Assembly: GCA_022825385.1 (NCBI GenBank)
Contig: JAJDWX010000038.1
Coordinates: 79,717-143,716, forward strand
Direction of reading: 5' to 3'
Source: Rhodothermales bacterium
GTDB taxonomy: Bacteria; Bacteroidota; Rhodothermia; Rhodothermales; VXPQ01
DNA: 64,000 nucleotides
Shown here: one piece after another, positions 1 to 64,000 of the stretch
Layout of the letters: the number at the start of each line of letters is the position of its first letter
How positions within the stretch are numbered: the first letter of the stretch is position 1
Made by a program: the position numbers and the translations under genes
The notes under the pieces: model-generated
What the model was told of the DNA's origin: nothing
Seen by the model: the letters and a program-made list of their open reading frames with translations, nothing else
The model's database searches: none

Positions 1-108
1 GACTGCTTCTGCAACTTGACTCACGTCTTGCGAGTCAACCTCCGGGCGGACTTTGGGCAAGCGCTTCAGGAAATAGCCGCCGTCGATGAGTATGGCCACC
101 TTGGTCAT
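1..108 (-). CDS. NYN/LabA-like domain protein, N-terminal fragment (gene runs off the window start)
   Basis: Absent from the ORF track because there is no stop in the window. Reverse-strand ATG at 108-106 gives MTKVAILIDGGYFLKRLPKVRPEVDSQDVSQVAEAV. The AILIDGGYF start resembles NYN-domain proteins as I remember them. Only 36 codons are visible. Confidence 0.35.
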   Translation of the reverse strand, partial: MTKVAILIDGGYFLKRLPKVRPEVDSQDVSQVAEAV

Positions 109-386
109 GTCCAGGTGCAATGGCTACGAGATGTAAAAAAGCCCCAAGGGGTCTGCCTTACTCATGATCGCCGAGCCTGGGTTCAGGATCGGGAGCAAGG
201 CGTACTGCCAAGGGGCGGATTATGACTGCAAGGTACCTCCTCTTTGGGACATAGTCAACCCCTTCGCGGTAAAAAAGTTTCGCGTAAATACGTTCCGATT
301 CAGCCCGCTCTTGCACCAGACCCTATTTTAGGCTATACTCCAGGCGGCCTTGCTTCGCGTTGCAAGCCTTGCCGCTCCCTCAAACT

Positions 387-453
387 CGTACGCATGCGCC
401 TGTCCTGGAATGAAATACGCGCCCGCGCAGCGGAATTCGCCCGCTAATGGGAA
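387..453 (+). repeat. Direct repeat copy A: duplicate of the start-codon region of the MmeI-family gene
   Basis: 394-453 matches 2112-2171 at 58 of 60 nt. The 7 nt upstream match at 6 of 7 (cgtacgc vs cgtaccc). Confidence 0.9.
394..447 (+). pseudogene. 17-codon 5' fragment of an MmeI-family R-M gene, ended by a premature TAA
   Basis: Encodes MRLSWNEIRARAAEFAR*, identical to the first 17 residues of ORF 2112..4904. Codon 18 is TAA here (T at 445) and GAA in the intact gene. Similarity is lost after about nt 466. Confidence 0.6.
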
Positions 454-548
454 AACGCCGGGCAGGACCTTGCCAAAGCTCGCGTCATCCTGACCATTGG
501 GTTTTGGCAAACGTATGAGCTCAACAAATGCCTCGTCCAAGAAAGCGC

Positions 549-1895
549 ATGAGCGAAGACCAGCATACCGAATGGAAAGCGTCCTGGCGCGACGAGCACC
601 TGAAGTGGCTATGCGCTTTCGCTAACGCGCAGGGCGGCGCCCTGGAAATTGGCCGCAACGACAAGGGGCAGGCGGTGGGCCTCGACAACGCCGAACAGTT
701 GATCGAGGAGTTACCCAATAAACTCCGCAACCTGCTCGGCATGGTGCCCGACGTTAATCTTCTGGAGGAGAACGGGCTGCCGTACGTGCAGATTGTGGTT
801 GAACCCTATCCGGTTCCGATCAGTTACCGCGGCAAGTATTACTACCGAAGCGGCAGCACCATGCAGGCGCTCACCGGCGCGGCCCTTGACCGTTTCCTGC
901 TGGGCAAAACGGGGAAGCGCTGGGACGCGGCACCGGTTCCGGGCGTACGGGTTGACGATCTGAATGCCGAAAGTTTGACCAGATTCCGCAATCAGGCAAC
1001 CTCCAGAAACCGCTTGGGAAGGGAGGTCCTTGAGGAGGATAATCCCGGGCTGATCGAAAAGTTGCGCCTGACAGAGGGCCAATATCTGAAACGGGCAGCC
1101 ATCCTCCTGTTTCATCCTGACCCTGAACGCTTCTTTACCGGGGCAGCGGTCAGGATTGGCTATTTTGAGGGCAAGATCGACCTGCGCTATCAGGACGAGG
1201 TCTGTGGCGATCTGTTCGCGCAGGTCCGCAATACGATGGACCTGTTGCTGACCAAGTACCTGAAGGCGATCATTAGTTACGAAGGCATTCAGCGTCTTGA
1301 GACCTATCCGGTGCCGGAAGGGGCGCTGCGGGAAGCGGTGTTGAACGCCATCGTCCATCGCGACTACGCCATGGCCGCGCATATACAAATTCGGGTATAC
1401 CCTGATCGGCTACAGATATGGAATCCCGGAGCATTGCCTGAAGGGTGGACGTTGGAAAAATTACTGGGCAGCCATCCTTCCCGACCCTTCAACCCGGATG
1501 TGGCGAATGCCTTTTTCCGAGCGGGAGAAATAGAAACCTGGGGGCGCGGTATTCAGCGTATCTTTGACGCCTGTCGCGAGGCGGATACCCCCGATCCGGG
1601 CATACGAGTGGAAACGGGCGGGTTCTGGATCAATTTTCCGTTTTCGCAAGCGTACCGGGACAGCATGGCGCCCGGCAATGGACCTTCCGGGACATCGGAG
1701 GCAACCACCCAGGAAAGGATTCTGGCCTTATTGCGCGAAAACCCGGAAATCACCCGCAAGGCCCTGGCAGATCGCATAGGAATCACCCTTGCTGGCGTCA
1801 AATATCATCTTGCCAATCTCAGGCAAGCAGGCCGCATCCGCCATGTCGGATCCGCCCGAAAGGGGCATTGGGAGGTTATGGATGACACCCATTGA
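549..1895 (+). CDS. AlbA_2 (Schlafen-like) + HATPase_c_4 + C-terminal wHTH protein (often annotated as RecG-like ATP-binding protein or transcriptional regulator)
   Basis: ORF 528..1895; ATG at 549 gives MSEDQHTEWKASWRDEHLKWLCAFANAQGGALEIG, an AlbA_2-type N-terminus. EAVLNAIVHRDY...LQIWNPG is the HATPase_c_4 motif. The C-terminal ILALLRENPEITRKALADRIGITLAGVKYHLANLRQAG is HTH-like. Confidence 0.8.
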   Translation: MSEDQHTEWKASWRDEHLKWLCAFANAQGGALEIGRNDKGQAVGLDNAEQLIEELPNKLRNLLGMVPDVNLLEENGLPYVQIVVEPYPVPISYRGKYYYRSGSTMQALTGAALDRFLLGKTGKRWDAAPVPGVRVDDLNAESLTRFRNQATSRNRLGREVLEEDNPGLIEKLRLTEGQYLKRAAILLFHPDPERFFTGAAVRIGYFEGKIDLRYQDEVCGDLFAQVRNTMDLLLTKYLKAIISYEGIQRLETYPVPEGALREAVLNAIVHRDYAMAAHIQIRVYPDRLQIWNPGALPEGWTLEKLLGSHPSRPFNPDVANAFFRAGEIETWGRGIQRIFDACREADTPDPGIRVETGGFWINFPFSQAYRDSMAPGNGPSGTSEATTQERILALLRENPEITRKALADRIGITLAGVKYHLANLRQAGRIRHVGSARKGHWEVMDDTH

Positions 1896-1926
1896 TAATA
1901 GCACAATCGCTATGCAGAACGCAGGC

Positions 1927-1998
1927 ACTACCCCAAAAACTAGCCTATAGACTAGCCCAAAAACTAGCCTATAAACTACCCAAGAAACTATCCCATAA
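1927..1998. repeat. 3 x 24-bp tandem repeat (ACTACCCCAAAAACTAGCCTATAG / ACTAGCCCAAAAACTAGCCTATAA / ACTACCCAAGAAACTATCCCATAA)
   Basis: Read directly. Copies 1 and 2 match at 22/24; copy 3 matches copy 1 at 19/24. Starts 32 nt after the stop of the AlbA_2 gene. Confidence 0.9.
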
Positions 1999-2104
1999 AT
2001 AACGGCGCTCCGGCCCGCTTCGACAAATTCCGGAGCAATTAAGCCGGAGGATTGCGACCTTGTTCCGCGTCAATGCGCCCAACGAGACCCTGAAGCCACG
2101 CCCC

Positions 2105-2171
2105 CGTACCCATGCGCCTGTCCTGGAATGAAATACGCGCCCGCGCGGCGGAATTCGCCCGCGAATGGGAA
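2105..2171 (+). repeat. Direct repeat copy B (start-codon region of the intact MmeI-family gene)
   Basis: Partner of 387-453; see that feature. Confidence 0.9.
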
Positions 2172-4904
2172 GGTGCCGGGTACGAAAAGGGCGAAACGCA
2201 AAGTTTTTACGACAGTTTCTTCCGCATTTTCGGGGTCGAGCGGCGCAGCGTGGCTCGATACGAGGAGAACGTGAAAAAACTGGGGGATTCCAGCGGCTTC
2301 ATCGACCTTTTCTGGCCGGGCGTCCTGATTGTCGAGCAAAAAAGCGTCGGGCGGAATCTTGCCAAAGCGAAAAAACAGGCGGGCGAATATTTCGATGCGC
2401 TTCCCGAGCGGGATCGACCGCGCTATATTCTGGTCAGCGACTTCCAGACGTTCAAACTCCGCGATCTGGACGAGCGGGAAGAGGCCTCCTTTACGCTCGA
2501 AGCCCTGCCCGACCATGTGGAGAAGTTCGGCTTCATCCTCGGCGTACAGAAGCGTTCGTTCAAGGATCAGGACCCCGTCAACATCAAGGCCGCCGAGCTC
2601 GTGGGCAAACTCCACGACGCGCTCGAAGCCTCTGGCTACAAGGGGCACGATCTGGAGCGGTTCCTGGTCCGCATCGTGTTCTGCCTCTTCGCGGACGATA
2701 CGGGCATCTTCGAGCCCCGGGATATTTTTCTTGACCTGCTGGAAAACCGTGCGCGGGAAGACGGTTCGGACCTCGGCGGATGGCTCGCGCAACTCTTCCA
2801 GGTACTCGACACGCCGGAAGACGAACGCCCGAACAATCTTGACGAGGACCTTGCCCGCTTTCCCTATGTGAACGGGGCCCTTTTCGACGGGCCGCTCCGC
2901 ATTCCCTCTTTCGACGCCTCCATGCGGGAGCGCCTGCTCGACGCCTGCCGCTTCGACTGGTCGAATATCTCTCCGGCTATTTTCGGCTCCCTGTTTCAGT
3001 CTGTCATGGACAAGGACGAGCGGCGAAAGCAGGGCGCCCACTACACCACCGAGAAGAACATTCTCAAGGTTATCGAGCCGCTTTTCCTGGACGATCTTCG
3101 GGCGGAGTTTGCCCGGCTCAAGGCCCGCAAGGACAGCCGCCGCCTGCCGGAATTGCTCGCCTTCCAGCAGCGGCTCGGACGGTTGCGTTTCCTGGATCCT
3201 GCCTGCGGCTGCGGCAACTTCCTCATTATCGCCTACCGGGAGCTCCGCGAACTGGAAATCGAGGTACTGAAAGAAACCCGGCCCCGCAGGCAGGTCGATG
3301 TGCTGGCCAGTCTGCTTTCGGTGGTGAACGTCGATCAGTTCTACGGGATCGAACTGGGAGAATTTCCGGCCCGCATCGCGGAGGTGGCCCTGTGGATGAT
3401 GGATCACATCATGAACAACCGCCTCAGCCTGGAATTTGGGGAGACATACGTGCGCATTCCGCTGGAGACCTCGCCGCATATCGTGCATGGGGACGCGCTG
3501 GAGATGGATTGGGCCGACGCATTGCCCCCGGAAGATTGTTCGTACGTGCTCGGCAATCCGCCGTTCGGGGGGTTTGTCATGCGCATCCGGGAAAAGCAAA
3601 TACAGGCCAAGGCACTCATGGAAAGACTTGGAGCGTCAGGGTCGAGACTTGATTATGTCGCAGCATGGTTTCTCAAAGCGGGCGAATATTTTCGCGGAAA
3701 GCGCGCCCGGATCGGCTTTGTCGCCACCAATTCCATTACGCAGGGCGAGCAGGTTGCTCAGTTGTGGCCTGCTTTATTCGATCGCTACAACCTGGAAATC
3801 GCTTTTGTTCACCGCACGTTCGCCTGGGGCTCGGACGCGCGGGGCGTGGCGCATGTGCATGTGGTGATTATCGGGTTATCCGACCGGAAATCCATATCCG
3901 GCGGACGACGGTTATTCACATACCAGACACTGACAGAGGCCCCGCACGAGATTCAAGTGTCGGCCATCAGCCCATACCTGATTGACGGCGGTCACTTGAC
4001 GAATCCGCATCTTGTAATAAAAAGACAACGTGTGTCTATTAGCCATTTTCCAAAGATCGGCGTTGGGACGAAGCCCGTGGATGGCGGACATTACATTTTC
4101 CAGGAAAAGGAAAAAGCGGACTTCGTTGCACTGGAGCCTCAAGCCGCCGAGCTGCTGAGACCATTTGTCGGAGGCGCCGAATACATCAACGACAGAGCGC
4201 GCTGGATTCTTCACGTATCCGGTCAATCGCCAGCGCTCCTGCGTTCGTTGCCGAATGTCATGGACAGAATCCATACGGTCAGGCGTTATCGAACAGAGCA
4301 AGCCGGTCGATTGGGGCAGTCGCTCGCAGATCGCCCCACCGAGTATCACGTTTCCGTCATTCCGGAAACTTCATTCTTGGTTATCCCCGAAGTCAGTTCG
4401 GAACGCCGCCAGTATATCCCCATTGGCTGGTTGAACCCTCCCGCCATCCCGAGCAATCAATTGCTGGTCGTGGAAAATGCACGGCTTTGGCAATTCGCGC
4501 TGTTAACCTCTGCTATACACATGGCTTGGTTAAGATATATTGGCGGACGACTGAAAAGCGATTATCGCTATTCGAGTGGCCTCGTCTACAACACCTTCCC
4601 CGTACCGCCCGGCTTCCATACGGGTAGCCCGAGCGTCGCCAAACTGGAACCGCTTGCGCAGGCCGTGCTCGACGCCCGCGCCGCCCATCCCGACTCTTCT
4701 CTGGCCGATCTCTACGACCCAGACCTCATGCCGCCCAATCTCCGCAAGGCGCACCAAGCCCTCGACCGCGCCGTGGACCGGCTGTATCGCCGCAGCGGCT
4801 TCGCCAGCGAACGGGAGCGGGTGGAATATCTGCTGGGATTGTACGAGAAGATGATGGAGCCGCTGGTGGCGAAGGGGAAAATGAAACGGCGGCGAGGAAA
4901 ATGA
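2112..4904 (+). CDS. Type IIL (MmeI-family) restriction-modification enzyme: nuclease, N6-adenine methyltransferase and specificity domains in one chain
   Basis: 930 aa. N-terminal PD-ExK-like FIDLFWPGVLIVEQKS. SAM motif I FLDPACGCGNFL. Catalytic motif IV VLGNPPFGG. Size and N-terminus (RAAEFAREWEG...ETQSFYDSFF) match the MmeI family as I recall it. Confidence 0.85.
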   Translation: MRLSWNEIRARAAEFAREWEGAGYEKGETQSFYDSFFRIFGVERRSVARYEENVKKLGDSSGFIDLFWPGVLIVEQKSVGRNLAKAKKQAGEYFDALPERDRPRYILVSDFQTFKLRDLDEREEASFTLEALPDHVEKFGFILGVQKRSFKDQDPVNIKAAELVGKLHDALEASGYKGHDLERFLVRIVFCLFADDTGIFEPRDIFLDLLENRAREDGSDLGGWLAQLFQVLDTPEDERPNNLDEDLARFPYVNGALFDGPLRIPSFDASMRERLLDACRFDWSNISPAIFGSLFQSVMDKDERRKQGAHYTTEKNILKVIEPLFLDDLRAEFARLKARKDSRRLPELLAFQQRLGRLRFLDPACGCGNFLIIAYRELRELEIEVLKETRPRRQVDVLASLLSVVNVDQFYGIELGEFPARIAEVALWMMDHIMNNRLSLEFGETYVRIPLETSPHIVHGDALEMDWADALPPEDCSYVLGNPPFGGFVMRIREKQIQAKALMERLGASGSRLDYVAAWFLKAGEYFRGKRARIGFVATNSITQGEQVAQLWPALFDRYNLEIAFVHRTFAWGSDARGVAHVHVVIIGLSDRKSISGGRRLFTYQTLTEAPHEIQVSAISPYLIDGGHLTNPHLVIKRQRVSISHFPKIGVGTKPVDGGHYIFQEKEKADFVALEPQAAELLRPFVGGAEYINDRARWILHVSGQSPALLRSLPNVMDRIHTVRRYRTEQAGRLGQSLADRPTEYHVSVIPETSFLVIPEVSSERRQYIPIGWLNPPAIPSNQLLVVENARLWQFALLTSAIHMAWLRYIGGRLKSDYRYSSGLVYNTFPVPPGFHTGSPSVAKLEPLAQAVLDARAAHPDSSLADLYDPDLMPPNLRKAHQALDRAVDRLYRRSGFASERERVEYLLGLYEKMMEPLVAKGKMKRRRGK

Positions 4905-4976
4905 TCTCTGGCTAGCCCCATGGATGCAATTATCAGTAAAGCATAGGATTTCTTGAGAAAACTCGGCACTCGACAC

Positions 4977-6347
4977 ATGAGCAATAAAAATCCCCTTTTT
5001 TATATTCTCGCCGACGCGGTCGAATCAGAGTTGCAACCGCAGCGAATGATTGATCTACCCAATCTTTGCGATGCACTTGGTCTTCCCAATCCTCTGTATG
5101 AGTCAGGAACAAAGCGTGAGTATATCCGAAGCCGACTCGCCCCCCTTCGTCAAATGCCGGACGAAACTCAACCGGTCGCCCGGGAATTCACGAAACGCTA
5201 TCCTGTGGCCGAAGGAAATAGGGATACGTTCAAAATTGAAGAATTTCTCTGGAAAAATGAAAACTATCCGACCATCACGAAAAAACTTCGGCGAGAACTT
5301 GCTCAGGGATTTGAACAAGAATTTTTGCATTGCGATACCAACGAAATTCTTGCCGCCTTAGAAAAACTTTGGGTACTTCAAGATGAGTTGTATTCATGGA
5401 CCCCTGAAAATTCTCTCTATTTTCAATTCCAAGAATACTTCACCAATAATCCTCAAGGCTGGTCTGTTGAAAAATTTTTCCAGCAGCTCGGTGCTCTTGA
5501 ATGTTCCGACCTCCGATTCGGAAAGTTGATAGAAGCTCTGGTTGGCCCAGAGGTGCGCCCCAATGAGCAAAACCAACGGTCATTTGTTGCGGCAGCGAAC
5601 CGAGTGCTTCGCCTTCATGGTCTCGAACTTGTTGAGACAGGCGAGCAAGATGGATATCCAGCATTCTCTTTGCAGCAGACTGGAATCGGGGCTACTGGCC
5701 GCCCAAAAAATCTAATCTTTGCGTCACAAGTAAAGCCTGATCTTCGTTTTCGGGATGCAGTAAACAACGACATTGAAATCGTCACTGGAGCAGATAAAGT
5801 CTTAATATATGACTACCCTACTCCAACTGAAGGACTGCGTTGGCGTCATCTTCAAGCTTGGTGGGCAAAGTCCAAGGGACATGCGGATGAAGAAAAGGCT
5901 AAAAAGACACTCTACCGTCGCCTTCTGTCATCGCTACCGAAGAATTCGCCTCCCCAGAAACTTCTTTTCGAGACCTTCTTCAAGCACTTTGGCAAAGATA
6001 TACCAGATCTGCCTGCATTACTCCCCGAGGTGTGGCTGCACTACGATCCTCAAACGGTCAAACAGCGTGGTCGAGATGCGCTTTTGCGTCAGCGTATGGA
6101 TTTTTTGATACTGATTTCACACGGAACCAGAATCGTGTTGGAAGTTGATGGTGCTCGCCACTATTCGGATGATAATGGAAAGCCTTCACCTATTCGTTAC
6201 GCAGAAATGGTTGCGGCTGATCGAGAACTCAAACTACACGGATACGATGTGTACCGATTTGGTGGTAGTGAGCTTCAAGGCGTTGATGGAAAACAACTCC
6301 TAAAAACATTCTTTGACCATCTATTCGAAAAGCATAGAGTTCGTTAG
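4977..6347 (+). CDS. Hypothetical protein with a C-terminal DUF559/Vsr-like PD-(D/E)XK endonuclease domain; N-terminal ~370 aa unassigned
   Basis: ORF 4953..6347 starts at TTG; the first ATG is 4977 (MSNKNPLFYIL). The C-terminus RQRMDFLILISHGTRIVLEVDGARHY...AADRELKLHGYDVYRFGGSEL fits the DUF559 pattern (DF...E-x-DG-x-x-H...D-x-x-R...G-x-x-V-x-RF). A sampled line is about 40% G+C, much lower than the flanks. Confidence 0.65.
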   Translation: MSNKNPLFYILADAVESELQPQRMIDLPNLCDALGLPNPLYESGTKREYIRSRLAPLRQMPDETQPVAREFTKRYPVAEGNRDTFKIEEFLWKNENYPTITKKLRRELAQGFEQEFLHCDTNEILAALEKLWVLQDELYSWTPENSLYFQFQEYFTNNPQGWSVEKFFQQLGALECSDLRFGKLIEALVGPEVRPNEQNQRSFVAAANRVLRLHGLELVETGEQDGYPAFSLQQTGIGATGRPKNLIFASQVKPDLRFRDAVNNDIEIVTGADKVLIYDYPTPTEGLRWRHLQAWWAKSKGHADEEKAKKTLYRRLLSSLPKNSPPQKLLFETFFKHFGKDIPDLPALLPEVWLHYDPQTVKQRGRDALLRQRMDFLILISHGTRIVLEVDGARHYSDDNGKPSPIRYAEMVAADRELKLHGYDVYRFGGSELQGVDGKQLLKTFFDHLFEKHRVR

Positions 6348-6424
6348 GTATTTATGCCTGACATTAATGAATGGGCGAACCGTCGGATAAATACTAAACC
6401 TGCAACCACTTCATTTGCCAAAAA

Positions 6425-7909
6425 ATGCCTCCCCGCAAGCAACATCCCTACAAAGACAGCGGGCAACCGATCCTCATGTGGTTTCGGCGCGACCTGCGGC
6501 TGACGGACAATCCCGCGCTGTCCTGGGCAATCCGAACCGGTCGGCCCGTCATCCCCGTTTTTATCCTGGATGAAGGTTCCGAAAGCCGTCCCTCGGGGGG
6601 CGCGTCCCGCTGGTGGCTACACGGCAGCCTCCACGCCCTGCACGGCGACCTGAAGAAACTGGGCAGCCGCCTCACTCTGCGCCGAGGCGCTTCCGGGGAA
6701 ACCATCGCCGCCCTGGCGCAGGAAACCGGCGCATCGACGATCGTATGGAACCGGCTTTACGATCCTAAAATCGTTCGGCGGGACGCGGAAATCCGGGCGC
6801 AGTGCGAAGCGGCGGGCGTCGGGATACGATCTTTCAATGCCGCGCTGCTCTTCGAACCCTGGACCATTCAAACAGGGAGCGGTTCGCCCTACCGGGTCTT
6901 CACGCCGTTCTGGCGGCGGTGCCTCGAACAGGGATTTGCGGTCCCCGAGACTGAAAAACCCGCCCCGGTTCCCCCCGCTTGCTGGCCAGCGACCGAAGCG
7001 CTTGATACATGGAACCTGCGATGTCATAATCCAGACTGGGCGGCAGGTTTTCGGAAGGCGTGGCGACCCGGAGAAGAAGGCGCCCGGGGGCGGCTCGCAG
7101 ATTTTCTGCGTAACGGCGCCGAAAAATACGCGACGAACCGGGACGCGCCGGGCAAACAAGGCACAAGCAGGCTGTCCCCCCATCTGCATTTCGGGGAAAT
7201 CGGGCCGCGCCAGATCGTTGCCGCGCTTGGCGGAATCGAGCCGGGGGCGGACAAGGACGCCTTCCTGCGGGAGATTGGCTGGCGGGAGTTCTGCCATCAT
7301 CTACTGTTCCACAACCCGAAGATGGAGCGAGTCAATATACGGCGCGAGTTCGACCGCATGCCCTGGCGGAACGACCCGGACGGCTTGCGGCGCTGGCAGC
7401 GCGGCCAGACCGGATATCCGCTGGTGGACGCAGGGATGCGCGAACTATGGACTACCGGCTGGATGCACAACCGGGTCCGCATGATCGCGGCGTCGTTTCT
7501 GACGAAGCATCTGCTGATCGACTGGCGGCATGGGGCGGACTGGTTCCTGGATACGCTGGTCGATGCGGATTTGGCCAACAACAGCGCCGGTTGGCAATGG
7601 ACCGCCGGGTGCGGCGCGGACGCAGCCCCGTACTTCCGCATATTCAATCCCGTCGCGCAATCACGGCGCTTCGACGCCGCCGGGGAATACCTGCGGACAT
7701 GGATCCCGGAACTCCGGCGACTGCCGGGCAAAGCAATTCATGCTCCGTGGCAAGCGCCGCCATCCGTTCTGGACAAGGCCGGAGTCCGACTCGGCGAAAA
7801 CTACCCCTGTCCCATCGTCGACCACGCCGAAGCCCGGAGGCGGGCGCTGGGTATCTATCGGAGGCGTATTCGGGGGATAGGGAAGGGAAGTCGAAACAGC
7901 TGCCAGTAA
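6425..7909 (+). CDS. phrB: Deoxyribodipyrimidine photolyase (class I CPD photolyase / cryptochrome family)
   Basis: MWFRRDLRLTDNPAL; TSRLSPHLHFGEI; GWREF; DADLANNSAGWQWTAGCGADAAPYFRIFNP. Confidence 0.9.
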   Translation: MPPRKQHPYKDSGQPILMWFRRDLRLTDNPALSWAIRTGRPVIPVFILDEGSESRPSGGASRWWLHGSLHALHGDLKKLGSRLTLRRGASGETIAALAQETGASTIVWNRLYDPKIVRRDAEIRAQCEAAGVGIRSFNAALLFEPWTIQTGSGSPYRVFTPFWRRCLEQGFAVPETEKPAPVPPACWPATEALDTWNLRCHNPDWAAGFRKAWRPGEEGARGRLADFLRNGAEKYATNRDAPGKQGTSRLSPHLHFGEIGPRQIVAALGGIEPGADKDAFLREIGWREFCHHLLFHNPKMERVNIRREFDRMPWRNDPDGLRRWQRGQTGYPLVDAGMRELWTTGWMHNRVRMIAASFLTKHLLIDWRHGADWFLDTLVDADLANNSAGWQWTAGCGADAAPYFRIFNPVAQSRRFDAAGEYLRTWIPELRRLPGKAIHAPWQAPPSVLDKAGVRLGENYPCPIVDHAEARRRALGIYRRRIRGIGKGSRNSCQ

Positions 7910-7964
7910 ACATGTACAGAGAATAGAGGCATACATTATTGATTACACGATTTTTTTGGACACA

Positions 7965-8616
7965 TCACATTCCAAGCCCTTCAAGTTGTTCCAGCCAAGC
8001 ATTAAAATGAGGACATATGGAGCGGATATTATCAAGACCGATCAAGGCGGCCATCTGCGGTCCTATGGTCGATTTCAGGTATTGATAGTCAGGAAATTGT
8101 TCAATAATTCTTTTCGATGGCGCGGTATGTTGGCCGTCGTTAATCAATTCTGGACATGTAGTCTTTCGTAAAGCCTTTTGCAAGATAGGTATTTTCTTTT
8201 TTGTCTCATCAAAAAATTGATCTAATAATGACAATTTCACAAATAAATAAGCCTCAAATTCATGCAATTGAATGAATGGAATAAAACGATCATCTTTTGT
8301 TTTTTCAAACCATGCCTTTTCAAGATTTTTTACACGTTCATAAGGAACATGACGTAATTTGTCAAATTCAGACAATTTGGGAAAATTTGGATGCAGGGCG
8401 TAAAGATCAATCATTGTAGTAAAAAACACATTGGCATTCGAATCTTCCTTAAGAGAACGTTCTATATCGTTCTGCATTGCTATGAAATTTTTTCCGCCTC
8501 CGCGATGAGTTTTTCCTTTTTTTCGGGCGTGGGCAATCAGGCGCGGTCGATTCATGTATACGCCGAATTGAGCCAGATGCGGTTTCAAGACCGTATCGGC
8601 GAATGTTTGCTCTGTT
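7965..8616 (-). pseudogene. DUF4276-family protein, 3' part (codons ~14-227) cut off from its 5' end by the cassette insertion
   Basis: ORF 7965..8588 begins at an internal TTG. The same frame upstream reads ...FSV*VPTEQTFADTVLKPHL, with stops inside the left TIR. Joining it to 10416-10455 rebuilds MARLYLFAEGQTEQTFADTVLKPHLAQFGVY..., a DUF4276-like N-terminus (EG-x-TE...PHL, from memory). Confidence 0.75.
8609..8616. repeat. Target-site duplication, left copy (GCTCTGTT)
   Basis: Identical 8-mer at 10416-10423. Each copy directly abuts a terminal inverted repeat. Confidence 0.85.
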
Positions 8617-8664
8617 GGGACTTATACGGAAAACTACCCAAAACATTCCTAAACCCCTATAAAA
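8617..8664. repeat. Left terminal inverted repeat (core 8617-8644; gapped similarity to ~8664)
   Basis: See the mobile_element entry. The extension shares CCCTATAAAA with the right end. Confidence 0.75.
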
Positions 8665-8713
8665 CAAAGACTTAAGAAAAGCATCCCCGTAAATCTTGAC
8701 TTTCCTATATCCG

Positions 8714-10297
8714 TTATTTTCCAACTACTGGATGCGCTTGCTTCGCCCTCTCGTCGTCAAGGAAACTACCCCAGGCTTTCCGACCTTTCCGGCTATTGCA
8801 GTTTCCGCAAAGCCCGATACGATTCAGTATATCGTCCGATCCTCCCCTTGACTTTGGAATAACGTGGTCCAAGTGTAAATCCACGTGCCTTGCTACGTGC
8901 TTTAAGGTGCAATAAGGATTACCACAAAGCTGGCCTTGTTTCTTCCATAATAACAATCTCATTTTATCAGCAGATATGTATTCAATATCTGTTCTCCTAG
9001 GTGAAGTTTTTTGTACTGTTACATATTCTAACCCTACGTGTTGATCCAGTCCAGATGTCTCCTGAAGTCGTTCGTTTGTCACGGTTTCCGCTTCAGGATC
9101 AATGTCAATGCCTATCCAGTTTCGCCGTTGCCTTTCGGCAGCTACACAGGTTGTAGCGCATCCACAGAATGGGTCAAGTACCAGATCGCCTTCGTTGCTG
9201 GATATTTTTATTATCCGTTCATAAAGTCCAACGGGTTTCTGAGTTTTCCATTCGGTTCTGACCAAAGAACGTGGTGGTAGCCATTTAACTTCTTCTTCAA
9301 TACCCTTTTTACTGCCGTACACAGTGCCTTCCGTATAGGGTTGATAAGCCCAAATATCATTTAAGACAACTCCATCTCTTTCATCCAGATAACGAACCAT
9401 AGTAGGCCAAGCATTACCTGGTTTTATTTCTATGAATCCCTTCTGGTACAGAGCTTCAAGTTTTTGAATAGGGGATAGTTGTAAATAAGCAGTATCCATA
9501 AACTGATTATAGTGCTTGGGAATGGCCCAGTGTCTGTCCTTTGGTTTGGGATCAAAGCCCCTCCAAGATTCGCACGATGGGCCGTCGGTTGCTCCTTGGC
9601 CCGTAAGGATGTTTCCACCCACAGTATAACGATAACGTTCGCCTTCCTTTTCATAATGCTCCTCTACGTGGCCCTTCATATACGGCTTCCGAACGATATT
9701 AAATGTGTATTTTTTGTTATGTTTATAGTAATAAAATATCGTATCGTGTTCGTTTCCTAACGACCTTGTACAATTTTTCGGAAGCTTACGCCAAATAATT
9801 TCAGAACCGAAATTATTTCTTCCAAATATAGCATCCAGTAATAAGCGAAGATAAGCGTTGGCCTCCCTATTGCAATGTAAATAAAGACTTCCGGTCGGTT
9901 TCAATATCCGGTGCATTTCTATCAAGCGTGGAGCCATCCACGCAAGAAACGCTGCTACGCTGTTTTTAGTTTTTCCAGTATCAATCTTTCCTGTATGCTT
10001 TTCAATGCTTCCGCTCTCAATGACTACAGCGGCTTCAATTAATTCCTTGATGGCTGGATGATCAGTAGCAATAAGATCGTGCCATTCATTAGTAACTTCA
10101 TCCCACTTCCAACGGTCGTCAAACTGTTGATTAGCCGCCTTACTTCCCATAGGCGCATTGTAAAGTCGCTTCGTATTAAACGGGGGATCTGTGGCTATCA
10201 GGTCAATGGATTCCGAGTTGATGCCTCGCATAACCCTCAGGTTGTCGCAGATGTACAGGGTACGGTTCTTGACGTTCGGTTCAGGGAGGGAGGGCAT
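8714..10297 (-). CDS. Beta-class N6/N4 DNA methyltransferase fused to a C-terminal HNH endonuclease domain
   Basis: 527 aa. Motif IV IATDPPFNT lies near the N-terminus and SAM motif I VLDPFCGCATT lies late, which is the beta-class order. C-terminal HNH: CGNPYC...HLDHVIPKSRGGSDDILNRIGLCGNCNSRKG. Confidence 0.85.
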   Translation of the reverse strand: MPSLPEPNVKNRTLYICDNLRVMRGINSESIDLIATDPPFNTKRLYNAPMGSKAANQQFDDRWKWDEVTNEWHDLIATDHPAIKELIEAAVVIESGSIEKHTGKIDTGKTKNSVAAFLAWMAPRLIEMHRILKPTGSLYLHCNREANAYLRLLLDAIFGRNNFGSEIIWRKLPKNCTRSLGNEHDTIFYYYKHNKKYTFNIVRKPYMKGHVEEHYEKEGERYRYTVGGNILTGQGATDGPSCESWRGFDPKPKDRHWAIPKHYNQFMDTAYLQLSPIQKLEALYQKGFIEIKPGNAWPTMVRYLDERDGVVLNDIWAYQPYTEGTVYGSKKGIEEEVKWLPPRSLVRTEWKTQKPVGLYERIIKISSNEGDLVLDPFCGCATTCVAAERQRRNWIGIDIDPEAETVTNERLQETSGLDQHVGLEYVTVQKTSPRRTDIEYISADKMRLLLWKKQGQLCGNPYCTLKHVARHVDLHLDHVIPKSRGGSDDILNRIGLCGNCNSRKGRKAWGSFLDDERAKQAHPVVGK

Positions 10298-10367
10298 TGT
10301 ATCGGTAGGGCTTTACGTGAAGGGGGTCAGAGAATATACGGTATTTTTTGGAAAGGTTATATCCGTT

Positions 10368-10415
10368 ATTTTTTATAGGGAAGATGGGGTTTGGATAGTT
10401 TTCCGTATAATTCCC
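10368..10415. repeat. Right terminal inverted repeat (core 10389-10415)
   Basis: Reverse complement matches the left TIR; see the mobile_element entry. Confidence 0.75.
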
Positions 10416-10423
10416 GCTCTGTT
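10416..10423. repeat. Target-site duplication, right copy (GCTCTGTT)
   Basis: Identical to 8609-8616 and abuts the right TIR. Confidence 0.85.
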
Positions 10424-10455
10424 TGTCCTTCTGCAAAGAGATAAAGCCGTGCCAT
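10416..10455 (-). pseudogene. DUF4276-family protein, 5' fragment (first 13 codons, MARLYLFAEGQTE)
   Basis: ATG at 10455-10453 shares its A with the ATPase stop TGA at 10457-10455 (TGATG). As it stands the frame runs into the TIR and stops after 29 codons (MARLYLFAEGQTERELYGKLSKPHLPYKK*, to 10366). Confidence 0.7.
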
Positions 10456-11555
10456 CAGTGGGGTCCTCCTCCAATAATATTCTTTTCCCAGATTTCGCCA
10501 AGCGAATAATCCTCCAGCCAGGCCTTCAATTTTTCGGCTTCTAATCTACAAAATTCAGTGGTTTTACCATTTCGTTCTACTGTCACTATATCTTCAGGTT
10601 CGAAATAGTCTACAAACGTACTGGATTGTGTACTGACGAGCACCTGCCTATAACGACTTGCCGCCTGAAACAACGATGCGACTACATTAAGCGCATAGGG
10701 ATGCAGACCAAGTTCCGGTTCGTCCACTACGATCACATAAGGGAGTTTTTCAACAGGTTGCAAAAGCAATGAAATTAAACAAATGGCTCGCAGTGTTCCG
10801 TCCGAAAGCTGATGGGGGCCAAATATTAGATCAGAAGATCGGTGCCGCCAGTTCAAAATAATATCTCTGGATTCAGTTTTTTCAAGAGAAAAATCTTCAA
10901 AAAAAGGTGCCACCTGTCGAATTGTTTGTACGATTCTATTATACCTCATTTCATTAGACGATTTAAGCTCATAAAGTACGGCTGCAAGATTTGCAGCATC
11001 AGGCATGAGCCATCGATTATCTTCAACATAGCAATATTGTCGAATTCTGGCCGTGGAAGATGTATCGTGAAAATGATATACGCGACATCTATTAAGCAAA
11101 TGATGTAATGCCTTTGCAGTTTCATTTTTTGACTCAACTGCCTCGACAATGCGTGTTTCTTGATGACCTGATTCAAGCGAAATTTCTTTGGGTTTTTCAT
11201 AACCTTCTTGATGATAAAATAGTTTCTCTTCAGCAAAAATCATAGAATCTCCAGCAGCATGAAAGAGCCTCATTTTATAGGTATTGGTACCGTTTTTTAC
11301 TTCAAACTGTATTTCCGCTTCAATTTGCGGAGTTATTTTGGGGCCAAAATGTAAATTAGCTGTTGCACGGCCTGTTGATCCAATATATTGCTGAAACCGC
11401 CCTCCCATCAATTCATTGATTAATTTAAAAAAAGCAATAAGATTACTTTTACCTGCTCCATTAGCTCCAATCAAAACATTCAGAGACCGAAATGTTAACC
11501 GAGTTTCCTGAATGGATCGAAAGCCCTTGATTGTAATGTAATTCAGTTTCGCCAT
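10455..11555 (-). CDS. ABC-type (AAA_15/AAA_21-like) ATPase, partner of the DUF4276 gene
   Basis: The ORF 10455..11570 start is TTG; ATG at 11555 gives MAKLNYITIKGFRSI. Walker A LIGANGAGKSN. ABC-signature-like LSDGTLR. Walker B/D-loop VIVVDEPELGLHP. H-loop-like VSTQSS. Confidence 0.85.
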   Translation of the reverse strand: MAKLNYITIKGFRSIQETRLTFRSLNVLIGANGAGKSNLIAFFKLINELMGGRFQQYIGSTGRATANLHFGPKITPQIEAEIQFEVKNGTNTYKMRLFHAAGDSMIFAEEKLFYHQEGYEKPKEISLESGHQETRIVEAVESKNETAKALHHLLNRCRVYHFHDTSSTARIRQYCYVEDNRWLMPDAANLAAVLYELKSSNEMRYNRIVQTIRQVAPFFEDFSLEKTESRDIILNWRHRSSDLIFGPHQLSDGTLRAICLISLLLQPVEKLPYVIVVDEPELGLHPYALNVVASLFQAASRYRQVLVSTQSSTFVDYFEPEDIVTVERNGKTTEFCRLEAEKLKAWLEDYSLGEIWEKNIIGGGPH

Positions 11556-12038
11556 CTTGCTTGCAGCCAATGTCTCTTGCGATGCTTCTTACTTAGGGCT
11601 TTTCTGCATTTACCAAGGAACGCGAACGCCATTACTGACAGGATACGCCTCTATCCGTTCTAAAATAAGCACCGAAAGGTGAAAGGTAGCCCAAGGCTGC
11701 CCATGCCAGCGAGGAAAACAAGAAATCCGCGGACCTGCTTCGTTTCCGTATTCATACGATTGGGAGCATTGGATGACAAGGATGTACAACGGAGGTAGTG
11801 CTTATAGTATACGGAAGGCGATATATTTTTGCAAATTCTTTATTTTTTATCATAAATTATTGAAATACATGGATTTACACACAATACTACTGTCTATATT
11901 CCCGCGCTCCGCCTCTCATTATCCCCTCCCCCGTCTCCCTTGCAAAGCCGGGCAGTACGTCCGGTCTCCCAGCCAATCCATCGCCTCGATAAGCATGAGG
12001 AATGCCTGGCAAGACACAATTCCCGGCTTTAATACATT

Positions 12039-13316
12039 TTACGCGCCACTCCCCGGAATTTTTTCTCCCTCCCCTGCCTCCGCCGCAATTTGCCGCAAGG
12101 CCAAAATCCGCTGCAATACCGGCGGATGCGAATGGTGCAGAAAAACCTCAAGCGGGTGCGGCGTCAGGTTCGAGAGGCTGTCGGAGGACAATTTTTTGAG
12201 CGCGGCGACAAGCGGCTCGCCGCTGCCCGTGGTCTCGGCGGCGAACCGGTCCGCCTCGAACTCGTTCCTGCGAGAGAGCATGTTGGACGGAATAGACAAG
12301 GCCAGCCGCACCGGCGTGAACAGCAGACCAAAGAATAGCAGCCCGGCGTAAACCGACGGCTCGCTGACATAGAAGGCCGCGAATAGTTGCTCCTGTTCGA
12401 GAAAAAGCGACAATATCCAGAAAGTTACCCCCATTTCGACGATAGAAAACGCCATGCCCTGCAAGATATGCTTCCGCTTGTAATGGCCGACCTCGTGGGC
12501 CAGGACCGCCATCAGTTCGGGAACCGCGTACTCGTCGACCAGCGTGTCGTACAGGCCGATGCGCTTGTTCTTGCCGAACCCAGTGAAAAAGGCGTTGGCC
12601 TTGGACGAACGCCGGGAGCCGTCTACGACGAAGACGCCGCGTAGCGGAAAGCGATTCCTGCGGACGTACTCCATTATGGCGTCATGCAGATCGCCGCTTT
12701 CGAGCGGCGTGAATTTGTTGAAAAGGGGCATAATCCAGGTCGGAGCGACGAACTGAACGACGATCCCAAACAACGTAACGGCGACCCAGCACCAGAGCCA
12801 CGCCAACGCGCCCGCCCATTCGAAGAACGCAAGGATGATCGCCATGCACAGGCCGCCGACCAGCACGGCAAGAACCAGCCCCTTCAGCGTGTCGGCGACA
12901 AACGTACGGACCGTGGTGCGGTTGAAACCGTAGCGCGCCTCAATCACGAAAGTCGAATACGCGCGCCACGGCAACCCGAGCAGCGTTGCGATAAGCATCA
13001 GCGCGCCCAGGAAAAACAGCCCGGTGACCACCGGCCCTTGCCCCAGGCCGCGCGCCAACGCATCAAGCCACGCAAAACCGCCCGCGAACCAGAAAACGAG
13101 CAGCAAGGCCAGGTCGAAACCGCCGTGGACGAGCCCGAAACGGGTTCGCGTCACGGTGTAGCGTTGCGACCGGGCGTACTGCTCGTCGTCAAGCGCATCG
13201 GCGAATTCGTCCGGCGGCGCCGGCGACAAAGCGCGCATGTTCAGCATGTCGCTAACCAGGCCGAGCAGGTACTTCCCGACAAGGGCGACAAGAATAATGA
13301 CGGCGAATGCGTTCAT
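12039..13316 (-). CDS. M48 family (Ste24/HtpX-like) integral-membrane zinc metalloprotease
   Basis: ORF 12039..13541 trimmed to ATG 13316 (MNAFAVIILVALVGKYLL). HExxH motif LAHEVGHYKRKH. Several hydrophobic spans. NAFFTGFGKNKRIGLYDTL. Confidence 0.85.
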   Translation of the reverse strand: MNAFAVIILVALVGKYLLGLVSDMLNMRALSPAPPDEFADALDDEQYARSQRYTVTRTRFGLVHGGFDLALLLVFWFAGGFAWLDALARGLGQGPVVTGLFFLGALMLIATLLGLPWRAYSTFVIEARYGFNRTTVRTFVADTLKGLVLAVLVGGLCMAIILAFFEWAGALAWLWCWVAVTLFGIVVQFVAPTWIMPLFNKFTPLESGDLHDAIMEYVRRNRFPLRGVFVVDGSRRSSKANAFFTGFGKNKRIGLYDTLVDEYAVPELMAVLAHEVGHYKRKHILQGMAFSIVEMGVTFWILSLFLEQEQLFAAFYVSEPSVYAGLLFFGLLFTPVRLALSIPSNMLSRRNEFEADRFAAETTGSGEPLVAALKKLSSDSLSNLTPHPLEVFLHHSHPPVLQRILALRQIAAEAGEGEKIPGSGA

Positions 13317-13594
13317 GAAAGTCCTGCGATTCGGGCAAAACTGGGTAGTACGTCCGAATCTACCAGCCGATCCGTCGCTTCGAAAAGCCTTGAGAAACCA
13401 CCCGCTCAATGGATTATGATCGCACGGGCCTTCGAGTCCGCAACCCGGACGCTGCATGATCCGATGGCTTGTGTCGCCATGCCGAACCATCCCCGGCTTC
13501 GGTCGCCTCGCTTGATTGTCCGAATCGGAACAAGTAGGCAAGGCTGCGCCTTAAATTTCAATAAAGGCTATCCAGGCAACCTCAGCCACCTCCC

Positions 13595-15061
13595 ATGACC
13601 ACCCACCATTCCAGCGACTACCTGACCGATCTGGTGAGCGAATTGTGCAATTTGTCCAGCGAGACCGAGTGGGTGGAGTTCAAGGAAAATAATGCAGATC
13701 CGGAAACTATCGGCAAAAACATCTCTGCATTGGCTAATTCAGCAGCGCTGGAGGGCAAGGCGTTCGCGTATATCGTTTGGGGTATTCGGGACCAGGACCA
13801 TGCGGTGGTTGGCACAACCTTTACTCCGCGTCGGGAACGTCGCGGCAATGAAGAATTGGAAAACTGGTTACTGCGCCTTCTCGAACCAAGGATTGATTTC
13901 CGATTCTTTAACGCCACGATAGACGCCAAACCCGTCGTTCTTCTTGAAATCGCAAGGCCTACGGGCCAGCCTGTGAGTTTTTCCGGTGTAAAATATATCC
14001 GTGTGGGCAGTTACACGAAAAATCTGAAGAGTTTTTCTGAAAAAGAACGGGCGCTATGGCGCATCTTCGACCAAACCCCCTTTGAAGACGGCATCGCCGC
14101 TGAGCGCCGGCGGGACGAGGATGTCTTGAAATTACTTGATTATCCAGCCTACTTCGATTTGCTGGAAGCGCCGCTTCCGGAGAATCGAGACGCTATTTTG
14201 TCTGTTCTGGCTAACGATAACATTATTCGCCGATCCGAAGCAAGCGGCTGGGACGTTACCAACCTCGGGGCTTTGCTTCTTGCCAGGCGGCTAGCTGATT
14301 TTGGACGTCTGGGGCGTAAAGCGGTCCGCGTGATACAGTATAAAGGCGCCGGGCGCATCGAAGCCATGAAAGAACGGGAAGAAGCAAAAGGATATGCGTG
14401 TGGCTTTAATGGATTGATTAGCTACATCAGCGGCATGCTGCCCTCCAATGAAGTAATCGATCAGGCTTTGCGGGTGACGGTACCCATGTTCCCTGAGGTG
14501 GCTGTGCGAGAATTACTGGCGAATGCGCTCATTCATCAGGATTTTTCGATTACTGGCGCGGGGCCGATGTTCGAGATTTTCGATGATCGGCTCGAAATCA
14601 CCAATCCCGGCGAACCCCTTGTAGCCACAGAACGCTTCGTGGATACGCCGCCGAAATCGCGCAACGAGGCCCTGGCTTCGCTCATGCGGCGGTTTGGCAT
14701 TTGCGAGGAGCGCGGCAGCGGGGTGGACAGAGTTGTGACGGAAATAGAGATTTTCCAGCTTCCGGCGCCGCTTTTCGAAGCGCCGGAGGGATTTACGCGC
14801 GCTGTTCTTTTTGCACATAAACCTCTGGCCAAAATGGACAAGGCGGATCGCATGCGAGCTTGTTATCTGCACGCTTGCCTGAAGTACGTTATGCGCGATT
14901 TCCTTACCAATGCTTCCTTACGAAAGCGTTTCGGCGTGGAAGACGGGAATAAATCAATTGTATCCCGCTATATCAAGGAGGCGGTAGAGGAAAATTTAAT
15001 CAAGCCATATGCCCCCGGCGCGTCGCGCAGAATGATGCGATATGTCCCCCACTGGGCCTGA
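13595..15061 (+). CDS. AlbA_2 + HATPase_c_4 protein, second paralog
   Basis: SETEWVEFKENNADPETIGKNISALANSAALEG is AlbA_2-like. ELLANALIHQDF...LEITNPG is the HATPase_c_4 motif. Same architecture as 549..1895. Confidence 0.8.
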   Translation: MTTHHSSDYLTDLVSELCNLSSETEWVEFKENNADPETIGKNISALANSAALEGKAFAYIVWGIRDQDHAVVGTTFTPRRERRGNEELENWLLRLLEPRIDFRFFNATIDAKPVVLLEIARPTGQPVSFSGVKYIRVGSYTKNLKSFSEKERALWRIFDQTPFEDGIAAERRRDEDVLKLLDYPAYFDLLEAPLPENRDAILSVLANDNIIRRSEASGWDVTNLGALLLARRLADFGRLGRKAVRVIQYKGAGRIEAMKEREEAKGYACGFNGLISYISGMLPSNEVIDQALRVTVPMFPEVAVRELLANALIHQDFSITGAGPMFEIFDDRLEITNPGEPLVATERFVDTPPKSRNEALASLMRRFGICEERGSGVDRVVTEIEIFQLPAPLFEAPEGFTRAVLFAHKPLAKMDKADRMRACYLHACLKYVMRDFLTNASLRKRFGVEDGNKSIVSRYIKEAVEENLIKPYAPGASRRMMRYVPHWA

Positions 15062-15095
15062 ATTTTAATTGATCGGGCGCGGCGCATATTACGCA

Positions 15096-16382
15096 TTATC
15101 TTCGTAATTCGTTGTCTCGCAACGACTTTTTTAATTGATGGGTAATTGATGGGTAATTGACGGGTAATTGACAGGTAATTGATCCCGCCCCCTGCGCCGC
15201 CTCCAGCGCCACCGCCGTAGCCCCGCCCATCCCGTGGCAAATAGCGGCCAGTCCGACCTGCCCGCCGCGCCGCCGCAAGGCATGCGCGAGCGTGGCCACG
15301 ATCCGCGCCCCGGAAGCGCCGATGGGATGCCCCAGCGCCACGGCCCCGCCCTGCACGTTGATTCGGTCCATGGGAATATCCAGCATCCGGCTGAAAAGCA
15401 GGTTGTTGAGCGCGAACGCCTCGTTGTTTTCGAACAAATCCACGTCGGCAAGCGACAGGCCGGACTTTTCGAGCGCCCGCCGCGCAGCCGGAACCGGCGC
15501 CTCGGGAAACCGCCACGCTTCTCCGGCGGACCAGGCTGAGCCAAGCCAGCGAGCCAGCGGCCTCAGGCCCTGCGCGGCGACCGCCTCGCCCGACGCCAGC
15601 GCCAGCGCCGCCGCGCCGTCGCTGATCTGACTGCTGTTGCCCGCCGTGAACACGCCGTCCTTCCGAAACGCCGGACGCAGCGCCGCCAGTTTATCCACCG
15701 AGGTATCCGGGCGAATCCCCTCGTCCGCCTCCACGACAACGGATTTCCCCTTCGCAACGCGCTCCACAGGAACGATTTCGTCCGCAAAGAACCCCTCCTC
15801 GCGGGCCTTTGCAGCGCGCCGGTGCGAAAGCGCGGCCATTTCGTCCAGTTCCCGCCGCGCGACGCCATGCTCCGCCGCCAGCCGTTCCGCCTGCTCGCCC
15901 ATCGCTTCCCCGCTCAGGGGGTCCATGAGCCCGTCTCGCAACATCAGGTCCGCCAGCGGCTCGCCCTTGCCCGCAAGCAAGCCGTACCCCCAGCGCACCC
16001 GGGACGACAGGAAAAACCCCGCGCCAGACATGGATTCCACGCCGCCGCACAATGCAATATCCGCCTCGCCCGCCCGAATGAACGCCGCCGCCGTCATCAA
16101 ACTCATCATGCCGGACGAACAGACCATGTCCAGCGCGAACCCGTCCACCGCGTCCGGTATGCCCGCCTGCGCCGCCGCCTGGCGCGGCACGAGTTGACCA
16201 TGCCCGGCCCGCAGCACATTCCCGAACGCATAGAAATCCAGCGCCTCCCCGGGAATGTCCGCCCGCGCAAGCGCGCCCCGCATCGCATGCGCCGCGAGGT
16301 CCGCCGGGGAACAATCCTTCAGCGCGCCCCCGAAACGCCCGATAGGCGTCCGCGCCGCAGAAACGATATAGACGTCGCGCAT
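15096..16382 (-). CDS. Acetyl-CoA C-acetyltransferase (thiolase II) with an atypical ~35-aa C-terminal tail
   Basis: MRDVYIVSAARTPIGRFGGALKD; active-site region VCSSGMMS; NEAFA; GGAVALGHPIGASGARI; CHGMGGA. The tail (...QGAGSITCQLPVNYPSITHQLKKSLRDNELRR) is encoded by the 11-bp repeat array. Confidence 0.9.
   Translation of the reverse strand: MRDVYIVSAARTPIGRFGGALKDCSPADLAAHAMRGALARADIPGEALDFYAFGNVLRAGHGQLVPRQAAAQAGIPDAVDGFALDMVCSSGMMSLMTAAAFIRAGEADIALCGGVESMSGAGFFLSSRVRWGYGLLAGKGEPLADLMLRDGLMDPLSGEAMGEQAERLAAEHGVARRELDEMAALSHRRAAKAREEGFFADEIVPVERVAKGKSVVVEADEGIRPDTSVDKLAALRPAFRKDGVFTAGNSSQISDGAAALALASGEAVAAQGLRPLARWLGSAWSAGEAWRFPEAPVPAARRALEKSGLSLADVDLFENNEAFALNNLLFSRMLDIPMDRINVQGGAVALGHPIGASGARIVATLAHALRRRGGQVGLAAICHGMGGATAVALEAAQGAGSITCQLPVNYPSITHQLKKSLRDNELRR
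15132..15186. repeat. 5 x 11-bp tandem repeat TAATTGAYNGG, plus a solo TAATTGATCGGG at 15066-15077
   Basis: Read directly: TAATTGATGGG, TAATTGATGGG, TAATTGACGGG, TAATTGACAGG, TAATTGATCCC. Confidence 0.9.
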
Positions 16383-16469
16383 AAGCCGATTATATACGTA
16401 TTATTATACATAATTATGCAGTGCGCAGGGAATGCGCGCCAGGCCAGATAGCAGCGAACAAGCCGCGGC

Positions 16470-17927
16470 TCACGTCAAGATAGCGCGAACCACATGCCCG
16501 TGCACGTCCGTCAACCGGTAGCGCCGCCCCTGGTGCCGGAACGTAAACCGTTCGTGGTCTATGCCCAGAAGGTGCAGCAGGGTCGCCTGGAAATCGTGCA
16601 CGTGCACCGGGTCCCGCGCGATATTGTACCCGAACTCGTCCGTCTCGCCAAACGAAAACCCTTTTTTGATCCCGCCTCCGGCCATCCAGATGGTAAAGCA
16701 CCGGGGATGGTGATCCCGTCCGTAATTGTCCGCCGTAAGTTTGCCCTGGGAATAGTTGGTGCGCCCGAACTCCCCGCCCCAGATGATCAGCGTATCGTCC
16801 AGCATGCCGCGTTGCTTGAGGTCCAGCACGAGGGCCGCCGAGGGCTGGTCCGTATCCTTCGCCAGCACGCTGATTTCCCGGGGAAGGTTCGCGTGCTGAT
16901 CCCATCCCTGGTGGTACAGCTGGATGAAGCGCACGTCGCGCTCGGCCAGGCGACGGGCCAGCAGGCAATTGGCCGCGAATGTGCCGGGGATGCGGGCCGC
17001 CTCGCCATACAGGTCGAAAACGTAGTCGGGTTCCTCGGAAACATCCATCGTGGCAGGCACCGACGTCTGCATCCGGTAGGCCATTTCGTACTGGGCAATG
17101 CGCGAATTGATTTCCGGGTCCATCACGCGTTCGTGCTGGCGCTGATGCAATTCGCGCAGATAGTCCAGCATGCGCCGCCGGGTGGTTCGATTGACGCCCG
17201 GCGGGTTGTTCAGATACAGCACCGGGTCCTTGCCCGACCGAAACTGTACGCCCTGGTGCAGCGACGGCAGAAAACCGTTTCCCCAGAGCCGGGAATACAA
17301 GGGCTGATCGAAATCGTTGCTGCGCGAAAGCAGTACGCAGAACGCAGGCAGGTTTTCGTTTTCGGACCCCAGGCCGTAACTCAGCCAGGAGCCGATGGAG
17401 GGACGCCCTGTCTGCTGCGAACCCGTCTGAAAAAAAGTGATGGCGGGATCGTGATTGATCGCCTCCGTATACATCGAATTGACGAAACAAAGTTCGTCGA
17501 CGATCTGCGCGGTGTACGGCAACAGTTCGCTGATCATGCGCCCGCTTTGGCCATGGGTGGAGAAGCGGAACCGGGAGCCTGCAAGCGGGAACGATTTCTG
17601 ATGGGCCGTCATGCCCGTAAGGCGTTGCCCCTGGCGCACCGACTCGGGGAGCTGCTCGCCGTTCATCTGCTCCAGCGTCGGCTTGTAATCGAACAGGTCC
17701 AGATGGGACGGGCCGCCGCTTTGGAAGAGATAAATAACCCGCCGAACCCGGGGCGCGAAGTGGGGCTTGGACAGAATGCCTCCCATGCCGTCGTCTCCGC
17801 CGGGACGCGCGAGCGCAGGCCAGGGATTCAGGAGGCTCGCCAGCGCGGCCGAACCGATGCCCAGGCTGGAACGGGACAAAAAATGCCGCCGCGTACAGTT
17901 GTATTTCAGGTCGCAGAGTTCGTTCAT
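16470..17927 (-). CDS. DUF1501 domain protein (sulfatase-like, Tat signal)
   Basis: ORF 16470..18338 trimmed to ATG 17927 (MNELCDLKYNCTRRHFLSRSSLGIGSAALA, twin-arginine signal). Lies directly downstream of a PSD1/DUF1553 gene, which is the usual pairing. Confidence 0.85.
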   Translation of the reverse strand: MNELCDLKYNCTRRHFLSRSSLGIGSAALASLLNPWPALARPGGDDGMGGILSKPHFAPRVRRVIYLFQSGGPSHLDLFDYKPTLEQMNGEQLPESVRQGQRLTGMTAHQKSFPLAGSRFRFSTHGQSGRMISELLPYTAQIVDELCFVNSMYTEAINHDPAITFFQTGSQQTGRPSIGSWLSYGLGSENENLPAFCVLLSRSNDFDQPLYSRLWGNGFLPSLHQGVQFRSGKDPVLYLNNPPGVNRTTRRRMLDYLRELHQRQHERVMDPEINSRIAQYEMAYRMQTSVPATMDVSEEPDYVFDLYGEAARIPGTFAANCLLARRLAERDVRFIQLYHQGWDQHANLPREISVLAKDTDQPSAALVLDLKQRGMLDDTLIIWGGEFGRTNYSQGKLTADNYGRDHHPRCFTIWMAGGGIKKGFSFGETDEFGYNIARDPVHVHDFQATLLHLLGIDHERFTFRHQGRRYRLTDVHGHVVRAILT

Positions 17928-17962
17928 GGCATAAGCGAAGGCAAGCGGCGAAGGGCAGGCCG

Positions 17963-20900
17963 TCAGCGTTTGATTACGGCCTCGTCGAAATTCATCATGG
18001 TGTTGGCGACCACCGTCAGGGCAGCCAGTTGCGCCGGGTCCAGGCGTTCGTCCCGAGGATACTCGCCGACGGCGAGCAAATCCAGCGCGCTCCCGCGGTC
18101 GGACTCGAAAGCGCGCAGTTCCTCTTCGTACAGCGTGGCAAGCAACGCCACCTCTTCGGCGTCGGGCGGGCGGCTGGTGAGCAGGCGATATCCCCGCGCG
18201 ATTTGCGCCCGGACGCCCCCCTCCTCTTCCCGCAACAACCGCTCCGCCAGCAAGCGGCTGGCCTCCACATACTGGGGATCGTTCAATAACACCAGCGCTT
18301 GCAAGGGCGTACTCGTGCTTTGCCTCCGGACGGTGCAAATGTTGCGCTCCGACGCATCGAAATTCATCATCGACGGGGGCGGCGTAGTGCGTTTCCAGAT
18401 GGTGTACATGCTGCGCCGATAGAGATCGTCCCCCTCGTCCTGCTTGTATTCCGTCGCATTGCGCGTAGCCAGTTCTTTCCAGAGGCCCGCCGGCTGATAG
18501 GGCTTGACGGGCGGTCCGCCGATTTCGTCCACAAGCAGGCCGCTGGCGGCCAGCGCATGGTCTCGTATCATCTCGGCGGGCATTCGGTAGGCAGGTCCGC
18601 GCGCCAGCAGCGTATTGTCCGGGTCCTTTTCAAGCAGGTCCGGGCCGGCCACGGAACTTTGCCGATACGCGGCGGAAGTAACGATCCGTTTTTGCAGGGC
18701 CTTGACGTCCCAATCCATCTCCACGAACGCGGTGGCGAGCCAGTCCAGCAGTTCGGGATGGGTGGGGAGCGCGCCCTGACTGCCGAAATCGTCTGGCGTG
18801 GAGACCAGTCCATGGCCGAAATACATTTGCCAGTAGCGGTTCACGATAACCCGCGCGAACAGGGGGTTGTCCGGGTCCGTGAGCCACCGGGCAAGGCCCA
18901 TGCGGTTGCGGGGAAGGTCGTCCGCAAACGGCAGAACGGCGACCGGCGTGGCGCGCTCCACCCGCCGCGTGGGCGCGTCGTACTGTCCACGATCCAGAAT
19001 GTAGGTAGGCCGGGGTTTGGCCCTGTCCCGCATCGCCATGACTTCGGGCAGCAACGAGGCGATCTCGTTTTCTTCTCCCCGAATCCTCGTGAGTTCGGCG
19101 AAATCCTCCGCGTACTGCGGCGCTTCGGTCGTGACGTAATAATCGCGCAGGGCGGCGCGGCGGGCCTCGGCGGACAACTCCGGCTCCGCCTGGCCCTGGA
19201 CGGCGGCGGCCTCCAGGGCCGTGAGGCGGCGGTCGTAGATGCGGAATTCGTCCACGGCGACGCTATCGAGCCGGGGCGAATTGTGCCCGAAAAAACCGAT
19301 GCGCAGGTTGCCCGAACGGGCCGGATCGGTCGGCTCGCCCGTCGTGGGATCGATGGTGAAGAGGATGCTTTGCTTCAGGTTGTCCACCTCGACTTCGGCG
19401 GCCATGCGCTCGCCGTCGAGATAGAGGGCCAGCCCGTCCGCCCGGCTGGACCCGTCGTACGTCATCGTAATATGGTTCCACTGGTCCGCGGGAACCGGGT
19501 CGAGCGAGCGGATCCGGATGGAATTGTCCGGGGCGACCCGGTTGACGCTGGCCGAAATGGTGCCGTCTTCCTCCAGTACGCAGAGATACCCCTGGCGCCC
19601 GTTAAAAAGGCCGTCGGTCCGGGCGAATAGCGGCCCCGACGCCTCGCCAAGAATTCGGAACCACAGGCTGACGCTAAAGGGTTCGTTCCGCTCGAAATAA
19701 TAGCGGTTCGGCCCCATATCGAGCATGCCGTCCCCTTGCAGCGCAAGCGCCGAATCGAAGCGGCCCGGCGCCGCGACGGGCAGTTTGTCTATATCCCCGG
19801 AAAAATAGCCGCGGGCGTCCGGCTCCGTCCGGTTTTCCAGATAGAAAACCTCGTCTCCGTTGTCGTTTTCCCCCGGTTCGAAGCCGTCAAACGGGTAATG
19901 GCCGACAAGCCCCTGGGGCGCCACCTCCCGCCGACCGGCCTCGAACTCGGTCAGCCAGCGCGCGAACCCCTCGTCGAACGCCGGATGGTCTATGGCCGTT
20001 TTTGCTTCGTAGGCCGCGATCTGCGCGCGCAGCGGAGCCAGTTTTTCCCGCGCTTCCTCGTCCTCCAGAATCACAGTGGGGCTTGCCACGCCAGAGTACG
20101 GGGAGGCCCCGGATTCGTTTACGCTGTTGAAAAAATCGAATAACTGGTAGTACTCCTCCTGGCTGACGGGATCGAATTTGTGGTCGTGGCAGCGGGCGCA
20201 TTCCATGGTTAGCCCCAGAAACGCCGTCCCGAAGGTGTTCGTGCGGTCCGCCACGTATTCCACCCGATATTCTTCGAGCACGATGCCCCCCTCCTGACTC
20301 TGGAGGTGGTTTCGGTTAAAACCCGTAGCCAGCCGCTGCTCGACCGTCGGGTCCGGATACAAATCCCCCGCAAGTTGCCAGGTCGCGAATTCGTCGAAGG
20401 GCAGGTTCTCGTTGAATGCCTTGATGACCCAGTCCCGCCAGGGCCACATGTTGCGCAAGCCGTCGTCCTGGTACCCATGGCTGTCGGCGTACCGGGCCAC
20501 GTCCAGCCATTCCGTCGCCATGCGTTCCCCGTAGGCCGGGGAGGCCAAGAGCCGGTCCACCGCTTTTTCGTAGGCGTTCTCGTCCGTATCCGCCAGGAAC
20601 GCATCGATCTCTTCGAGCGTGGGCGGCAGCCCGGTAAGGTCGAACGTAACGCGGCGAAGCAGGGTCTCTTTGGCCGCTTCCGGCGCGGGATGCAAGCCTT
20701 CGCGTTCCAGCCGGTCGAGAATAAAATAATCTATGCCGTTGCGAGGCCAGGACGGGTCGTCTGTTTCGGGAAGCTCCGGCTTCTCGGGCGGAATAAACGC
20801 CCAGTGCGGCTTGTATTCGGCGCCCTGCTCGATCCATTTGAGAATCATGGCGACTTCTTCCGGCGCGACGTGCAGGTTCGACTCCGCCGGGGGCATCCTG

Positions 20901-21235
20901 TAGTCCGGGTCTTCGGACACGAGGCGGTGGAATATTTCGCTCTTCTTCAGGCTGCCGGGGGACAGCGCGAACTTGCGGCGGCTTTCGCTAAGGCGCAGGA
21001 AGGCGCCCTCCTCCGTGTCCAGCCGGAAATCCGTGGCGCGGGCGTTGTCGTCCGGGCCGTGGCAGGGAAAGCACCGGTCCGACAAGATGGGCTTCACATG
21101 GAAATTGAAGTCCACCCGCTCCGGCAGTTTGTCCGCGCTGGCGGCTACCGAGGCGGGCGCGTCGGGCGCGCACCCCGTCAGGCAGAAGAAGCCTGCAAGC
21201 AGGGCGGCGCCGAGAAACAGGTCCCGAAGCCTCAT
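17963..21235 (-). CDS. PSCyt1/DUF1549/LamG-like/DUF1553 (PSD1) multidomain lipoprotein
   Basis: ORF trimmed to ATG 21235 (MRLRDLFLGAALLAGFFCLTGC, lipobox); ATG 21271 is an alternative. CFPCHGPDDNARATDFRLD is a planctomycete cytochrome c motif. CARCHDHKFDP. Typical C-terminal DUF1553 region. Confidence 0.85.
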   Translation of the reverse strand: MRLRDLFLGAALLAGFFCLTGCAPDAPASVAASADKLPERVDFNFHVKPILSDRCFPCHGPDDNARATDFRLDTEEGAFLRLSESRRKFALSPGSLKKSEIFHRLVSEDPDYRMPPAESNLHVAPEEVAMILKWIEQGAEYKPHWAFIPPEKPELPETDDPSWPRNGIDYFILDRLEREGLHPAPEAAKETLLRRVTFDLTGLPPTLEEIDAFLADTDENAYEKAVDRLLASPAYGERMATEWLDVARYADSHGYQDDGLRNMWPWRDWVIKAFNENLPFDEFATWQLAGDLYPDPTVEQRLATGFNRNHLQSQEGGIVLEEYRVEYVADRTNTFGTAFLGLTMECARCHDHKFDPVSQEEYYQLFDFFNSVNESGASPYSGVASPTVILEDEEAREKLAPLRAQIAAYEAKTAIDHPAFDEGFARWLTEFEAGRREVAPQGLVGHYPFDGFEPGENDNGDEVFYLENRTEPDARGYFSGDIDKLPVAAPGRFDSALALQGDGMLDMGPNRYYFERNEPFSVSLWFRILGEASGPLFARTDGLFNGRQGYLCVLEEDGTISASVNRVAPDNSIRIRSLDPVPADQWNHITMTYDGSSRADGLALYLDGERMAAEVEVDNLKQSILFTIDPTTGEPTDPARSGNLRIGFFGHNSPRLDSVAVDEFRIYDRRLTALEAAAVQGQAEPELSAEARRAALRDYYVTTEAPQYAEDFAELTRIRGEENEIASLLPEVMAMRDRAKPRPTYILDRGQYDAPTRRVERATPVAVLPFADDLPRNRMGLARWLTDPDNPLFARVIVNRYWQMYFGHGLVSTPDDFGSQGALPTHPELLDWLATAFVEMDWDVKALQKRIVTSAAYRQSSVAGPDLLEKDPDNTLLARGPAYRMPAEMIRDHALAASGLLVDEIGGPPVKPYQPAGLWKELATRNATEYKQDEGDDLYRRSMYTIWKRTTPPPSMMNFDASERNICTVRRQSTSTPLQALVLLNDPQYVEASRLLAERLLREEEGGVRAQIARGYRLLTSRPPDAEEVALLATLYEEELRAFESDRGSALDLLAVGEYPRDERLDPAQLAALTVVANTMMNFDEAVIKR

Positions 21236-21561
21236 AGACAGGGGCGGCGCAGGGGCGCGAGCGTTTTCCATTGCATTGTTATCGCGGATAGTCCAGCCAA
21301 AATAATAGGGAATGCGAACCTTTGATGAAAGAGGACGGAGAAATTTCGCCTTGGCGGGGGCTTGGGGGAACCGGTCGGCGGCGGGGGGCAGGGTTTTTAG
21401 CACGTTAGGGACAAAACGTGACTGCCGGGTCGTTGAAATACCCGGAGGCACAACACAGGGCCATTCGTTCGCGCCTGTGCCTGCCTTACGCCAAAAACAG
21501 CAGTCCTCGAGCTGTGCCCGCATCGCGTATATTCCCCCATGGCTGCACAAGCGAAAGCCAT

Positions 21562-22377
21562 TCATTCAGAAAGTTCTTGCCGAACGGCGCCCGAAGGTCC
21601 CTCGTACCAGCGTTCGAGATACATTTCGACGAAACCGGGATGCTTTGAAGCAAGGGCGGCGACCATAGGTTTGAGATCGGCGTCGCCGAGGGAGGAAGCA
21701 AGAAACATAGCCGAAAGCTGAAGAGAATGGGCAAAAGAATCATACTCAAGATATTCTGGAATATATCCCTGTATATAGCGAATAGACAATTCGCGCAGCG
21801 TAGCGTGCGTCGAGGAATCTAACGGACGCCATCTTTCTACGGTTCTCGCAAGAGCGAGAAAAGCGCCATTCAATTCCTGTAAGGTGCGTTCGGAAGATTC
21901 AAGATAATCGAGTATCACGGGAAAGATGCGAGGACCGAACTCCGCAAGGCCAAGCGGAGCCATGCCGCCGAACTGAGACGCCTTCAGAAGAATCGGTATA
22001 GCCCGTTCATCTTCGAGCGCAGCCACGGAATATATCAACGGCTCAAGCAGCTCCTGAATATGATCGTCATCGTCAAAACCAGGATAGCCGGCGAGATTCA
22101 GATCGCACTGACTGTCGAGGGCGGCAATCAACCCATCGGCTATGAGAGGATCTACGCCACGACGAAGCCTATCGATTTTTTCTCTGGAGTATCCCCCAAT
22201 TACATGATAAACGGCTGCGTCGATCCTGTAAGGATCTCCGCTATGAAGCTCCATGGCGAGCGCGGCGGCCGAAGGCGCAGCGGCTTTCTGTTCCTGCGCT
22301 AGGCAAGAAGGCGAAAAGAAAAAAAGAACGATCAAAAAGATCGTTGCAAAGAGCAGGAAGCGAATCAAGGTGGTCAT
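21562..22377 (-). CDS. Secreted hypothetical protein, HEAT-like helical repeats
   Basis: Signal peptide MTTLIRFLLFATIFLIVLFFFSPSCLAQE. DERAIPILLKA-type HEAT-like segment. Directly downstream of the M15 lipoprotein gene. Confidence 0.6.
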   Translation of the reverse strand: MTTLIRFLLFATIFLIVLFFFSPSCLAQEQKAAAPSAAALAMELHSGDPYRIDAAVYHVIGGYSREKIDRLRRGVDPLIADGLIAALDSQCDLNLAGYPGFDDDDHIQELLEPLIYSVAALEDERAIPILLKASQFGGMAPLGLAEFGPRIFPVILDYLESSERTLQELNGAFLALARTVERWRPLDSSTHATLRELSIRYIQGYIPEYLEYDSFAHSLQLSAMFLASSLGDADLKPMVAALASKHPGFVEMYLERWYEGPSGAVRQELSE

Positions 22378-22425
22378 GGCGTATCGGATATGAAGGGTAA
22401 AGGAACGAGAAGGCGGTCAGCACGA

Positions 22426-23805
22426 TTATCGCGGAGGCATATTGCTAATATGAACATGCCCGGTCTTATCGTCTTCGCAATTGCGAGTTCCCCCATAAGT
22501 ATACGAACCGGGGCGAGCTTGTCGATTAAATAAAACAATAGAATTTTTAAGATCTTCCGTCCATGGACCAGTACGACAATCGCCATATATCTGAATATCC
22601 GCAGCCCTACCGTGTATATGGGCGGAATCGGTATAGCGGCCCTTGATCAAACGATTGCCTTCAGGACACCGGTAACCAGAATTTATGTTCAAAGTACCAT
22701 AAATTCCTTTGGAAATGAGAAAAGATTTTACTTCGCTATACAAGGCTTTCAGATCGGAATGTACGTAACCGTACCCGCCGTGCTTGCCATATTCTGTACT
22801 CTTATTATTTGTAACGAATATACCGTGATTATTCTTGAAATTAGAACAGGTAAAATTGGTTAAATCAGAATTATGCTCTTTGGCAAGATCACATTGATGC
22901 TGAGAAGAACAAGTACAATCATCTTTTTCATCTTCATTATTTCCATCGCTATTTTCACCACCGCCGCCGCCTCCGCCACCAATATCTCCACCACCACCTT
23001 CTCCACCTGCTACATACATACAAGATGAACATACTACTTCAATATCATATGCGCCACAAGTACGACTACTGGGGTCAGATACAACATATGTACAAGTCCT
23101 TCCATAGGTAACATAACAATTAATGTAACATATCGTACTACTATTTGCTATCGAATTAAATTTGCCAAAATTGTTTATATCAATCCGTTTTTTTAGAATC
23201 TTTGTTGAAAGTTCAATGGGAATTTTATTTGGGCGATAAAAATAAGAATCCACGTCTTCAAACATAATAGTATAACGGGACACGGTTATTTTTGTTTCAC
23301 CGAAATCTTTCGCTACATATCGTTCCACGTAGTCTGTGAAATTTTCCTTTGATAATTTTTCGTCGCTCGAAAAGGCGATTACGTGTCCAGAAACTACGTC
23401 TCCCGAAGGCTCCATATCCATAACGAGCGTGCGAACATGGTACATGACGCTATCGTAGCGTTCGTCCGTATATTTTCCGAGCGTCGTCGCCAAAACGAGC
23501 GTTTCTTCCGTTCCGTCTATCGACAAGACAACGGACTCGTTCCAGTCCGGAGGGAATTTCTCGATGAAGGCAAGCAACGCAAGGGAATCTTCGTCGCCTT
23601 CCGCCTTCGACAAGCGGTCTGACACTTCGAACTCGACCTGTTCCGCGTACCAGGCGCGGGCCTTGGCGGTTAGGCCATCGTTCGGGCCGATGTCCTCCAG
23701 AGAGGAGAAATCGGCGCCGGAATCGCAACCGGGCAGAAAGAGCGCGGCGGCGAACAGGCCCCAAAGGACAGGGAGCGTGCCGAAGCGGAAAGACCGGGTA
23801 CGCAT
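22426..23805 (-). CDS. Lipoprotein with a Cys-rich region, a poly-Gly linker and a C-terminal LAS/M15-type (DD-peptidase-like) zinc metallopeptidase domain
   Basis: The ORF start at 23826 is GTG; ATG 23805 gives MRTRSFRFGTLPVLWGLFAAALFLPGC (lipobox). GGEGGGGDIGGGGGGGGENSDGNNEDEKDD linker. SGYRCPEGNRLIKGRYTDSAHIHGRAADI...GHVHIS resembles the Peptidase_M15 (H-x6-D...H) pattern. A sampled line is about 35% G+C. Confidence 0.7.
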   Translation of the reverse strand: MRTRSFRFGTLPVLWGLFAAALFLPGCDSGADFSSLEDIGPNDGLTAKARAWYAEQVEFEVSDRLSKAEGDEDSLALLAFIEKFPPDWNESVVLSIDGTEETLVLATTLGKYTDERYDSVMYHVRTLVMDMEPSGDVVSGHVIAFSSDEKLSKENFTDYVERYVAKDFGETKITVSRYTIMFEDVDSYFYRPNKIPIELSTKILKKRIDINNFGKFNSIANSSTICYINCYVTYGRTCTYVVSDPSSRTCGAYDIEVVCSSCMYVAGGEGGGGDIGGGGGGGGENSDGNNEDEKDDCTCSSQHQCDLAKEHNSDLTNFTCSNFKNNHGIFVTNNKSTEYGKHGGYGYVHSDLKALYSEVKSFLISKGIYGTLNINSGYRCPEGNRLIKGRYTDSAHIHGRAADIQIYGDCRTGPWTEDLKNSIVLFNRQARPGSYTYGGTRNCEDDKTGHVHISNMPPR

Positions 23806-23990
23806 GAGCGAGGGAATAAAGAGCACGACGAAACCGCACGTCTCAACCTAACCGCTTATCTGGAGAATGTCAAGTCTGCTCACGAACCGATCAGATCAGG
23901 CCCCGCCGCAATCGATGCCTATGGCAACGCACGCTACCTTCATGCGGGATGTCGCCCGCAAGCGCGTCCGCCAGGCAGATTTTCTGCATT

Positions 23991-24098
23991 ATGCAAAAAT
24001 TGCATAGCATAACCGACTTCTATGCATAAATTGCATAATGAAAAAACGATCTATGCGTTATTTGCATAATAGGCCTATGTTCTATGCATTATTTGCAT
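23991..24098. promoter_or_regulatory. Array of four 15-bp operator-like inverted repeats (ATGCNNWAWTTGCAT) with 31-bp phasing
   Basis: ATGCAAAAATTGCAT at 23991, ATGCATAAATTGCAT at 24022, ATGCGTTATTTGCAT at 24053, ATGCATTATTTGCAT at 24084. Start-to-start spacing is 31, 31, 31 bp. The last three sit in 20-bp units TCTATGCRTWATTTGCATAA. Confidence 0.6.
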
Positions 24099-24252
24099 AA
24101 CCAGAGGGGGTTTTCGCCAAAAGGACCGCCTGTGCCCTGAATCTGCACGGGTTCCTGCTGTTTCTGCTCCCGAACCCCCGCTTGCTGACGGCAACAAGGG
24201 AACCAGGACGCCTGCACGGGCGAACGCGATGCGCCGCGCGAAGAGGTTTGGC

Positions 24253-25344
24253 TCAGCGCACCCTGAGATACTGCACGCTGAACAAGCGATTCGCATCCGT
24301 CCAGACCTTCTGCACGGCGAACCCGGCGCGCTCGGCAAGGCGCCGAAAACGCGCCAGCGTGAATTTGTACGAATACTCGACCAGGATCGGCTCGCCCTCG
24401 GCGAAACCGACGGAATGCCCGTTCACCCGCACGGTTTGGCGGCAGGCGCTCACCAGCGACATTTCGATGCGCCCCTCGTCAAGGTTGTAGACGGCCCGGT
24501 GCCGGAACGCATCCAGGTCGAAGGTGGCGCCCAGTTCCCGGTTCAGGCGGCGCAGCAGATTCTTGTTGAACGCCGCCGTAACGCCCTCGGCATCGTTGTA
24601 CGCCGCCTCAACGGTGGGCCGGTCTTTCTCCAGGTCCACCCCGATCAGCAACCCGCCGCCGGGACCCGCCGCCCCGGCCATGCGCGTCAGAAAATCAAGG
24701 GCCTCCCGCGGCTCGAAATTGCCTATGGTGGAGCCGGGAAAATAGACGACGGCGCGCGCCGCCTCGAACTCGGCGGACGGAACCGCAAACGAGGTCGTAT
24801 AGTCCGCGGCCAGGGCGCGCATGGGAATATGCGGGTACGCCGCCCGGAGCCGACGCATCGAGGCGGCCAAATGCTCTTCGGAAATATCGATCGCCACATA
24901 GCCCGCCGGGTCGGACATTTGGTCCAGCAGCAAGCGCGTCTTCAGGCTGCTTCCGCTGCCGTATTCGAGCAACAGGCAGCGCCGCCCCAGGCAGGCCACC
25001 ATCTCGTCAAGATGCGCCTGCATAATGGCCCGCTCCGTGGCGGTCGGATAATATGCTGAGAGCTCCGTGATCCGGTCGAAAAGACGGGACCCCGCGGCGT
25101 CGTAGAGATACTTGCAGGGCAGCGACTTGGGCGCGCGCCCCATGCCTTCCATCACGTCGGCGAGCAGGACGGCGGCGGAAGCGGAAAGCGCGGGGTCGCC
25201 CGCACCGCTCGCACCGGACGGTTCCTTGCCGTTGCGAAGGGGCGCTTGCTGCGCGGGGGATGCAGAGGGTGCAACGGGCGCCGAGGCGGACGAAGCCGGG
25301 CCTCCGTTGGCGTTTTCGGGGGAATCGGGTACGACGGGATTCAT
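24253..25344 (-). CDS. egtD: L-histidine N-alpha-methyltransferase (ergothioneine biosynthesis)
   Basis: ORF 24253..25860 trimmed to ATG 25344 (MNPVVPDSPE). YLYDAAGSRLFDRITELSAYYPTATE; LLEYGSGSSLKTRLLL. Downstream of egtB. Confidence 0.85.
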   Translation of the reverse strand: MNPVVPDSPENANGGPASSASAPVAPSASPAQQAPLRNGKEPSGASGAGDPALSASAAVLLADVMEGMGRAPKSLPCKYLYDAAGSRLFDRITELSAYYPTATERAIMQAHLDEMVACLGRRCLLLEYGSGSSLKTRLLLDQMSDPAGYVAIDISEEHLAASMRRLRAAYPHIPMRALAADYTTSFAVPSAEFEAARAVVYFPGSTIGNFEPREALDFLTRMAGAAGPGGGLLIGVDLEKDRPTVEAAYNDAEGVTAAFNKNLLRRLNRELGATFDLDAFRHRAVYNLDEGRIEMSLVSACRQTVRVNGHSVGFAEGEPILVEYSYKFTLARFRRLAERAGFAVQKVWTDANRLFSVQYLRVR

Positions 25345-25453
25345 AACTTCTGTGGCGGATAGCGTTCGGAAAACATACGGAAGGCGCCGCCGAGGGTGTA
25401 GCGATGGGTACGAGGCGCGCGGGACAAGGTTGCAAATTTTTTTTCGCCGCGGA

Positions 25454-26764
<1,311 letters not shown>

Positions 26765-26866
26765 GCTGAAATTCCTTCTTGTTGCGGAATGCCGTAGGAT
26801 ACGTCTAAGGATACGTTTATTTTACGGAATGTGCATACCCCGTTCCTTCATTGCGTTCCGTCCTCC

Positions 26867-28495
26867 ATGCCAGCGCTTCGATCCGACCGCCGTCGAGACG
26901 TCCTTCCCGTAAGCGTCGGGGCGTATACAACCCCTCCCGGAGGCGCCCTCCCCCTGCCGCGCTCCAGCGGAATCCTGCTGCACGTAACGTCGCTGCCGGG
27001 ACCGTACGGGGCGGGCGACCTGGGGCCGGAAGCGTACCGTTTTGCGGATTTTCTGGCGGAAACCGGCCAGCGCATCTGGCAAGTGTTGCCGCTCGGCCCG
27101 GCGGGCCTTGGCGATTCGCCCTATTCCAGCCCGTCCACGTTCGCCCTGGACCCCGTCTTCGCAAGCCCGGACCTGATGCGGGCGGACGGCCTGCTGGCGA
27201 CGGGCGATCTGACAGACGGCGACGGGGAAGCCGCATCGCATCCTGCTTCGTCGAAGGGCCGGTCCCGGGCGGATTTCGAGGCGGCCCGGCGTCTTAAAAA
27301 CCGGCTTTTGCAACGGGCTTTCGCGCGGTTCGAAGCCGGGCGAACGCCCATCGATCCGGCGGCCTTCGACGCCTTCTGCGCCGACGAGGCGCACTGGCTC
27401 GACGACTTCGCCCTGTACATGACGATCCGGGCGGAATACGGGAACGTGGAATGGACCGCATGGCCCCGAAAATACGCCTTCCGGGACCCGGCGGCGCTCG
27501 AAACGTTTCGCGGCGCCCGGCAGGGCCGCATCCGGCAACGCAAGTTCGCGCAATTCGTGGCGTACGACCAGTGGCGCCGCCTCAAGCGCTACTGCAACAA
27601 ACGGGACATCCTGCTATTCGGCGATATTCCCATTTACGTAGCGCACGACAGCGCGGACGTGTGGACGCATCCGCATCTTTTTCGCCTGGACGAGGACGGG
27701 CGCAGCGCTTTTTCCGGGGGCGTTCCGCCCGATTATTTCAGCGAGACCGGGCAGCGCTGGGACAATCCGACGTACCGCTGGGAGGCGATGCAGGAAGACG
27801 ATTTCGCATGGTGGGGCCGCCGCCTCAAAGCGATTATGAACCAGGTGGACATCGTGCGGCTGGACCATTTTCGGGGGTTTGCGGCCTACTGGGAGATTCC
27901 CGCAGGAGAAGAAACCGCCCTGAACGGCGCGTGGCGAGCGGGCCCCGGCCTCCCTTTTTTCGAAAGCATGGCGCGGCGGCTCGGTCCGCTGCCGCTGGTG
28001 GCCGAGGACCTTGGCGTCATCACGGAGGACGTGCGCGACCTCATCGACGCGCTGGGGCGCCCCGGCATGGCGGTGCTTCAGTTCGCCTTCTGCCACGATG
28101 CCGACAACCCGTTCCTGCCGCATAACAACCCCCGGAATCTCGTGTTGTACACGGGTACGCACGACAACGATACGTTCCTGGGCTGGTGGGACGGGCTTGC
28201 GGCGGATACGCGAAAAAAGCGCGAGTACGACTTCGCCCGCGCCTACCTGGGACTGGATGAGCGGCCCGGAGAAGCCGTGCATTGGGCGGCGCTAAGGGCC
28301 GTGTTCGCGTCCCCGGCGGACTATGTCGTCTTCCCGATGCAGGACCTGCTGGGGCTGGGCGCGGAAGCGCGCATGAACACGCCGGGGACGGCGGCGGGCA
28401 ACTGGGGGTGGCGGTTTGCGCAAGAACAACTTACCCCGGAAATCCGCCGCCGCCTGAAGCAGCTGGCGAGGACCTGCGGACGGACGCCCTGGTGA
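26867..28495 (+). CDS. malQ: 4-alpha-glucanotransferase (amylomaltase, GH77)
   Basis: The ORF start at 26831 is GTG; the first ATG is 26867. SSGILLHVTSLPGPYGAGDLG; LDHFRGF; AEDLGVIT; YTGTHDNDT. Confidence 0.85.
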   Translation: MPALRSDRRRDVLPVSVGAYTTPPGGALPLPRSSGILLHVTSLPGPYGAGDLGPEAYRFADFLAETGQRIWQVLPLGPAGLGDSPYSSPSTFALDPVFASPDLMRADGLLATGDLTDGDGEAASHPASSKGRSRADFEAARRLKNRLLQRAFARFEAGRTPIDPAAFDAFCADEAHWLDDFALYMTIRAEYGNVEWTAWPRKYAFRDPAALETFRGARQGRIRQRKFAQFVAYDQWRRLKRYCNKRDILLFGDIPIYVAHDSADVWTHPHLFRLDEDGRSAFSGGVPPDYFSETGQRWDNPTYRWEAMQEDDFAWWGRRLKAIMNQVDIVRLDHFRGFAAYWEIPAGEETALNGAWRAGPGLPFFESMARRLGPLPLVAEDLGVITEDVRDLIDALGRPGMAVLQFAFCHDADNPFLPHNNPRNLVLYTGTHDNDTFLGWWDGLAADTRKKREYDFARAYLGLDERPGEAVHWAALRAVFASPADYVVFPMQDLLGLGAEARMNTPGTAAGNWGWRFAQEQLTPEIRRRLKQLARTCGRTPW

Positions 28496-28528
28496 CGGCG
28501 CGCAGCGCGGACAAGGCGAGCCGAAGCG

Positions 28529-30253
28529 TTATTTCATCAACACCATATGGCGCGTCGCGATGCGCGTTTCCGTTTCCAGTACGTACGTATACACGCCGCT
28601 GGGCCACCCGGAGGCGTCCAGCCGCACTTCATGCCCGCCCGCCGGATACAAACCGTCTGCAGGAACAGCTACCTGCTGCCCCAGCAAGTTGTACACGGAC
28701 AGGCGGACGCGCTCGGCAAGCGGCTGCGACCAGGAAATCGACGTGGAAGGGTTGAACGGGTTCGGATAATTCTGCGCAAGTTCTACGGCGGACGGAAGTT
28801 CCGTCACCGCTTCCGCGGAAACGACCGGCGGCGTGATTACGAACCGGGGCCGAATAGGGAATACGTAGCCGCCGAGCCGGATGCGACCGTCGTCTATACT
28901 CAATTGGGAAAGGAAGAACCACTTGGTCTCGGCGCCGACGGTCCCATACATGTATGCTCTGTCGTTCGGCGAATCGCTTGTGCGGGGCGAAGGCGTCAAA
29001 AGAAGATAATTGTTGTCCGCTCCCTTGTTGACGAGGCCTATGAAAATTTGCCCCGGCAAGTCCGAAAGCGCAGCGTCCTCCGCTGGCAAGTCGAGGCGCG
29101 AAAACCAGAATCTGTCGTTGGTAAGGAGGTGCGACGCATAGGGACGTTCCTCCACGTCCATGCTGTACAGCTCCTTGTTTGGCAAGCCGTCGGCGCCCCT
29201 GTCCCATACCTTCAGCGTAAAATCGCGGGGGGCGCCGTGATCGACGCCGCTGCTGTTGCCGAGTTCGTTGGCGTATGCGGGCGCTACGGAAACGGAAGCC
29301 AAACGGGCGTTTTCGGGCACGTCGTAGAGATGGGTCGCAATAGCATCGGCCCCGCCGAAAATATATATGCGCTCGTCGCGGCCGGTATCCCAGGACACGA
29401 CCGTTTCTTCCAGCGCGCTGTCCGAAGGAATACGAAATACGGGGCGGATGGGAAACCCGTGATTGGCCAGCGACCCGCCGCTAACCGGTATTTGCGCCAG
29501 CGGGTACCAGGTCGTCCTCGGACCATCGGTCGCATACAGATACGACGCGCCCCGCGGCGCCGTATCCCGGAGAAGAGATACCCCAAAGCCAAGAAGATTT
29601 TCGTCGGTTCCCGCGTTGGCGAGGCCTGCGAAGATGCGATCCGGAAGATCGCCAAGCGCCTTGTCTTCCGCAGGAAGATCGATTTGCAGAAAGGCATACG
29701 CCTGGCCGCGGACAATGTGAAACGCATCGGTCGGCTCTTGCACGTCTATGCTATACAGTTCCGTGCCCGGCGAACCGTCTGCGGCCACATCCCAGACCTT
29801 GAACGTAAAATCTTTGGGAAGATCCTCCGAAAGCGACGAGCCCCGATACTGGTTTACATACACCGGCGCAGCGAGCACAGAGGTCAGGCGTCCCCCGGAG
29901 GGCACGTCGTAGCGCTGGGCATACATATGCTCCTCGCTGCCCGAAAACAACGCATTGCTCCGATCCGAATCATAGGCGAGCATAACGTCCCGATACCCGG
30001 ACGCGACGGCGCCCTCGCCGCCAACCGCTTGCGCGCCCGCCTGGCGCGGCGACACCGAAATTTCCGCCGCAACGCGGGGCGGCGCTTCTGTCGTTTCCAT
30101 CTCTTGTCGCTGGAAGACGCTTTCCTGGGCCTGGGCAAACAGGTCGGCGCTTGCGGCCACGCCCCAAACGAGGGCGGCGAAAAGGCTGGCAAGCAAAAAC
30201 GCGCTGTTACATCGTATCGCAACAGCCGTCGAAGGGAGGGTACGCATTGGCAT
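28529..30253 (-). CDS. Secreted protein with two tandem ~200-aa homologous domains and a T9SS (Por) C-terminal sorting domain
   Basis: C-terminus LAQNYPNPFNPSTSISW...VYNLLGQQV...GVYTYVLETE is a typical T9SS CTD. Internal repeat: YDVPSGGRLTSVLAAPVYVN...PKDFTFKVWD vs YDVPENARLASVSVAPAYAN...PRDFTLKVWD. Confidence 0.8.
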   Translation of the reverse strand: MPMRTLPSTAVAIRCNSAFLLASLFAALVWGVAASADLFAQAQESVFQRQEMETTEAPPRVAAEISVSPRQAGAQAVGGEGAVASGYRDVMLAYDSDRSNALFSGSEEHMYAQRYDVPSGGRLTSVLAAPVYVNQYRGSSLSEDLPKDFTFKVWDVAADGSPGTELYSIDVQEPTDAFHIVRGQAYAFLQIDLPAEDKALGDLPDRIFAGLANAGTDENLLGFGVSLLRDTAPRGASYLYATDGPRTTWYPLAQIPVSGGSLANHGFPIRPVFRIPSDSALEETVVSWDTGRDERIYIFGGADAIATHLYDVPENARLASVSVAPAYANELGNSSGVDHGAPRDFTLKVWDRGADGLPNKELYSMDVEERPYASHLLTNDRFWFSRLDLPAEDAALSDLPGQIFIGLVNKGADNNYLLLTPSPRTSDSPNDRAYMYGTVGAETKWFFLSQLSIDDGRIRLGGYVFPIRPRFVITPPVVSAEAVTELPSAVELAQNYPNPFNPSTSISWSQPLAERVRLSVYNLLGQQVAVPADGLYPAGGHEVRLDASGWPSGVYTYVLETETRIATRHMVLMK

Positions 30254-30411
30254 TGTCCTCGTAATTCAGGTGGCGCGGGGCGCGCCCGCCTGGCGGCCCC
30301 TTATGTCGGAACACAGGATACATCGCCCGGAACGAGTTGTCAAGCCCTGGGCACGATTGTTCATCGGTCCAGGGCGATGCAGGCGGCGCGTTCCGCTGCC
30401 TGACAGGCGCT

Positions 30412-32619
30412 TTAGCGCGGCGCCCGCAGCACAACGGTAGAAAACGCCTCCACGAGCATCCGCCCGTCCTCGATTCGGTCCCCTTCCCGAAAACCTCCGC
30501 CTTTGGAATCCGCAGGCATATCCATGCCCGACACGAATTCCCAGGGGCCTTGCGGAGAATCCGTTCCGGCGCAAAGCAGCGTTTCCGGGGCGGGAAGCGC
30601 AAACGTCGCCGCGCGCTCCCCGGCGTTGAACAGCGTCAGCATGGTGTCGTCTTCGCGCTTGCGGCCCGCTGCGTCCAGGCCATGGAGCCCGCCTCCGCAC
30701 AGCAACACGCCGAACGCCCGCAACCCGTGATCCGTCCAGTCGTCATGGCGCATTTCGCGCCCCTCCGGATGCCACCAGAACACGTCGCGGGCGCCCTCGT
30801 CGTTCGTCTCGCCCCGCAAGAAGAAACGCCGCCGAAAACTCGGGTGCGCCTTCCGAAGGGCCGCCATCTTCTTCGTAAAGTCCAGAAAGGCCCGCTTCCG
30901 GTCGTCGAGGTTCCAGTCGTACCAGGCGAGTTCGTTGTCCTGGCAATAGGGATTGTTGTTGCCTTCCTGCGTATTCGAGAGTTCGTCGCCGCCCAGCAGC
31001 ATCGGAACGCCCTGGGAAAGCAGCAAGGTCGCCATCAGGCTCCGCTTGCGCCGCTCGCGCGCGGCCAGCACGTCGGGGCGGTCCGTGGGGCCTTCCACGC
31101 CGCCGTTCGCGCTGTAGTTGGGTTCGTGTCCGTCGCGGTTGTTTTCTCCGTTCGCATGGTTGCGCTTGCGTTCGTAACTGACCAGGTCCTCCAGCGTGAA
31201 TCCGTCGTGGGACGTTACGAAATTGACGGAGGCGGACACGCGCCGATGCGGCGCCCGGTACAAATCGTTCGACCCCGCATGCCGGGTCGCAAAAACGCCC
31301 TGCATCCCCGCGTCGCCCCGCCAGAACCGGCGCGCGACGTCCCGAAAACGCCCGTTCCATTCCGACCAGAGCCAGGGAAACCCGCCCACGCGGTACCCCC
31401 CCGGCCCCACGTCCCAGGGCTCCGCAATCAGTTTCACGCGGCTGAGCACGGGGTCCTGCTCGACCAGCGTAAAAAAGGCGGAAGCCATGTCCACGTCGTA
31501 CTGCGGGCGCGCCAGCGTCGTCGCCAGATCGAACCGAAATCCGTCTACATGCATGTCGCGCGCCCAGTACCGCAAGCTGTCCATCACAAGGCGCAGGACT
31601 TGCGGGCATCCGGCGTCCAGCGTATTGCCCGTCCCCGTATAATCCGACAGGAAGCGAAGCTGGCCCGGGTTGGCCTTGTAATACGAAAGATTGTCCAGGC
31701 CCCGCAGGGAAAGCGTGGGGCCCAGCCGGTTTCCTTCCCCGGAATGGTTGTACACCACATCCAGAATCACCTCGAAGCCCGCCGCGTGCAGCGTACGCAC
31801 CATCTCCTTGAACTCGCGCACGGCTCCGGCGAGGCCCGAGGCGGCGTACCCCGGCTCCGGCGCAAACCAGCCCAGCGTATTGTAGCCCCAGTATTGATTC
31901 AGCCCGGCCTCGAACAGGCGGCGGTCGTGCACATGGGCATGGACAGGCAGCAATTCGATGGCCGTGACGCCCAGGCTCCGCAAGTGGTCCAGTACGGGCT
32001 CCGAAGCCAGGCCCGCATACGTGCCCCTGAGCGCCGGCGGCACGTCCGGATGCCGCTTGCTGAGGCCCTTGACGTGCGTTTCGTATATAATGGTGTCTTC
32101 CCAGGGGATGTCCGGCGGGCGGTCCCCTTCCCAGTCGAACCGCTCGTCCGCCACGGCCCCGAGCGGGGCGTACGGCGCGCTGTCGAGGTCGCTGAAAAGA
32201 AGGTCTTCCTCCGGCGTTCCGGGAACATAGCCGAACAGGCTGTCATGCCAGACAAGCGGGCGCCCGACGGCCTTCGCGCAGGGATCGAAAAGCACCTTGT
32301 TGGGATTGAACCGGTGGCCGCGTTCGGGGTCGTACGGACCATGCGCGCGGTAGCCGTAACAGGCCCCCGGACCGAGGCCGGGCACGTACCCGTGCCACAG
32401 GGGGCCGGTTCGTTCGGGAAGCGCAAGCGTTTCCGAAGGCGCGTCCGCATCGCCATCCTCGAACAACACCAGTTCCACCTGCTCCGCATGCCGACTGAAT
32501 ACCGAGAAATGCACGCCGGCGCCGTCCCAGCGCGCGCCGGGCGGGTTGGGCGCGCCGGGCCATATCCGGGCCTGTTTTTTCGAGTGCGTTCCCGCTGATT
32601 TCGACGTACCTTTCAACAT
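30412..32619 (-). CDS. glgX: Glycogen debranching enzyme (isoamylase-type, GH13)
   Basis: [15 protein letters not shown]; [29 protein letters not shown]; [13 protein letters not shown]; GFRFDLA; IAEPWD; [11 protein letters not shown]. Confidence 0.9.
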
Positions 32620-32647
32620 GACGTATTATATCCCCTGAAATAACCGA

Positions 32648-34711
32648 ATGTCCGAAGGGCGTTCCGAAACCCCGAAAACCGCCGCCCGTTCCATCGCTCG
32701 CCAGCAAACCGCCCTGCGCCTTCCCTACATGGACGATCTGAACTTGCCCGAAGACGCCTCCCGCCCGGTGCTTGCCGGGCTGACGCCGCGAACGGACGGG
32801 GGGCGCTGGCCCGTACGCAGATTTCTCGGCGACGAAATGACGGTCCGGGCGGACCTGATTGCCGAAGGACATGAACGCATCGCCGCGGAACTCCTCGTCC
32901 GCCACGAAGACGACGAACGGGAAACGATCCGCCCGATGGCGCTGCGCCACAACGACGAATATTTCGCCTCGTGGACGCTGGATCGCCTGGGAACGTGGTT
33001 TTTTCGGGTGCGGGCCTGGGCCGATCCCTTTGCGACGTGGCGAGATCAGTTTGCGCGCAGGGTGAAAAGCCAGGACCCGGAGGTCGCAAGCGAACTGCTC
33101 GCAGGCGCGGGGTTTCTGAAACGATCCGCAGAAATCGCCACGGGCAAGGACCGGAAGGCGCTGCTGCGCTACGCCGCAGCCATGGAGGCGGGCGACGTCG
33201 AGGCTGCGCTGGACGAGACGGCGGTTGCGCTCGCGCAAGCCCACGATCCCCGACTGGCGCAAATCGAGAGCGAAACGTACGCCGTGTACGCAGACCCCGT
33301 GCTGGCCCGCTTTGCCGCCTGGTACGAATTCTTTCCCCGCTCCGCGCCCCGGAAGCGCGGCAGCGGGAAAAGCGCCGCGCCCCACGCCACGCTGGACGAC
33401 GCGGCCAAGCTGCTGCCGCGCATCCGCGAACTCGGGTTCGACGTCGTATACCTTCCCCCCGTGCATCCCATCGGACATACGCACCGGAAGGGCAAGGACA
33501 ACGCGGCGCACGCGGAGCCGGGCGATCCCGGCAGCCCCTGGGCCATCGGCGCCGAGGCCGGCGGGCACAAGGCCGTGCATCCCGACCTGGGCGGACTGGA
33601 CGCCTTCGACCGGTTCGCCTCGGCGGCCCGGCAATGCGACCTGCACGTGGCCATCGACATTGCGTTCCAGGCGTCCCCGAATCATCCCTGGGTGCGCGAG
33701 CATCCCGACTGGTTTCTTCATCGACCCGACGGCTCCATCCGGTATGCGGAGAATCCGCCCAAGAAATACCAGGACGTGTACCCGCTCGATTTCTTCTCGA
33801 AAGATCGGGAAGGGCTGTGGAACGAACTCAAAAGCGTGTTCGAGTTCTGGATTGACCGGGGCGTACGGGTATTTCGCGTGGACAATCCCCATACGAAACC
33901 CTTTGCCTTCTGGGCATGGTGCCTCGGCGCGCTGCGCAAGCGGCGGCGCGACCTCGTTTTCCTGTCCGAAGCGTTTACGCGGCCCAAGATCATGTACGAA
34001 CTGGCCAAACTGGGCTTCAACAATTCGTACACGTATTTCGCCTGGCGCAATACGAAAGAAGAGTTGACCGGATATTGCAGGGAATTGTACGAGACGGAAG
34101 TCGGGGAATTTTTCCGTCCCAATTTCTGGCCGAATACGCCGGACATTCTGCAGGAATATCTGGTGCAAGGCGGGCGGCCCGCGCACGTCGTCCGGCTTGC
34201 GCTGGCCGCCACGCTGTCGTCGGCGTACGGCGTCTATGGTCCCCCGTTCGAACATGTAGAGCATGCGCGGCATCCGGACCGGGAAGAATACGCAAACAAC
34301 GAAAAATACGAGGTCCGGTCCTGGAACTGGAACGATCCCGACTCGCTGCAACCGTTCATGCAGCGGCTGAACCGCATCCGCCGGGAGAATCCGGCCCTTC
34401 AGCGCATGCGGAACCTGCGGTTTCACGATACGGACAACCCCGAATTGCTTGCGTACTCGAAGCGGTTCGGAGAAAACCGGATCGTCCTCGTCGTGAATCT
34501 GGACCCGCGTCGCGAACAGCGCGGATGGCTTTCCCTGGCCCCCGCGGACCTGGGCCTGCCGGAGGGCGAACGCTGGATCATGCGCGATCTGCTTGGCGAA
34601 GCATGCGCATCCTGGAAAGGCGGCGTACATTATATCCGGATCGACCCGCAACAAACGCCGGCGCGCATTTTCCGCGCCGAACAAGCGCATTCGTCCCTCA
34701 AGTCCCCCTGA
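32648..34711 (+). CDS. glgE: Alpha-1,4-glucan:maltose-1-phosphate maltosyltransferase
   Basis: N-terminal GlgE-specific region (RWPVRRFLGDEMTVRADLIAEGH...FRVRAWADPFATWRDQF). VYLPPVHPIGHTHRKG; GVRVFRVDNPHTKP. Confidence 0.85.
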   Translation: MSEGRSETPKTAARSIARQQTALRLPYMDDLNLPEDASRPVLAGLTPRTDGGRWPVRRFLGDEMTVRADLIAEGHERIAAELLVRHEDDERETIRPMALRHNDEYFASWTLDRLGTWFFRVRAWADPFATWRDQFARRVKSQDPEVASELLAGAGFLKRSAEIATGKDRKALLRYAAAMEAGDVEAALDETAVALAQAHDPRLAQIESETYAVYADPVLARFAAWYEFFPRSAPRKRGSGKSAAPHATLDDAAKLLPRIRELGFDVVYLPPVHPIGHTHRKGKDNAAHAEPGDPGSPWAIGAEAGGHKAVHPDLGGLDAFDRFASAARQCDLHVAIDIAFQASPNHPWVREHPDWFLHRPDGSIRYAENPPKKYQDVYPLDFFSKDREGLWNELKSVFEFWIDRGVRVFRVDNPHTKPFAFWAWCLGALRKRRRDLVFLSEAFTRPKIMYELAKLGFNNSYTYFAWRNTKEELTGYCRELYETEVGEFFRPNFWPNTPDILQEYLVQGGRPAHVVRLALAATLSSAYGVYGPPFEHVEHARHPDREEYANNEKYEVRSWNWNDPDSLQPFMQRLNRIRRENPALQRMRNLRFHDTDNPELLAYSKRFGENRIVLVVNLDPRREQRGWLSLAPADLGLPEGERWIMRDLLGEACASWKGGVHYIRIDPQQTPARIFRAEQAHSSLKSP

Positions 34712-34714
34712 GGC

Positions 34715-36604
<1,890 letters not shown>

Positions 36605-36801
36605 CGCGAGACCGCGCTGCTTCGTCCTTTCTCGGCGGCGCGCCCCTCGCGGCCTGTGCGCCTGGCGAACTTGATCAATCGGCGCATCCCGGAAAACATC
36701 TTGCGGACAGATCGCGTACGATACGGGCAGGGCGGCGAAAAGCATTCCCTGCGCAAAATGTTTCTTCGCCTTTTATTCACGCATAACGAAATACCGACCC
36801 C

Positions 36802-37413
36802 ATGGCACACCAACTTCCCGACTTGCCCTACGCTTTCGACGCGCTGGAACCCGTGATCGACGAACGGACCATGCGGATTCACCACGGCAAGCACCATCAG
36901 GGATATGTCAACAAACTGAATGCCGCGCTCGGCGGGCAGGAAGCGTTGCAGAACCTGTCGGTGGAAGACCTTCTTCGCAACATAAACGAGGTCCCCGAAT
37001 CCATCCGGGGCGCGGTCCGCAACAATGGCGGCGGACACGCCAACCATACGTTGTTCTGGAGCGTGATGTCGGGCAGCGGCGGCGGCGCGCCCGGCGGCGA
37101 CCTTTCGGCGGCGGTCGACGCCGCGTTTGGCTCGCTCGACGCCTTCCAGGCCACCTTTGCGGCGAATGCGGCGGGGCGGTTCGGAAGCGGATGGTCCTGG
37201 CTCGTCGTGAACGGCGACGGCGCCCTCGAGGCCTTTTCCACGGCCAATCAGGACAGCCCGCTCATGCAGGGGCATACGCCGATTCTGGGACTCGACGTCT
37301 GGGAGCACGCCTACTACCTGAACTACCAGAACGACCGCGGCGCCTATGCGAACGCCTGGTGGAAGGTCGTCAACTGGGATGAGGTCGCGCGCCGCTTCGA
37401 CGCCGCCCGCTAA
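36802..37413 (+). CDS. sod: Fe/Mn superoxide dismutase
   Basis: [13 protein letters not shown]; [10 protein letters not shown]; [16 protein letters not shown]. Confidence 0.9.
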
Positions 37414-37456
37414 CAGGGACGCGGCGCCTGGGCGACCCGGCGGCGGCATAGAGCGC

Positions 37457-38089
37457 GTGTCGTACAGCGTCAAGGAAATACAGTACACCCTCCAGGGAGA
37501 AGGCGCCCGCGCAGGACGCCCCGCAGTATTCCTGCGCTTTGCCGGATGTAATCTATGGAGCGGGCGGGAAGCGGACCGGGCTACCGCCGTCTGTTCGTTC
37601 TGCGATACGGATTTCGTGGGAACGGACGGCCCCGGAGGAGGCCGCTTCGCCGCGGCGGACGACCTGGCGCAAGCGGTGGCCGCCCATTGGCCTGCGGAAG
37701 AAAAAGCCCGTTATGTGGTCTGTACGGGCGGCGAACCGCTCCTGCAACTGGACGCGCCGCTCGTGGCAGCCCTGCACAGGGAAGATTTCGAAGTAGCGAT
37801 CGAAACGAACGGGACGAAAAAGCCCCCGGAAGGCGTCGACTGGATATGCGTCAGTCCGAAAGCGGACGCCGCGTTGCTGCTGACCGAGGGCGACGAACTG
37901 AAACTGGCGTACCCGCAACCCCTTGCGCCCCCGGAACGGTTTATCGGCCTTGCGTTCCGGCGCTTTTTCCTGCAGCCGATAGACGGCCCCGACCTGGCGC
38001 GCTACACGCAACAAGCCATCGCGTATTGCCTGGCGCATCCGACCTGGCGGCTTTCGCTCCAGACGCACAAGTTCCTTGGCATTCCGTAG
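37457..38089 (+). CDS. queE: 7-carboxy-7-deazaguanine synthase (radical SAM)
   Basis: ORF 37346..38089 overlaps sod. The in-frame GTG at 37457 gives (M)SYSVKEIQYTLQGEGARAGRPAVFLRFAGCNLWSG, a typical QueE N-terminus. Confidence 0.8.
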   Translation: MSYSVKEIQYTLQGEGARAGRPAVFLRFAGCNLWSGREADRATAVCSFCDTDFVGTDGPGGGRFAAADDLAQAVAAHWPAEEKARYVVCTGGEPLLQLDAPLVAALHREDFEVAIETNGTKKPPEGVDWICVSPKADAALLLTEGDELKLAYPQPLAPPERFIGLAFRRFFLQPIDGPDLARYTQQAIAYCLAHPTWRLSLQTHKFLGIP

Positions 38090-38209
38090 GGGCGGACATG
38101 CCGAAAGGCGCGTCGCGTCCGCGAATTCGCAACGTGCCTTTTTGATTCAAGGACGCCATCATGACGTCCCGCGCAGGCAAAAGGGACGCGCCGGGCGAAG
38201 CGATCTGGA

Positions 38210-38770
38210 TCAGCGTATCCCTATAGCCTGCAACATGGCGGCGAGATCGGAGGCGGACAAGACGCCGCGCGCCTGCAACGCTTCGAGCGCCGCCCGCACT
38301 TCGGCCGGGTTGGTCGCAGCGGCGCCGGAAACGCCTTCGCCCTCCCCTTCTTCAAGGGGGGACAACATCGCTTCCTGCAAAAAGGCCGCCACGTATCGGC
38401 ACGCGCCGGGCCTGCCCGAAAAATCCAGCACCACGTCGAACGTGGCCCGCCCTCTATTGACCTCAATGGTCATGCTCTGCCCGCCCATCAGTTTGCGCTT
38501 CTCCGCTACGCCAACCATATCCGCATACCGCACATCCCGAACCGGCGACAAGTCGTTGTTCTGGAACACCAGACGATCCGCCGTAAACACAGCCCCGTCC
38601 TTGGCGTTGCCGATGCGCGTGGCGTCGTACAAGGCCAGCACGTCGGACGCGGACACGCCCGCCGCGTAATCGCGGAGCGCATTGCGCAATTTCTCCCGGG
38701 GAATCCGGGGCGCCACATAGAGCCCGAGGCCGGGATCGTGGGGAAGGAGCGTCTCCGCAAGCTGTTTCAT
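38210..38770 (-). CDS. Hypothetical protein (possible bacterial PH-like domain plus SHOCT-like C-terminus)
   Basis: 186-aa ORF downstream of nuoN. The C-terminal EVRAALEALQARGVLSASDLAAMLQAIG resembles SHOCT. No stronger assignment is possible by eye. Confidence 0.55.
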   Translation of the reverse strand: MKQLAETLLPHDPGLGLYVAPRIPREKLRNALRDYAAGVSASDVLALYDATRIGNAKDGAVFTADRLVFQNNDLSPVRDVRYADMVGVAEKRKLMGGQSMTIEVNRGRATFDVVLDFSGRPGACRYVAAFLQEAMLSPLEEGEGEGVSGAAATNPAEVRAALEALQARGVLSASDLAAMLQAIGIR

Positions 38771-38853
38771 GGCGATGCGATTATTCGAGAGATGCGCTGA
38801 TTATTTCCACAAAACCCATAAAAACCCCTATGCCTGCGAGGGACGCGCCTGCA

Positions 38854-40320
38854 CTAAAAAAATCCCCGGATCACGTCCAGAAGTCCCGGCGCAACGCCCA
38901 GAACCAGCAACGCCGCCGCGCACGAGACCAGCACGATCCGTAACGCAAGCGGGGACGAAAACGCAGCGTCCGCCGGCGCGGATTCCGGCGCGTCCGCCGG
39001 CGAGCGCATGAAAAAGACGTACAGTACGCGCAGATAATAAAAAGCCGATACGACGCTGGTCAGCACCCCGATTACGACAAGCCAGGCGTACCCGGCGGCG
39101 ACGGCGGGCGCGAATACCGCGTACTTGCCCAGAAAACCGCCAAACGGCGGAAATCCCGCCAGACTGAACATAAAGCACCCCATGGCGACGCCCACGAGCG
39201 GCTTGCGAAGTCCCACGCCCGTCAGCGAGTCGAGGGTTTGCTCCTGCCCCGCCTTGCCGTCCCATTCCAGAAAAGCCATGACGCCGAACGCGCCGATATT
39301 CATCAGCGTGTACGCAAGCAGATAGTACAGCGCGCCGGACCAGGCGGCAACCCCGCCCGCCGTCAGGGCCACCAGAATATACCCTCCGTGCGCAATGGAA
39401 GAATAGGCCAGCATGCGCTTCACATTCGATTGCGCGACCGCCAGCAAGTTGCCCAGGACCATCGTCGCGGTCGCAACGAGGGCAAACAGGGGGCTCCAGT
39501 CGTCCACGGACGCGATGTCGCGCAAAATCAGGATCAACGCGCCGAAGGCCGCCGTCTTCGAGGTGGTGGACATATAGCCCGCCATGGTGGTCGGGGCCCC
39601 CTGGTATACGTCCGGCGTCCACATATGAAACGGCGCCGCGCCCACCTTGAAAAAGAATCCGATAAGCAGCAACGCCGCGCCAGCCCGGAACAGCGCGACC
39701 CGCCCGCTCTCCTCGAGCCCGGCGGCCATCTCCGGGATATACATGGTCCCGGTCGAACCGTACATCAAGGCGATCCCGTACAGGAAAAAACCCGTAGCGA
39801 AGGCCCCCAGCAAAAAATACTTGAGGGCGCTCTCGGCGCTCCCTTCGTTGTCGCGCAACAATCCCGCCATCACGTACAGCGCGACGGACATCGTTTCGAG
39901 CCCGATGAACGCCGCCGCCATATGGTTCGCCGAGCCGAGAACCATCATCCCCACCGTGGCGAACAAGATCAGCGTATAGATTTCGCCGTATTCCTGGCCT
40001 GTTCTTCTCCAGTACGAGGGCGAAAGCGCCACGGTAAGCAGTCCGCCGGACAGGATGACGATATTCACGAACGAGGCGTAGCCGCCCGTGCGGACCATGC
40101 CGTAAAAAGCGGTTCCGGCTTCCTTCTCCAGGTGCAGCGCCTCGAAGAGTATGCCGACGGCAAGCGCCGCCCCGGAAGTCCAGGCCAGTTCGCGCAGGCT
40201 GCTTCCGAAAGCATCCCGAACCACCAGCCACACCCCCGCCGCCGCAACAAGCGTCAACGGCAGAGTGGCCAGCACATCCCCCGGAAGGGCGTCATAAAAA
40301 CGAATCAGGTCTGTTTCCAT
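38854..40320 (-). CDS. nuoN: NADH-quinone oxidoreductase subunit N
   Basis: 488-aa polytopic protein with an antiporter-like subunit pattern (LGNLLAVAQSNVKRMLAYSSIAHGGY). Confidence 0.9.
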   Translation of the reverse strand: METDLIRFYDALPGDVLATLPLTLVAAAGVWLVVRDAFGSSLRELAWTSGAALAVGILFEALHLEKEAGTAFYGMVRTGGYASFVNIVILSGGLLTVALSPSYWRRTGQEYGEIYTLILFATVGMMVLGSANHMAAAFIGLETMSVALYVMAGLLRDNEGSAESALKYFLLGAFATGFFLYGIALMYGSTGTMYIPEMAAGLEESGRVALFRAGAALLLIGFFFKVGAAPFHMWTPDVYQGAPTTMAGYMSTTSKTAAFGALILILRDIASVDDWSPLFALVATATMVLGNLLAVAQSNVKRMLAYSSIAHGGYILVALTAGGVAAWSGALYYLLAYTLMNIGAFGVMAFLEWDGKAGQEQTLDSLTGVGLRKPLVGVAMGCFMFSLAGFPPFGGFLGKYAVFAPAVAAGYAWLVVIGVLTSVVSAFYYLRVLYVFFMRSPADAPESAPADAAFSSPLALRIVLVSCAAALLVLGVAPGLLDVIRGFF

Positions 40321-40330
40321 GGGATCCTGT

Positions 40331-40615
40331 TCACAAACGGTCTATCCTCTTGGCCAGCGCCACGTCGAAAGCCGTCACCTTGCCGCCCGCGTCGTGCGTG
40401 TTGAGCGCCAGCGTAACCCGGTTGTATACGTTGCGCAGGTCCGGGTGGTGATCAAGCGATTCGGCTTCGAACGCGACGCGGACGATGAACGCCATGGCTT
40501 CTTTGAAATCGCCGAACGCAACCTGCTTCACGAGCCGGTCGTCCTCAAAGGTCCACCCGTCGAGCGCTTGCAACGCGTCGGCGATTTCTGCTTCGGAAAG
40601 GGGTTGTCGAGACAT
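40331..40615 (-). CDS. phhB: Pterin-4-alpha-carbinolamine dehydratase
   Basis: 94 aa. LDGWTFEDDRLVKQVAFGDFKEAMAFIVRVAFEAESLDHHPD is the PCD signature. Confidence 0.9.
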   Translation of the reverse strand: MSRQPLSEAEIADALQALDGWTFEDDRLVKQVAFGDFKEAMAFIVRVAFEAESLDHHPDLRNVYNRVTLALNTHDAGGKVTAFDVALAKRIDRL

Positions 40616-40663
40616 AGGCGATCAGGCGATGCGGCTTCTGGACCGCGGCGCATGAAAAGGGGC

Positions 40664-42250
40664 TTACAAGGGCACGATCCATCCGCTGTAGAAAATGACC
40701 CAGATCACGAAATACACGGGGACCAGGATCGGCAGCGAATACTTGACGAAATATCCCACGAAACTGGGCACGTCGACGCCGCTTGACTCGGCGATGGCTT
40801 TCACCATGAAGTTCGGCGCATTGCCGATATAGGTCATAGCGCCAAAGAACACCGCCGCCACGGAAATGGCCTGCAGGAATATCCACGAGTCGGCCCCGGC
40901 GGCGAATTCCATGACCTGCGTCGCCACGCTTACGTCCAGCCCGAACTTGCCCATCGCCGCCGCCAGGAAGTTGAGGTAGGTCGGCGCATTGTCCAGAATG
41001 CCCGACAAAACGCCCGTAGCCCAGTAGAACATGCCCACGGACAGCGATTCGGAATTCTGGCTCGCAAACTGGCTGATGAGCTGGAGCGCCGGCTGCATCG
41101 TTGCGAAAATACCCAGAAACAGCCAGCCCACTTCGCGGATAGGCTCGAAGGTGAACTCGTTTTTCTCAAGGGCCGTCTTGTCCGCGGACACAAACGCCAG
41201 GACGCATACCGAAAACATAATCAGTTCGCGAATGCCGAACGGCAAATGCACGCTGCCTATATGAAGCCGGGGAACCCAGCCGAAAACGTTCGGATCGACG
41301 AACACGGCAAGAACGACCACCACAACCCATATGAAATTCTTCCGGCCTACGACGGACATCAAGCCGCGGGAAGCGTCCACGGCAGGCGCAACCTCTTTAT
41401 TCCGCGAATCAATGACGTAAAAAATGGCCAGCAGCAAAAACATGGCCGGCAGCCAGATATACCAGACGTGCGTGAACGTCCAGAAGAAAGGCACGCCGCG
41501 CAAGAAGCCCAGGAAGAGCGGCGGATCGCCTATGGGCGTCAAGCCGCCGCCCACATTGGCGACCAGAAAAATGAAGAAAACGATATGATAGGGTTTCAGG
41601 CGGCCCCGGTTGAGACGCATATACGGCCGGATGAATAGCATCGCCGCGCCGGTCGTGGCGATCAGGTTTGCGATGACGGACCCGGCGAACAGCAGGATGG
41701 AATTCGTCCACGGGGTCCCGCGCGCGTTCAGGCTGAGAAAAATGCCCGACGCGGCGATGAACAAGGACGCGACCAGCGCAATGAAGGACAGATACTCGGC
41801 CAGCGCATGCATCATGGGCACGGACGAACCCAGCACGAACAGATAATAGATCACCACGAAGGCGCCGAGCGCCACGGCGTACTTCGGATAATGCTTGTGC
41901 CAGTGATGGGCGTAGAAAAGCGGCCCTGTGGCAATCATGACGAGCAGGGCAAGAAACGGCAGGACGAGCCATACGGGAGGCAGCGGGCCATGATGATCTC
42001 CCTCGCCATGCCCCCCGTCGGCCGCATGGGCGTCGCCCGAGGGCGCATGGTGGGAATCGTCGTGCGCAGCCTCGTCGGCATGGGCGGCGTCCGTTTGCTC
42101 CACGCCGGATTCCTGCAACGCAGCGGGAGGCGCCGCCCAGGCCGCGCCCGGCAGCGACAAACTGCCCGCCAGCAACATCGCCGCTGCAAGGGCAAGGCAG
42201 CGAGCAAACGCAGGGGGGCTGGAGACACGAATGGAGGGAAAGAAAACCAT
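40664..42250 (-). CDS. NhaD/ArsB-superfamily Na+/H+ antiporter-like transporter with a signal peptide and a His/Asp-rich N-terminal segment
   Basis: ORF 40664..42571 trimmed to ATG 42250 (MVFFPSIRV...), 11 nt after the nuoM stop. About 11 hydrophobic spans. DAAHADEAAHDDSHHAPSGDAHAADGGHGEGDHHGP. Confidence 0.8.
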   Translation of the reverse strand: MVFFPSIRVSSPPAFARCLALAAAMLLAGSLSLPGAAWAAPPAALQESGVEQTDAAHADEAAHDDSHHAPSGDAHAADGGHGEGDHHGPLPPVWLVLPFLALLVMIATGPLFYAHHWHKHYPKYAVALGAFVVIYYLFVLGSSVPMMHALAEYLSFIALVASLFIAASGIFLSLNARGTPWTNSILLFAGSVIANLIATTGAAMLFIRPYMRLNRGRLKPYHIVFFIFLVANVGGGLTPIGDPPLFLGFLRGVPFFWTFTHVWYIWLPAMFLLLAIFYVIDSRNKEVAPAVDASRGLMSVVGRKNFIWVVVVVLAVFVDPNVFGWVPRLHIGSVHLPFGIRELIMFSVCVLAFVSADKTALEKNEFTFEPIREVGWLFLGIFATMQPALQLISQFASQNSESLSVGMFYWATGVLSGILDNAPTYLNFLAAAMGKFGLDVSVATQVMEFAAGADSWIFLQAISVAAVFFGAMTYIGNAPNFMVKAIAESSGVDVPSFVGYFVKYSLPILVPVYFVIWVIFYSGWIVPL

Positions 42251-42261
42251 GGCGTATGCAA

Positions 42262-43884
42262 TCAGTTGTTTGGCTCCGAAACAGCCTGCGGGGACTTCGA
42301 ATCGGAGGCAGGGGAGGCATGTCCAAAAAAGCGCGCGGCGTCTTGCGCAGGACGGGCGTCCTCCGCAGCCATGCGTTTTTCGCGAATCGACTCCAGCAGA
42401 AACTGCGTGGCCGGTTCGCTCTTTTGTAAAAACCGGTTTGGGGCAAAGCCCAAGATAAACATAAGCACAACCAACGGAATCATGAGCGCGATTTCCCGGC
42501 CCGTCATATCGCGCAGGGTCCGGTTCGCTTCCTTGTCGAGCGGCCCGAAAAACGTCTTGTAGACCATCCACAGAAGATATACGGCCGCCAGAATCACGCC
42601 GGAGGTCGCGGCGGCGACAAGTACGGGATGGCCGATCAGGTCGCTCTGGAACGCGCCAAGGAGAATCATGAATTCGCCCACGAAACCGTTCAGTCCCGGC
42701 AATCCGGCAGACGCCAGCGCCGAGAAAATCATGAAGAACGTCAAGACGGGAACGGTGCGGGCAATGCCCCCGAAATCGTCCATTTCCCGGGTGTGGCGCC
42801 GTTCGTACAACATGCCGAGGAGCAAAAAGAGCGCGCCGGTGGACAATCCGTGATTGACCATCTGAATGAGGGCGCCCTGCATGGCTTCCATCGTGAATGC
42901 GAAAATGCCCAGTACGACGAACCCGAGGTGGCTAATGGACGAATAGGCCACCAGTTTCTTGGCGTCGGACTGCACCCGGGACACCAGCGCGCCATAAATA
43001 ATGCCGATCGTAGCAAGGATGGCGAACGGCAGCGCGTAATCGTACGCCGCATGCGGGAAAAAGGGCAGGCAAAAACGCACGAGTCCATAGGTCCCCATCT
43101 TGAGAAGCGTCCCGGCAAGAATCACCGACCCGCCCGTAGGCGCCTCCACATGCGCGTCCGGAAGCCAGGTATGCAAGGGGAAAACGGGGACCTTGACGGC
43201 AAAGGCCAGGGCGAAAACAGGGAACAGCCAGGCTTGCAGGCTCGCCGGCGCGTCGAACGCCAGCAGTTTGTACCAGTCCGTCGTGAACACGCCGCCATTC
43301 ACCGCGTCGCCCGCCGCATAGCCGAGATACAGAATCCCGACCAGCATAAGCAGGGACCCCGTCAGCGTAAAAAGCACGAACTTGACGGCGGCGTAGATGC
43401 GACGAGGGCCGCCCCATAGCCCGATAATGAAATACATCGGGATCAGCGTAAGCTCGAAAAAGACGTAGAACAGAAATACGTCGAACGCGCAGAAGACGCC
43501 CGTAACGCCCGTCTGCAAAATGAGCAGCAGCGTGTAGTATCCCTGGCGGCGCTTGTTTATGTAATGCCAGGAAGACAGGACGACGATGGGACCAAGCAGC
43601 GTCGTAAGCATTACGAGCAACAGGCTCAGCCCGTCGACGCCTACGAAATACTTGATGTCCACGCTTTCCGGGAACCAGGCTGCCTTATCGACCAGCTGCG
43701 GCGTTCCGCCCAGTTCGGGAGACGCATCGAAGGCGGCGAAAAGCCCAAGCGACAACAGAAACGCGGCCACGGTGGTCCCCAGCGCCACCCACCGCACCGC
43801 GCGGTCGCTGCGCGCCAGCAGGGTCAGCCCCGCTCCCGCAAGGGGCAGGAAAATGACAAGGGATGTGATATGCGGAATCGACAT
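42262..43884 (-). CDS. nuoM: NADH-quinone oxidoreductase subunit M
   Basis: The ORF start at 43908 is TTG and overlaps nuoL; ATG 43884 gives MSIPHITSLVIFLPLAG. Typical NuoM motifs (HTWLPDAHVEAPT). Confidence 0.9.
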   Translation of the reverse strand: MSIPHITSLVIFLPLAGAGLTLLARSDRAVRWVALGTTVAAFLLSLGLFAAFDASPELGGTPQLVDKAAWFPESVDIKYFVGVDGLSLLLVMLTTLLGPIVVLSSWHYINKRRQGYYTLLLILQTGVTGVFCAFDVFLFYVFFELTLIPMYFIIGLWGGPRRIYAAVKFVLFTLTGSLLMLVGILYLGYAAGDAVNGGVFTTDWYKLLAFDAPASLQAWLFPVFALAFAVKVPVFPLHTWLPDAHVEAPTGGSVILAGTLLKMGTYGLVRFCLPFFPHAAYDYALPFAILATIGIIYGALVSRVQSDAKKLVAYSSISHLGFVVLGIFAFTMEAMQGALIQMVNHGLSTGALFLLLGMLYERRHTREMDDFGGIARTVPVLTFFMIFSALASAGLPGLNGFVGEFMILLGAFQSDLIGHPVLVAAATSGVILAAVYLLWMVYKTFFGPLDKEANRTLRDMTGREIALMIPLVVLMFILGFAPNRFLQKSEPATQFLLESIREKRMAAEDARPAQDAARFFGHASPASDSKSPQAVSEPNN

Positions 43885-43897
43885 GGCCTCGAGGAAA

Positions 43898-45931
43898 TCA
43901 CAGGACAAGCAGGAGCGCTACGACAAAAACGGCCCCGAGGACGATCGCGGCGGCGTAGTGCTGTACGCGACCGGTCTGGATGCGGCGAGCGAAGCGGCTT
44001 GTCGAAGCGACCAGGGCGGCCAACCCGTTTACCGCGCCGTCCACGACCCGCGCATCAAACGCGGCGCAACCGCGCCGGGCCAACCGCAAGACAGGACGAA
44101 CCACGATGCGGTCGTACGATTCGTCCCAGAAATACTTCCTTTGCCATAGCCGGTACGCGCCGCCCAGGCGCCGGGCGATGCGCTCGTCGAACGCCAGGCC
44201 CTGGTTCCCGTAGGCCCGCATGGCCAGCGACACGCCCGCAAGGGCAATGAGCGCCCCGAAAAGCAGCAGCCCCCATTCGATCCAGATAAACCCGGCCCCG
44301 TGTTCCGCGGCGGGCGGCTCCGCTACGGGCCCGCCCCAGGGCGCGCCCAGCCAATGATGGATCCAGTTGTATTTGCCATGCCCGATCACGGCGGGCAACC
44401 CGATAAACCCGGCGAAGACAGACAGCACGGCAAGAATTTGCAGGGGCAACGTCATGGTCCAGGGCGATTCGACGGGCCGCGCGCGGTCGGCGGCGGGCCA
44501 CCGCGGCCCTCCCTGGAAGGTAAGCATATACGACCGCATCATATAAAACGCGGTCAGCAAGGCCGTAACGATTCCGATTCCCCAAACGAACCAGGCGTAC
44601 GCATGCCCGTCGTACCCATACTCGAACACCCGAAAGAGAATCTCGTCCTTGGAAAAGAAACCGGCGAGCGGCGGCAAACCCGCAATGGCGAGCGTAGCGA
44701 CCAGATACGTCAGGTTCGTGACGGGCATATACCGGGCCAGCCCGCCCATCGTCCGCATGTCCTGCGGATCGAACGCGTGCGCGGCGGACCCGTCGGATTC
44801 GGCGTCGTCCGGCTCCGGGAGCAATCCTTCCGCCTCCAGATCGTGCTCGACGCCATGCATCGCATGGATAACGCTTCCGGACCCCAAAAAGAGACATCCC
44901 TTGAAGAAGGCATGCGTAACGACATGAAAAATCGACACGAAGAACGCCCCGACGCCCGCCGCCGCAAACATATACCCAAGCTGCGAAACCGTCGAGTAGG
45001 CCAGCACTTTCTTGATGTCGTTCTGCACGAGCGCAATGGTAGCCGCCATGATCGCCGTGAGCGCGCCCACGACGGCGATCGCCGCCATGACGCCCGGCGC
45101 CGCCAGCACAAGGGGCGAAAGCCGCGCAAGCAGGTAGAGCCCGCTCGTAACCATCGTGGCCGCATGAATAAGCGCGGATACCGGCGTCGGCCCCGCCATA
45201 GCGTCCGGCAGCCAGGTAAAAAGCGGAATCTGCGCGCTTTTGCCCGTAGCGCCGATAAAAAGCAGCAGCACAACCCAGTTGACCACATGCTGCGGAAGCG
45301 TATCGACGGCGGCGAGCAGGCTGCCGAAATCAAGCGCGCCGACTTCCCGGTACAGCAGAAATATGGCCAGCAGGAAAGCAAAATCGCCCACCCGGTTCAT
45401 GATGAACGCCTTGTTCGCCGCCGCGCTGTTGCGAAGGTTTTCGTACCAGAACCCGATCAGCAGCCAGGAACACAAGCCCACGCCTTCCCAGCCCAGGAAA
45501 AGCACAGGCAGGTTGTCCGCCAGCACCAGATTCAGCATGGCGAAAATGAACAGGTTCAGGTAGGCGAAAAACCGCCAGTACCCCCTGTCGCCGTGCATGT
45601 ACCCGATGGAATACAAATGGATAATGCCCCCGACGCCCGTCACCACCATCGTCATGAGCAGGGACAGCGCGTCGATGCGATAGGCGAACGAAAGGCGGAA
45701 ATCTCCCGCCGACATCCAGGCGTAATAATCGACGACGAAAGGCTCCCCTTCGTACCCTGTGAACAGGTAGAGCGCAATGGCGAACGGAATGGCTACCATC
45801 GCGGTGGCCACTCCGCCGATCAGCCCCTCGTACCTGCGCAGGTCCGGCATAAAAAGACCGCTCAGGCCAATGCACGCCGCCCCTGCCAGCGGCAACAGAA
45901 TAATCAGGCCTGTCAGAAGGTCTATGTACAT
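43898..45931 (-). CDS. nuoL: NADH-quinone oxidoreductase subunit L
   Basis: MYIDLLTGLIILLPLAG; FLGWEGVGLCSWLLIGFW; TWLPDAMAGPTPVSALIHAATMV. Confidence 0.9.
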   Translation of the reverse strand: MYIDLLTGLIILLPLAGAACIGLSGLFMPDLRRYEGLIGGVATAMVAIPFAIALYLFTGYEGEPFVVDYYAWMSAGDFRLSFAYRIDALSLLMTMVVTGVGGIIHLYSIGYMHGDRGYWRFFAYLNLFIFAMLNLVLADNLPVLFLGWEGVGLCSWLLIGFWYENLRNSAAANKAFIMNRVGDFAFLLAIFLLYREVGALDFGSLLAAVDTLPQHVVNWVVLLLFIGATGKSAQIPLFTWLPDAMAGPTPVSALIHAATMVTSGLYLLARLSPLVLAAPGVMAAIAVVGALTAIMAATIALVQNDIKKVLAYSTVSQLGYMFAAAGVGAFFVSIFHVVTHAFFKGCLFLGSGSVIHAMHGVEHDLEAEGLLPEPDDAESDGSAAHAFDPQDMRTMGGLARYMPVTNLTYLVATLAIAGLPPLAGFFSKDEILFRVFEYGYDGHAYAWFVWGIGIVTALLTAFYMMRSYMLTFQGGPRWPAADRARPVESPWTMTLPLQILAVLSVFAGFIGLPAVIGHGKYNWIHHWLGAPWGGPVAEPPAAEHGAGFIWIEWGLLLFGALIALAGVSLAMRAYGNQGLAFDERIARRLGGAYRLWQRKYFWDESYDRIVVRPVLRLARRGCAAFDARVVDGAVNGLAALVASTSRFARRIQTGRVQHYAAAIVLGAVFVVALLLVL

Positions 45932-45967
45932 ATCGGATTCGCCTTGAAGCAGGCGCGCGCGTATTCC

Positions 45968-46273
45968 CTAAAACCTGAACAGATTAAACCGGGTGAGATC
46001 GACCGTCTCCTTCTTTCGAAACAAGGCAATGACGATGGCCAGACCCACCGCCGCTTCCGCCGCCGCGACCGCCATCACGAAAAAAACCAGCATTTGCCCG
46101 GCTGCGTCGCCCAGGGCGCGGCTAAAAGCCACCAGCGTGATATTGACGGCGTTGAGCATCAATTCGATCGACATGAACACGACGATCGCGTTGCGGCGCA
46201 ACAGTACGCCCAAAGCGCCGATGGTAAACAACACCGCGCTCAGCGACAAATACCAGTCCAGCGTCCATTCCAT
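45968..46273 (-). CDS. nuoK: NADH-quinone oxidoreductase subunit K
   Basis: 101 aa, three TM spans. [17 protein letters not shown]; [11 protein letters not shown]. Confidence 0.9.
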
Positions 46274-46282
46274 AGCGTTTTC

Positions 46283-46792
46283 CTATCGCTTGTTCGAACT
46301 TCTGCGGGCAAGCAATACCGCGCCTATCGTGGCCACCAGCAGCAAAATGCCTGTGACTTCCATGGGCAGCGCATAGCGCGTCAGCAATTCCCGGCCCAGC
46401 GCCGAAGCAGAGCCGGAAGCGGCGTCCGACAGGGTCGGCTCCGGCAAAAGGTCCAGGCTGCCGGCCAGAACATACGTCAGCTGCGCCAGGATGACCATCC
46501 CCAGCAAAAAAGCGACGGCGCGTTTCCAGTCGATGGATTGCAACTTCGGAAGGGCCGCCAGATTCAGCAACATAATGACGAACAGAAAAAGCACCATGAT
46601 CGCGCCGGCGTACACCAGTATCTGCGCCACCCCGATGAACCGGGCGTTCATCGTTACGTACAGGGCCGCCACGCAGCACAGGTTAAGCACAAGCCAAAGC
46701 GCTCCGGACACGGGGCTTCTGGAAACGATCAGCCCGATCCCCGAAGCGATCGCCACCGCGGCGAAAAAGAAAAAGAAAAGTTGGGAAACCAT
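46283..46792 (-). CDS. nuoJ: NADH-quinone oxidoreductase subunit J
   Basis: ORF trimmed to ATG 46792 (MVSQLFFFFFAAVAIASGIGLIVSRSPV). ILVYAGAIMVLFLFVIML. Confidence 0.85.
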   Translation of the reverse strand: MVSQLFFFFFAAVAIASGIGLIVSRSPVSGALWLVLNLCCVAALYVTMNARFIGVAQILVYAGAIMVLFLFVIMLLNLAALPKLQSIDWKRAVAFLLGMVILAQLTYVLAGSLDLLPEPTLSDAASGSASALGRELLTRYALPMEVTGILLLVATIGAVLLARRSSNKR

Positions 46793-46932
46793 GTAATAAA
46801 ATTCGGAGCGGCGGCGACAAGGCCGGAGCGCAGTATCCATCCGTGACGGCAAAGGTAGCCAAAAGGCGGCAACGGGACAATATACGATCCCGTAAATCCC
46901 CGTGAATTATAGAATATTCTGTATAGATCGCA

Positions 46933-48372
46933 CTACTGCGCGGGCAGGGCGGACGGGGCCAGCGAAAGCGCCTCGAACAAACGTTGTCCCACCTCCGCAT
47001 TGTCGAGATTCCCGCGAAACCGCGCGCTGCCGGGGCCGTACGCATACATATTCACGTCCGTCGCGGTATGTCCGAGGGTCGTCCAGGCCACGCCGGCCCG
47101 GCGCGCAACGATCTCGCCCAGCGCATGGCCAAGCCGGCCTTCCTTGCGCGCCGCCGCGATCGCCGCCTGCTCCCTGGCCGTCAGGTCCCCGACGCCCGCC
47201 ATCGCAGAAAGCGCGTCCCCGGGGGCTTCGCCGCCCTCCACGGCGCTTGCCATCGCATCCGTGGAGGCGGACGCGGCGGTCAGGCGCTCCGGGCGCCAGT
47301 CGTACCATGATTGCGCATACAGGCTTTGCCAGTAGGTAGGCGCTTCGCCCACGCGATCCGCCTTGTCGGGATCAAGCAGGGACCGGCCCAGCGCCAGCCC
47401 GCCGGTTTCATGGTCGGAAACCGCCACAAGCAGCGTTTCGCCGTCTTCTTCCGCAAAAATCCGGGCCGCCTCGAACGCATCGTCGTACGCCAGCGTCTCC
47501 TGGAGCGCCGCCGCTGCGTCGTGCGCGTGCGACGCATGATCGATGCGGCTCCCTTCCACCATCAGAAAGAAACCCGCCTCGCTTTGCTGCAAAACCTCAA
47601 GCGCTTTCTGCGTCATGCGCGCGAGATGCGAAACATGCGACGCCTCCCCTTGCGCCGCGTCTATCTCCCAGGGCATATGGCTTTCGGAAAAAAGCCCCAG
47701 CGCCGGTCCCTCCCGTACGGCCTCCAGCGCCTCCATATCCCCGACCGTCTGATATCCGAGGAAAGACGCTTCCTGCACCAGATCCCTGCCGTCGCTGCGC
47801 GCGCCGCCGCGGGCCTCGGGCAGAAAAAAGCGGCGCCCGCCGCCAAGCAACACCTCCAGCCCCGCGTCCAGCATCTGCAAAGCGATCTCGGACTCCATGC
47901 CCCGATCCGGGACATGCGCCGCAAACGCCGCCGGGGTCGCATGGGTAACCCGACTGGTCGCCACCAGTCCCGTAGCCATCCCCCGCGCCTCGGCGGCCTC
48001 GACGATGGTCTGGAGGGGACGGTGCAGCGTATCGACCGCGATCGCCCCGTTCTCCGTCTTGAATCCGGTAGAATACGCCGTAGCGCTGGACGCCGAATCC
48101 GTAATGCGCTCGCGGGCCGAATGGGTGCGCACCGATCCGGTATGGTGCGGATCGAGGTAAAGACCCTCCCGCAAGCCCAGGTGGATCGCTGCCTCCCGGG
48201 CCATCGTGAAATGCGCCGGGCCGGCGCCGTCGGCGATGAACAGGATGACGTTCCGCGGCGCGCGCTCCGAAAGCGCAGGGGCGGCCGTATCCGGGGAGGC
48301 GGCCGGCGAACAGCCCCAGTGCATGCCGGCCAGCAGCAACAGGAGGAATCCAAAGAGCGAGGAGCGAGGCAT
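46933..48372 (-). CDS. Alkaline phosphatase (PhoA family), secreted
   Basis: NVILFIADGAGP; DSASSATAYSTG; SRIDHASHAHD; VSDHETGG; N-terminal signal peptide. Confidence 0.85.
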   Translation of the reverse strand: MPRSSLFGFLLLLLAGMHWGCSPAASPDTAAPALSERAPRNVILFIADGAGPAHFTMAREAAIHLGLREGLYLDPHHTGSVRTHSARERITDSASSATAYSTGFKTENGAIAVDTLHRPLQTIVEAAEARGMATGLVATSRVTHATPAAFAAHVPDRGMESEIALQMLDAGLEVLLGGGRRFFLPEARGGARSDGRDLVQEASFLGYQTVGDMEALEAVREGPALGLFSESHMPWEIDAAQGEASHVSHLARMTQKALEVLQQSEAGFFLMVEGSRIDHASHAHDAAAALQETLAYDDAFEAARIFAEEDGETLLVAVSDHETGGLALGRSLLDPDKADRVGEAPTYWQSLYAQSWYDWRPERLTAASASTDAMASAVEGGEAPGDALSAMAGVGDLTAREQAAIAAARKEGRLGHALGEIVARRAGVAWTTLGHTATDVNMYAYGPGSARFRGNLDNAEVGQRLFEALSLAPSALPAQ

Positions 48373-48603
48373 AGCGGCGCAGGATGGGATGGGAGAACGC
48401 TTCGCAGGAATATCGGGAACGGCGCGTTAAAAAAATGACGCAAATATCCTTGCATTTCGGCGCGTTGGCCATCTGCACGAAACTTTCGCAAAGCCTGCGC
48501 GCCCCGCGCAGCGTATATTGTATATTGTCCCCGCCGGAGTGCGGCCCTGCGAAAAGAGGCGCCGCGCTTTTTTCGTCTACTTCATTATAAATAAACATCC
48601 GTC

Positions 48604-49539
48604 ATGTCCAAACTGACTGTCATAGGAGCCGGGAACGTGGGCGCTACGGTCGCCGACTGCGTAGCGAGAAAAGACATCGTGCGCGAAATCGCGCTGATCG
48701 ACATCGTCGAAGGGCTGCCGCAAGGGAAAGCCCTCGACATGCAGGAATCCGCGCCCGTGCACGGTTTCGACACGCGCGTTACGGGCACGAACGCCTACGA
48801 AGACACGGCGGGCTCGGATATATGCGTGATCACGGCGGGCCGCCCTCGCACCGCCGATATGTCCCGCGACGACCTGCTGGAGCTGAACGCCAGCATCGTG
48901 CAGTCGGTCGCCAGACAATTCGCCGCCCACAGCCCGGACGCCATTATCGTGGTCGTTTCGAACCCGCTGGACGCCATGACCTCCGTAGCGCATGCCGCCA
49001 GCGGCTTTCCCGCGCAGCGCGTGATGGGCATGGCGGGCATACTCGATACGGCAAGGTACCGCGCCTTCGTCGCGCTGGAACTGGGCGTATCGGTGCGCGA
49101 CGTGCAAGCGCTCCTCCTTGGCGGACACGGCGATTCGATGGTGCCGCTCCCCAGCTGCACCACCGTCGGCGGCGTGCCGGTATCCGAATTGCTTTCCCCG
49201 GAAACGCTCCAGGCCATCGTGGAACGCACCAAAGGCGGAGGCGGCGAAATTTCCAGGCTCATGGGGGCTTCGGCGTGGTACGCGCCGGGCGCTTCGGCCG
49301 CCGCAATGGTTGAATCCGTGATGAATAATCTCGGCCGCGTATTGCCCTGCGCCGTGCAACCTTCCGGTCAATACGGCCTCAGCGACCTGTTCATCGGCCT
49401 GCCTGCCCGACTCGGACGCAACGGCGTGGAAAACATCCTTGAAGTCGCCCTCTCCGACGAGGAACAGGCCCTGCTGGACGCTTCCGCGGCGCATGTGCGG
49501 CGGAATCTCGACACGCTGCGGCAAAAAGGATTCGCGTAG
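48604..49539 (+). CDS. mdh: Malate dehydrogenase (LDH-like MDH)
   Basis: MSKLTVIGAGNVGATVA; VITAGRPR; VSNPLDAMT; LLGGHGDSMVP. Confidence 0.9.
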   Translation: MSKLTVIGAGNVGATVADCVARKDIVREIALIDIVEGLPQGKALDMQESAPVHGFDTRVTGTNAYEDTAGSDICVITAGRPRTADMSRDDLLELNASIVQSVARQFAAHSPDAIIVVVSNPLDAMTSVAHAASGFPAQRVMGMAGILDTARYRAFVALELGVSVRDVQALLLGGHGDSMVPLPSCTTVGGVPVSELLSPETLQAIVERTKGGGGEISRLMGASAWYAPGASAAAMVESVMNNLGRVLPCAVQPSGQYGLSDLFIGLPARLGRNGVENILEVALSDEEQALLDASAAHVRRNLDTLRQKGFA

Positions 49540-49853
49540 GCGTTCGCCAGGTTCCGAAGAAGTATTTCCGGTGAATATCACCCTCCGGCGACGCGTCAGG
49601 AAGGCGGTCGCGCCGCTTTTCCAGCATTTCCTTGCGGATACCGCTTGAATCCGCGGCAAAAATGCCTTATATTAACTGGATAGGCTTGTTTTCGCCCTGC
49701 GGAAACACGCTGAGCCCAAACCAACGAGCAGGCGCGGGGCGAACCCTTCCCCGCAAAACCAAAGAACAGGACGTGGCGGTATTGCAGAAAAAGATCGTAA
49801 CGAAGAAAACCTCCCGGACCGCTTTGAACAAGCGGCAGTCGGCCCTCGCCGAA

Positions 49854-50438
49854 ATGACGGACGAGGATTTGATGTCGCAGTTCCAGGCAGGTTCCGTGGC
49901 GGCGTTCAATATTCTCGTGGAACGGTATTCCGAGCGCTTGACCCATTACCTCTACGGGTTTCTGGGAGATATGCGCCGTTGCGAAGACCTGCTCCAGGAA
50001 ACGTTCCTGCGCGTATACCGCAATCGGCACTCGTACCGGCGAATCGCCAAGTTTTCGACCTGGCTCTACACGATCGCGGGCAACCTGGCGCGCTCGGAGT
50101 ACCGCAAGCGCAAGCGCCGCCGCCTGTACTCCATCCAGAGCGTAAATCGGGATAACGAGGAGTACGAGATGCAATTGCCGGACGAATCGTTCTCGCCCGA
50201 CAAGCATACGGAAAGCATCATTCAGGACAAGTACATTCAGCAGGCGCTGGACGATATTCCCGCGTCGTTCCGGGAAGTGGTCGTGCTGCGCGACGTGCAG
50301 CAACTGGCCTACGACGAGATCGCGGAAATCACCGGCCTGCCGATGGGCACGGTCAAAAGCCGCATCAATCGCGGGCGCACGAAGTTGCAGACCCTCCTGA
50401 AGGACGTATATCCTTTCTACGAACCGGCTGCGGTGTAA
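49854..50438 (+). CDS. ECF-type RNA polymerase sigma-70 factor
   Basis: ORF 49632..50438. ATG 49854 (MTDEDLMSQFQAG) sits just ahead of region 2 (FNILVERYSERL...LLQETFLRVY). Region 4: VVVLRDVQQLAYDEIAEITGLPMGTVKSRINRGR. GTG 49773 is an alternative start. Confidence 0.8.
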   Translation: MTDEDLMSQFQAGSVAAFNILVERYSERLTHYLYGFLGDMRRCEDLLQETFLRVYRNRHSYRRIAKFSTWLYTIAGNLARSEYRKRKRRRLYSIQSVNRDNEEYEMQLPDESFSPDKHTESIIQDKYIQQALDDIPASFREVVVLRDVQQLAYDEIAEITGLPMGTVKSRINRGRTKLQTLLKDVYPFYEPAAV

Positions 50439-50484
50439 GCCCGCCCGGCCTTGTTTTCGCGACGCGCTTGCGACGCTTTTTTCG

Positions 50485-50519
50485 ACCGGCGCCGTCCCCT
50501 GAGGCGGCGCCGGTTTTTT
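50485..50519 (+). terminator. Rho-independent terminator after the sigma-factor gene
   Basis: ACCGGCGCCG (50485-50494), a 10-nt loop, CGGCGCCGGT (50505-50514), then TTTTT continuing the run to 50519. Confidence 0.65.
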
Positions 50520-50551
50520 ATTCGCGGACCGGCTGATCACGTCCGCAAATC

Positions 50552-53500
50552 TCAGGGGTCGACGGACGAGGCAAGCGACGCGCGCGCGAAATCTTCCCGC
50601 AGAATCCGGTCCAGCGTTTCCACGTACCGATCCGCCCCGGACGCCGAAATAACCAGCGGCGGCTTGATTTTGAGCACATTTCCGTACGGCCCGTCCGCGC
50701 TGGCCAGAATGCCCGAAGCGCGCATCCGCTCCACCACATAGGAAGCTGCCGCGCCCGCCGGTTCTTTCGACGTCCGGTTGGCCACCAGTTCCACGCCCAG
50801 GAAAAGGCCGCGGCCGCGTACGTCGCCGATGATTTCGTGCGTTTCGGCAAGCGCCATGAGCCCGTCCCGGAATTGCCGGCCCCGCTCCAGTGCATGCTGC
50901 GCGAGTCCTTCCTCCTCGATCGCGTCCAGGACGGCCAGGCCCGCCGCGCAGGAAGCCGGACTGCCGCCGAAGGTATTGAAATATTCCATTCCGGTATCGA
51001 AGGAGCGCGCCAATTCCGGGGTCGTTACGACCGCGCCCAACGGATAGCCGTTGCCAATGGGTTTCCCCATCGTTACGACGTCCGGCAGGGCGCCCTGGAG
51101 TTCGAAGGCCCAGAACGCCTCGCCCATGCGTCCGAACCCGGTCTGCACCTCGTCCGCAATGCATACGACGCCCGCCGCCCTAGCCGCTTCGAACGCCTTC
51201 CGAAGATACCCTTCGGGAAAAAACACTTGCCCGGCGCAGCCCATCGCCGACTCGGCGATAAACGCCGCCACGCCCTCCGGGGCCTCGGCCAGCGCCCGCC
51301 GAAGCAGCGCCGCATGATGGTCCGCGTCGCCCGCGTGCCGGTACGGATCGGGCGTGGGCACGATGTGCGCGTGCGGCGGGCAGCCTTCGCCGCCTTTCCC
51401 GTCGAATTTGTACGAACTGACGTCAATGAGCGACGACAAATGGCCATGATAGGCGTGCCGGATCGCCGCTACGCGCCGAAAACCCGTGTGGGCCCGCGCA
51501 ATGCGCAGCGCCAGATCGTTGGCCTCGCTCCCGCTGTTTACGAAAAAACATACGGACAGCGGATCGGGGAGTCGGGCGGTCAGGCGTTCCGCATAGGCGC
51601 TCAATTCGTCGTAGAGGTAGCGCGTGTTCGTATTCAGTACGCGCAACCGCCGCGCTACGGCTTCCGCCACGCCGGGATGCCCATGCCCTACGTGCGCCAC
51701 GTTGTTCACCGTGTCGAGAAAGGGCTGCCCGTCCCGGTCGTACAGAAAGGCCCCGTGCCCCCGGTGTATGCACAGGGGCGTCCGGTACGAAACGCTCAGC
51801 GACGGCGCAATGCGTTCGCGGCGGCGAGACAACGACTCCGACGCATCCGCCGACCGGGGCGCGCGAGCGGAGGCGGAAAGCCCCAGCAAGTCGGACGGAT
51901 CGGGCGAAACGGCCATCCATACATCCCGGCACCATGGCGGCGCCACCCCCGGGAAAGCCCCTTCGATATGCATCCGGTCCGCTACGATCTGCACATGCGC
52001 GTGCGGCGCCCAGCCCCCGTTTTCGTCCGCCGTCCCGATCTCTGCGATTTTTTCCCCGGCCCGTACGGTCGCGCCAACCTGCACTCCCCGAATCGAGGCG
52101 CGGGACAAGTGGCCGTACAGCGTACAGAACGACGGACCGTCTTCGGGAGCGTGTTCAAGCAATACCGTCGGGCCGTAATCACAGGGCGCGTCGTAGTCCG
52201 CCACGCTGCGAACCACGCCGTCGAGCGGCGCGAAAACCGGGCTGCCCGGCGGCTGGAACAAATCGACGCCCAAATGGACCGTGCGCATTTCGGAACCCGT
52301 TTCGTACTGCGGACCCCGGTACGCCAGGCGCACTTCGGCATACCGGCCAAGGCCCGCCTCCGCGCCCGCCTCCTGCATCCTGCGCTCGATTTCGCGCGCC
52401 GACCGATCCGGATTCGAAAGATCCCGGAATCTCCAGTCCGAACTCTTCGTACTGAAATCGAATGTTTCCATGGCAGAAGCGGAGGCGGCCACAACCGGGG
52501 CAAACGTTCCCTTGCGGCGACGGCACCAGGCGACGGTCCGGGCGCCGTTCGGACACGGCTCGTACCCGCAGGCCTGCCGAATCGCATATTCCGCAAAGCG
52601 CGGCGGGACGTCGCGCAGAAGCGCCAGCGTACGCAGCGCCGGTTCCCGGCTGACCGACAAATAGGCGTTGTCCGGCTCCATCCGCTGCTGCTCCGCGGAC
52701 ATGCACACGCTGACGCAGAGCCGCATGGCCAGAAAGGGAAACAGGACCGCCGTTTCGCACTCTTCGAGCGGGAAAACCCGGTGACAACTTCTTGCCATGG
52801 CGACGGCGGCGCGCAGCGGATCGGGCGTCCCCAGCACGCCGTACGCCGTAGCCACCGCCAGGTCGGCCACCGCATACGAAACGAGCATGTCTCCAAAGTC
52901 AATCAGCCCGACGATCCGGCGGGTTCGATGCGAAGGGCCATTCGCCAACACATTCCAGTCGTTGGCGTCGTGGTGCGTCGCGCTCCGGCGCAACCGGTCG
53001 CCGCAACGCGCCAGCGCTTCCCTGAAAAGCCGGACGAACGGTTCGACGAGCCGCCGTTCGTCCGGCGACAGCAAATCCAGCCGCCCGGTCGCCGTTTCTG
53101 CGGCGCGGGCCAGGTCCCAGACAAGCGGGCGCCCCAGCGCGGGATGCGAAAAATCCGCCAGCGCGGCGGACAGGCGCCCCGCGAACCGCCCCAGGTCGGA
53201 CAACAGATCCAGCGTGCGCGGGCGGACCGAAGCCAGCGGTACGCCAGGCACCCAGGAAAGCAATCGGGCGAAATGCGGGCGCCCCGCCGGATCGGACACG
53301 CGTACGATATCCTCGCCGCCGGACGAGGATACGACCGAAGGCGCCGCAAGGCCGCCCGCCGCAAGATGGCGCATGGCGGCGTGCTGCGCCTCCAGCGGCT
53401 CGCGCTCCTCCAGCGCATGCGCGATCTTGAATACGAAGGAAGGGTCCTCTGAAAAAGACCCGTCCGCCGCTTCCGTATGCACGGCGAAATTGCAATCCCT

Positions 53501-53635
53501 GTCGCTTGGGAGCGGCTTGAGGCGCGCGGACAGGCCGTAGCGCTCGGCAAGGATCCGACAGGCCGCGTCGGCCTCGAACCGGGGGCGCCCCCGGGTGCTA
53601 TCGGCAGCCTGGCGGCGCAGGGCGTCCCCGGTCAT
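50552..53635 (-). CDS. Tri-domain protein: aminoglycoside-phosphotransferase-like kinase + M23 (LytM-like) domain + class III PLP aminotransferase fold
   Basis: ORF 50552..54133 trimmed to ATG 53635 (MTGDALRRQ). LIDFGDMLVSYAVADLA is APH-like. HLGVDLF...LYGHL...PHAHVQI is M23-like. FFVNSGSEANDLALR, ADEVQTGFGRMG and TMGKPIGNGYPLGAVV are aminotransferase class III. Confidence 0.8.
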   Translation of the reverse strand: MTGDALRRQAADSTRGRPRFEADAACRILAERYGLSARLKPLPSDRDCNFAVHTEAADGSFSEDPSFVFKIAHALEEREPLEAQHAAMRHLAAGGLAAPSVVSSSGGEDIVRVSDPAGRPHFARLLSWVPGVPLASVRPRTLDLLSDLGRFAGRLSAALADFSHPALGRPLVWDLARAAETATGRLDLLSPDERRLVEPFVRLFREALARCGDRLRRSATHHDANDWNVLANGPSHRTRRIVGLIDFGDMLVSYAVADLAVATAYGVLGTPDPLRAAVAMARSCHRVFPLEECETAVLFPFLAMRLCVSVCMSAEQQRMEPDNAYLSVSREPALRTLALLRDVPPRFAEYAIRQACGYEPCPNGARTVAWCRRRKGTFAPVVAASASAMETFDFSTKSSDWRFRDLSNPDRSAREIERRMQEAGAEAGLGRYAEVRLAYRGPQYETGSEMRTVHLGVDLFQPPGSPVFAPLDGVVRSVADYDAPCDYGPTVLLEHAPEDGPSFCTLYGHLSRASIRGVQVGATVRAGEKIAEIGTADENGGWAPHAHVQIVADRMHIEGAFPGVAPPWCRDVWMAVSPDPSDLLGLSASARAPRSADASESLSRRRERIAPSLSVSYRTPLCIHRGHGAFLYDRDGQPFLDTVNNVAHVGHGHPGVAEAVARRLRVLNTNTRYLYDELSAYAERLTARLPDPLSVCFFVNSGSEANDLALRIARAHTGFRRVAAIRHAYHGHLSSLIDVSSYKFDGKGGEGCPPHAHIVPTPDPYRHAGDADHHAALLRRALAEAPEGVAAFIAESAMGCAGQVFFPEGYLRKAFEAARAAGVVCIADEVQTGFGRMGEAFWAFELQGALPDVVTMGKPIGNGYPLGAVVTTPELARSFDTGMEYFNTFGGSPASCAAGLAVLDAIEEEGLAQHALERGRQFRDGLMALAETHEIIGDVRGRGLFLGVELVANRTSKEPAGAAASYVVERMRASGILASADGPYGNVLKIKPPLVISASGADRYVETLDRILREDFARASLASSVDP

Positions 53636-53793
53636 GGCGCAGGCTCGAATGCGATATGGAGCGGGTCCGTCCCCGATTCCTGCCTGTGCGCCTCGGGGAC
53701 CCGCGCTTCTTCTTCGGGCGCGCCGCATCCGGCGCATGCGAGCACAAGCGGGAAAACGAACGGCAAAAGGAAGCGGCGAACGATGCAAAGCAT
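53632..53793 (-). CDS. Small (53-aa) putative lipoprotein, translationally coupled to the tri-domain gene
   Basis: ATG at 53793 within ORF 53632..53964 gives MLCIVRRFLLPFVFPLVLACAGCGAPEEE... (signal peptide plus lipobox). Its TGA (53634-53632) overlaps the downstream ATG (53635-53633) as ATGA. Confidence 0.45.
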   Translation of the reverse strand: MLCIVRRFLLPFVFPLVLACAGCGAPEEEARVPEAHRQESGTDPLHIAFEPAP

Positions 53794-54131
53794 AAAAACT
53801 CCTCGAAACAGGCAGAAAAGGGTGAATACCCGCCCTGACGTACAGAGTTTCGGAAATCCGAATGCGCCCGGCGGCGAGCAACGCAAGCAGCGGCGCCCGC
53901 GCGCGCGGCCGGCGCCCCTGCCGGCCCTCCCGACCGTCCCCGAAACGCCCGATCCGCGTAACATTTCTTGCGGAACGAAAAGCGCGTCCGTTCATATTAT
54001 GCGTTCGAGGGTTTTTCTGTTCGGTCAGATCGCTGCGCCTGGAAACGCCGTATCCGCCCGACGCCGCGCTTCCGAAGCCCGGCGGAAACCCCCGAATCGC
54101 CACCCACCACATTTTGCACCGCATTAAAACC

Positions 54132-56510
54132 ATGGCAACCCAACGCTACCGTATGCTGCTCGCCGCTTTCCTGGCTTCCGTCTGCCTTGTCGGGACGGCG
54201 CAAGCCCAAAAAGGATTTGGCAAGGCCGTCCTGATCTCCGGGGACCGCATTGTTGTCGGAGAACCGGATAACCTGTACCGTCCCGGCGCCGTGTACGTCT
54301 TCCATCGGGCGGACGGAGCCTGGGTGCAGGAAGCCGTGCTTACGGCGACGGACGCCGAAATGAACGACGGATTCGGGGGCAGCCTGGCGATCAAAGGAGA
54401 TTTGCTTGTCGCGGGATCGTCCGGGCCGGACGGACAAGCCGGTTCCGCCCACGTATTCCATCGCATGGACGGCAGCTGGATGCATCAGGCGACCCTTGCG
54501 GGCGAGGGCGCCGGACCCGACGACGCCTTTGGCGCGACGGTTGGCCTGAGCGACGGCGCCGTGTTCGTTGGCGCGCCGGCGGCCGACTCGTCCGCGGGAA
54601 CCGCCTACGTGTTCGAACAGGACGCCGACGGCATGTGGATGCAGACGGGCCAGTTGCATGGCAGCGAAGTAGAAGGAGGCGGGCGTTTCGGAACCGCGAT
54701 CGCCGCCGCAGACGGGCGGGCATTCGTCGCAGCCCATGGCGGCAATGACGCGGCGGGCGGCGTGTACCTGTTCGAACGAGACGCATCCTCCGGCGAATGG
54801 ACCGAATCGCAACTGCTGAAAGGACGCGTCTCGGCAGAAGGCGACCGCTACGGCGCTTCGCTTGACCTCATGGGCGATCAATTGCTGGTCGGCATACCCT
54901 GGTTCGCCAACCGGACGGGCGGCGCCATCATGTACCACCGGGACGACGCGTCGAACGGATGGGAATCGGCCATGTTGCTCCTGCCCTTCGCCGCCTCCAA
55001 CCCGCCCGCCTTCGCATCCGGCCTCGCGCTGAGCGACAACGAAATATGGAGCGCCGCCCCCTTCGCCGCGAATGCGCGCGGCGGCGTCTACCGGTTCAAA
55101 AAAGCCGAGGACGGCGGCTACGCCAAATCCACGATGCTCGATCTTCCCGATTTGCAGCGCGGCGATTTGTTCGGGGGCGCGCTGGACGTTTCCGGAAACC
55201 TTGCGGTCGTCGGCCTCAGCAGAGCCGACTTCGGCGCAGGCGTGGTCGCCGTGTTCGAACGAGACGAGGACGGCGACTGGAAGCAGACGGAAACGCTGCG
55301 CAGCCCGGCGGGCGGCCTGGAAGCCGTCACGGGGGACAGGGTAGATTGCGCGGAAGGCGCCGCCGGCGTCTTTTCCTGCGACATGGTGGACATGCTTGCG
55401 TTTCTCCCGATAGCCGATCTGGGCGGAGAACGCGGCGTGCAGGTGAACGACATCTGGGGCTGGACCGACCCGGAAAGCGGGCGGGAATACGCGCTCGTCG
55501 GACGCATGGACGGGACCTCGTTCGTGGACGTAACGGACCCCTCGAACCCGGTCTATCTTGGCAACCTGCCCAAGACGGAAGGCACGCCGGGCGCCGTCTG
55601 GCGGGACATCAAGGTGTATAAGGACCATGCCTTCATCGTTGCGGACGCCGCCGAGGAGCACGGCGTACAGATATTCGACCTGACGCAATTGCGCGCGGTC
55701 GGCGACCTGCCCGTAACGTTCGAGCAAACGGCGCATTACGACGGGATCAACAGCGCGCACAATATCGTCATCAACACGGACACCGGCTTTGCGTACACCG
55801 TGGGCGGCCGGGCCGGCGGGGAAACCTGCGGCGGCGGCCTGCACATGATCAATATCCAGGACCCGACCAATCCTGTGTTCGCCGGATGCTATTCCGCGTC
55901 GGGCACCGGGCGCGCCGGCACGGGATACTCCCACGACGCGCAATGCCTCGTCTACCGCGGCCCGGATTCGGACTACGCCGGACGCGAGCTCTGCTTCGGC
56001 TCCAACGAAACCGCACTGAATATTGCGGACGTTACGGACAAGGACGCTCCGGTCAATATCGCTACGGCGGAATATCCAAGCGTGTCCTACACCCATCAGG
56101 GCTGGATCAGCGAAGACCATCAATACTTCTTCGTCAACGACGAACTGGACGAGATTAGCGGCGCCGTTCCGGAAACCCGCACCCTCATCTGGGACATTAC
56201 GGACATCGACGACCCCCAGCTCGTCAAGGAATATACGTGGGGAAGCCGGGCGTCGGACCACAACCTGTATATCCGCGGGAACCTGATGTATCAGTCGAAT
56301 TATGTCAGCGGGCTTCGCATCCATGACGTGAGCGACCCCATGAACCCCCGCGAGGTGGGCTATTTCGACACGATGCCGGTAGGCGACAACAACTCGGGCT
56401 TTGCCGGATCCTGGAGCAACTATCCGTTCTTCGAGAGCGGCACCATTGTGGTTTCCAGTATCGGCGAAGGCCTTTTCGTCCTGAAGAAGAAGCAGGAACT
56501 CGGCCTTTAA
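54132..56510 (+). CDS. Secreted protein: N-terminal FG-GAP-like repeats + C-terminal choice-of-anchor B / LVIVD-repeat beta-propeller region
   Basis: ORF trimmed to ATG 54132 (MATQRYRMLLAAFLASVCLVGTAQA, signal peptide). Repeated GFGGSLAIKGDLLVAGS-type units. NDIWGWTDPESGREYALVGRMDGTSFVDVTDPSNPVYLG matches the choice-of-anchor B family as I recall it. Confidence 0.75.
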   Translation: MATQRYRMLLAAFLASVCLVGTAQAQKGFGKAVLISGDRIVVGEPDNLYRPGAVYVFHRADGAWVQEAVLTATDAEMNDGFGGSLAIKGDLLVAGSSGPDGQAGSAHVFHRMDGSWMHQATLAGEGAGPDDAFGATVGLSDGAVFVGAPAADSSAGTAYVFEQDADGMWMQTGQLHGSEVEGGGRFGTAIAAADGRAFVAAHGGNDAAGGVYLFERDASSGEWTESQLLKGRVSAEGDRYGASLDLMGDQLLVGIPWFANRTGGAIMYHRDDASNGWESAMLLLPFAASNPPAFASGLALSDNEIWSAAPFAANARGGVYRFKKAEDGGYAKSTMLDLPDLQRGDLFGGALDVSGNLAVVGLSRADFGAGVVAVFERDEDGDWKQTETLRSPAGGLEAVTGDRVDCAEGAAGVFSCDMVDMLAFLPIADLGGERGVQVNDIWGWTDPESGREYALVGRMDGTSFVDVTDPSNPVYLGNLPKTEGTPGAVWRDIKVYKDHAFIVADAAEEHGVQIFDLTQLRAVGDLPVTFEQTAHYDGINSAHNIVINTDTGFAYTVGGRAGGETCGGGLHMINIQDPTNPVFAGCYSASGTGRAGTGYSHDAQCLVYRGPDSDYAGRELCFGSNETALNIADVTDKDAPVNIATAEYPSVSYTHQGWISEDHQYFFVNDELDEISGAVPETRTLIWDITDIDDPQLVKEYTWGSRASDHNLYIRGNLMYQSNYVSGLRIHDVSDPMNPREVGYFDTMPVGDNNSGFAGSWSNYPFFESGTIVVSSIGEGLFVLKKKQELGL

Positions 56511-56638
56511 GGGCAGGCGACGGCAAGCGGGCGCATCGCGCATGAGCGCGGCGCAGCCCGCTTGCCCATGCCGCTTCCCCATGCCTTGCCAGCGCCCCCG
56601 CAAGCCTGTGCGCTTTGTATCCTTAATCAGCGTATCCT

Positions 56639-58045
56639 ATGCGGCGGAATTTTAAGCAGCGTATCCTTAAAACGGTTGTCCTCCCCTGCGCGCTGGGAGG
56701 CATCGTCATGGCGGCGTCCACGCCCCGGGCCGCCGGGCAAACGCACGGCGACGCGGTCTTTACGCGCGACGTCCTGCCGGTTATCCAGGAAATTTTCCTG
56801 CCGTTGCTGACAGCGGACACGGGCCTCGACGCAAGTTCGTGGGAAGCCCTGATGCGCGGCTCCGACCAGGGAGAAGTCGTCATTCCTTTCGACCCGGACC
56901 GCAGCTTGCTGATCGAGCGCGGCGTGGCGGCCGGCGTCGATCCCGACGCCCTTGCGCTTGCGCGAGCATGGATCGAACGCGGCGCGCAAAACGACGACGG
57001 CGAGGTCCCGTATTCGGACGGCGGGCCGTTCCTCTACGTATGCAACCAGGGATCCGCCGTAATCTCTGTGATCGACATGGAGGCGAACGTCGTGGTCCGC
57101 ACCGTGGACCTGCGCGATTTCGGGTTCTCCGAAAACGCCAGGCCCCACCATGTGGCGGTTACCCCGGATGGGGCGTTCTGGTTCGTATCGCTCATCGGCG
57201 AGCACGCCATCCTGAAATTCAACCGGGACAACGAACTCACAGGCCAGGCGCCGTTCGAAGCGCCGGGCATGCTGGCCTTCGACCCCGTACTGGGGCAGTT
57301 GTACGCGGGACGGTCCATGAGCGCCGTGAATCCGCCGCAGCGCATCGGCATTATCGAGCCGGACAGCATGGCGGTCGAGGAAATCGACGTATTCCATCCC
57401 CGACCGCACGCCCTGAACGTAACCCCGGACGGAAAGCATGTGTTCAGCGCCAGCCTCGGCATGAACCAGATCGCCGTCCTGGACGCCGAATCGCTGGATA
57501 TCGAACTCGTCCCCGTCCCGGGCATGCACCACAGCCTGGTGCAATTCGCCATAGCGCCCGACGGACACTCCATGATCGTTGGCGGACACATGAGCGGCGA
57601 CGTGCTGCTACTCGACCTCGCGGAGCCGATGCAGCCGAAGGTTACGCGCGCCTTGCCCCTCGGCGGCGGCCCCTGGCATCCATCGTTTCTGCCGGGCGGC
57701 GACCGCGTGGTTTTCCCCGCCAAGATGGCCAACGCCGTCGCCATCCTTAACGCCGCCGACGGAACCGAAATCGCAACCATTTCCGGGCCGGGCGTCGCCG
57801 AACCGCACGGAAGCGCCGCGCGCCCGGACGGACGATACATTTACGTATCCAGCAATAACCTGAACGCCGCGTTTACGCCCCGATACCAGGAAACAACCCC
57901 GGAAGGCAACGAAACACGCAACGCAACGCCCAACGGCTCGGTGGCGGTTATCGACGCGAACACGTTCGACATCGTAAAGGTCATCGAGGTGGAACAGTAT
58001 CCCACGGGCATAGGCGCCCAGCGGGACGTCATGACCGCCCCATGA
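56639..58045 (+). CDS. YVTN-family beta-propeller repeat protein, secreted
   Basis: LYVCNQGSAVISVIDMEANVVVRTVDL and further propeller blades; N-terminal signal-like segment. Confidence 0.7.
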   Translation: MRRNFKQRILKTVVLPCALGGIVMAASTPRAAGQTHGDAVFTRDVLPVIQEIFLPLLTADTGLDASSWEALMRGSDQGEVVIPFDPDRSLLIERGVAAGVDPDALALARAWIERGAQNDDGEVPYSDGGPFLYVCNQGSAVISVIDMEANVVVRTVDLRDFGFSENARPHHVAVTPDGAFWFVSLIGEHAILKFNRDNELTGQAPFEAPGMLAFDPVLGQLYAGRSMSAVNPPQRIGIIEPDSMAVEEIDVFHPRPHALNVTPDGKHVFSASLGMNQIAVLDAESLDIELVPVPGMHHSLVQFAIAPDGHSMIVGGHMSGDVLLLDLAEPMQPKVTRALPLGGGPWHPSFLPGGDRVVFPAKMANAVAILNAADGTEIATISGPGVAEPHGSAARPDGRYIYVSSNNLNAAFTPRYQETTPEGNETRNATPNGSVAVIDANTFDIVKVIEVEQYPTGIGAQRDVMTAP

Positions 58046-60003
58046 GACCGAGGATGCATCGTTCCCGCCCCCTTCCCCTGCTTGCGCTGCTTTGCGGATC
58101 GCTGCCCGCGGCGCTGCTTCCGGGGTGCGCCGGCGCCAGACTCGGCCCAACGGGCGAACAAGCCGCCGGTCCGCTGCCCGCCACGCGCGTCATCGCTCCG
58201 TTCGAGGTGTACAAGGGGAGCGGCGAAACCTACGCATATCCATTCCTTGGCGGATTCAACATGCCGAGACCCCAACTCCTCGATATCGATGCGGACGGGG
58301 ACCAGGATTTGTTCGTACAGGAACGCCCGAACGCCATCATGTTTTTCGAGCGCAACAACGCGGCGGAAGGCCCTGTATGGACCTGGCGCTCCGACAAGTA
58401 CGAAGCGCTCGACGTCGGCGAATGGTACCGCTTCGCCGATCTGGACGGGGACGGGGACTTCGATCTCCTCGCCGAACAGCCCTACAGTCATATGCGGTAC
58501 TACAAGAATGTCGGAACGGCCCGGGAGGCCCGCTTCGCGCACGCGGCGGACACCTTGCGGGACGCGGAGGGCGCCCCCGTATTTTCCGACCGGCAGAATA
58601 TCCCCAACGTAACCGACATAGACTGCGACGGCTTGCCGGACTTGTTCATTGGCCGCATCGACGGCACCGTCATGCGCTACGAAGCGACGGCAACCGAGCC
58701 GATCCCCGTATTCGAGGTCGTAACGGAAAATTTCGAAGACATTCGCATTGTGGCGCAGTTTGGACAGCCCGGCCTGCCCGCCCCGGCGGCGCTTCCGAAT
58801 ATTCCGGGAGATAATGAAATTTTCATGAACGACGGGCCGTCTCCGGGACGAGACCTTTTTGCGGAAGATGCGCGTATCCGCCCGGATCCGCTCCATGGAG
58901 CCAACACGATGACCTTCGCCGACATCGACGGCGACGAGGACCAGGATTTGTTTTGGGGGGATTTCTTCGAGCCGGGCCTGCTCTACATCGAAAATACGGG
59001 CGCCTGCGCGCGGCCTCGCTTGCGCGCTACGCCGGTTCCGTTTCCGGTCAACGACCCGCTCCAGTCCAGCGGATACAATGCCCCTTCCTTCGGCGACCTC
59101 GACGCGGATGGCGACATGGACCTCCTGGCGGGCGTCCTCGGGGGCGCGTTCAACCCGAACAAAACGGCGCAATCCAATCTGTACATGTACGAGCAACAGG
59201 GCGACGAACAGTTTACGCTGCGTACGACCCGTTTTCTGGACCAGATCGACGTGGGAAGCGACAGCTACCCCGTGCTGGTCGATCTGGATGCGGACGGCGA
59301 CGAAGACCTGCTTGTGGCCAACAAAATCTCGGCGGAAGACGGGCGCGGCGCCACCATGGCGTACTTTGAAAACGCGAACGGCGCATACCGCCCGGGCAAA
59401 GCGCCCGCCTTCTTTCCCGCGTACCACTACGCGCCGGCCTTCGGCGACCTGGACGACGACGGCGACCTGGACCTGCTGCTTGGCACATGGAACGACGGCA
59501 TTGCATGGTACCGCAACGAAGGCGCCCCCGACGCGCCGAACTTCGTATTGCAACAGCGGGGGTTCATTCGATTGACGCGAGGCAGCCACGCCACCCCGGT
59601 CCTCGTCGACATCGACGGCGACGACGACCTGGACCTGTTCGCAGGCGAAACGTCCGGAACGATCAACTTCTACCGGAATGCGGGCACGGCGGCCGCGCCC
59701 GTTTTCGAATTCGTTTCGGATAATTATGCGGACATCGACGTCGGACGCCGCAGCGTGCCCGTCTTCGTCGATGCGGACCGCGACGGCGACGCGGACCTGA
59801 TCGTCGGCAGCGAGCAGGAAGGCCTGTTGCTGTTCCGCAACGAAGGAAACCGGACGACGCCCCGATTCGGCGAGCGCGAACCGCTGCCGTACGAGACGCC
59901 GGAAGCCGCCGTCCCGGCCTTTGGCGATCCCGACGGCGACGGCCGCCTCGAACTTGTGCTTGGCGGATACAGCGGCGGACTCCTGTACTTCGACGGCCCG
60001 TGA
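58042..60003 (+). CDS. FG-GAP/VCBS repeat lipoprotein
   Basis: Lipobox LLPGCAG. More than 8 repeats of the D-x-D-x-D-G-D-x-D-L type (DIDADGDQDLF, DLDGDGDFDLL, DIDGDEDQDLF, DLDADGDMDLL...). ATGA overlap with the upstream gene. Confidence 0.8.
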   Translation: MRPRMHRSRPLPLLALLCGSLPAALLPGCAGARLGPTGEQAAGPLPATRVIAPFEVYKGSGETYAYPFLGGFNMPRPQLLDIDADGDQDLFVQERPNAIMFFERNNAAEGPVWTWRSDKYEALDVGEWYRFADLDGDGDFDLLAEQPYSHMRYYKNVGTAREARFAHAADTLRDAEGAPVFSDRQNIPNVTDIDCDGLPDLFIGRIDGTVMRYEATATEPIPVFEVVTENFEDIRIVAQFGQPGLPAPAALPNIPGDNEIFMNDGPSPGRDLFAEDARIRPDPLHGANTMTFADIDGDEDQDLFWGDFFEPGLLYIENTGACARPRLRATPVPFPVNDPLQSSGYNAPSFGDLDADGDMDLLAGVLGGAFNPNKTAQSNLYMYEQQGDEQFTLRTTRFLDQIDVGSDSYPVLVDLDADGDEDLLVANKISAEDGRGATMAYFENANGAYRPGKAPAFFPAYHYAPAFGDLDDDGDLDLLLGTWNDGIAWYRNEGAPDAPNFVLQQRGFIRLTRGSHATPVLVDIDGDDDLDLFAGETSGTINFYRNAGTAAAPVFEFVSDNYADIDVGRRSVPVFVDADRDGDADLIVGSEQEGLLLFRNEGNRTTPRFGEREPLPYETPEAAVPAFGDPDGDGRLELVLGGYSGGLLYFDGP

Positions 60004-61220
60004 AAACGTTCATCTCGTTTCCGGAGGCGCGGGACATCGTGCTAAAGCGCCTCCCCGGCCCGCGCGAAGACCAAACGGACCTCGACAAGGCGCTTGGCCA
60101 AACGCTGATCCGGCCCATCGTTGCGAAAGACGCGATCCCCCCGTTCGACAACTCGGCCATGGATGGCTTTGCGGTGCGCGCGCAGGACGTGCCGGCGGCG
60201 GGCGTTCGTTTGCCGCTTGCCGGCGAAATTCCCGCGGGATGCGCCGATGCGCCCGCGCTTGCGGCGGGCGCTTGCCTGCGCATCATGACAGGCGCCCCGT
60301 TGCCGAAAGGGGCGGACGCCGTACTGCCGGTCGAGGTCGCGGAAATACATGCGGCGAACCAGGCCGTAACCTTCCTGCAGGCGGCGACCCCGGGCAAGCA
60401 TGTGCGTCCTGCCGGGCAAGACATACGGCGCGGCGATACGGCGCTGGAAGCCGGTAAGACGCTGGCCCCCGCAGACCTTGCCGTACTCGCGGCGCTGGGA
60501 TACGCCAGGGTCCCGGTCGCGCATGCGCCGTCCGTATCGGTCGTCACCACGGGCAACGAACTCGTCGCGCCGTCCGAACCGCTGCGTCCCGGCGCCATTC
60601 GCAATGCGAACGCCCCCATGCTGGCGGCCCAGATCGCCACGGCGGGCGGGCGAGTGCACGGACACTTTCACGCCCGCGACGCGCGGACGGACGTTCGCCG
60701 CGCGCTCGAAGCCGCTCGTGAGGCCGACATGATGGTCGTATCGGGGGGCGTTTCCGTGGGCGCGTACGACATCGTGAAAGAAGTCCTGGAAGAGATGGGC
60801 CTCGCCATGCTGTTCTGGCGCGTGCGGCAGCGGCCCGGCAAACCGCTCGCCTTCGGGTTGCTGGAAGACAAGCCGGTGTTTGGCCTGCCGGGCAATCCGG
60901 TCTCTTCGGCGATCTGCTTCGAAGCCTACGTTCGCCCGGCTCTGGCCCGGATGCTGGGAAGGCGCCAGGTACTGCCCCGACTCGAACCCGCCGTACTGGA
61001 CAAGCCCATCGCCAAGAAAGAAGGTCTGCATCAGTTCGTGCCGGGGCGCGCCTGGCGGAAGGGCTCCCTGTGCGCCGTCGCGGCGGCGGGACCGCAAGGC
61101 TCCCACATCGTATCGTCGCTGGCGCGGGCGGACGGCCTCATTCACCTCGAAGAATCGCTGGGCGAAGCGCCTGCGGGCCTGTCCGTTCCGTTCGAGCGTT
61201 TCGTCTCCCCCCGCGCCTGA
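60000..61220 (+). CDS. moeA: Molybdopterin molybdenumtransferase
   Basis: GTG start overlaps the upstream stop (GTGA). IPPFDNSAMDGFAVRA; LRIMTGAPLPKGADAV; VSGGVSVGAYD; GLPGNPVSS. Confidence 0.9.
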   Translation: MKTFISFPEARDIVLKRLPGPREDQTDLDKALGQTLIRPIVAKDAIPPFDNSAMDGFAVRAQDVPAAGVRLPLAGEIPAGCADAPALAAGACLRIMTGAPLPKGADAVLPVEVAEIHAANQAVTFLQAATPGKHVRPAGQDIRRGDTALEAGKTLAPADLAVLAALGYARVPVAHAPSVSVVTTGNELVAPSEPLRPGAIRNANAPMLAAQIATAGGRVHGHFHARDARTDVRRALEAAREADMMVVSGGVSVGAYDIVKEVLEEMGLAMLFWRVRQRPGKPLAFGLLEDKPVFGLPGNPVSSAICFEAYVRPALARMLGRRQVLPRLEPAVLDKPIAKKEGLHQFVPGRAWRKGSLCAVAAAGPQGSHIVSSLARADGLIHLEESLGEAPAGLSVPFERFVSPRA

Positions 61221-61261
61221 CGGGTTCCAGCGGGAAGGCGAATCCAGGCCGTACGCCTGGC

Positions 61262-62242
61262 CTATCCCCCAATCAGAATCATCGGGCGGTTTTCCTGATC
61301 CACCAGTTGAAGCATGCCGGCGTGCGCGGCCTGCTTGCGCAGCACGGCGTTCCGGATCGCTTCGTCCAGTTCCCGATCCGAAGCCCCGCCCCGAAGCATA
61401 TCGCGCAAGCTGACCTCGGCCTGCCCGAACAGGCAGACTTTCAACGACCCGTCGGCAGTAAGCCGAAGCCGATTGCACGAGCCGCAGAATTTTTCGCTCA
61501 TCGACGCAATAAATCCTATCGTGCCCCGGTGCCCCGGAACGCGCCAGGTTCTCGCCGTGGCGTTCGGGTCGTCTTCGAGGCGCTGGAGGTCGGGGTAAAA
61601 CAGACCCATGCGCTCCAGCATGTCCGCGTAGGAAAAAAAGCCGGTTTCCGACCAGCCATTGCCCTGAAAAGGCATGTATTCGATGAACCGGACCGCAATG
61701 GGGACATGCCGGGTCCATTCCACGAAATCCAGCAATTCGTCGTCGTTTACCCCGCGCATCACGACGCAATTCACTTTCACCGGATCGTAGCCGTACGCCA
61801 TCGCCATCTCGATGGCCTGCAACACGTTTTCAAGACCGCCGCGGCGGGTAATCGTTTCGAATTTTTCGGGGACCAGGGTATCCAGGCTAATATTGATCGC
61901 ATCGAGTCCGGCGGCTCGGAGCCGGGGCAATTTTCGTGGCAACAGCATGCCGTTCGTGGTGAGCGCCAGCGTATCGAGCCCGGGCAAACGCCCCAGCATT
62001 TCCACCAGGTCTTCCACATGCTTGCGGACCAGCGGCTCTCCGCCCGTCAGGCGAATTTTATCGACGCCGCCGCAAACGAAAAGGCGGGCCAGGCGTTCGA
62101 TCTCCTCGAACGTAAGCAAATCGCTTCGGGGGGAAAGGTCTACCCCCTCTTCCGGCATGCAATACCGGCAGCGCAGGTTGCACCGCTCCGTAATGGAAAT
62201 GCGAAGCGCGGTATGCTTGCGTCCGAAGCGATCAACGAACAT
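61262..62242 (-). CDS. moaA: GTP 3',8-cyclase (radical SAM, molybdenum cofactor biosynthesis)
   Basis: The ORF start at 62251 is TTG; ATG 62242 gives [33 protein letters not shown]. The C-terminal [14 protein letters not shown] is the second-cluster motif. Confidence 0.9.
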
Positions 62243-62267
62243 AACGAACAACCAATAAAAACGGGCG

Positions 62268-62310
62268 AAAAAAACGGGCGGAACGGGACGTATACCCGAA
62301 CGCTTCGCCC
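62268..62310 (-). terminator. Terminator-like hairpin plus U7 tract in the moaA leader (possible attenuator or riboswitch expression platform)
   Basis: The minus strand reads GGGCG...(CGGG tatacgt CCCG)...CGCCC G TTTTTTT and ends 26 nt before the moaA ATG. A second CGCCCGTTTTT follows. Confidence 0.4.
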
Positions 62311-62630
62311 TCCGTTTCGATCCAGAGGCGCTTTCCTTGTCGCACGAGACAGATTCCCATGGCGTTGCTCCTCGCCCATCCGCTGGGCCTGGGCGCGGAA
62401 GGCATTTTCGTCAGCGTTGCAGCCACCCAGGTCGTCTACGCCGCCGTGGGCATTGCATGGTTCCAGCGCGGACGCTGGAAATCGCAAATTGTGTAAATGC
62501 GAAAACGAAAAATCGCGGGCGGCGGAATGAACGGCAATCCCCGAGAGTCCAATTTTTCGAAAGCCGCCGAAATCGAAACCGAACGCGACGCGGCTGTCCG
62601 CAACCCCCTTCACGCACACGATATCCAGAC

Positions 62631-63173
62631 ATGAAACGCCTCTTTCGCATTCTGGCCGGCGCGCTGACCATGACCGTCTGTCTTTCGCTGATCCGCCCTG
62701 CCCTCGCCCAGGAGGACGCCTCCACAGACTCCATCCAGGTCCATGTCGGCCCGGAGGACGTAAAGGTATCCGTTCGCAAGGACGCCGCCAGGGATTCCAC
62801 GGCCCATAAACGCGCCAGGCATCGCATGGGACATGGACACGGACATATGGACCACATGGGGCGCAAGGAGCACAGCCTTGAACGCATGACCGGGCATCTC
62901 GACCTTACGGAGGAACAAGCCGCCTCGGTCGAAGCCATACTCGAAGAGCATAAACAATCCATGGAAGAACTTGCAGAACGCCGCCAGGCGCTGCACGACG
63001 AACTGATGAACGCGCTGGGCGAAACGCTCGACGAGGAACAAATGGAAACGCTGAAAGAGCACATGTCTGGCCAGAAAAACGGTCGCAAGAAAGTCGTGAA
63101 AAAGAAGCGCGGAGAAGATCGGGAGCGCGGCAAGCGCATGCGCGGCAAAAGCGGACAAGGCCGCCAGCGATAA
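62631..63173 (+). CDS. Periplasmic Spy/CpxP-like (LTXXQ-motif) protein
   Basis: ORF trimmed to ATG 62631 (MKRLFRILAGALTMTVCLSLIRPALAQE, signal peptide). LDLTEEQAASVEAILEEH; highly charged helical C-terminus. Confidence 0.7.
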   Translation: MKRLFRILAGALTMTVCLSLIRPALAQEDASTDSIQVHVGPEDVKVSVRKDAARDSTAHKRARHRMGHGHGHMDHMGRKEHSLERMTGHLDLTEEQAASVEAILEEHKQSMEELAERRQALHDELMNALGETLDEEQMETLKEHMSGQKNGRKKVVKKKRGEDRERGKRMRGKSGQGRQR

Positions 63174-63198
63174 CCCGTCCGTCCGCAGAACCCGAAAG

Positions 63199-63251
63199 CG
63201 CCGGCGCGGTACGAACCGTTCGCAACTGTTCGCGCCGTCCGGCGTTTTTTT
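63199..63251 (+). terminator. GC-rich imperfect hairpin followed by T7
   Basis: CGCCGG (63199-63204) pairs with CCGGCG (63239-63244), with inner CGCG/CGCG pairing; T-run at 63245-63251. The stem is interrupted. Confidence 0.4.
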
Positions 63252-64000
63252 ATGGATATATCGCACCTGCACCGCGCCCTGCCCATGTTTCCCCCTTCCC
63301 CAAAAAGGTTTACGCTGGCTGCGCTGACCGCCGCCCTCTTTGCGGGGGGATGCGGAAGCGTTGTTTCGCTCACAAGTTCCGTCCCCGCCGAACCGGTCGT
63401 CGTGGACGCGCAACTGAACGAATGGGGCGGCAAATTAAATGCGCTAAGCGGCAGCGACGCCCTGCTGGTCGGCATGCAGAACGACGACGAACGCCTGTAC
63501 CTTGCGCTCAGCACCAGAAACGGAGCAAGCATCGGAAGCATTATGCGCGCCGGACTGATTATCTGGTTCGATCCCGACGGCGGCAAGAAGCAAGCGTTCG
63601 GCATTCGTTTTCCGCTGGGGCTGTCCATGGACGATACCGGCAATCGGCGTCTCAGCGAAGGCGCGGCGGGCGACCGCATTCGGATTCAGCGCTCCACGCA
63701 GGAAATGGAAATCATCGGGGCGGACGGACAAACGATGCGCAGGAACAAGGACGCCATTCCGGGGATCGTCGCCGCCCTCGAGGCGGACCAGGGGGTACTC
63801 ACCTACGAAATCGCCGTGCCCCTGGTCCCCGCCAGCGGGGTATTGTACGCCATTGGCGCAGAACCCGGTACGCAAATAGGCGTCGGCGTCGCGACCCCGG
63901 AAGAGTTCGTCGTCAATGTGGCGCAGCAACCGGGATTCGGGGGCTTGCCGGGCGGACGCATGGCCAGCGCAGAAGAACGGGGCTATCGGGGACCTCCTCC
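63252..64000 (+). CDS. Putative lipoprotein, partial (runs off the window end)
   Basis: Absent from the ORF track because there is no stop. I translated the frame from ATG 63252 to 64000 without finding a stop. An alternative ATG at 63285 gives MFPPSPKRFTLAALTAALFAGGCGS (lipobox). Confidence 0.55.
   Translation, partial: MDISHLHRALPMFPPSPKRFTLAALTAALFAGGCGSVVSLTSSVPAEPVVVDAQLNEWGGKLNALSGSDALLVGMQNDDERLYLALSTRNGASIGSIMRAGLIIWFDPDGGKKQAFGIRFPLGLSMDDTGNRRLSEGAAGDRIRIQRSTQEMEIIGADGQTMRRNKDAIPGIVAALEADQGVLTYEIAVPLVPASGVLYAIGAEPGTQIGVGVATPEEFVVNVAQQPGFGGLPGGRMASAEERGYRGPP

Follow-up and report, generated by a model that had tools for sequence, protein, structure and literature searches.

A transposase-less cassette with IS1595-type ends and an MTase-HNH gene, inserted into a HEC-01B gene of a Rhodothermales bacterium

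The literature already describes insertion sequences that carry passenger genes, as well as mobile insertion cassettes and restriction-modification genes that lie between inverted repeats and show 8-bp duplications (PMC3129680, PMC2853133). Members of the IS1595 family that carry passenger genes have been called "transporter IS" (Siguier, Gagnevin & Chandler 2009, cited in PMC3129680 and PMC11891212), and MIC231 of Bacillus cereus, from the IS231/IS4 family, has been described as a mobile insertion cassette (De Palmenaer et al. 2004, cited in PMC3129680). In 2010, Furuta, Abe & Kobayashi reported transposon-like restriction-modification units (PMC2853133). Among these, a type II unit of X. oryzae is bounded by inverted repeats of 65 bp, with a duplication of 8 bp, whereas in a unit of N. 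gonorrhoeae the repeats measure 26 bp, the duplication is again 8 bp long, and the COG3677 transposase is decayed; mobilization in trans was raised by these authors as an option for such units.

The locus described here lies in a 64-kb stretch (64,000 nucleotides) of a Rhodothermales contig, hereafter the window. An earlier note, made from the letters of the window, had placed the region in the category of mobile insertion cassettes, and this proved to be right, as the region combines empty sites in relatives, IS1595-type ends, a cargo gene, and the absence of a transposase. In our judgment, positions 8617-10415 are probably a non-autonomous derivative of the IS1595 family, mobilized in trans, which broke the gene HEC-01B. 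It adds a clean case to a kind of element that is already known, and here the parent-type insertion sequence is identified.

The footprint of the insertion agrees in every detail with what the earlier note had claimed. The sequence GCTCTGTT is present at 8609..8616 and again at 10416..10423, directly abutting both arms of an inverted repeat, and these are its sole copies on the + strand of the window. The left end of the element (8617..8675, +), which lies on the 3' side of the cargo, has the core of its terminal inverted repeat at 8617-8642, and the right end (10358..10415, -), on the 5' side of the cargo, has its core at 10390-10415. The left core and the reverse complement of the right core are identical at 24 of 26 positions, and their gapped similarity extends to about 48 nt, including CCCTATAAAA. 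When the terminal repeat was searched for with three mismatches allowed, just these two sites were recovered, and none is expected from 100 shuffles. The element is thus 1799 bp in length (8617-10415), and both of its ends are fully preserved. It should also be mentioned that an exact 15-nt direct repeat, TATATCCGTTATTTT, brackets the cargo, one copy (8706..8720, +) overlapping the stop codon of the cargo gene and the other (10358-10372) lying within the right end, and that this repeat is conserved, at the same position, in the full-length elements L005 and L018 described below.

Four related metagenome contigs (L008-L011), which are syntenic with the window, carry the empty site that the earlier note had proposed to look for. 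Their alignments to the window, at about 95-98% identity, stop exactly at 8616 and resume exactly at 10416, and each contig has a single GCTCTGTT, corresponding to both the left and the right duplication of the window, together with an intact 227-aa gene whose product is 97% identical to the rebuilt protein. Because the empty sites exist and the alignments break exactly at these two positions, it is proven that 8617-10415 is a real insertion into a once-intact gene. The interrupted arrangement is not the conserved state among relatives either: within the 90% protein cluster of this DUF4276 protein, six members out of seven are intact, at 227 aa.

The gene that was split belongs to the DUF4276 / HEC-01B TOPRIM-like proteins. 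Its 3' fragment (7965..8616, -) runs from codon 14 to the stop, and its 5' fragment (10416..10455, -), read from the sequence as MARLYLFAEGQTE, consists of the ATG plus 13 codons and includes the N-terminal acidic EG motif. When 8617-10423 is excised, the open reading frame of 227 codons that the earlier note had reconstructed is obtained, beginning MARLYLFAEGQTEQTFADTV.... The rebuilt protein (227 aa) matches the Pfam profile DUF4276 (PF14103) from position 1 to 192 of 192 with its residues 8-223 (E 3.8e-51), and because these residues are covered the match crosses the junction at residues 13/14. The intact orthologue P0121 is recognized by the PADLOC model for HEC-01B (9.4e-70). Directly upstream lies the partner gene HEC-01A (10455..11570, -), encoding an ABC-type ATPase (Pfam AAA_21/AAA_15; PADLOC PDLC04175, 7.3e-145), and the start of HEC-01B overlaps the stop codon of the ATPase gene as ATGA, the same overlap being seen in L008 and L009. 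The locus therefore has the adjacent ABC-type ATPase and TOPRIM-like DUF4276 protein that characterize HEC-01, a candidate defense system, for which no phage protection was seen in the single published assay (bioRxiv 10.1101/2024.01.29.577857). Because the first 13 codons, with the acidic EG motif, are cut off from the rest, the insertion has very probably inactivated this candidate defense pair. In another genome, a sister element (L016) splits the HEC-01A ATPase gene.

[quoted passage not shown] The 527-aa protein matches Pfam N6_N4_Mtase (3.8e-44) and HNH (2.6e-9), and its DPPF, DPFxGCATT, and Cys4/DH..N..N motifs are invariant across an alignment of 12 sequences (A1). The gene looks intact, and with the catalytic motifs of both domains conserved, its product is a candidate single-polypeptide restriction-modification enzyme. 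No solved structure or characterized homologue covering the whole fusion was found, and searches of plasmids and phages with the cargo protein recovered only relatives that consist of the methyltransferase, at no more than 43% identity, the fusion being absent there. The HNH domain partially matches IscB and Cas9 models, far below their cutoffs, and this match was set aside. Since a search of Rfam against the element and the window returned no RNA family, nothing points to a guide RNA. Upstream of the ATG, a leader of 60 nt (10298..10357, -), in which a promoter is presumed, gave no BLAST match to L005, L018, or L021. A scan for consensus promoters found nothing in the leader and four sites across 8500-10560, a number not above that in shuffled sequences, and the combined promoter and terminator scan likewise gave no signal exceeding shuffles.

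The relationships of this cargo do not follow those of the ends. At the nucleotide level, the allele is 96.6% identical to that of L021, which has a different IS chassis, and the homology between the two is limited almost exactly to the open reading frame (window 10269-8711), starting only inside it; the allele is only about 65-73% identical to that of the chassis with the same ends. Because two unrelated chassis carry this one allele and are homologous over little more than the reading frame, these alignments show the MTase-HNH gene to be a module that apparently moves as such.

The claim that the cassette has no transposase was upheld. Neither the list of open reading frames nor Pfam revealed a transposase or integrase domain in the element, and tblastn of two IS1595 transposases against the 64-kb window gave no transposase match; one weak hit, at 31552-31875 (E 0.38), falls within a long open reading frame that appears to encode an enzyme of the glycogen-debranching type and was rejected. 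The DDE_Tnp_IS1595 domain (PF12762), usually with an N-terminal PF12760 zinc ribbon, by which an autonomous IS1595 element is recognized, is present neither in 8617-10415 nor in the window.

Full-length elements with nearly the same ends were recovered when, as the earlier note had suggested, the ends were sought in other genomes. Scanning genomes with a 20-nt tip of the element led to L005, a 3807-bp element (1053-4859 of its contig) in a Rhodothermales metagenome-assembled genome, which carries both MTase-HNH and transposase genes and is flanked by its own 8-bp duplication, AATCAAGT. Over 59-60 nt, the left end of the window element and the L005 end at 1053 agree at about 97% (57 identities among the first 59 positions of the alignment), and an end of this type is also present in L018, a 3270-bp element (8-bp duplication AATCCAGA) from the KELL22-1 metagenome series that also yielded the empty-site contigs. 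The right end (58 nt) is 88-90% identical to the corresponding ends of L018 and L005 (90% for L005), and the 26-nt right tip matches the other end of L018 (at 3324) at 26 of 26 positions. The 325-aa protein of L005 contains DDE_Tnp_IS1595 (1.9e-38) and Zn_ribbon_IS1595 and scores 181.7 bits against the NCBIfam IS1595 transposase model, for which the cutoff is 75; L018, like L005, encodes an IS1595-family DDE transposase adjoining its MTase-HNH gene. From these similarities, we regard the assignment of the ends of the window element to an IS1595-family insertion sequence as established, and because L005 and L018 have these ends plus an IS1595-family transposase, the window element can be described as a transposase-less IS1595 derivative. 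Duplications of 8 bp are typical of this family. An end consensus of ggnnatTAT for the ISNwi1 group would resemble the GGGAnTTAT of the window element, which is a lead to a possible subgroup.

The sister elements are active. L015 and L016 are copies with 99.97% identity in one genome (duplications CTGCGTTT and AATCTGAT), and L006 and L007 are 100% identical copies (duplications GAAAAAAG and CTTTTTTT); in all, six related insertions are flanked by 8-bp duplications. An IS1595 transposase is present in L005, L018, L015/L016, L006, L001, and L024, which have ends and/or cargo in common with the window element. In L001, a contig with a close homologue of the cargo, the transposase lies upstream and the left end is weakly similar, and no right end could be recognized. 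Two further contigs with close cargo homologues, L002 and L003, gave no convincing ends; a 14-nt inverted repeat in L002 (764-777 / 2835-2848) was rejected because its flanks have no duplication. The tip led to no further copy lacking a transposase in scans of genomes, metagenomes, or viral contigs, the last giving no match at all, and a search of plasmids with the DNA of the whole element gave none either. Transposase relatives in plasmids reach only 46% identity or less, and for this reason no named insertion sequence was recovered; a look-up of the L018 transposase returned the same short contigs and nothing further.

How might the cassette have arrived? It retains the two ends that a transposase would recognize, of about 58-60 nt each, together with the intact MTase-HNH gene, and has no transposase gene. 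By analogy with the family, an IS1595-type DDE transposase would bind both ends and join them to target cuts staggered by 8 bp, and repair of the gaps would produce the duplication of GCTCTGTT; the duplication and the ends themselves are observed, and the steps between them are those expected of the family. Movement in trans is likely, and the transposase would most likely have been supplied by a full-length relative such as the L018 or L005 element; L018, which like the empty-site contigs stems from the KELL22-1 series, is a candidate helper. The insertion detached the first 13 codons of HEC-01B and, at the same time, brought in the MTase-HNH gene with its own upstream leader.

An alternative that we rate as possible, at clearly lower probability, is that an autonomous IS1595 element with transposase and MTase-HNH genes inserted itself and later lost the transposase by internal deletion or recombination. 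The short cassette has been seen as a single copy, every related element with resolved ends (L005, L015, L016, L018, L024, L006/L007) has a transposase, and the window differs from its empty-site relatives by 3-5%, which represents time enough for a deletion. A simple deletion, however, should have spared some of the conserved region between the transposase and MTase genes or the chassis's own MTase allele, whereas no match exists for the 88 nt that follow the right end inward, the cargo is 97% identical to the allele of the different chassis of L021 and about 65-73% to that of the chassis with its own ends, and both ends are still intact. As the intergenic region common to L018 and L021 is wholly missing, and as the homology to L021 begins only within the reading frame, with both ends intact, the sequence comparisons favor a cassette that was already without its transposase on arrival.

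Far less probable is the idea that the MTase-HNH protein mobilized the unit by itself, as a homing endonuclease or a self-mobile restriction-modification unit would, its HNH nuclease cutting the target and the gene then being copied in. The presence of one allele in two unrelated chassis, with homology nearly limited to the reading frame, fits such a view, which also remained open in the work of Furuta et al. on restriction-modification units that lie between inverted repeats (PMC2853133). But the borders of the unit are IS1595-type terminal repeats and not the borders of the gene, the 8-bp duplication is constant over seven insertions of elements that encode DDE transposases, and HNH homing does not yield terminal inverted repeats with a duplication of fixed length. 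That there was no insertion at all, the repeats being due to chance or the split gene being a conserved functional state, is refuted by the empty sites of four related contigs and the intact genes of six of seven cluster members, with no chance match to the terminal repeat expected; we give it practically no weight. A non-autonomous IS1595 derivative moved in trans is the reading that we retain.

The natural example is a very clean one, with a filled site, four empty sites, a full-length element of the parent type, and active sister copies. It implies that an IS family can shed its transposase and still move or persist as a gene cassette, and that such cassettes may transfer DNA-modification and nuclease genes between phyla. 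A mobile element that breaks one candidate defense system and delivers another DNA-modifying enzyme would also be a mechanism for the turnover of defense islands. In practice, the end sequences (GGGAnTTATACGGAAAACTA...) let annotators recognize this group of elements; the general picture of transposition is otherwise unchanged. More speculatively, the MTase-HNH gene adjoins transposases sharing no more than 46-60% identity; such pairs occur in at least five different elements and in two gene orders, and HEC-01-type loci were hit twice independently (HEC-01B in the window and HEC-01A in L016). It is conceivable, and we think rather unlikely, that MTase-HNH is a long-standing partner of an IS1595 clade that may stabilize or spread the element, and that the elements may insert by preference in HEC-01-type ABC-ATPase/TOPRIM loci or be favored by selection because they disrupt them. 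If this were true, the partner could act as an addiction module for its IS1595 element, or could cut unmethylated empty sites, in a way comparable to TnpB and IscB for IS200/IS605.

Among the closest known systems are the IS1595 "transporter IS". The full-length relatives have the DDE_Tnp_IS1595 and zinc-ribbon transposase together with genes not needed for transposition, and their imperfect terminal inverted repeats start with GGG and are flanked by 8-bp duplications; the window element itself has the 8-bp duplication, and its ends of 58-60 nt match the ends of L005 and L018 at 88-97% identity. Unlike a "transporter IS", the window copy has no transposase, and its passenger is an MTase-HNH fusion. 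It is similar to MITEs in being non-autonomous, with the terminal repeats of a parent insertion sequence and a target duplication, but MITEs are non-coding and span only a few hundred bp, and with 1799 bp (1.8 kb) and an intact gene of 527 codons the element is not one of them. With MIC231 it has in common the inverted IS ends around a passenger gene, the duplication typical of the parent insertion sequence, and the lack of a transposase, which are features of a mobile insertion cassette, with mobilization in trans by the cognate transposase as the presumed route; the parent family is IS1595 and not IS4, and the window cassette is known as one copy. Finally, the units of Furuta et al. resemble it in that their cargo serves DNA modification or restriction, their terminal inverted repeats are imperfect and flanked by an 8-bp duplication, a relative has the empty site, and a working transposase is absent. 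In those units R and M are separate genes and the parent insertion sequence was not identified, whereas here the two activities are predicted in one fusion and the parent is identified.

The segment at 8617-10415, which lies in a gene for a DUF4276 protein, is a genuine insertion. GCTCTGTT occurs on the + strand at 8609-8616 and 10416-10423 and nowhere else in the 64-kb window, and each copy abuts one arm of an inverted repeat (8617-8642 and the reverse complement of 10390-10415). The arms are identical at 24 of 26 positions, and their gapped similarity, CCCTATAAAA included, extends to about 48 nt, all as the earlier note had described from the sequence alone. Allowing up to three mismatches, the arm was found at only two sites in the window, against an expectation of 0 from 100 shuffles. 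Excision of 8617-10423 in silico gives a continuous minus-strand ORF of 227 codons, and its product aligns with positions 1-192 of the Pfam DUF4276 profile across the junction (PF14103, the accession named in the earlier note; E = 3.8e-51). A search with the rebuilt protein retrieved intact 227-aa orthologues (P0121 and P0122) at 97% identity. The contigs that carry such orthologues (L008-L011), metagenome scaffolds labelled KELL22-1, are syntenic with the window for the genes of an M48 peptidase, an AlbA_2/HATPase_c_4 protein, the ATPase, DUF4276, and a photolyase. BLAST alignments to them, at 95-98% identity, end exactly at 8616 and restart exactly at 10416, the 8 bp of the duplication being common to both flanking alignments, and all four have the predicted empty site, with a single GCTCTGTT in the context ...GAATGTTTGCTCTGTTTGTCCTTC.... 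Because these relatives hold the empty site and the intact gene (the 90% protein cluster of DUF4276 has six intact members and one truncated to 196 aa), the interrupted arrangement is not their shared state.

The insert is 1799 bp long, and its sole long ORF (8714-10297, minus strand) encodes a 527-aa protein in which Pfam recognises an N6_N4_Mtase domain and, at the C terminus, an HNH domain. An ORF and domain search of the insert found no transposase or integrase domain, in agreement with the sequence-only reading, and the 64-kb window as a whole lacks an IS1595 transposase gene. The cargo gene looks functional, because the methyltransferase motifs DPPF (D37-F40) and DPFxGCATT (D375-T383) and the HNH/zinc-finger residues C458, C463, D477, H478, N492, C497, C500, and N501 are invariant in an alignment of 12 sequences. 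The central part (about 170-345) varies in length and sequence among relatives, as would be expected of a target-recognition region, and the nearest solved structures match parts of the methyltransferase domain only. The fusion, which is absent from the plasmid and phage collections, may act as a single-chain restriction-modification enzyme, or it may be an orphan methylase to which a nuclease is joined. A third, degenerate end-like motif, GAGAATATACGG (cf. GGGAATTATACGG), lies at 10321-10333, a short way inward of the right end, and points rightward; it may have arisen by chance, be the vestige of a former end, or serve as a subterminal binding site.

The closest homologue of the cargo protein outside its 90% cluster (P0002, 68%) is encoded directly downstream of a DDE_Tnp_IS1595 transposase gene (L001). 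When 185,579 species genomes were scanned for the 20-nt tip GGGANTTATACGGAAAACTA, four loci matched. Full-length IS with such ends, which the earlier note had proposed looking for, do exist, and they encode an IS1595-family transposase. In L005, from a Rhodothermales MAG, the tip occurs twice, inverted, at 1053 and 4859, delimiting a 3807-bp element with its own flanking 8-bp repeat, AATCAAGT. Compared with the window cassette, identity is about 97% at the left end (over 59-60 nt) and 90% at the right end (over 58 nt). The interior holds an MTase-HNH gene placed and oriented as in the window, two small ORFs, and a divergent 325-aa ORF with DDE_Tnp_IS1595 (1.9e-38) and Zn_ribbon_IS1595 domains, which scores 181.7 bits against the NCBIfam IS1595 transposase model (cutoff 75). 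L018, which belongs to the KELL22-1 sample series that also yielded the empty-site contigs, has a 3270-bp element of the same architecture with the duplication AATCCAGA; the L005 and L018 transposases share 95% identity, and one of the two 26-nt tips of L018 is identical to the window's right tip. The metagenome scan added three further ends, one leading into a transposase gene; three end matches across the genome and metagenome scans sit at the very start of their contigs. It is strongly supported that an IS1595-type DDE transposase performed the insertion.

Sister elements behave as active IS that make 8-bp duplications. One 3.07-Mb circular genome carries two copies (L015 and L016) of a 3215-bp transposase and MTase-HNH element, 99.97% identical, at separate sites, with GGGAGTTATATACAATAGTCCC ends and the duplications CTGCGTTT and AATCTGAT. 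An Alphaproteobacteria MAG carries two 3573-bp copies that are 100% identical (L006, 3303-6875; L007, 1843-5415), with the window's 20-nt tip at one end and the duplications GAAAAAAG and CTTTTTTT. These contain genes for a transposase, an N6_N4 methyltransferase, and a BglII-family restriction endonuclease, together with a 266-aa ORF, which we take to be a nested IS5-like transposase. Because the related L006 element holds a complete BglII-type system, the IS group, it is suggested, habitually carries restriction-modification-type cargo. In an IMG/VR contig (L024), a transposase gene is followed immediately by MTase-HNH between inverted repeats matching at 25 of 26 positions. The transposases of L001, L005, L006, L015, and L018 are 46-60% identical to one another, except for the L005/L018 pair, and that of L024 is 53-59% identical to them. 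To judge by the ORFs on either side, the L006 copy seems to interrupt a further DNA methyltransferase gene, and the L007 copy one that was read as glycosyltransferase-like. Around the IS copy in L015 lie three more IS1595-like ends (GGGGnTTATACAGnAA...; 2559-2578 on the + strand, 6917-6936 and 8009-8028 on the - strand), at which no clean duplications were found; this pattern suggests that the IS is nested within remnants or cassettes, devoid of a transposase, that stem from one more relative.

The split gene matches PADLOC HEC-01B (9.4e-70 for an intact orthologue), and its upstream neighbour (10455-11570), with which it shares the start/stop overlap ATGA, matches HEC-01A (7.3e-145). HEC-01 is a candidate defence pair of an ABC-ATPase and a TOPRIM-like protein, which gave no protection in the single published test (bioRxiv 10.1101/2024.01.29.577857). 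The insertion falls between codons 13 and 14 and cuts off MARLYLFAEGQTE, whose acidic EG motif we take to be the putative TOPRIM glutamate, and because this stretch is detached, HEC-01B function has very likely been lost. In L016, the sister element at 3097-6312 splits an ATPase gene (flanks 2969-3096 and 6321-7326), which after in-silico excision encodes 377 aa, matches HEC-01A (3.5e-125), and is 37% identical to the window ATPase. In other words, two of about eight insertions of the element group fall independently in HEC-01-type loci. AT-rich defence islands may be general sinks for mobile DNA, or the two hits may reflect selection; about eight insertions are too small a sample to choose between them. 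The target locus stands out as a low-GC island, at 35-46% against about 60% for the genome, and the seven duplicated target octamers, which average about 32% GC, fit a preference for AT-rich sites. A second structural difference in the island lies between the DUF4276 and photolyase genes, where the window has 51 bp (7887-7937) and relatives have a segment of about 1 kb with a DUF1828 gene (L009, 3956-4980). Beside the photolyase gene, where GC is lower (45-49%), the window has a 464-aa ORF (4953-6347) that the aligned relatives lack, and L009 has in its stead, on the corresponding side, an MmeI-type restriction-modification gene; together with the region upstream of 6400, this looks like a variable defence-island flank. 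A second low-GC patch in the composition profile (22500-23500; 39-41% against about 60%) may be a further horizontally acquired insert.

The window cargo (10269-8711) is 96.6% identical in nucleotides to 153-1711 of L021 and 91.8% to 82-1635 of L020, contigs in which the gene sits in another IS1595-family chassis, the one with GGGAGTTATATACAATAGTCCC ends. The similarity has nearly the same limits as the ORF, and different IS chassis evidently exchange the passenger gene as a module. The 15-nt sequence TATATCCGTTATTTT occurs in the window as an exact repeat in direct, not inverted, orientation: one copy spans the cargo stop codon (8706-8720), and the other marks where the conserved right end stops on its inner side (10358-10372). 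The estimated chance expectation for the pair is about 0.002. It recurs at equivalent places in L005 (1141-1155 and 4802-4816) and L018 (3221-3235 and 98-112), where it brackets the entire interior, transposase included; in the window it brackets the cargo. The homology of the window and L021 cargo stops inside this repeat, directly after TAACGG.

Judged from its sequence, 8617-10415 is a mobile insertion cassette whose parent was an IS of the IS1595 family with a passenger gene, because it combines ends of that group, an 8-bp footprint, and an intact passenger gene with the lack of a transposase. This part of the earlier note's reading stands; its movement in trans is a step that we infer, and we consider it rather probable that the transposase acted on a cassette already without one. 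Simple deletion from the L005/L018 chassis does not account for the cassette, since neither the 88 nt that adjoin the right end on its inner side nor roughly the first nine cargo codons match that chassis or the other sequences compared. It also lacks the transposase-MTase intergenic segment common to L018 and L021, and its cargo, only about 65-73% identical in nucleotides to the L005/L018 alleles and unalignable in the central part, has much closer alleles, those of L021 and L020, in the other chassis. All of this counts in favour of trans. Against it counts the absence of a second copy of the cassette from the genome, metagenome, and viral tip scans. Loss of the transposase in situ, from a fuller element after its insertion, seems less likely. 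The cassette looks instead like an older, independently evolving lineage that would have been transposase-less before it entered a comparatively recent site.

The window cassette belongs to a known class, because comparable units have already been described. It was for the IS1595 family that Siguier et al. in 2009 defined IS with passenger genes ("transporter IS"), as cited in PMC3129680 and PMC11891212, which also treat mobile insertion cassettes as an established class; the window cassette likewise has a passenger gene but lacks the transposase. Furuta, Abe and Kobayashi reported restriction-modification genes bounded by imperfect inverted repeats and an 8-bp duplication, with the site empty in a relative, features that the window cassette shares; one of their units has no transposase and one a decayed transposase, and they explicitly mentioned a "non-autonomous transposon" moved in trans as an option (PMC2853133). 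In the literature searched, exclusive of ISfinder and Siguier 2009, we found no paper on two aspects that seem less documented: that IS1595-family transposases are repeatedly paired with an MTase-HNH fusion, and that this gene passes from one chassis to another, the breakpoints falling at the borders of its ORF.

Follow-up and report, generated by a model that had tools for sequence, protein, structure and literature searches.

The locus lies in a window of 64,000 nucleotides of DNA from a Rhodothermales bacterium (GCA_022825385.1 JAJDWX010000038.1:79717-143716); all positions are counted from the first letter of this stretch. An intact ABC-type ATPase gene on the minus strand is followed by a DUF4276 gene that an inserted element has split in two. 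In the direction of transcription, the features are:

10455-11555, minus strand: intact ABC-type ATPase gene of the HEC-01A type, 366 aa plus stop (ATG at 11555, stop at 10457-10455)
11442-11468, minus strand: Walker A motif GANGAGKSN, ATPase residues 30-38, read from the sequence
10788-10808, minus strand: LSDGTLR, ABC signature-like motif, ATPase residues 250-256, read from the sequence
10698-10730, minus strand: VVDEPELGLHP, Walker B and D-loop, ATPase residues 276-286, read from the sequence
10464-10472, minus strand: Shine-Dalgarno-like GGAGGAGGA within the ATPase 3' end, 8 nt before the DUF4276 ATG, read from the sequence
10453-10457, minus strand: TGATG, the ATPase stop TGA (10457-10455) and the DUF4276 ATG (10455-10453), with base 10455 common to both
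10416-10455, minus strand: 5' fragment of the DUF4276 gene, codons 1-13 (MARLYLFAEGQTE) and the first base of codon 14
10416-10423, no strand assigned: target-site duplication copy 1, 8 bp, GCTCTGTT on the plus strand
8617-10415, minus strand: inserted element of 1,799 bp, bounded by inverted repeats and without a transposase
10390-10415, no strand assigned: terminal inverted repeat, arm beside the DUF4276 5' fragment, 26 nt
8714-10297, minus strand: cargo gene for a 527-aa N6/N4 DNA methyltransferase with an HNH nuclease fused at the C-terminus (Pfam, PADLOC)
8617-8642, no strand assigned: terminal inverted repeat, arm beside the DUF4276 3' fragment, 26 nt
8609-8616, no strand assigned: target-site duplication copy 2, 8 bp, GCTCTGTT
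7965-8608, minus strand: 3' fragment of the DUF4276 gene, the remainder of codon 14 to codon 227 and the stop codon, free of internal stops and frameshifts

The ATPase matches the Pfam models AAA_21 (E 3.4e-25, profile positions 1-304 of 304) and AAA_15 (E 5.4e-17), and it has the Walker A, the signature-like motif and the Walker B with D-loop of this group of ABC ATPases, all three of which an earlier note on this DNA had already pointed out. GANGxGKSN, SDGTLR and DEPExGLHP are each at least 95% conserved among 66 ATPases. The same holds for each residue of TQS at positions 309-311, where we presume the H-loop His of ABC ATPases to be replaced by Gln; because of this Gln, ATP hydrolysis may be slow or regulatory. 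With PADLOC, the HEC-01A model (PDLC04175) is matched with E 1.1e-144 over residues 2-365 of 366 (profile 4-362 of 363), with weaker matches to mad3 (3.1e-25), AriA (4.7e-23) and AbiLi (7.6e-26). The N-terminus matches the SMC_N and RecF models. The protein is 99.7% identical to that of sister strain L002, the codon differences being 13 synonymous and one non-synonymous. The Pfam description of AAA_21 mentions the AbiEii toxin, a type IV toxin-antitoxin component.

The earlier note had taken the TGATG to mark an ancestral ATPase-DUF4276 operon, and this reading holds. The A gene precedes the B gene, adjacent to it and on a single strand, as in HEC-01. The ATPase gene immediately precedes the DUF4276 gene in 78 of the 80 related genome loci, which come from many phyla, and 57 of the 65 intact homologous pairs retain the one-base stop/start overlap; thus, the co-occurrence that the note had asked to be surveyed is strong, and the pairing is more than chance. 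The sequence GGAGGAGGA may serve in coupled translation of the two genes.

The frame of the DUF4276 5' fragment, which holds E9, G10 and E13 of the EGxTE motif, enters foreign sequence after 13 codons and then stops. Joining 10455-10416 to 8608-7965 rebuilds a protein of 227 aa that is 97% identical to the intact 227-aa proteins of sister strains. It matches Pfam DUF4276 (PF14103) over profile positions 1-192 of 192 (E 3.8e-51, 174.5 bits, cut-off 30.2) and, in PADLOC, HEC-01B models only (PDLC04188, E 1.6e-70, residues 1-225), the latter match being obtained only with the insertion removed. The HMM searches proposed in the earlier note thus returned AAA_21/AAA_15 and HEC-01A for one protein and DUF4276 and HEC-01B for the other.

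That an insertion after codon 13 inactivated the gene was also correctly recognized, and every feature that the note named was confirmed at the positions it gave. The insertion is precise. The two 26-nt inverted repeats of the element are 92% complementary, and their 21-nt core has no further copy in the window and none in 100 shuffles. The 8-bp duplication flanks the element, and the sister contigs L001-L004 (approximately 96% nucleotide identity) have the site empty, and their DUF4276 gene, of 227 aa, is intact; the blastn alignments to them break exactly at 10416 and 8616 with the 8 bp counted twice. The fragments have no extra stops and their substitution pattern resembles that between intact sister copies, which suggests that the gene was inactivated recently.

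The sole long ORF of the element is the methyltransferase-HNH gene (Pfam N6_N4_Mtase 3.8e-44, HNH 2.6e-09; PADLOC MTase_II models), and thousands of homologues share this fusion. Target duplications of 8 bp are typical of IS1595, and the element resembles this family in having such a duplication together with terminal inverted repeats. Moreover, in L085 a 68%-identical methyltransferase-HNH gene is just downstream of a DDE_Tnp_IS1595 transposase gene, with a 61-aa ORF between them, and an end-like sequence similar to that of the element (GGGATACGGAAAC) is upstream of this transposase gene. Unlike members of the family, however, the element has no DDE_Tnp_IS1595 transposase, and tblastn with the L085 transposase found no IS1595-type transposase in the element or anywhere in the window, so that mobilization in trans would be needed. 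Because of this, and because the right end of the relative is out of view, our assignment of the element to the IS1595 family, as a transposable element with a passenger gene, is tentative.

Based on full-length matches of both proteins, the locus is a copy of HEC-01, a two-gene candidate anti-phage module already catalogued by PADLOC, whereas the earlier note had called the pair "uncharacterised". HEC-01 stands for Hma-embedded candidate 01 (PADLOC-DB; Payne et al., bioRxiv 10.1101/2024.01.29.577857). Embedding in Hma is how HEC-01 was discovered and is not required for its detection by PADLOC. The note's statement that the pair has no demonstrated function is likewise outdated. In the sole controlled test of a cloned HEC-01 on a broad phage panel, no protection was observed. 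In a later report, which gives no fold-reduction figure for HEC-01 and no mutant controls, a different representative, cloned alone, protected E. coli B from one or more of the phages T7, T5 and T4. In addition, MADS defence requires both mad3 and mad4 and is reduced by their deletion (bioRxiv 10.1101/2023.03.30.534895; PMC11464382).

The earlier note had also drawn, with reservation, a link between DUF4276 and Toprim. This is stated in the literature, where DUF4276 or HEC-01B is called a TOPRIM nuclease or member (PMC12065111; bioRxiv 10.1101/2024.01.29.577857; PMC11464382) and where, by other methods, HEC-01B was found to share structure and a metal-binding site with the TOPRIM domain of Bp OLD, but it was not recovered in our own searches with Foldseek and profiles. 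With the full-length and the 1-145 models, Foldseek returned no match at E ≤ 0.001 in PDB or BFVD, and so none of significance to a nuclease or TOPRIM structure; the best match of the full-length model was T5 FEN (E 6.6e-3), GajA reached just E 0.11-0.17, and the best value for the domain-only model was E 0.27. Profile searches against PDB sequences gave chance matches only, and hhalign aligned EGxTE to VLLVEGKTE at the start of the OLD-like TOPRIM domain of P2 Old with a non-significant probability of 1.7%. Only this weak match, the order of strands and helices and the invariant acidic residues fit a TOPRIM domain. Specifically, strands and helices alternate in the core of the AF2 model (pLDDT 84.5), where E9 directly follows strand 1 (residues 2-8), the position of the TOPRIM strand-1 Glu, D81 ends strand 3 (residues 74-81) and E130 and E132 follow strand 4. 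Across 127 diverse representatives of the family, E9, D81 and E130 do not vary, and E132 is nearly invariant. The position of the TOPRIM DxD motif reads D-L-Y, with D81 invariant and Tyr83 in second place; E130 and E132 may supply the missing acidic ligands.

The locus is in a low-GC island (35-46% versus 55-65% GC). The window neighbours scanned or read were a photolyase (6425-7909, 56 bp from the pair), an M48 peptidase, SLFN_AlbA_2, an AbiJ_NTD3 protein and, 3 kb off, a full-length MmeI-type IIG enzyme, the last two being near the pair; no Hma system was found among them. The photolyase neighbour was seen in this lineage only, and in sister strains another gene intervenes. Across the related loci, the prediction of a defence context was borne out in part: roughly a third of the immediate downstream neighbours match defence models, but most neighbourhoods consist of ordinary housekeeping genes, e.g. 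for ABC transporters and amidohydrolases. Type IIG enzymes make up eight of 62 downstream neighbours, within 25 nt of the pair or overlapping it, and others match type III REase, GajB, DRT, Hhe and PDC models; type III methylases account for three of 63 neighbours on the upstream side. In L035 the order is HmaB, the pair and HmaC, and in L033 a DrmD-like helicase, type III Mod, the pair and type III Res. The pair is patchily distributed across many phyla at 60-75% identity. About a dozen of the 80 copies are truncated or degraded, and the nuclease gene has been hit independently by mobile elements here and in L048.

Based on these data, we suggest that the locus is probably a recently inactivated HEC-01-type operon with one-base stop/start coupling, in which an ATPase sensor was paired with a TOPRIM-type nuclease effector. 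By analogy with PARIS, OLD/Gabija and AbiL, we infer that the ATPase would act as sensor or regulator, holding or controlling its small partner. DUF4276 would be a metal-dependent TOPRIM-type nuclease, with the invariant E9, D81 and E130, together with E132, which is nearly invariant, as candidate metal ligands; upon a phage cue, it would cut nucleic acid and thereby stop the infection or the infected cell. In this genome, the 1.8-kb transposase-less methyltransferase-HNH element has transposed into codon 14. Because this insertion cuts off the glutamates of EGxTE from the remainder of the DUF4276 protein, the effector is dead, whereas the ATPase gene remains intact. As this copy is broken, nothing in it can work now, and that it once acted against phages is likewise inferred. 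Thus, the locus is a further, inactivated HEC-01 copy, which is a real but ordinary finding.

Rather than being a stand-alone defence system, the same pair could assist or guard methylation-based systems (type III, type IIG, Hma, MADS) and act only together with one of them, e.g. by detecting anti-restriction proteins in the way that PARIS detects Ocr. The loci in which it sits between type III mod and res or between HmaB and HmaC, the eight with a closely following or overlapping type IIG enzyme and the MmeI-type enzyme in the window all argue for such a role, as do the membership of the related Mad3 and Mad4 in a methylation-associated system and the failure of HEC-01 alone to protect in one study. 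However, in most of the 65 intact loci the pair does not directly adjoin a restriction or methylase gene, no partner family is conserved across loci, and one HEC-01 cloned alone was reported to be protective; we consider this explanation rather unlikely. The loci in which the pair is embedded in restriction and Hma operons, together with the reported protection, point to defence and speak against a selfish addiction or toxin-antitoxin-like module, in which the nuclease would be a toxin restrained by the ATPase and would stabilize the island without any role against phages. For such a module, the patchy distribution over many phyla suggests horizontal spread, the location in a low-GC island and the AbiEii toxin named in the AAA_21 description are in line with it, and the degraded copies, including the two nuclease-gene insertions, fit a costly or toxic gene. 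But loss of the nuclease with retention of the ATPase is equally expected of a costly defence gene, and a stabilization phenotype has never been reported, making this reading decidedly improbable.

RecR also carries a TOPRIM domain, and an SMC-like ABC ATPase with a TOPRIM protein next to a photolyase gene would be compatible with a RecF/RecR-like DNA repair module, as would the SMC_N and RecF matches at the ATPase N-terminus. Yet the RecF match is limited to residues 5-40 around Walker A (30 bits versus a cut-off of 172), the photolyase is a neighbour in this lineage only, with another gene between in sister strains, and the sporadic distribution of the pair is unlike that of the core genome. 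This distribution also suggests that, within a clade, most genomes have recFR but lack the pair. A function in repair is thus very improbable.

Compared with HEC-01 itself, the gene order is the same, with an ABC ATPase followed by a small protein assigned to TOPRIM, and some relatives (L035) are Hma-embedded, whereas the copy described here is outside any Hma system and its B gene, which would be intact in a complete HEC-01, is split after codon 13 by the 1,799-bp element. Mad3-Mad4 of MADS similarly combines an AAA_15/21 ABC ATPase with a DUF4276-type partner; Mad4 has been described as a DUF4276 homologue, and MADS3-4 is listed among the ABC ATPase plus TOPRIM systems. However, the ATPase scores 103.4 bits against the NCBIfam MAD3 equivalog cut-off of 420, and the pair stands alone as two genes. 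The mandatory mad6-8 had no match in the four large neighbouring ORFs scanned with PADLOC; the sole mad match among these ORFs was a secondary mad2 match on the MmeI enzyme.

The analogy with OLD, PARIS and AbiL drawn in the earlier note holds. OLD and GajA combine an ABC ATPase with a TOPRIM domain in one polypeptide, while here the ATPase and the TOPRIM-assigned protein are encoded by two ORFs, each of which has its own start and stop codon. The EGxTE motif is similar to LVEGKTE at the start of the P2 Old TOPRIM domain, and the ATPase weakly matches the OLD-family structure 6p74, but beyond the P-loop and Walker B regions the similarity is marginal. AbiL, with the ATPase AbiLi and AbiLii/RloB, likewise has a small TOPRIM-like partner and is often found at restriction loci, but the DUF4276 partner had no RloB match in Pfam or in the search of family members. 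PARIS, which consists of the ABC ATPase AriA and the DUF4435 TOPRIM protein AriB, shares the organization in two genes, an AAA_15/21 ATPase being encoded apart from a small effector of, or assigned to, the TOPRIM type. It differs in that AriA scores far below HEC-01A and in that the partner here is DUF4276, 54 members of this family having no DUF4435 match even at E ≤ 10. In PARIS, the ATPase scaffold releases the nuclease upon sensing a phage protein (PMC11464382), and we regard PARIS as the best mechanistic template for the pair.

Against PADLOC-DB, the ATPase encoded by the first gene of the pair matches HEC-01A (PDLC04175) over its full length with E 1.1e-144, while the DUF4276 product rebuilt by removing the insertion (the rebuilt protein) matches HEC-01B (PDLC04188) with E 1.6e-70; the DUF4276 protein matches HEC-01B models only. 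For the ATPase, the PDC-M07A, AbiLi, mad3, AriA, Old and GajA models are at least 15 orders of magnitude worse than the weakest top HEC-01A match. Similarly, the NCBIfam model MAD3 of the MADS system gives the ATPase 103 bits compared with a cut-off of 420, and NCBIfam has no model for the DUF4276 protein. Therefore, as judged from its sequence, the pair is a member of the PADLOC candidate system HEC-01 (Hma-embedded candidate 01), and the locus belongs, in disrupted form, to a candidate defence family that had already been catalogued. Pfam agrees with the gene assignments of the earlier note: the ATPase matches AAA_21 across the whole profile as well as AAA_15, and the rebuilt protein is DUF4276 from end to end (E 3.8e-51).

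Payne and co-workers, who defined HEC-01, describe it as an ABC ATPase paired with a TOPRIM protein and embedded in Hma systems; in their E. coli assays, it protected against none of the phages tested (bioRxiv 10.1101/2024.01.29.577857). A cold-seep metagenome study lists one cloned HEC-01 representative among four candidates that protected E. coli B from one or more of the phages T7, T5 and T4; it reports neither figures for HEC-01 nor mutant controls. Thus, the earlier note was wrong in taking the pair to be unknown and untested, because it is catalogued as HEC-01 and phage assays are published.

The features of the disrupted locus in window coordinates are as follows.

11555 (ATG) to 10457-10455 (stop TGA), minus strand: ATPase ORF, 366 aa
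ATPase residues 30-38, read from the ORF: GANGAGKSN
ATPase residues 250-256, read from the ORF: LSDGTLR
ATPase residues 276-286, read from the ORF: VVDEPELGLHP
8617-10415: inserted element, 1,799 bp, between the halves of the DUF4276 gene
10297-8714: cargo ORF, the sole long ORF of the element, encoding an N6/N4 DNA methyltransferase with a C-terminal HNH domain

Bases 10457-10453 read TGATG, and base 10455 is common to the ATPase stop codon and the DUF4276 ATG, with a GGAGGAGGA stretch 8 nt 5' of this ATG. The two genes form a translationally coupled operon. The overlap, the three ATPase motifs and the insertion after codon 13 are all present in the sequence as the earlier note had described them, and the nucleotide-binding motifs of the ABC ATPase are all intact. 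ATPase residues 309-311 (window 10626-10634) are Thr-Gln-Ser, each at least 95% conserved among 66 family members; we take this to be the expected place of the H-loop Thr-His-Ser of ABC ATPases, with Gln instead of His.

The DUF4276 gene begins at its ATG with MARLYLFAEGQTE. Past codon 13, the frame enters unrelated sequence and reaches a stop 16 codons on, while the rest of the gene lies in frame 1.8 kb downstream (8608 to the stop codon, 7967-7965). When 10455-10416 is fused to 8608-7965, the product is 227 aa long and shares 97% identity with the DUF4276 proteins of sister strains. The fragments carry no additional stops or frameshifts, and without such a sign of decay we infer that the insertion is recent. 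Relative to the sister strain L002, the fragments differ in 13 synonymous and 7 non-synonymous codons, and two intact sister alleles differ from each other in 7 synonymous and 6 non-synonymous codons; these codon differences give no specific signal of relaxed selection after the insertion. Because the insertion cuts the EGxTE segment, including the invariant E9, off the remainder of the protein, the DUF4276 effector is probably non-functional in this genome.

The inserted element has 26-nt terminal inverted repeats (92% complementary) and lies between the two copies of an 8-bp direct duplication, GCTCTGTT. The 21-nt repeat core occurs at just two sites in the window, both at element ends (0 of 100 shuffles). 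In four metagenome contigs of sister strains (L001-L004; about 96% nucleotide identity over common genes), the site is empty. Aligned with the window, these contigs break off exactly at 10416 and 8616, with the 8 bp counted on both sides, and both of their genes are intact (ATPase 366 aa, DUF4276 protein 227 aa). There is no transposase in the element or anywhere else in the window. The 8-bp duplication together with the inverted ends suggests that the element was moved by a DDE transposase in trans. The closest non-identical homologue of the cargo protein (68%; L085:1125-2540) is encoded just 3' of a DDE_Tnp_IS1595 transposase gene, with a 61-aa ORF between them. About 220 bp 5' of that transposase, the sequence GGGATACGGAAACTTGGCAAA (GGGATACGGAAAC) resembles the terminal repeat of the window element; the opposite element end falls beyond the contig. 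Copies of the cargo ORF in other contigs (L090:82-1635 and L091:153-1711; 92-97% nucleotide identity) lack the inverted ends, and their homology ceases at the stop codon. Moreover, the inverted-repeat element contains two perfect direct copies of a 15-bp sequence (AAAATAACGGATATA in gene orientation), one at 10358-10372, 61 nt 5' of the cargo ORF start, and one at 8706-8720, spanning its stop codon. Because of this repeat and the copies without inverted ends, the cargo ORF has the look of a cassette that a small carrier with inverted ends has captured. Exact matches to the 21-nt core were absent from the metagenome collection and from every fetched locus, and comparable inverted repeats were not found at more distant cargo homologues.

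A pattern scan with one genome per species yielded 80 loci encoding DUF4276 relatives, mostly at 55-70% identity, in Latescibacterota, Binatia, Bryobacterales, Planctomycetota, Spirochaetia, Nitrospirota, cyanobacteria and others. The DUF4276 gene keeps company with this ATPase: a homologue lies directly 5' of it in 78 of the 80 loci, and what the other two contain is an N-terminally truncated remnant of DUF4276. The one-base stop/start overlap recurs in 57 of the 65 loci in which both genes are full length. About a dozen of the 80 loci hold truncated or internally deleted copies. For instance, a Syntrophobacterales genome bin has an independent break in its DUF4276 gene (L048:2171-2344), which is interrupted after about codon 23 by some 174 bp that have inverted ends of 26 nt and are unrelated to the window element. 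For the DUF4276 family as a whole, a profile search (E <= 0.001) of 1.84 billion representatives gives 4,075 clusters, formed at 50% identity.

A confident AlphaFold2 model of the intact sister DUF4276 protein (pLDDT 84.5, pTM 0.84) has a core of alternating strands and helices (strands 2-8, 30-32, 74-81 and about 122-127) and a helical C-terminal half. In this model, E9 is located after strand 1, D81 at the end of strand 3, and E130 and E132 after strand 4. In 127 representatives (35-62% identity), residues E9, D81 and E130 never vary, and G10, E13 and E132 hardly do. The predicted placement of the acidic residues is as would be expected of a TOPRIM domain; however, the canonical DxD of TOPRIM proteins is D-L-Y in DUF4276. 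Foldseek found no match at E <= 0.001 for the full model against the PDB and BFVD, the best being T5 flap endonuclease (E 6.6e-3), with GajA at E 0.11-0.17. A model of the domain 1-145 only (pLDDT 65.9) also gave no match at this threshold against the PDB and did no better than the full model. DUF4276 alignment profiles searched against PDB sequences gave chance matches only, such as galectin and aspartate semialdehyde dehydrogenase. In hhalign comparisons with the C-terminus of P2 Old, a shallow alignment (A2) gave nothing, while a deeper one (A5) aligned a 12-residue motif only, iivEGqTEe on VLLVEGKTE, with 1.7% probability; the latter segment starts the OLD-like TOPRIM domain of P2 Old (residues 389-455). 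A homologue search with the same C-terminus returned three proteins, too few for an OLD TOPRIM profile. Among 54 family members, Pfam at E <= 10 gave no weak Toprim, RloB or DUF4435 matches; a recurrent Sigma70_ECF match in these scans is meaningless. Altogether, these tests are compatible with the TOPRIM assignment without establishing the fold.

To describe the surroundings of the pair, 486 neighbour ORFs from 65 loci were clustered. This revealed no conserved, obligate third gene, the largest neighbour family occurring in 9 of the 65 loci; it is a type IIG restriction-methylase-like protein whose gene overlaps the pair or lies at most 25 nt downstream. The 62 immediate downstream neighbours include eight type IIG and two type III enzymes, and single matches to HmaC, GajB, a DRT reverse transcriptase-helicase, Hhe, TmtA and several PDC candidates; the 63 upstream neighbours include three type III methylases and two DrmD/HmaA-like helicases. 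The window pair itself lies in an island of 35-46% GC in a genome of 55-65% GC, flanked by photolyase and M48 peptidase genes, and within 8 kb are a full-length MmeI-type IIG enzyme, an AbiJ_NTD3 protein and two SLFN_AlbA_2 proteins. Thus, the context of the pair is in part, but not uniformly, defence-like: the defence setting envisaged by the earlier note holds for some loci, with restriction or Hma neighbours, but many of the remaining neighbours are transporters or amidohydrolases.

The MmeI-type restriction-methylase gene is full length (2112-4904). In its segment 3571-4526, where the methylase domain ends and the greater part of the target recognition domain is encoded, blastn gives no match to the sister strain, with 88-97% identity in the flanks; this suggests a specificity-domain swap between strains. 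The AbiJ_NTD3 domain is part of a 464-aa ORF (4953-6347) in a lower-GC stretch (45-49% GC) that has no PADLOC match and is absent from L002, which has only about 660 bp at that place. In sister strains, a DUF1828 gene (PADLOC candidate PDC-M24B) lies between the DUF4276 and photolyase genes; it is missing from the window and follows the pair in the sister strains only. Further downstream, L001 also carries a second ATPase gene of the AAA_21 type. The intergenic spot between the DUF4276 and photolyase genes (window 7886-7938; L002:3997-4770; L001:10753-11205) is a variable hotspot. The two SLFN_AlbA_2 proteins are paralogues that also carry HATPase_c_4, one with a winged-helix domain; the gene of the first (528-1895) lies 6-7 kb upstream of the pair and that of the second (13595-15061) 2 kb downstream. 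The first has weak PADLOC matches to Argonaute-associated N-terminal domains.

In some relatives, the pair is wedged into another system. At L035 it lies between HmaB and HmaC, and at L033:2378-13965 the order is a DrmD-like SNF2 helicase, a type III methylase (mod), the pair and a type III restriction enzyme (res), with gaps of 12 nt on either side of the pair. These positions would fit pairs that are guards or accessories of methylation-based restriction systems rather than independent defences. Such a guard may sense phage anti-restriction factors, or the failure of the adjoining type III, type IIG or Hma system, and then free the DUF4276 nuclease. The negative stand-alone test of cloned HEC-01 also speaks for this idea, which would explain ready decay by mobile-element insertion once the partner context changes; nevertheless, we regard it as unlikely. 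The patchy spread and frequent decay of the pair would also suit a selfish addiction module, which we consider quite improbable. A repair pair resembling RecF/RecR is a weak reading because the similarity to RecF does not extend beyond the P-loop and the photolyase gene is a neighbour in this lineage only; it was rejected on distribution and score.

As one more inactivated example in a large family, the locus adds little beyond bookkeeping, and the window copy is no special entry point to HEC-01. What can be used in the study of HEC-01 is the one-base overlap as a conserved operon feature, E9, D81, E130 and E132 as the residues of choice for mutation, the conserved TQS at ATPase residues 309-311, the natural intact and disrupted alleles among sister strains, and the position of some pairs between mod and res of type III systems. 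Because the mechanism and even the phenotype of HEC-01 are unsettled in the literature, the family still deserves experiments.

The most likely mechanism of the pair is proposed by analogy with PARIS, OLD/Gabija and AbiL. In this proposal, the ATPase would sense a phage cue and control the DUF4276 nuclease, which would then degrade nucleic acid. The likeness to OLD, PARIS and AbiL drawn in the earlier note was right, and the TOPRIM nature and the kinship with OLD and PARIS are already in print. The TOPRIM assignment of DUF4276 rests on published structural comparisons: HEC-01B is reported to be structurally similar to TOPRIM proteins and to have a metal-binding site in common with Bp OLD (bioRxiv 10.1101/2024.01.29.577857), and the Menshen study describes DUF4276 and RloB as new members of the TOPRIM superfamily and Mad4 of MADS as a DUF4276 homologue (PMC12065111). 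In MADS, deletion of mad3 or mad4 lowers defence.

Follow-up and report, generated by a model that had tools for sequence, protein, structure and literature searches.

A stretch of 64 kb of Rhodothermales DNA (hereafter the window) contains, at 8714-10297, an open reading frame in which a DNA methyltransferase (MTase) is joined to an HNH nuclease domain. A sequence-only reading had taken this gene for the sole cargo of a mobile cassette, working as a restriction-modification (R-M) module of its own, and inserted into another putative defence operon. Two questions follow: is the cassette real, and what does the fusion protein do for whatever carries it? The frame encodes 527 aa on the minus strand, from an ATG start; reading the interval on the plus strand was rejected, this frame being full of stops.

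The gene is the only one of an element of 1799 bp (8617-10415, about 1.8 kb). Two terminal inverted repeats (TIRs) of 26 nt, complementary at 24 of 26 positions (92%), bound the element: one at the 3′ end of the cargo gene (8617-8642, plus strand, GGGACTTATACGGAAAACTACCCAAA), the other upstream of the gene (10390-10415, minus strand), where it reads GGGAATTATACGGAAAACTATCCAAA in gene orientation. The TIR sequence has no further copy within the 64-kb window, and 0 matches were obtained across 100 shuffles. A perfect 8-bp direct repeat, GCTCTGTT, abuts both arms, at 8609-8616 and 10416-10423; these are the left and right copies of the target site duplication (TSD). Between the gene and the TIR on its 3′ side, an untranslated part (8643-8713, minus strand) has no ORF and no Pfam hit. 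On the 5′ side, a leader of 92 nt (10298-10389, minus strand) contains a 16-nt direct repeat in two copies, at 10334-10349 and at 10359-10374; over the stop codon of the gene lies one more (8706-8720). No other ORF within the cassette has a Pfam hit, and none encodes an IS1595-type DDE transposase (PF12762 / NF033547), as would be found in an autonomous IS. IS1595 transposases used as tblastn queries found no match anywhere in the 64-kb window, of which Rfam and tRNA scans were also empty. A scan for sigma-70 promoters and terminators gave results no better than shuffles, and therefore no expression signals are claimed.

Uninterrupted versions of the locus were found in two metagenome contigs, L095 and L096, which come from strains about 96% identical to this one and have the 8-mer in single copy. 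Positions 363-3284 of L095 correspond to 13341-10416 of the window (95.8% identity), and positions 3277-3955 to 8616-7938 (96.8% identity), so that what the two blocks have in common is the 8-mer and nothing more. The two contigs and the window are a true filled/empty-site pair, and this exact comparison shows that the TIRs enclose a mobile cassette with the fusion as its only cargo.

The flanking genes match HEC-01 strongly, a PADLOC candidate system composed of an ABC ATPase and a TOPRIM/DUF4276 protein (bioRxiv 10.1101/2024.01.29.577857). HEC-01A, the ABC-type ATPase, is intact and lies directly upstream of the cassette (10455-11570, minus strand, PADLOC HEC-01A E 7e-145); a 100% identical protein (P0123) is present in the empty-site contigs. 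There, the ATPase gene is followed by an intact DUF4276 gene of 227 aa, the two overlapping by ATGA/TGATG, and the intact A then intact B order of the system is complete. In the window A is intact and B is split: the cassette sits within codons 11-14 of HEC-01B (DUF4276/TOPRIM), not merely between genes, and severs the N-terminal EGQTE motif from the rest. The 5′ fragment (MARLYLFAEGQTE..., 10416-10455, minus strand), recovered by reconstruction, is identical to the intact gene of L095 and L096, and its ATG overlaps the HEC-01A stop codon. The 3′ remainder (7965-8616, minus strand) matches the Pfam profile over 14-192 only, and the match widens to 1-192 after reconstruction. The longest ORF of the remainder (7965-8588, from a TTG at 8588) is without the first 20 residues (HEC-01B/DUF4276 E 5e-60), and an in-frame TAA within the TIR stops read-through into it. 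We infer that HEC-01 was inactivated by the insertion; one mobile defence-like gene would then have knocked out the effector of another candidate system. The landing in a putative defence operon, as first proposed, is thus retained and refined to a position inside HEC-01B. Since HEC-01 gave no phage protection when tested (bioRxiv 10.1101/2024.01.29.577857), "defence operon" keeps its candidate status.

It had also been feared that an ATPase followed by an HNH protein could be miscalled as Septu (PtuA and PtuB). This risk is weakly founded. The ATPase is HEC-01A by the match given above and scores 32 bits against the NCBIfam PtuA model, which has a cutoff of 500 bits, while the isolated HNH region matches PtuB models with E values of 3e-4 to 8e-3 only; a Septu identity was rejected on these grounds. 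According to the empty-site comparison, the adjacency of ATPase and HNH was created by the insertion and is not a native two-gene operon.

To which family do the ends of the cassette belong? They are of the IS1595 type, GGGA[A/C]TTATA... (also written GGGA[A/C]TTATACGG and GGGA[A/C]TTATACGGAAAAC). The first 10 nt of the 26-nt TIRs, as seen for the left one, are shared with the TIRs of transposase-bearing relatives (L003, L006-L009, L038, L059 and L062), and the 8-bp TSD has the same length as theirs. An assignment to the ISNwi1 subgroup is possible, with ends that we take to be "ggnnatTAT" in ISfinder. Scanning genome contigs with the single window protein detected one locus, L003. A cargo protein 68% identical to that of the window (P0002) is encoded directly downstream of an IS1595 transposase, and another (P0003, 65%) adjoins the C-terminal remnant of a transposase. 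P0010 (53%) is found on 5 contigs in the order transposase, MTase-HNH, 55-aa ORF, in elements with 30-nt TIRs (GGGAATTATATACG...) and 8-bp TSDs at two different sites. GGGAATTATA ends also bound the complete elements L003, L023 and L059, which have 8-bp TSDs, as well as L038, L062 and L073, where no TSD was seen. Complete elements, i.e. with both transposase and MTase-HNH, are compact (2.6-3.1 kb), and the transposases of these relatives pass the NCBIfam IS1595 model.

More generally, a transposase was present at 28 of the 90 family loci surveyed and at 15 of 54 with enough upstream sequence. Among the 36 loci that contain the HNH and extend 1.3 kb or more in each direction, 9 have it. About a quarter of the sampled loci thus possess this transposase, and about 70% are without one. 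It was the only recurrent neighbour family (26 loci among the 90), and no Res-like or other conserved partner gene was seen in the 90 loci or in the cassette. Pairwise identities of transposases and cargo proteins correlate (Spearman 0.74, 15 loci). Near-identical cargo genes (92-97% in nucleotides, 93-97% in amino acids, with the same target recognition domain, TRD) occur in L093 and L094, at two other sites with different flanks. They end in a TIR related to that of the cassette, with a different interior, and 8643-8713 of the window has no homology with their 3′ flanks. The exact TIR of the cassette had no match in viral contigs or in the 96 retrieved loci, and a transposase with matching ends was found neither there nor in the window, so that any present-day mobility would be hypothetical. 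The 92-nt leader, compared with the transposase leaders and intergenic regions of L004, L007, L038, L059, L062 and L094, gave z values of at most 2.2 against shuffles. A likeness of the leader to full elements in MAFFT alignments was dropped, as local alignment scores were not above shuffles, and the non-coding parts of the cassette have no significant similarity to full elements. Full elements also contain small ORFs, of 55 and 61 aa with an RGRP...IAKAIL motif or of roughly 100-140 aa; these match nothing in Pfam, and the cassette has none of them. Ends, TSD length and gene neighbourhood support an origin of the cassette from IS1595-family elements, in which MTase-HNH often stands next to the transposase; the cassette is an offshoot of these that has none.

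Such a unit resembles several known ones. Transporter IS of the IS1595 family (Siguier, Gagnevin & Chandler 2009, cited in PMC3129680, PMC11891212 and PMC2853133), some with methyltransferase passengers (PMC11891212), are similar in the 8-bp TSD, in ends that begin GGGA(A/C)TTATA as they do in the transposase-bearing relatives, and in the passenger that stands downstream of the transposase in the complete relatives; the window cassette differs by having no transposase. Mobile insertion cassettes, e.g. MIC231 of Bacillus cereus (De Palmenaer et al. 2004, as cited in PMC3129680), are closer in this respect. Like them, the cassette is TIR-bounded, has a passenger gene, a TSD, no transposase, and relatives that encode one; unlike them, it derives from IS1595 rather than IS231/IS4, and its mobilisation in trans would depend on a cognate transposase lying outside the 64 kb. 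Transposon-like R-M units have been described that lie between inverted repeats, are flanked by an 8-bp TSD and are missing from the corresponding site of a relative (Furuta, Abe & Kobayashi 2010, PMC2853133). Among them are a Type II unit of X. oryzae and a unit of N. gonorrhoeae with 26-bp inverted repeats, in which a Type IIG homologue is accompanied by a COG3677 transposase in decay. Here also R-M-type genes lie between such repeats. The differences are that a single beta-class MTase-HNH chain is carried, that the insertion hit a candidate defence gene, and that one and the same IS family accompanies this cargo repeatedly, and evolves with it, in many metagenomic lineages. The cargo is an uncharacterised fusion. 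No MTase-HNH fusion is described as an IS1595 passenger in the literature searched, a set of papers short of the original description of IS1595 and of reviews on IS.

We then come to the cargo protein. Pfam calls both domains, and all the motifs on which the sequence-only reading was built were recovered in the 527-aa product, namely IATDPPFNTKR (residues 33-43), VLDPFCGCATT (372-382) and HLDHVIPKSRGG...CGNCNSRKG. The MTase domain covers residues 31-407 (9077-10207, minus strand; PF01555, N6_N4_Mtase, E 3.8e-44). DPPF at 36-39 precedes DPFCGCATT at 374-382, which is the circularly permuted order of the beta class, in line with the PF01555 match and with the fold; in Foldseek searches the latter matches EcoP15I Mod, M.BceJIV, M.MboIIA and M.RsrI, EcoP15I Mod being the closest. 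The MTase is Mod-like and predicted to be sequence-specific, and judging from its DPPF it would probably methylate adenine at N6. The Zn-finger HNH domain covers residues 457-506 (8780-8929, minus strand; PF01844 and PF14279 above cutoff); the Pfam HNH match itself spans residues 462-506 (E 2.6e-9), and HNH_5 matches as well. It is similar to the HNH of IscB, Cas9d, a group II intron maturase and McrA. Sequence and fold searches of the PDB returned MTase and generic HNH matches only, with no solved MTase-HNH fusion, and public records name family members merely "DNA methyltransferase" or "hypothetical".

An alignment of 34 family sequences (50-68% identity) indicates what is kept in this protein and what is not. 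DPPF and DPFxGC are invariant in 34/34 sequences, as are C457, C462, D476, H477, N491, C496, C499, N500 and K503 of the HNH domain. These include the predicted catalytic residues (D476, H477, N491, N500) and the four cysteines of the putative zinc site (C457, C462, C496, C499), which the sequence-only reading had proposed to verify in such an alignment and which are all intact. The TRD, in contrast to these cores, is hypervariable (about residues 165-345, nt 9263-9805, minus strand), and several TRD types are present. Compared with the copies in L093 and L094, the cargo gene has a dN/dS of 0.07-0.17 and is under purifying selection. The invariant catalytic residues, the hypervariable TRD, the lack of a partner gene and the dN/dS suggest a self-contained single-chain R-M enzyme.

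Among known enzymes, those of Type IIG (MmeI, BcgI etc.) have a gamma-class MTase and usually an N-terminal PD-(D/E)XK domain (PMC4081073). The likeness of the cargo to Type IIG/IIC is one of predicted architecture, nuclease and MTase in one chain with one specificity module, and of a TRD that diversifies while the catalytic cores are fixed; the cargo MTase is however beta-class and Mod-like rather than gamma-class, and the nuclease is a C-terminal HNH. The MTase fold is closest to the Mod of a Type III system, yet no Res partner accompanies it. A sister family joins a beta-class MTase to a C-terminal Mrr_cat-like REase-fold domain and is 33-43% identical to the cargo over residues 7-416, the TRD region included. 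Its members are Mycobacterium phage Amgine gp37, Streptomyces phage Hippo gp48, and actinobacterial and rhizobial plasmid genes. The extra nuclease-fold domain is at the same C-terminal position, but the fold is PD-(D/E)XK-like and the contexts are those of phages and plasmids. The best Pfam score of this domain is for the "inactive REase" model, and it may be inactive, with S-x-K where Mrr has (E/Q)-x-K. On that account, a non-catalytic accessory role of the C-terminal domain is conceivable for the cargo as well.

As a whole, we hold it reasonably probable that the locus contains a non-autonomous, IS1595-derived mobile cassette with an MTase-HNH that acts as a one-chain R-M; for the cargo by itself, the chances that it is a self-contained one-chain R-M enzyme appear even or slightly better. 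Two routes fit the data equally: a cognate IS1595 transposase whose gene lies at another place in the genome may have mobilised the cassette in trans, or the cassette may have arrived with a transposase and lost it after insertion. The choice of target would reflect a preference of IS1595-type elements for AT-rich DNA: the HEC-01 genes are a patch of 38-40% GC in a genome of 60% GC, and this could be why the insertion is in them. Once there, the variable TRD would pick a DNA motif, the MTase would mark the resident DNA, and the HNH domain would nick or cut DNA with unmethylated motifs. An element with such a gene could then be selected for, through host defence or through post-segregational addiction, and we propose this as the reason why the gene moves together with IS1595 transposases and evolves in step with them.

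The alternative that survives best, although we think it unlikely, is an orphan sequence-specific MTase serving in epigenetic marking or anti-restriction, with the HNH domain as a DNA-binding or targeting accessory, and borne by the IS as a neutral or anti-restriction passenger. The public names of the family would fit, the closest annotated phage and plasmid relatives are labelled simply as methyltransferases, and the C-terminal domain of these relatives fits the "inactive REase" model better than Mrr_cat. What argues against it is that D476, H477 and N500 (the equivalents of the catalytic triad), N491 and the four zinc cysteines are invariant over 34 diverged sequences, and that dN/dS is low. 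In addition, TRD hypervariability is typical of the turnover of specificity in R-M enzymes, not of regulatory orphan MTases such as Dam and CcrM.

The protein might instead serve the transposon, in retention or homing, or by coupling transposition to the methylation of its ends. TnpB and IscB perform retention for IS200/IS605, and in the corresponding version here, the cutting of element-free or unmethylated copies would force repair from the element-bearing copy. That MTase-HNH is a retention or drive module co-evolved with IS1595, and not a host-defence R-M, seems to us quite improbable. Cells or replicons bearing the element would be marked, and the HNH would cut unmarked DNA, leading to repair from the element copy or to death of the segregant. 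If true, TnpB/IscB retention would have a protein-only counterpart guided by methylation, and the cassette would be a minimal "selfish R-M gene" of 1.8 kb, spreading with a transposase supplied in trans. The co-evolution of cargo and transposase, their tight linkage in elements of 2.6-3.1 kb, and the similarity of the HNH to those of IscB, Cas9d and group II introns speak for such a role. Nevertheless, most sampled family loci have no transposase, and purifying selection acts on the cargo even though the cassette has none in cis. Near-identical cargo genes with the same TRD stand beside different TIR interiors (window versus L093 and L094), which means that the TRD does not track the ends of the element, and its hypervariability is hard to square with recognition of a conserved feature of that element. 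Finally, a resident operon of three genes (ATPase, MTase-HNH, DUF4276), with TIRs that are incidental or regulatory palindromes and nothing mobile, would account for the common minus strand and similarly low GC of the genes, but it is refuted to near certainty by the empty-site alleles L095 and L096 with their intact overlapping genes and one 8-mer, by the splitting of a conserved Pfam domain, and by the same ends and 8-bp TSDs that bound transposase-bearing relatives at many sites.

If the one-chain R-M reading is correct, the cassette would be about the smallest naturally mobile R-M unit: a single gene between two ends of 26 bp, 1.8 kb in all. A unit this small, together with a documented filled/empty-site polymorphism, would make a clean test system for "selfish R-M", an idea reportedly due to Kobayashi and colleagues. 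A beta-class MTase and an HNH domain with swappable TRDs would also constitute a new combined R-M scaffold, outside the gamma-class definition of Type IIG, and a possible source of new specificities. The recurrent, co-evolving partnership with IS1595 shows that IS, alongside phages, plasmids and islands, are vehicles of defence-like genes. The case also matters for automated defence annotation, which in the window would list HEC-01A as an orphan, HEC-01B as truncated and an "MTase" beside them.

The fusion gene sits in a 1799-bp cassette (8617-10415) bounded by inverted repeats of 26 nt (8617-8642 and 10390-10415, 24/26 complementary), which have no other copy in the window and none in shuffles. 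The same 8-mer, GCTCTGTT, is found directly outside both arms (8609-8616 and 10416-10423), as a target-site duplication (TSD). GC content is 43% in the cassette, against 60% in the window. No further ORF with any Pfam match was found in the cassette, and no IS1595-type transposase was detectable in the whole 64 kb window. A direct repeat of 15-16 nt is present in three copies (10334-10349, 10359-10374 and 8706-8720; ATATACGGTATTTTTT / ATATCCGTTATTTTTT / TATATCCGTTATTTT): two are 25 nt apart in the 5′ leader, the third overlaps the MTase-HNH stop codon, and the ORF is bracketed by an exact 15-mer pair. These repeats are candidates for a binding site, or for a recombination scar left by cargo exchange.

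The genes on either side, both on the minus strand, are HEC-01A, an ABC-type ATPase (10455-11570, upstream, PADLOC E 7e-145), and HEC-01B/DUF4276 (7965-8588, downstream, E 5e-60). Removing in silico the cassette and one copy of the 8-mer restores an ORF starting MARLYLFAEGQTEQTFADTV|LKPHL..., the ATG of which overlaps the ATPase stop codon (TGATG). The restored protein covers positions 1-192 of the DUF4276 profile, whereas the ORF of the window covers only 14-192. The uninterrupted arrangement exists in nature: on L095 and L096, metagenome contigs of ∼96% identical strains, the gene for a protein 100% identical to the window ATPase (P0123) is directly followed by an intact 227-aa DUF4276 gene, and the wider synteny (photolyase, MmeI-type enzyme) is kept. 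Two blastn blocks align L095 with the window (363-3284 with 13341-10416, 95.8%; 3277-3955 with 8616-7938, 96.8%), and in L095 they share exactly 8 nt, a single copy of the target AACAGAGC (gene orientation). The window and L095 make a textbook pair of filled and empty site. The sequence-only reading had proposed a mobile cassette with the fusion as sole cargo, landed in a putative defence operon; inverted repeats, TSD and the site pair bear this out, and the landing site can be narrowed to HEC-01B itself.

The insertion point falls in codons 11-14 of HEC-01B. Read-through from the cassette is stopped by an in-frame TAA within the inverted repeat, TTG 8588 is the only possible start of the remaining ORF, and the N-terminal ‘EGQTE’ segment is gone. 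In TOPRIM domains, the catalytic glutamate sits in the first conserved motif; with this segment lost, HEC-01B has therefore likely lost its function. According to its published description, HEC-01B is a TOPRIM protein whose metal site is OLD-like; the system is a candidate only and gave no protection when tested (bioRxiv 10.1101/2024.01.29.577857).

The origin of the cassette was traced through relatives of its cargo. P0002 (68% identical) is encoded directly downstream of an IS1595-family transposase, P0003 (65%) adjoins a 34-residue C-terminal remnant of one, and P0010 (53%) is found on five contigs, always in the order transposase, MTase-HNH, 55-aa ORF. The P0010 unit ends in 30-nt inverted repeats, GGGAATTATATACGTGAG..., and has, at each of two distinct insertion sites, an 8-bp TSD (AAAATTTA and CTTTTTTT). 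A family-alignment scan of metagenomes added at least 80 loci. An IS1595 transposase was found beside the methyltransferase gene in 28 of the 90 sampled loci, in 9/36 loci that contain the HNH and extend ≥1.3 kb to either side, and upstream on the same strand in 15 of the 54 loci with enough upstream sequence. It was the only neighbour family recurring across the sampled loci (26 loci), and its pairwise identities correlate with those of the cargo (Spearman 0.74; 15 loci, 105 pairs), from which we conclude that the two have long travelled together. L003 (from a Rhodothermales MAG), L023 and L059 each contain a complete element with GGGAATTATA... ends and an 8-bp TSD; L038, L062 and L073 hold elements with the same ends and no detected TSD, the contigs L062 and L073 being exactly one element each. 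Delimited complete elements measure 2.6-3.1 kb, except that of L003 (3652-4665 and 6055-7490), which reaches 5.8 kb with a nested ISL3 transposase and is decaying, its MTase-HNH being broken up into ORFs of 383 and 88 aa.

The ends of our cassette, GGGAATTATACGG... and GGGACTTATACGG..., have their first 10-12 nt in common with those of the complete elements (L062 reads GGGAATTATACGCG). It is the only unit of this sample with inverted repeats and TSD yet without transposase, and it qualifies as a mobile insertion cassette (MIC, PMC3129680), its source being a ‘transporter IS’ (PMC11891212). The mobile-cassette reading is proven and can be made more precise, as an IS1595-derived MIC interrupting HEC-01B. 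Another IS1595 subgroup, with ends CGGAATTAGTAG... / CGGAATTAGTAGTTATGGGCTT and 8-bp TSD, carries a related methyltransferase of 536-562 aa (L084 4316-6975, L085 104-2772, L087 1926-4767); no HNH region was recovered from it by tblastn. Carrying a methyltransferase thus seems to be a more widespread habit of the IS1595 family. Complete elements also contain a small ORF (55 or 61 aa; L007 6524-6691, L004 2355-2540), absent from the window cassette, with a common AT-hook-like motif, ‘RGRP...(E/N)IAKAIL..PP’. No Pfam model matches this ORF, which may encode a regulator.

L093 and L094 carry the genes of two proteins from the same cluster as the window protein (≥90% aa identity). In DNA sequence, these genes share 92% and 97% identity with that of the window, and this identity is confined to the coding sequence. 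Both contigs lack their 5′ ends. Their 3′ flanks are unlike that of the window: a related terminus, ...TTGTATATAACTCCC, is followed by two different flanking sequences. Near-identical cargo is therefore present at at least three genomic sites, with differing end interiors. Similarity ends at the stop codon (L093 1632-1701 and L094 1708-1787 compared to window 8617-8713) and, upstream, about 20 nt before the ATG. Such sharp limits, within repeats of differing interiors, suggest that the ORF has been swapped between related IS1595 chassis by recombination. Among the other genes of the window is one for a PSCyt1/PSCyt2/PSD1 protein (17963-21565, minus strand), a type characteristic of Planctomycetota and Verrucomicrobiota, while L093, which bears the 92% identical cargo, has a gene for a Por_Secre_tail protein (7351-9632), a type characteristic of Bacteroidota. 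This is a hint that the cargo has recently passed between distant hosts of the same sampling project.

The cargo itself is a 527-aa protein with an ATG start. The ORF 8714-10297 of the sequence-only reading is real and lies on the minus strand, the plus-strand translation being interrupted by stops throughout. Both domains announced for this chain were recovered by Pfam, N6_N4_Mtase at residues 31-407 (E 3.8e-44) and HNH/HNH_5 at residues 462-508 (E about 3e-9), together with all the quoted motifs: DPPF (36-39), DPFCGCATT (374-382) and the C-terminal HLDHVIPKSRGG...CGNCNSRKG. Motif IV thus precedes motif I, the beta-class order. A DPPF motif, instead of SPPY/F, points to N6-adenine methylation, which suggests an adenine target for this enzyme. 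Among 34 aligned family members (50-68% identity to the window protein), DPPF and DPFxGC are invariant, and so are D476, H477, N491, N500 and K503 of the HNH as well as the four zinc cysteines C457, C462, C496 and C499, so that the catalytic residues proposed earlier for checking are intact. By homology to the HNH domains of IscB and Cas9, D476/H477/N500 would form the D-H...N catalytic set. The AlphaFold model (pLDDT 73) best matches EcoP15I Mod and the beta-class m6A enzymes M.BceJIV, M.MboIIA and M.RsrI, its C-terminus matching the McrA HNH weakly. The gene is under purifying selection, as dN/dS is 0.07-0.17 among the three near-identical copies.

The family is environmental and well populated. 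Nearly all of the best 120 homologues (45-68% identity) have both Pfam domains, and the family-specific linker and HNH alone retrieve about 25 representatives of 50%-identity clusters at E ≤ 1e-14. Many public members come from sponge-symbiont MAGs, under no other names than ‘DNA methyltransferase’, ‘hypothetical protein’ or ‘HNH nuclease domain-containing protein’. A second MTase-HNH-type ORF is apparently present downstream of the first in L029, L037, L061 and L074; the two are possibly tandem paralogues, as one would expect where an asymmetric site requires a separate enzyme for each strand.

What does the cargo do? Our best reading, to which we give slightly better than even chances, is a self-contained one-chain restriction-modification (R-M) enzyme. 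Its target-recognition region (TRD) would pick a DNA motif, the MTase would mark resident DNA, and the HNH would nick or cut unmarked DNA; such an enzyme could act in defence or in addiction, and the IS would gain a passenger that can be selected for. An R-M or addiction function is a reasonable proposal. The TRD (residues about 165-345) is of several unrelated types across the alignment, and that of the window protein is found again in the otherwise divergent P0024 and P0029. The neighbourhood survey of sampled loci revealed no conserved partner gene (Res, REase, ATPase, C-protein) adjoining family members.

In phage and plasmid collections, the closest annotated relatives have no HNH; in this sister architecture, its C-terminal place is taken by a Mrr_cat-like REase-fold domain (Mycobacterium phage Amgine gp37, Streptomyces phage Hippo gp48, actinobacterial and rhizobial plasmid genes). 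That different nuclease folds replace each other on the same methyltransferase scaffold is an argument for a functional importance of the C-terminal module. The sister domain, however, scores best with an ‘inactive REase’ model, with S-x-K against (E/Q)-x-K in Mrr, and a non-catalytic role of the C-terminal domain in this architecture generally is conceivable. Amgine gp37 (L097 2501-4132) and Hippo gp48 (L098 2465-4108), beta-class MTases with a C-terminal Mrr_cat/NA-iREase1-like domain annotated only ‘methyltransferase’, both lie near integrase genes of temperate actinophages, and may be prophage-expressed defence or counter-defence genes. As alternatives to the one-chain R-M enzyme, an orphan MTase with an accessory HNH is rather unlikely, and a retention or regulation module serving the transposon is improbable. 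Against the latter speak the hypervariable TRD, the near-identical TRDs between different repeat interiors, and the lack of transposase at most sampled family loci.

As for known systems, the ATPase-HNH adjacency, which the sequence-only reading feared could be miscalled as Septu, was created by the insertion. The ATPase is HEC-01A, with a NCBIfam PtuA match of 32 bits for a cutoff of 500, and the HNH region matches PtuB models only at E 3e-4 or worse; the locus is not Septu, and the worry has little ground. If it is an R-M enzyme, the protein would at best work like Type IIG/IIC enzymes, and it stays outside Type IIG because that type is defined by gamma-class methyltransferase domains (PMC4081073). 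MICs are already described (PMC3129680), as are transporter ISs with methyltransferase passengers, the cited example being of the IS1380 family (PMC11891212). Furuta et al. (2010) reported ‘transposon-like’ R-M units flanked by inverted repeats, with 8-bp TSDs and empty sites, one Neisseria unit with 26-bp repeats and a decayed COG3677 transposase, and mentioned IS-flanked R-M or solitary M genes, citing four papers including the IS1595 one (PMC2853133). Our literature search returned no description of the beta-class MTase-HNH one-chain architecture, of its recurrent, co-evolving pairing with IS1595 transposases, or of the transposase-less single-gene cassette. We regard the case as a neat, experimentally tractable example with an uncharacterised enzyme family, rather than as a conceptual surprise.

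AT-rich TSDs flank the delimited elements (AAAATTTA, CTTTTTTT, AAAAATAT, ATAATTTG, AATTTCAT, TATCATTT, TTTTATTT), and the HEC-01 genes form a 38-40% GC patch, compared to 60% for the genome. If these elements favour AT-rich DNA, they may be led into low-GC defence islands acquired by horizontal transfer, a single event being no proof of targeting. The defence island around the cassette (528-1895, 13595-15061, 2112-4904) comprises two Schlafen/AlbA_2 + HATPase_c_4 proteins, of which one also has a wHTH, as well as an AbiJ-like protein, HEC-01 and a full-length MmeI-type Type IIG enzyme (PADLOC 1141 bits). Two more strain differences were seen in it (window 4953-6347 and 7886-7938, compared to L095 3955-4981 and 6467-7131): a DUF1828 gene between HEC-01B and the photolyase is present in L095 and L096 and absent from the window, and between the photolyase and the MmeI-type gene the window encodes a low-GC AbiJ_NTD3 protein (464 aa), versus only a 75-aa ORF in L095. 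A second sharp low-GC patch (0.39-0.41), at 22500-23500 within the gene for a 466-aa Peptidase_M15_3 protein, may be another recent acquisition.

Follow-up and report, generated by a model that had tools for sequence, protein, structure and literature searches.

The intergenic DNA that follows egtD in an uncultured Rhodothermales bacterium carries four palindromes at one constant spacing, which raises the question of what kind of element they form and, if they are operators, of which regulator. We analyzed them in a 64,000-nucleotide stretch of DNA (the window), which is C1:79717-143716 of the host genome (G000), a metagenome-assembled genome of 3.02 Mb in 49 contigs that occurs in sponge metagenomes.

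Four palindromes downstream of egtD

Four ATGC-N7-GCAT palindromes lie within 23991-24098, with a start-to-start spacing of 31, 31, and 31 bp; the start positions given in the earlier note (23991, 24022, 24053, and 24084) and the exact phasing that it described are both right. The sites fall into two pairs, and none is assigned to a strand. In pair A, the distal member is site 1 (23991-24005, attATGCAAAAATTGCATagc / ATGCAAAAATTGCAT, 33 bits with the weight matrix described below), the only perfect 6-3-6 palindrome among the four, and the second member, 31 bp away, is site 2 (24022-24036, tctATGCATAAATTGCATaat / ATGCATAAATTGCAT, 34 bits). Pair B, the closest pair to egtD and one with counterparts in 10 genomes of the genus, consists of site 3 (24053-24067, tctATGCGTTATTTGCATaat / ATGCGTTATTTGCAT, 31 bits) as its first member and site 4 (24084-24098, tctATGCATTATTTGCATaac / ATGCATTATTTGCAT) as its second. 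Each site has short symmetric flanks (tCT...A[G/A]a). A 20-bp unit, TCTATGCRTWATTTGCATAA, had been claimed for the last three sites; it is exact at sites 3 and 4 but has one mismatch at site 2. With one mismatch at most, the pattern in the earlier note matched the window six times against an expectation of 0.31, and six was reached in 0 of 100 shuffles.

The G+C content of the array is 32%, compared with 60% for the window. The array lies 155 nt past the stop (24253, minus strand) of egtD (24253-25344, minus strand; Pfam PF10017, E 2.5e-108), which encodes a histidine-specific methyltransferase and likely starts with MNPVV at 25344; a longer ORF extends to 25860. On its other side, it is 165 nt upstream of a lipoprotein ORF if this ORF starts at GTG 23826, and 186 nt upstream if it starts at the probable ATG 23805. 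The lipoprotein gene, peptidase M15-like (22426-23826, minus strand; PF08291), and the gene at 21562-22377, whose 271-aa protein has no Pfam match, make up a two-gene low-GC insert (21562-23826) between the array and a PSD1/DUF1553 gene. The insert has a G+C content of 47.5% overall and <40% in its middle, and looks horizontally acquired. No regulator gene adjoins the array, as had been noted before, and the candidate that we describe below is on another contig (C11). A promoter scan of the array region called no promoter; a weak minus-strand TTGACA-N17-TAGGTT (23873-23845) was read by eye and is below the threshold of the promoter tool. Separately, a GC-rich stretch of ~40 nt (24218-24258) runs from just past the egtD stop into the gene end, with weak copies elsewhere in the genome (C26:71858, 87.5% identity) and several in the relative G004.

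A dispersed family of sites on one side of the helix

A genome-wide search for the motif, which the earlier note had recommended as a route to a regulon and its regulator, yielded both a set of sites and a candidate, the sole LysR-type gene of the genome. The motif matched on ten further contigs, nearly always at 31 bp. We made a 23-nt position weight matrix (PWM) from the sites and ran it over the genome, with the reversed genome as a control. The scan returned 13 loci with exactly two or four sites each (~45 sites in total, one locus being intragenic), and in the control a single match fell at 20-25 bits and nothing scored higher. The family consensus is a ~19-bp palindrome, tCTATGCAAAWWTTGCATAGa, in which the AT...AT positions are the most informative. 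Its 15-bp interrupted dyad has the T-N11-A form of operators bound by LysR-type transcriptional regulators (LTTRs). Both dyads are strong palindromes in most pairs, weaker sites in the arrays take the degenerate form ATAC...GTAT, and the spacers share a loose AGAAA-GGCC-TTTCT pattern.

In the PWM scan of G000, 25 of 29 neighbor spacings were exactly 31 bp. Strong neighboring sites in G000 and its relatives gave nine other distinct spacings (41, 52, 53, 62, 63, 73, 83, 125, and 178 bp), and all nine deviate from whole multiples of 10.5 bp by no more than 0.1 turn, a fit equalled in 0 of 200,000 random draws; a helical period of 10.0 or 11.0 bp fitted poorly. Since all spacings are whole turns, every site lies on the same side of the helix. 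Such phasing is a prediction of cooperative protein binding, and is predicted neither by a mobile repeat nor by an RNA element. LTTR operators have two dyads two to five helical turns apart on the same DNA face, and the 31-bp pairs share this geometry, which is compatible with a tetramer. The previous suggestion of in-phase dimer sites for an oligomeric helix-turn-helix (HTH) protein thus agrees with the strict 31-bp pairing, with the whole-turn spacings, and with half-sites that are conserved while the spacers drift.

Besides the array in this window (C1:103707, egtD / M15 lipoprotein), arrays are found at ruvA and a divergent amidohydrolase gene (C4:164089), at genes for a PLP-decarboxylase and DoxX (C7:130857), and, as two arrays, at the LysR gene, a HAD remnant, and tRNA-Arg (C11:40636 and C11:41196). 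Others neighbor hydantoinase B and an unknown protein plus helicase (C12:23044), a sterol methyltransferase and a TonB-dependent receptor (C16:44742), a TPR protein and DUF5916 (C16:55555), a P460-like protein and folB (C24:26546), and Fic and exonuclease I, sbcB (C39:35175). The remaining three lie within adk (C24:35225), upstream of lptD (C37:52552), and between gyrA and a convergent aminotransferase gene (C48:2995). Placement directly after stops, between convergent ends (gyrA/aminotransferase), and inside adk is untypical for a classical LTTR. The genes that flank the 13 arrays share no common pathway or functional theme, and no regulator gene other than the LysR gene is among them. A 101-aa ORF between the two C11 arrays (C11:40767-41072; L017:4132-4437) was rejected as a regulator, since it is what remains of the C-terminal part of a HAD-type hydrolase and is probably a pseudogene.

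Conservation and turnover across the genus

Motif matches number 7-48 per genome in all 12 genomes of the genus and 0-4 in 29 genomes from other genera of the family and order, the reversed-pattern control giving 0-1. In a scan of public metagenomes, high-GC copies of the motif occurred only on contigs 80-86% identical to G000, which we take to be from the same genus.

In 11 of the 12 genomes an array of one, two, four, or five sites occupies the orthologous position after egtD. The gene on its far side is a sulfatase gene in most of them, the PSD1/DUF1553 gene in one, and another lipoprotein gene in two; the M15 module is present only in G000 and one close relative. Because the position of the array is constant while the far-side gene varies, the array is older than the M15 insert, and to call it the operator of the M15 operon is unwarranted. 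The earlier description of the array as lying upstream of that operon therefore stands for its position only, the functional link being weak, and on this comparison the M15 lipoprotein gene appears to be a neighbor of the array rather than a demonstrable target.

Ten further loci were retrieved from seven relatives with a chimeric query of flanking genes. Sites were found inside adk in seven of seven relatives, and in six of seven upstream of lptD (at an identical offset), upstream of ruvA (one to six sites), and at TPR / DUF5916. They were found in four of seven both after hydantoinase B and upstream of sbcB, in two of seven upstream of folB and after gyrA (six sites in one genome), in one at the TonB-dependent receptor, and in none at DoxX. 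The set of arrays thus has a conserved core (the LTTR's own gene, after egtD, adk, lptD, and ruvA) and a labile, fast-changing periphery. Between the two main clades, identity is 98% in ATGC/GCAT (inflated, since the sites were chosen by the PWM), 69% in the central seven positions, 62% in the 16-nt spacers, and 42% in the outer flanks.

Copy number per locus ranges from 0 to 6 among close relatives, in which arrays have been gained or lost within expanded or rearranged intergenic DNA, and some arrays contain tandem duplications of 114 and 125 bp. At the TonB-receptor, folB, and gyrA loci, synteny breaks and other insertions confound the comparison with empty sites, and gain is hard to tell from loss. 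The appearance of new arrays in sub-lineages (folB and TonB-receptor loci) outpaces point mutation, and some copying process is at work too.

Two other kinds of repeat were seen in the genus. Upstream of folB in G003 (L077), the motif array has next to it a separate GC-rich tandem repeat with a unit of ~26 nt (cgcctcgcagcctcccgaagaacgcc). A MITE-like element of ~220-250 bp, with inverted ends such as ...ctgattaaatc / gatttaatcag..., is recurrent: it occurs upstream of the LysR gene in G007 (L044) and in G004 (L042), and after gyrA in G004 (L085).

Two sites written into adk

The intragenic locus is in adk (C24:34878-35537; L022:3654-4313), whose next gene downstream encodes a polyprenyl synthetase. 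In seven sister genera, adenylate kinase (Adk) reads D/E-V-P-T-D/E-V-I-V-D-R-L-S-K-R-R-V-H-K in GC-rich codons, and in all 12 genomes of the genus it reads D/E-L-C-T/I-N-C/D-I-I-E-R-L-S-M-R-R-M-H-R. The change is from D-V-P-T-D-V-I-V-D-R-L-S-K-R-R-V-H-K in the outgroup to D-L-C-T-N-C-I-I-E-R-L-S-M-R-R-M-H-R in the genus, whose codons spell cTATGCAcAAATTGCATAa and cTATGCGTAGAATGCATAg, 31 bp apart, with the length of Adk unchanged. Relative to the sister genera, six amino-acid replacements created the motif pair.

From this alignment, the adk sites evidently arose by substitution and were later retained. That substitutions built the pair at constant protein length is direct evidence that the DNA motif was selected, and a strong argument against an insertion element. 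Six residues of adenylate kinase altered in favor of two predicted operators are rare and clean evidence of DNA-level selection overriding protein sequence. We consider it very likely that the arrays are selected protein-binding sites of some kind.

The sole LysR-type regulator as candidate binder

G000 has a single PF00126 gene, an LTTR gene at C11:39703-40590 (minus strand), and exactly one is present in 11 of the 12 genomes of the genus. LTTRs are scarce across the order (0-5 per genome). All 12 genomes carry one ortholog of this LTTR (74-95% identity). A search of seven sister genera gave no homolog at E <= 1e-20, and identities do not exceed 44% in the rest of the order or 36% beyond it. 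The nearest solved structures include CbnR, BenM, and CatM as well as an unnamed LysR-family entry, 7w06. Directly after the LTTR gene is an MFS/Sugar_tr transporter gene.

A 31-bp pair, ctATAGAATAATTGCATaa ... ttATGCAGTTTTTGCATag, lies upstream of the LTTR gene in 11 of 12 genomes, its end ~25 nt from the start of the gene. In G007, the remaining genome, the MITE-like element described above (an insertion of ~250 bp, with inverted ends) has split the proximal site. The gene has a conserved upstream pair of its own, in a position that suits autoregulation, as is usual for a cognate LTTR gene, and is remote from the array in the window. Among the ~26 genes that flank the arrays, chance predicts about one transcription factor. 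Adjacency by itself is therefore weak evidence, and the assignment to this LTTR rests on the type of box, the geometry, the phyletic match, and the conserved position in combination.

Proposed model and comparison with known operators

With moderate confidence, we read the palindromes in the window as two adjacent operator pairs of the sole, genus-specific LTTR of G000, within a set of 13 loci. Each 15-bp ATGC-N7-GCAT dyad (T-N11-A) would accommodate a single dimer of winged-helix DNA-binding domains, and two dyads 31 bp (about three helical turns) apart would bind one LTTR tetramer, in the manner of the recognition and activation binding sites (RBS and ABS) of other LTTRs. The four sites would then seat two LTTR tetramers on the same DNA face. 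The bound LTTR may control the promoter of whichever minus-strand gene comes next, or may form a barrier after egtD. Most likely, the system is a known kind of switch, in which the unusual part is the multiplied, genome-wide, and partly gene-internal arrangement.

The closest match to the box is that of NtcB, an LTTR whose tetramer binds ATGC-N7-GCAT-N7-ATGC-N7-GCAT in the Anabaena nirA promoter (bioRxiv 10.1101/2022.10.10.511513). The half-sites, the 15-bp dyad, and the T-N11-A form are identical, and in both cases two dyads serve one tetramer, one per dimer of DNA-binding domains (this stoichiometry being a prediction for the arrays described here). The gap between dyads is 16 bp here (31 bp center to center) but 7 bp in NtcB (22 bp), and the NtcB box is at one promoter whereas the present sites are at 13 loci, with up to four sites each (six in relatives). 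NtcB and the LTTR are distant kin only (8h3v, E 5e-13).

LTTR sites generally comprise an RBS near -65, an ABS'' near -35, and an ABS' near -10, as in the "sliding dimer" model (PMC4730206). The RBS-ABS separations of ~30 and ~55 bp in BenM, CatM, and CbnR operators match the 31 and 52 bp observed here. The box of the BenM/CatM/CbnR type is ATAC-N7-GTAT, and ATAC...GTAT is also the form of the weaker array sites. A classical LTTR operator combines a strong site with one or two weak ones at a divergent promoter beside the regulator gene, whereas the arrays have mostly strong sites, are multiplied, lie far from the regulator, and are partly at gene ends or intragenic. Paired palindromes ~three helical turns apart are also typical of NrdR, whose paired 16-bp boxes stand 31-32 bp from each other in front of ribonucleotide reductase genes. 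An NrdR regulon was rejected, since its consensus differs and nrd genes flank 0 of the 13 arrays.

If the assignment is right, one horizontally acquired LTTR and ~13 predicted operator arrays would have appeared together at the root of one genus. The strict 31-bp pairing and the whole-turn spacing of pairs predict how several LTTR tetramers would share one DNA face. The result is a regulator and a target map, open to testing, for an uncultured sponge symbiont.

Alternative explanations

A serious rival, which we regard as possible, is that another sequence-specific protein (a nucleoid-associated protein, a boundary factor, or a member of another HTH family) binds the sites, and that the pair upstream of the LTTR gene is one more target. 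The arrays have an architectural rather than a pathway-specific look, being at gene ends, between convergent genes, inside adk, and beside unrelated genes; the single transcription factor among the flanking genes is what chance predicts, and similar 31-bp pairs occur elsewhere with no LysR neighbor. Yet genes for other regulators flank 0 of the 13 arrays, the ATGC-N7-GCAT / T-N11-A form and the paired geometry match LTTRs specifically, and the sole LTTR has the exact genus-level distribution of the motif together with the conserved upstream pair.

The LTTR itself may also have taken on an architectural role, although we consider this version unlikely. Gained at the origin of the genus, it would have been recruited as a boundary or chromatin-like factor instead of serving as a pathway-specific switch, its tetramers sitting on phased arrays of two to six dyads at gene borders and in the essential adk, and the arrays having spread by copying. 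Site number and position, and not the effector alone, would then tune local transcription or insulation.

The arrays could instead be a selfish or duplicative repeat family with no binding function (REP/BIME-, REPIN-, or MITE-like, or a 31-bp minisatellite). The copy number of 0-6 per locus in close relatives, the 114- and 125-bp tandem duplications, the gains and losses in sub-lineages, and the loose spacer pattern would all fit, and the earlier note had named a repeat family or MITE as what would refute its operators. The sites are indeed a dispersed family, but they have no transposon-like ends, target duplications, or RAYT gene. REP/RAYT elements were rejected because the genome has no Y1 transposase gene (PF01797) and the ~45 sites are at only 13 loci, one of them intragenic; a MITE was rejected because 60-nt flanks contain no shared termini or target duplications and the adk pair, made of substitutions and no insertion, left the gene length unchanged. 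An apparent enrichment of CCAGAGG in the array flanks failed a k-mer test. Also against a repeat family are the contrast between half-sites and spacers at orthologous loci (0.98 and 0.62 identity, for sites chosen by the PWM) and the helical phase that is kept throughout, and we regard this reading as improbable.

Action at the RNA level, by hairpins in the 3' UTR of egtD or the 5' UTR of the lipoprotein gene that serve as a terminator, stabilizer, or riboregulator, is in our view highly improbable. The transcribed strand has a better fold than shuffled sequence (z = -4.3), and stop codons precede many arrays; however, a good fold is automatic for repeated palindromes. The array has no Rfam match above noise and no terminator-like stem with a T-run within it, its half-sites are conserved by sequence and not by compensatory change, and an RNA function would give no reason for spacing by exactly 31 bp and by helical turns. 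The metatranscriptome contigs stop short of the array, which is weak evidence against this reading; they are four low-depth contigs from a related strain, cover 23334-23820 only, and are too sparse for transcript ends. Iterons of plasmid or phage type or a replication origin, a proposal of the earlier note to which AT-rich, regularly spaced repeats and a similar pair on phage-like contigs lend some color, are ruled out for practical purposes by the genome-wide distribution, the sites being palindromes rather than direct repeats at 13 dispersed chromosomal loci in conserved orthologous places, with no rep, dnaA, or integrase gene adjoining any of the 13 arrays.

Similar pairs outside the genus

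Pairs with a similar 31-bp spacing were found on unrelated AT-rich, phage-like or Bacteroidota-like contigs, and no LysR gene was found near these pairs on the metagenome contigs. In one group, TATATATGCAAAAATTGCATAGGTCAAGCATTAGCTATGCACAAATTGCATACC is conserved on eight aquatic metagenome and IMG/VR contigs with a G+C content of 28-33% (L186, L191, L193, L196, L198, L207, L221, and L225); it consists of two closely alike palindromes 31 bp apart, lies 120-340 bp from an ORF of 262-314 aa that has no Pfam match, and may be an unrelated phage operator of the same geometry. In another, a TATGCAAAWWTTGCATA pair with 31-bp spacing directly adjoins a DUF4301 gene on two unrelated contigs with a G+C content of 43% (L219:3951 and L230:6943).
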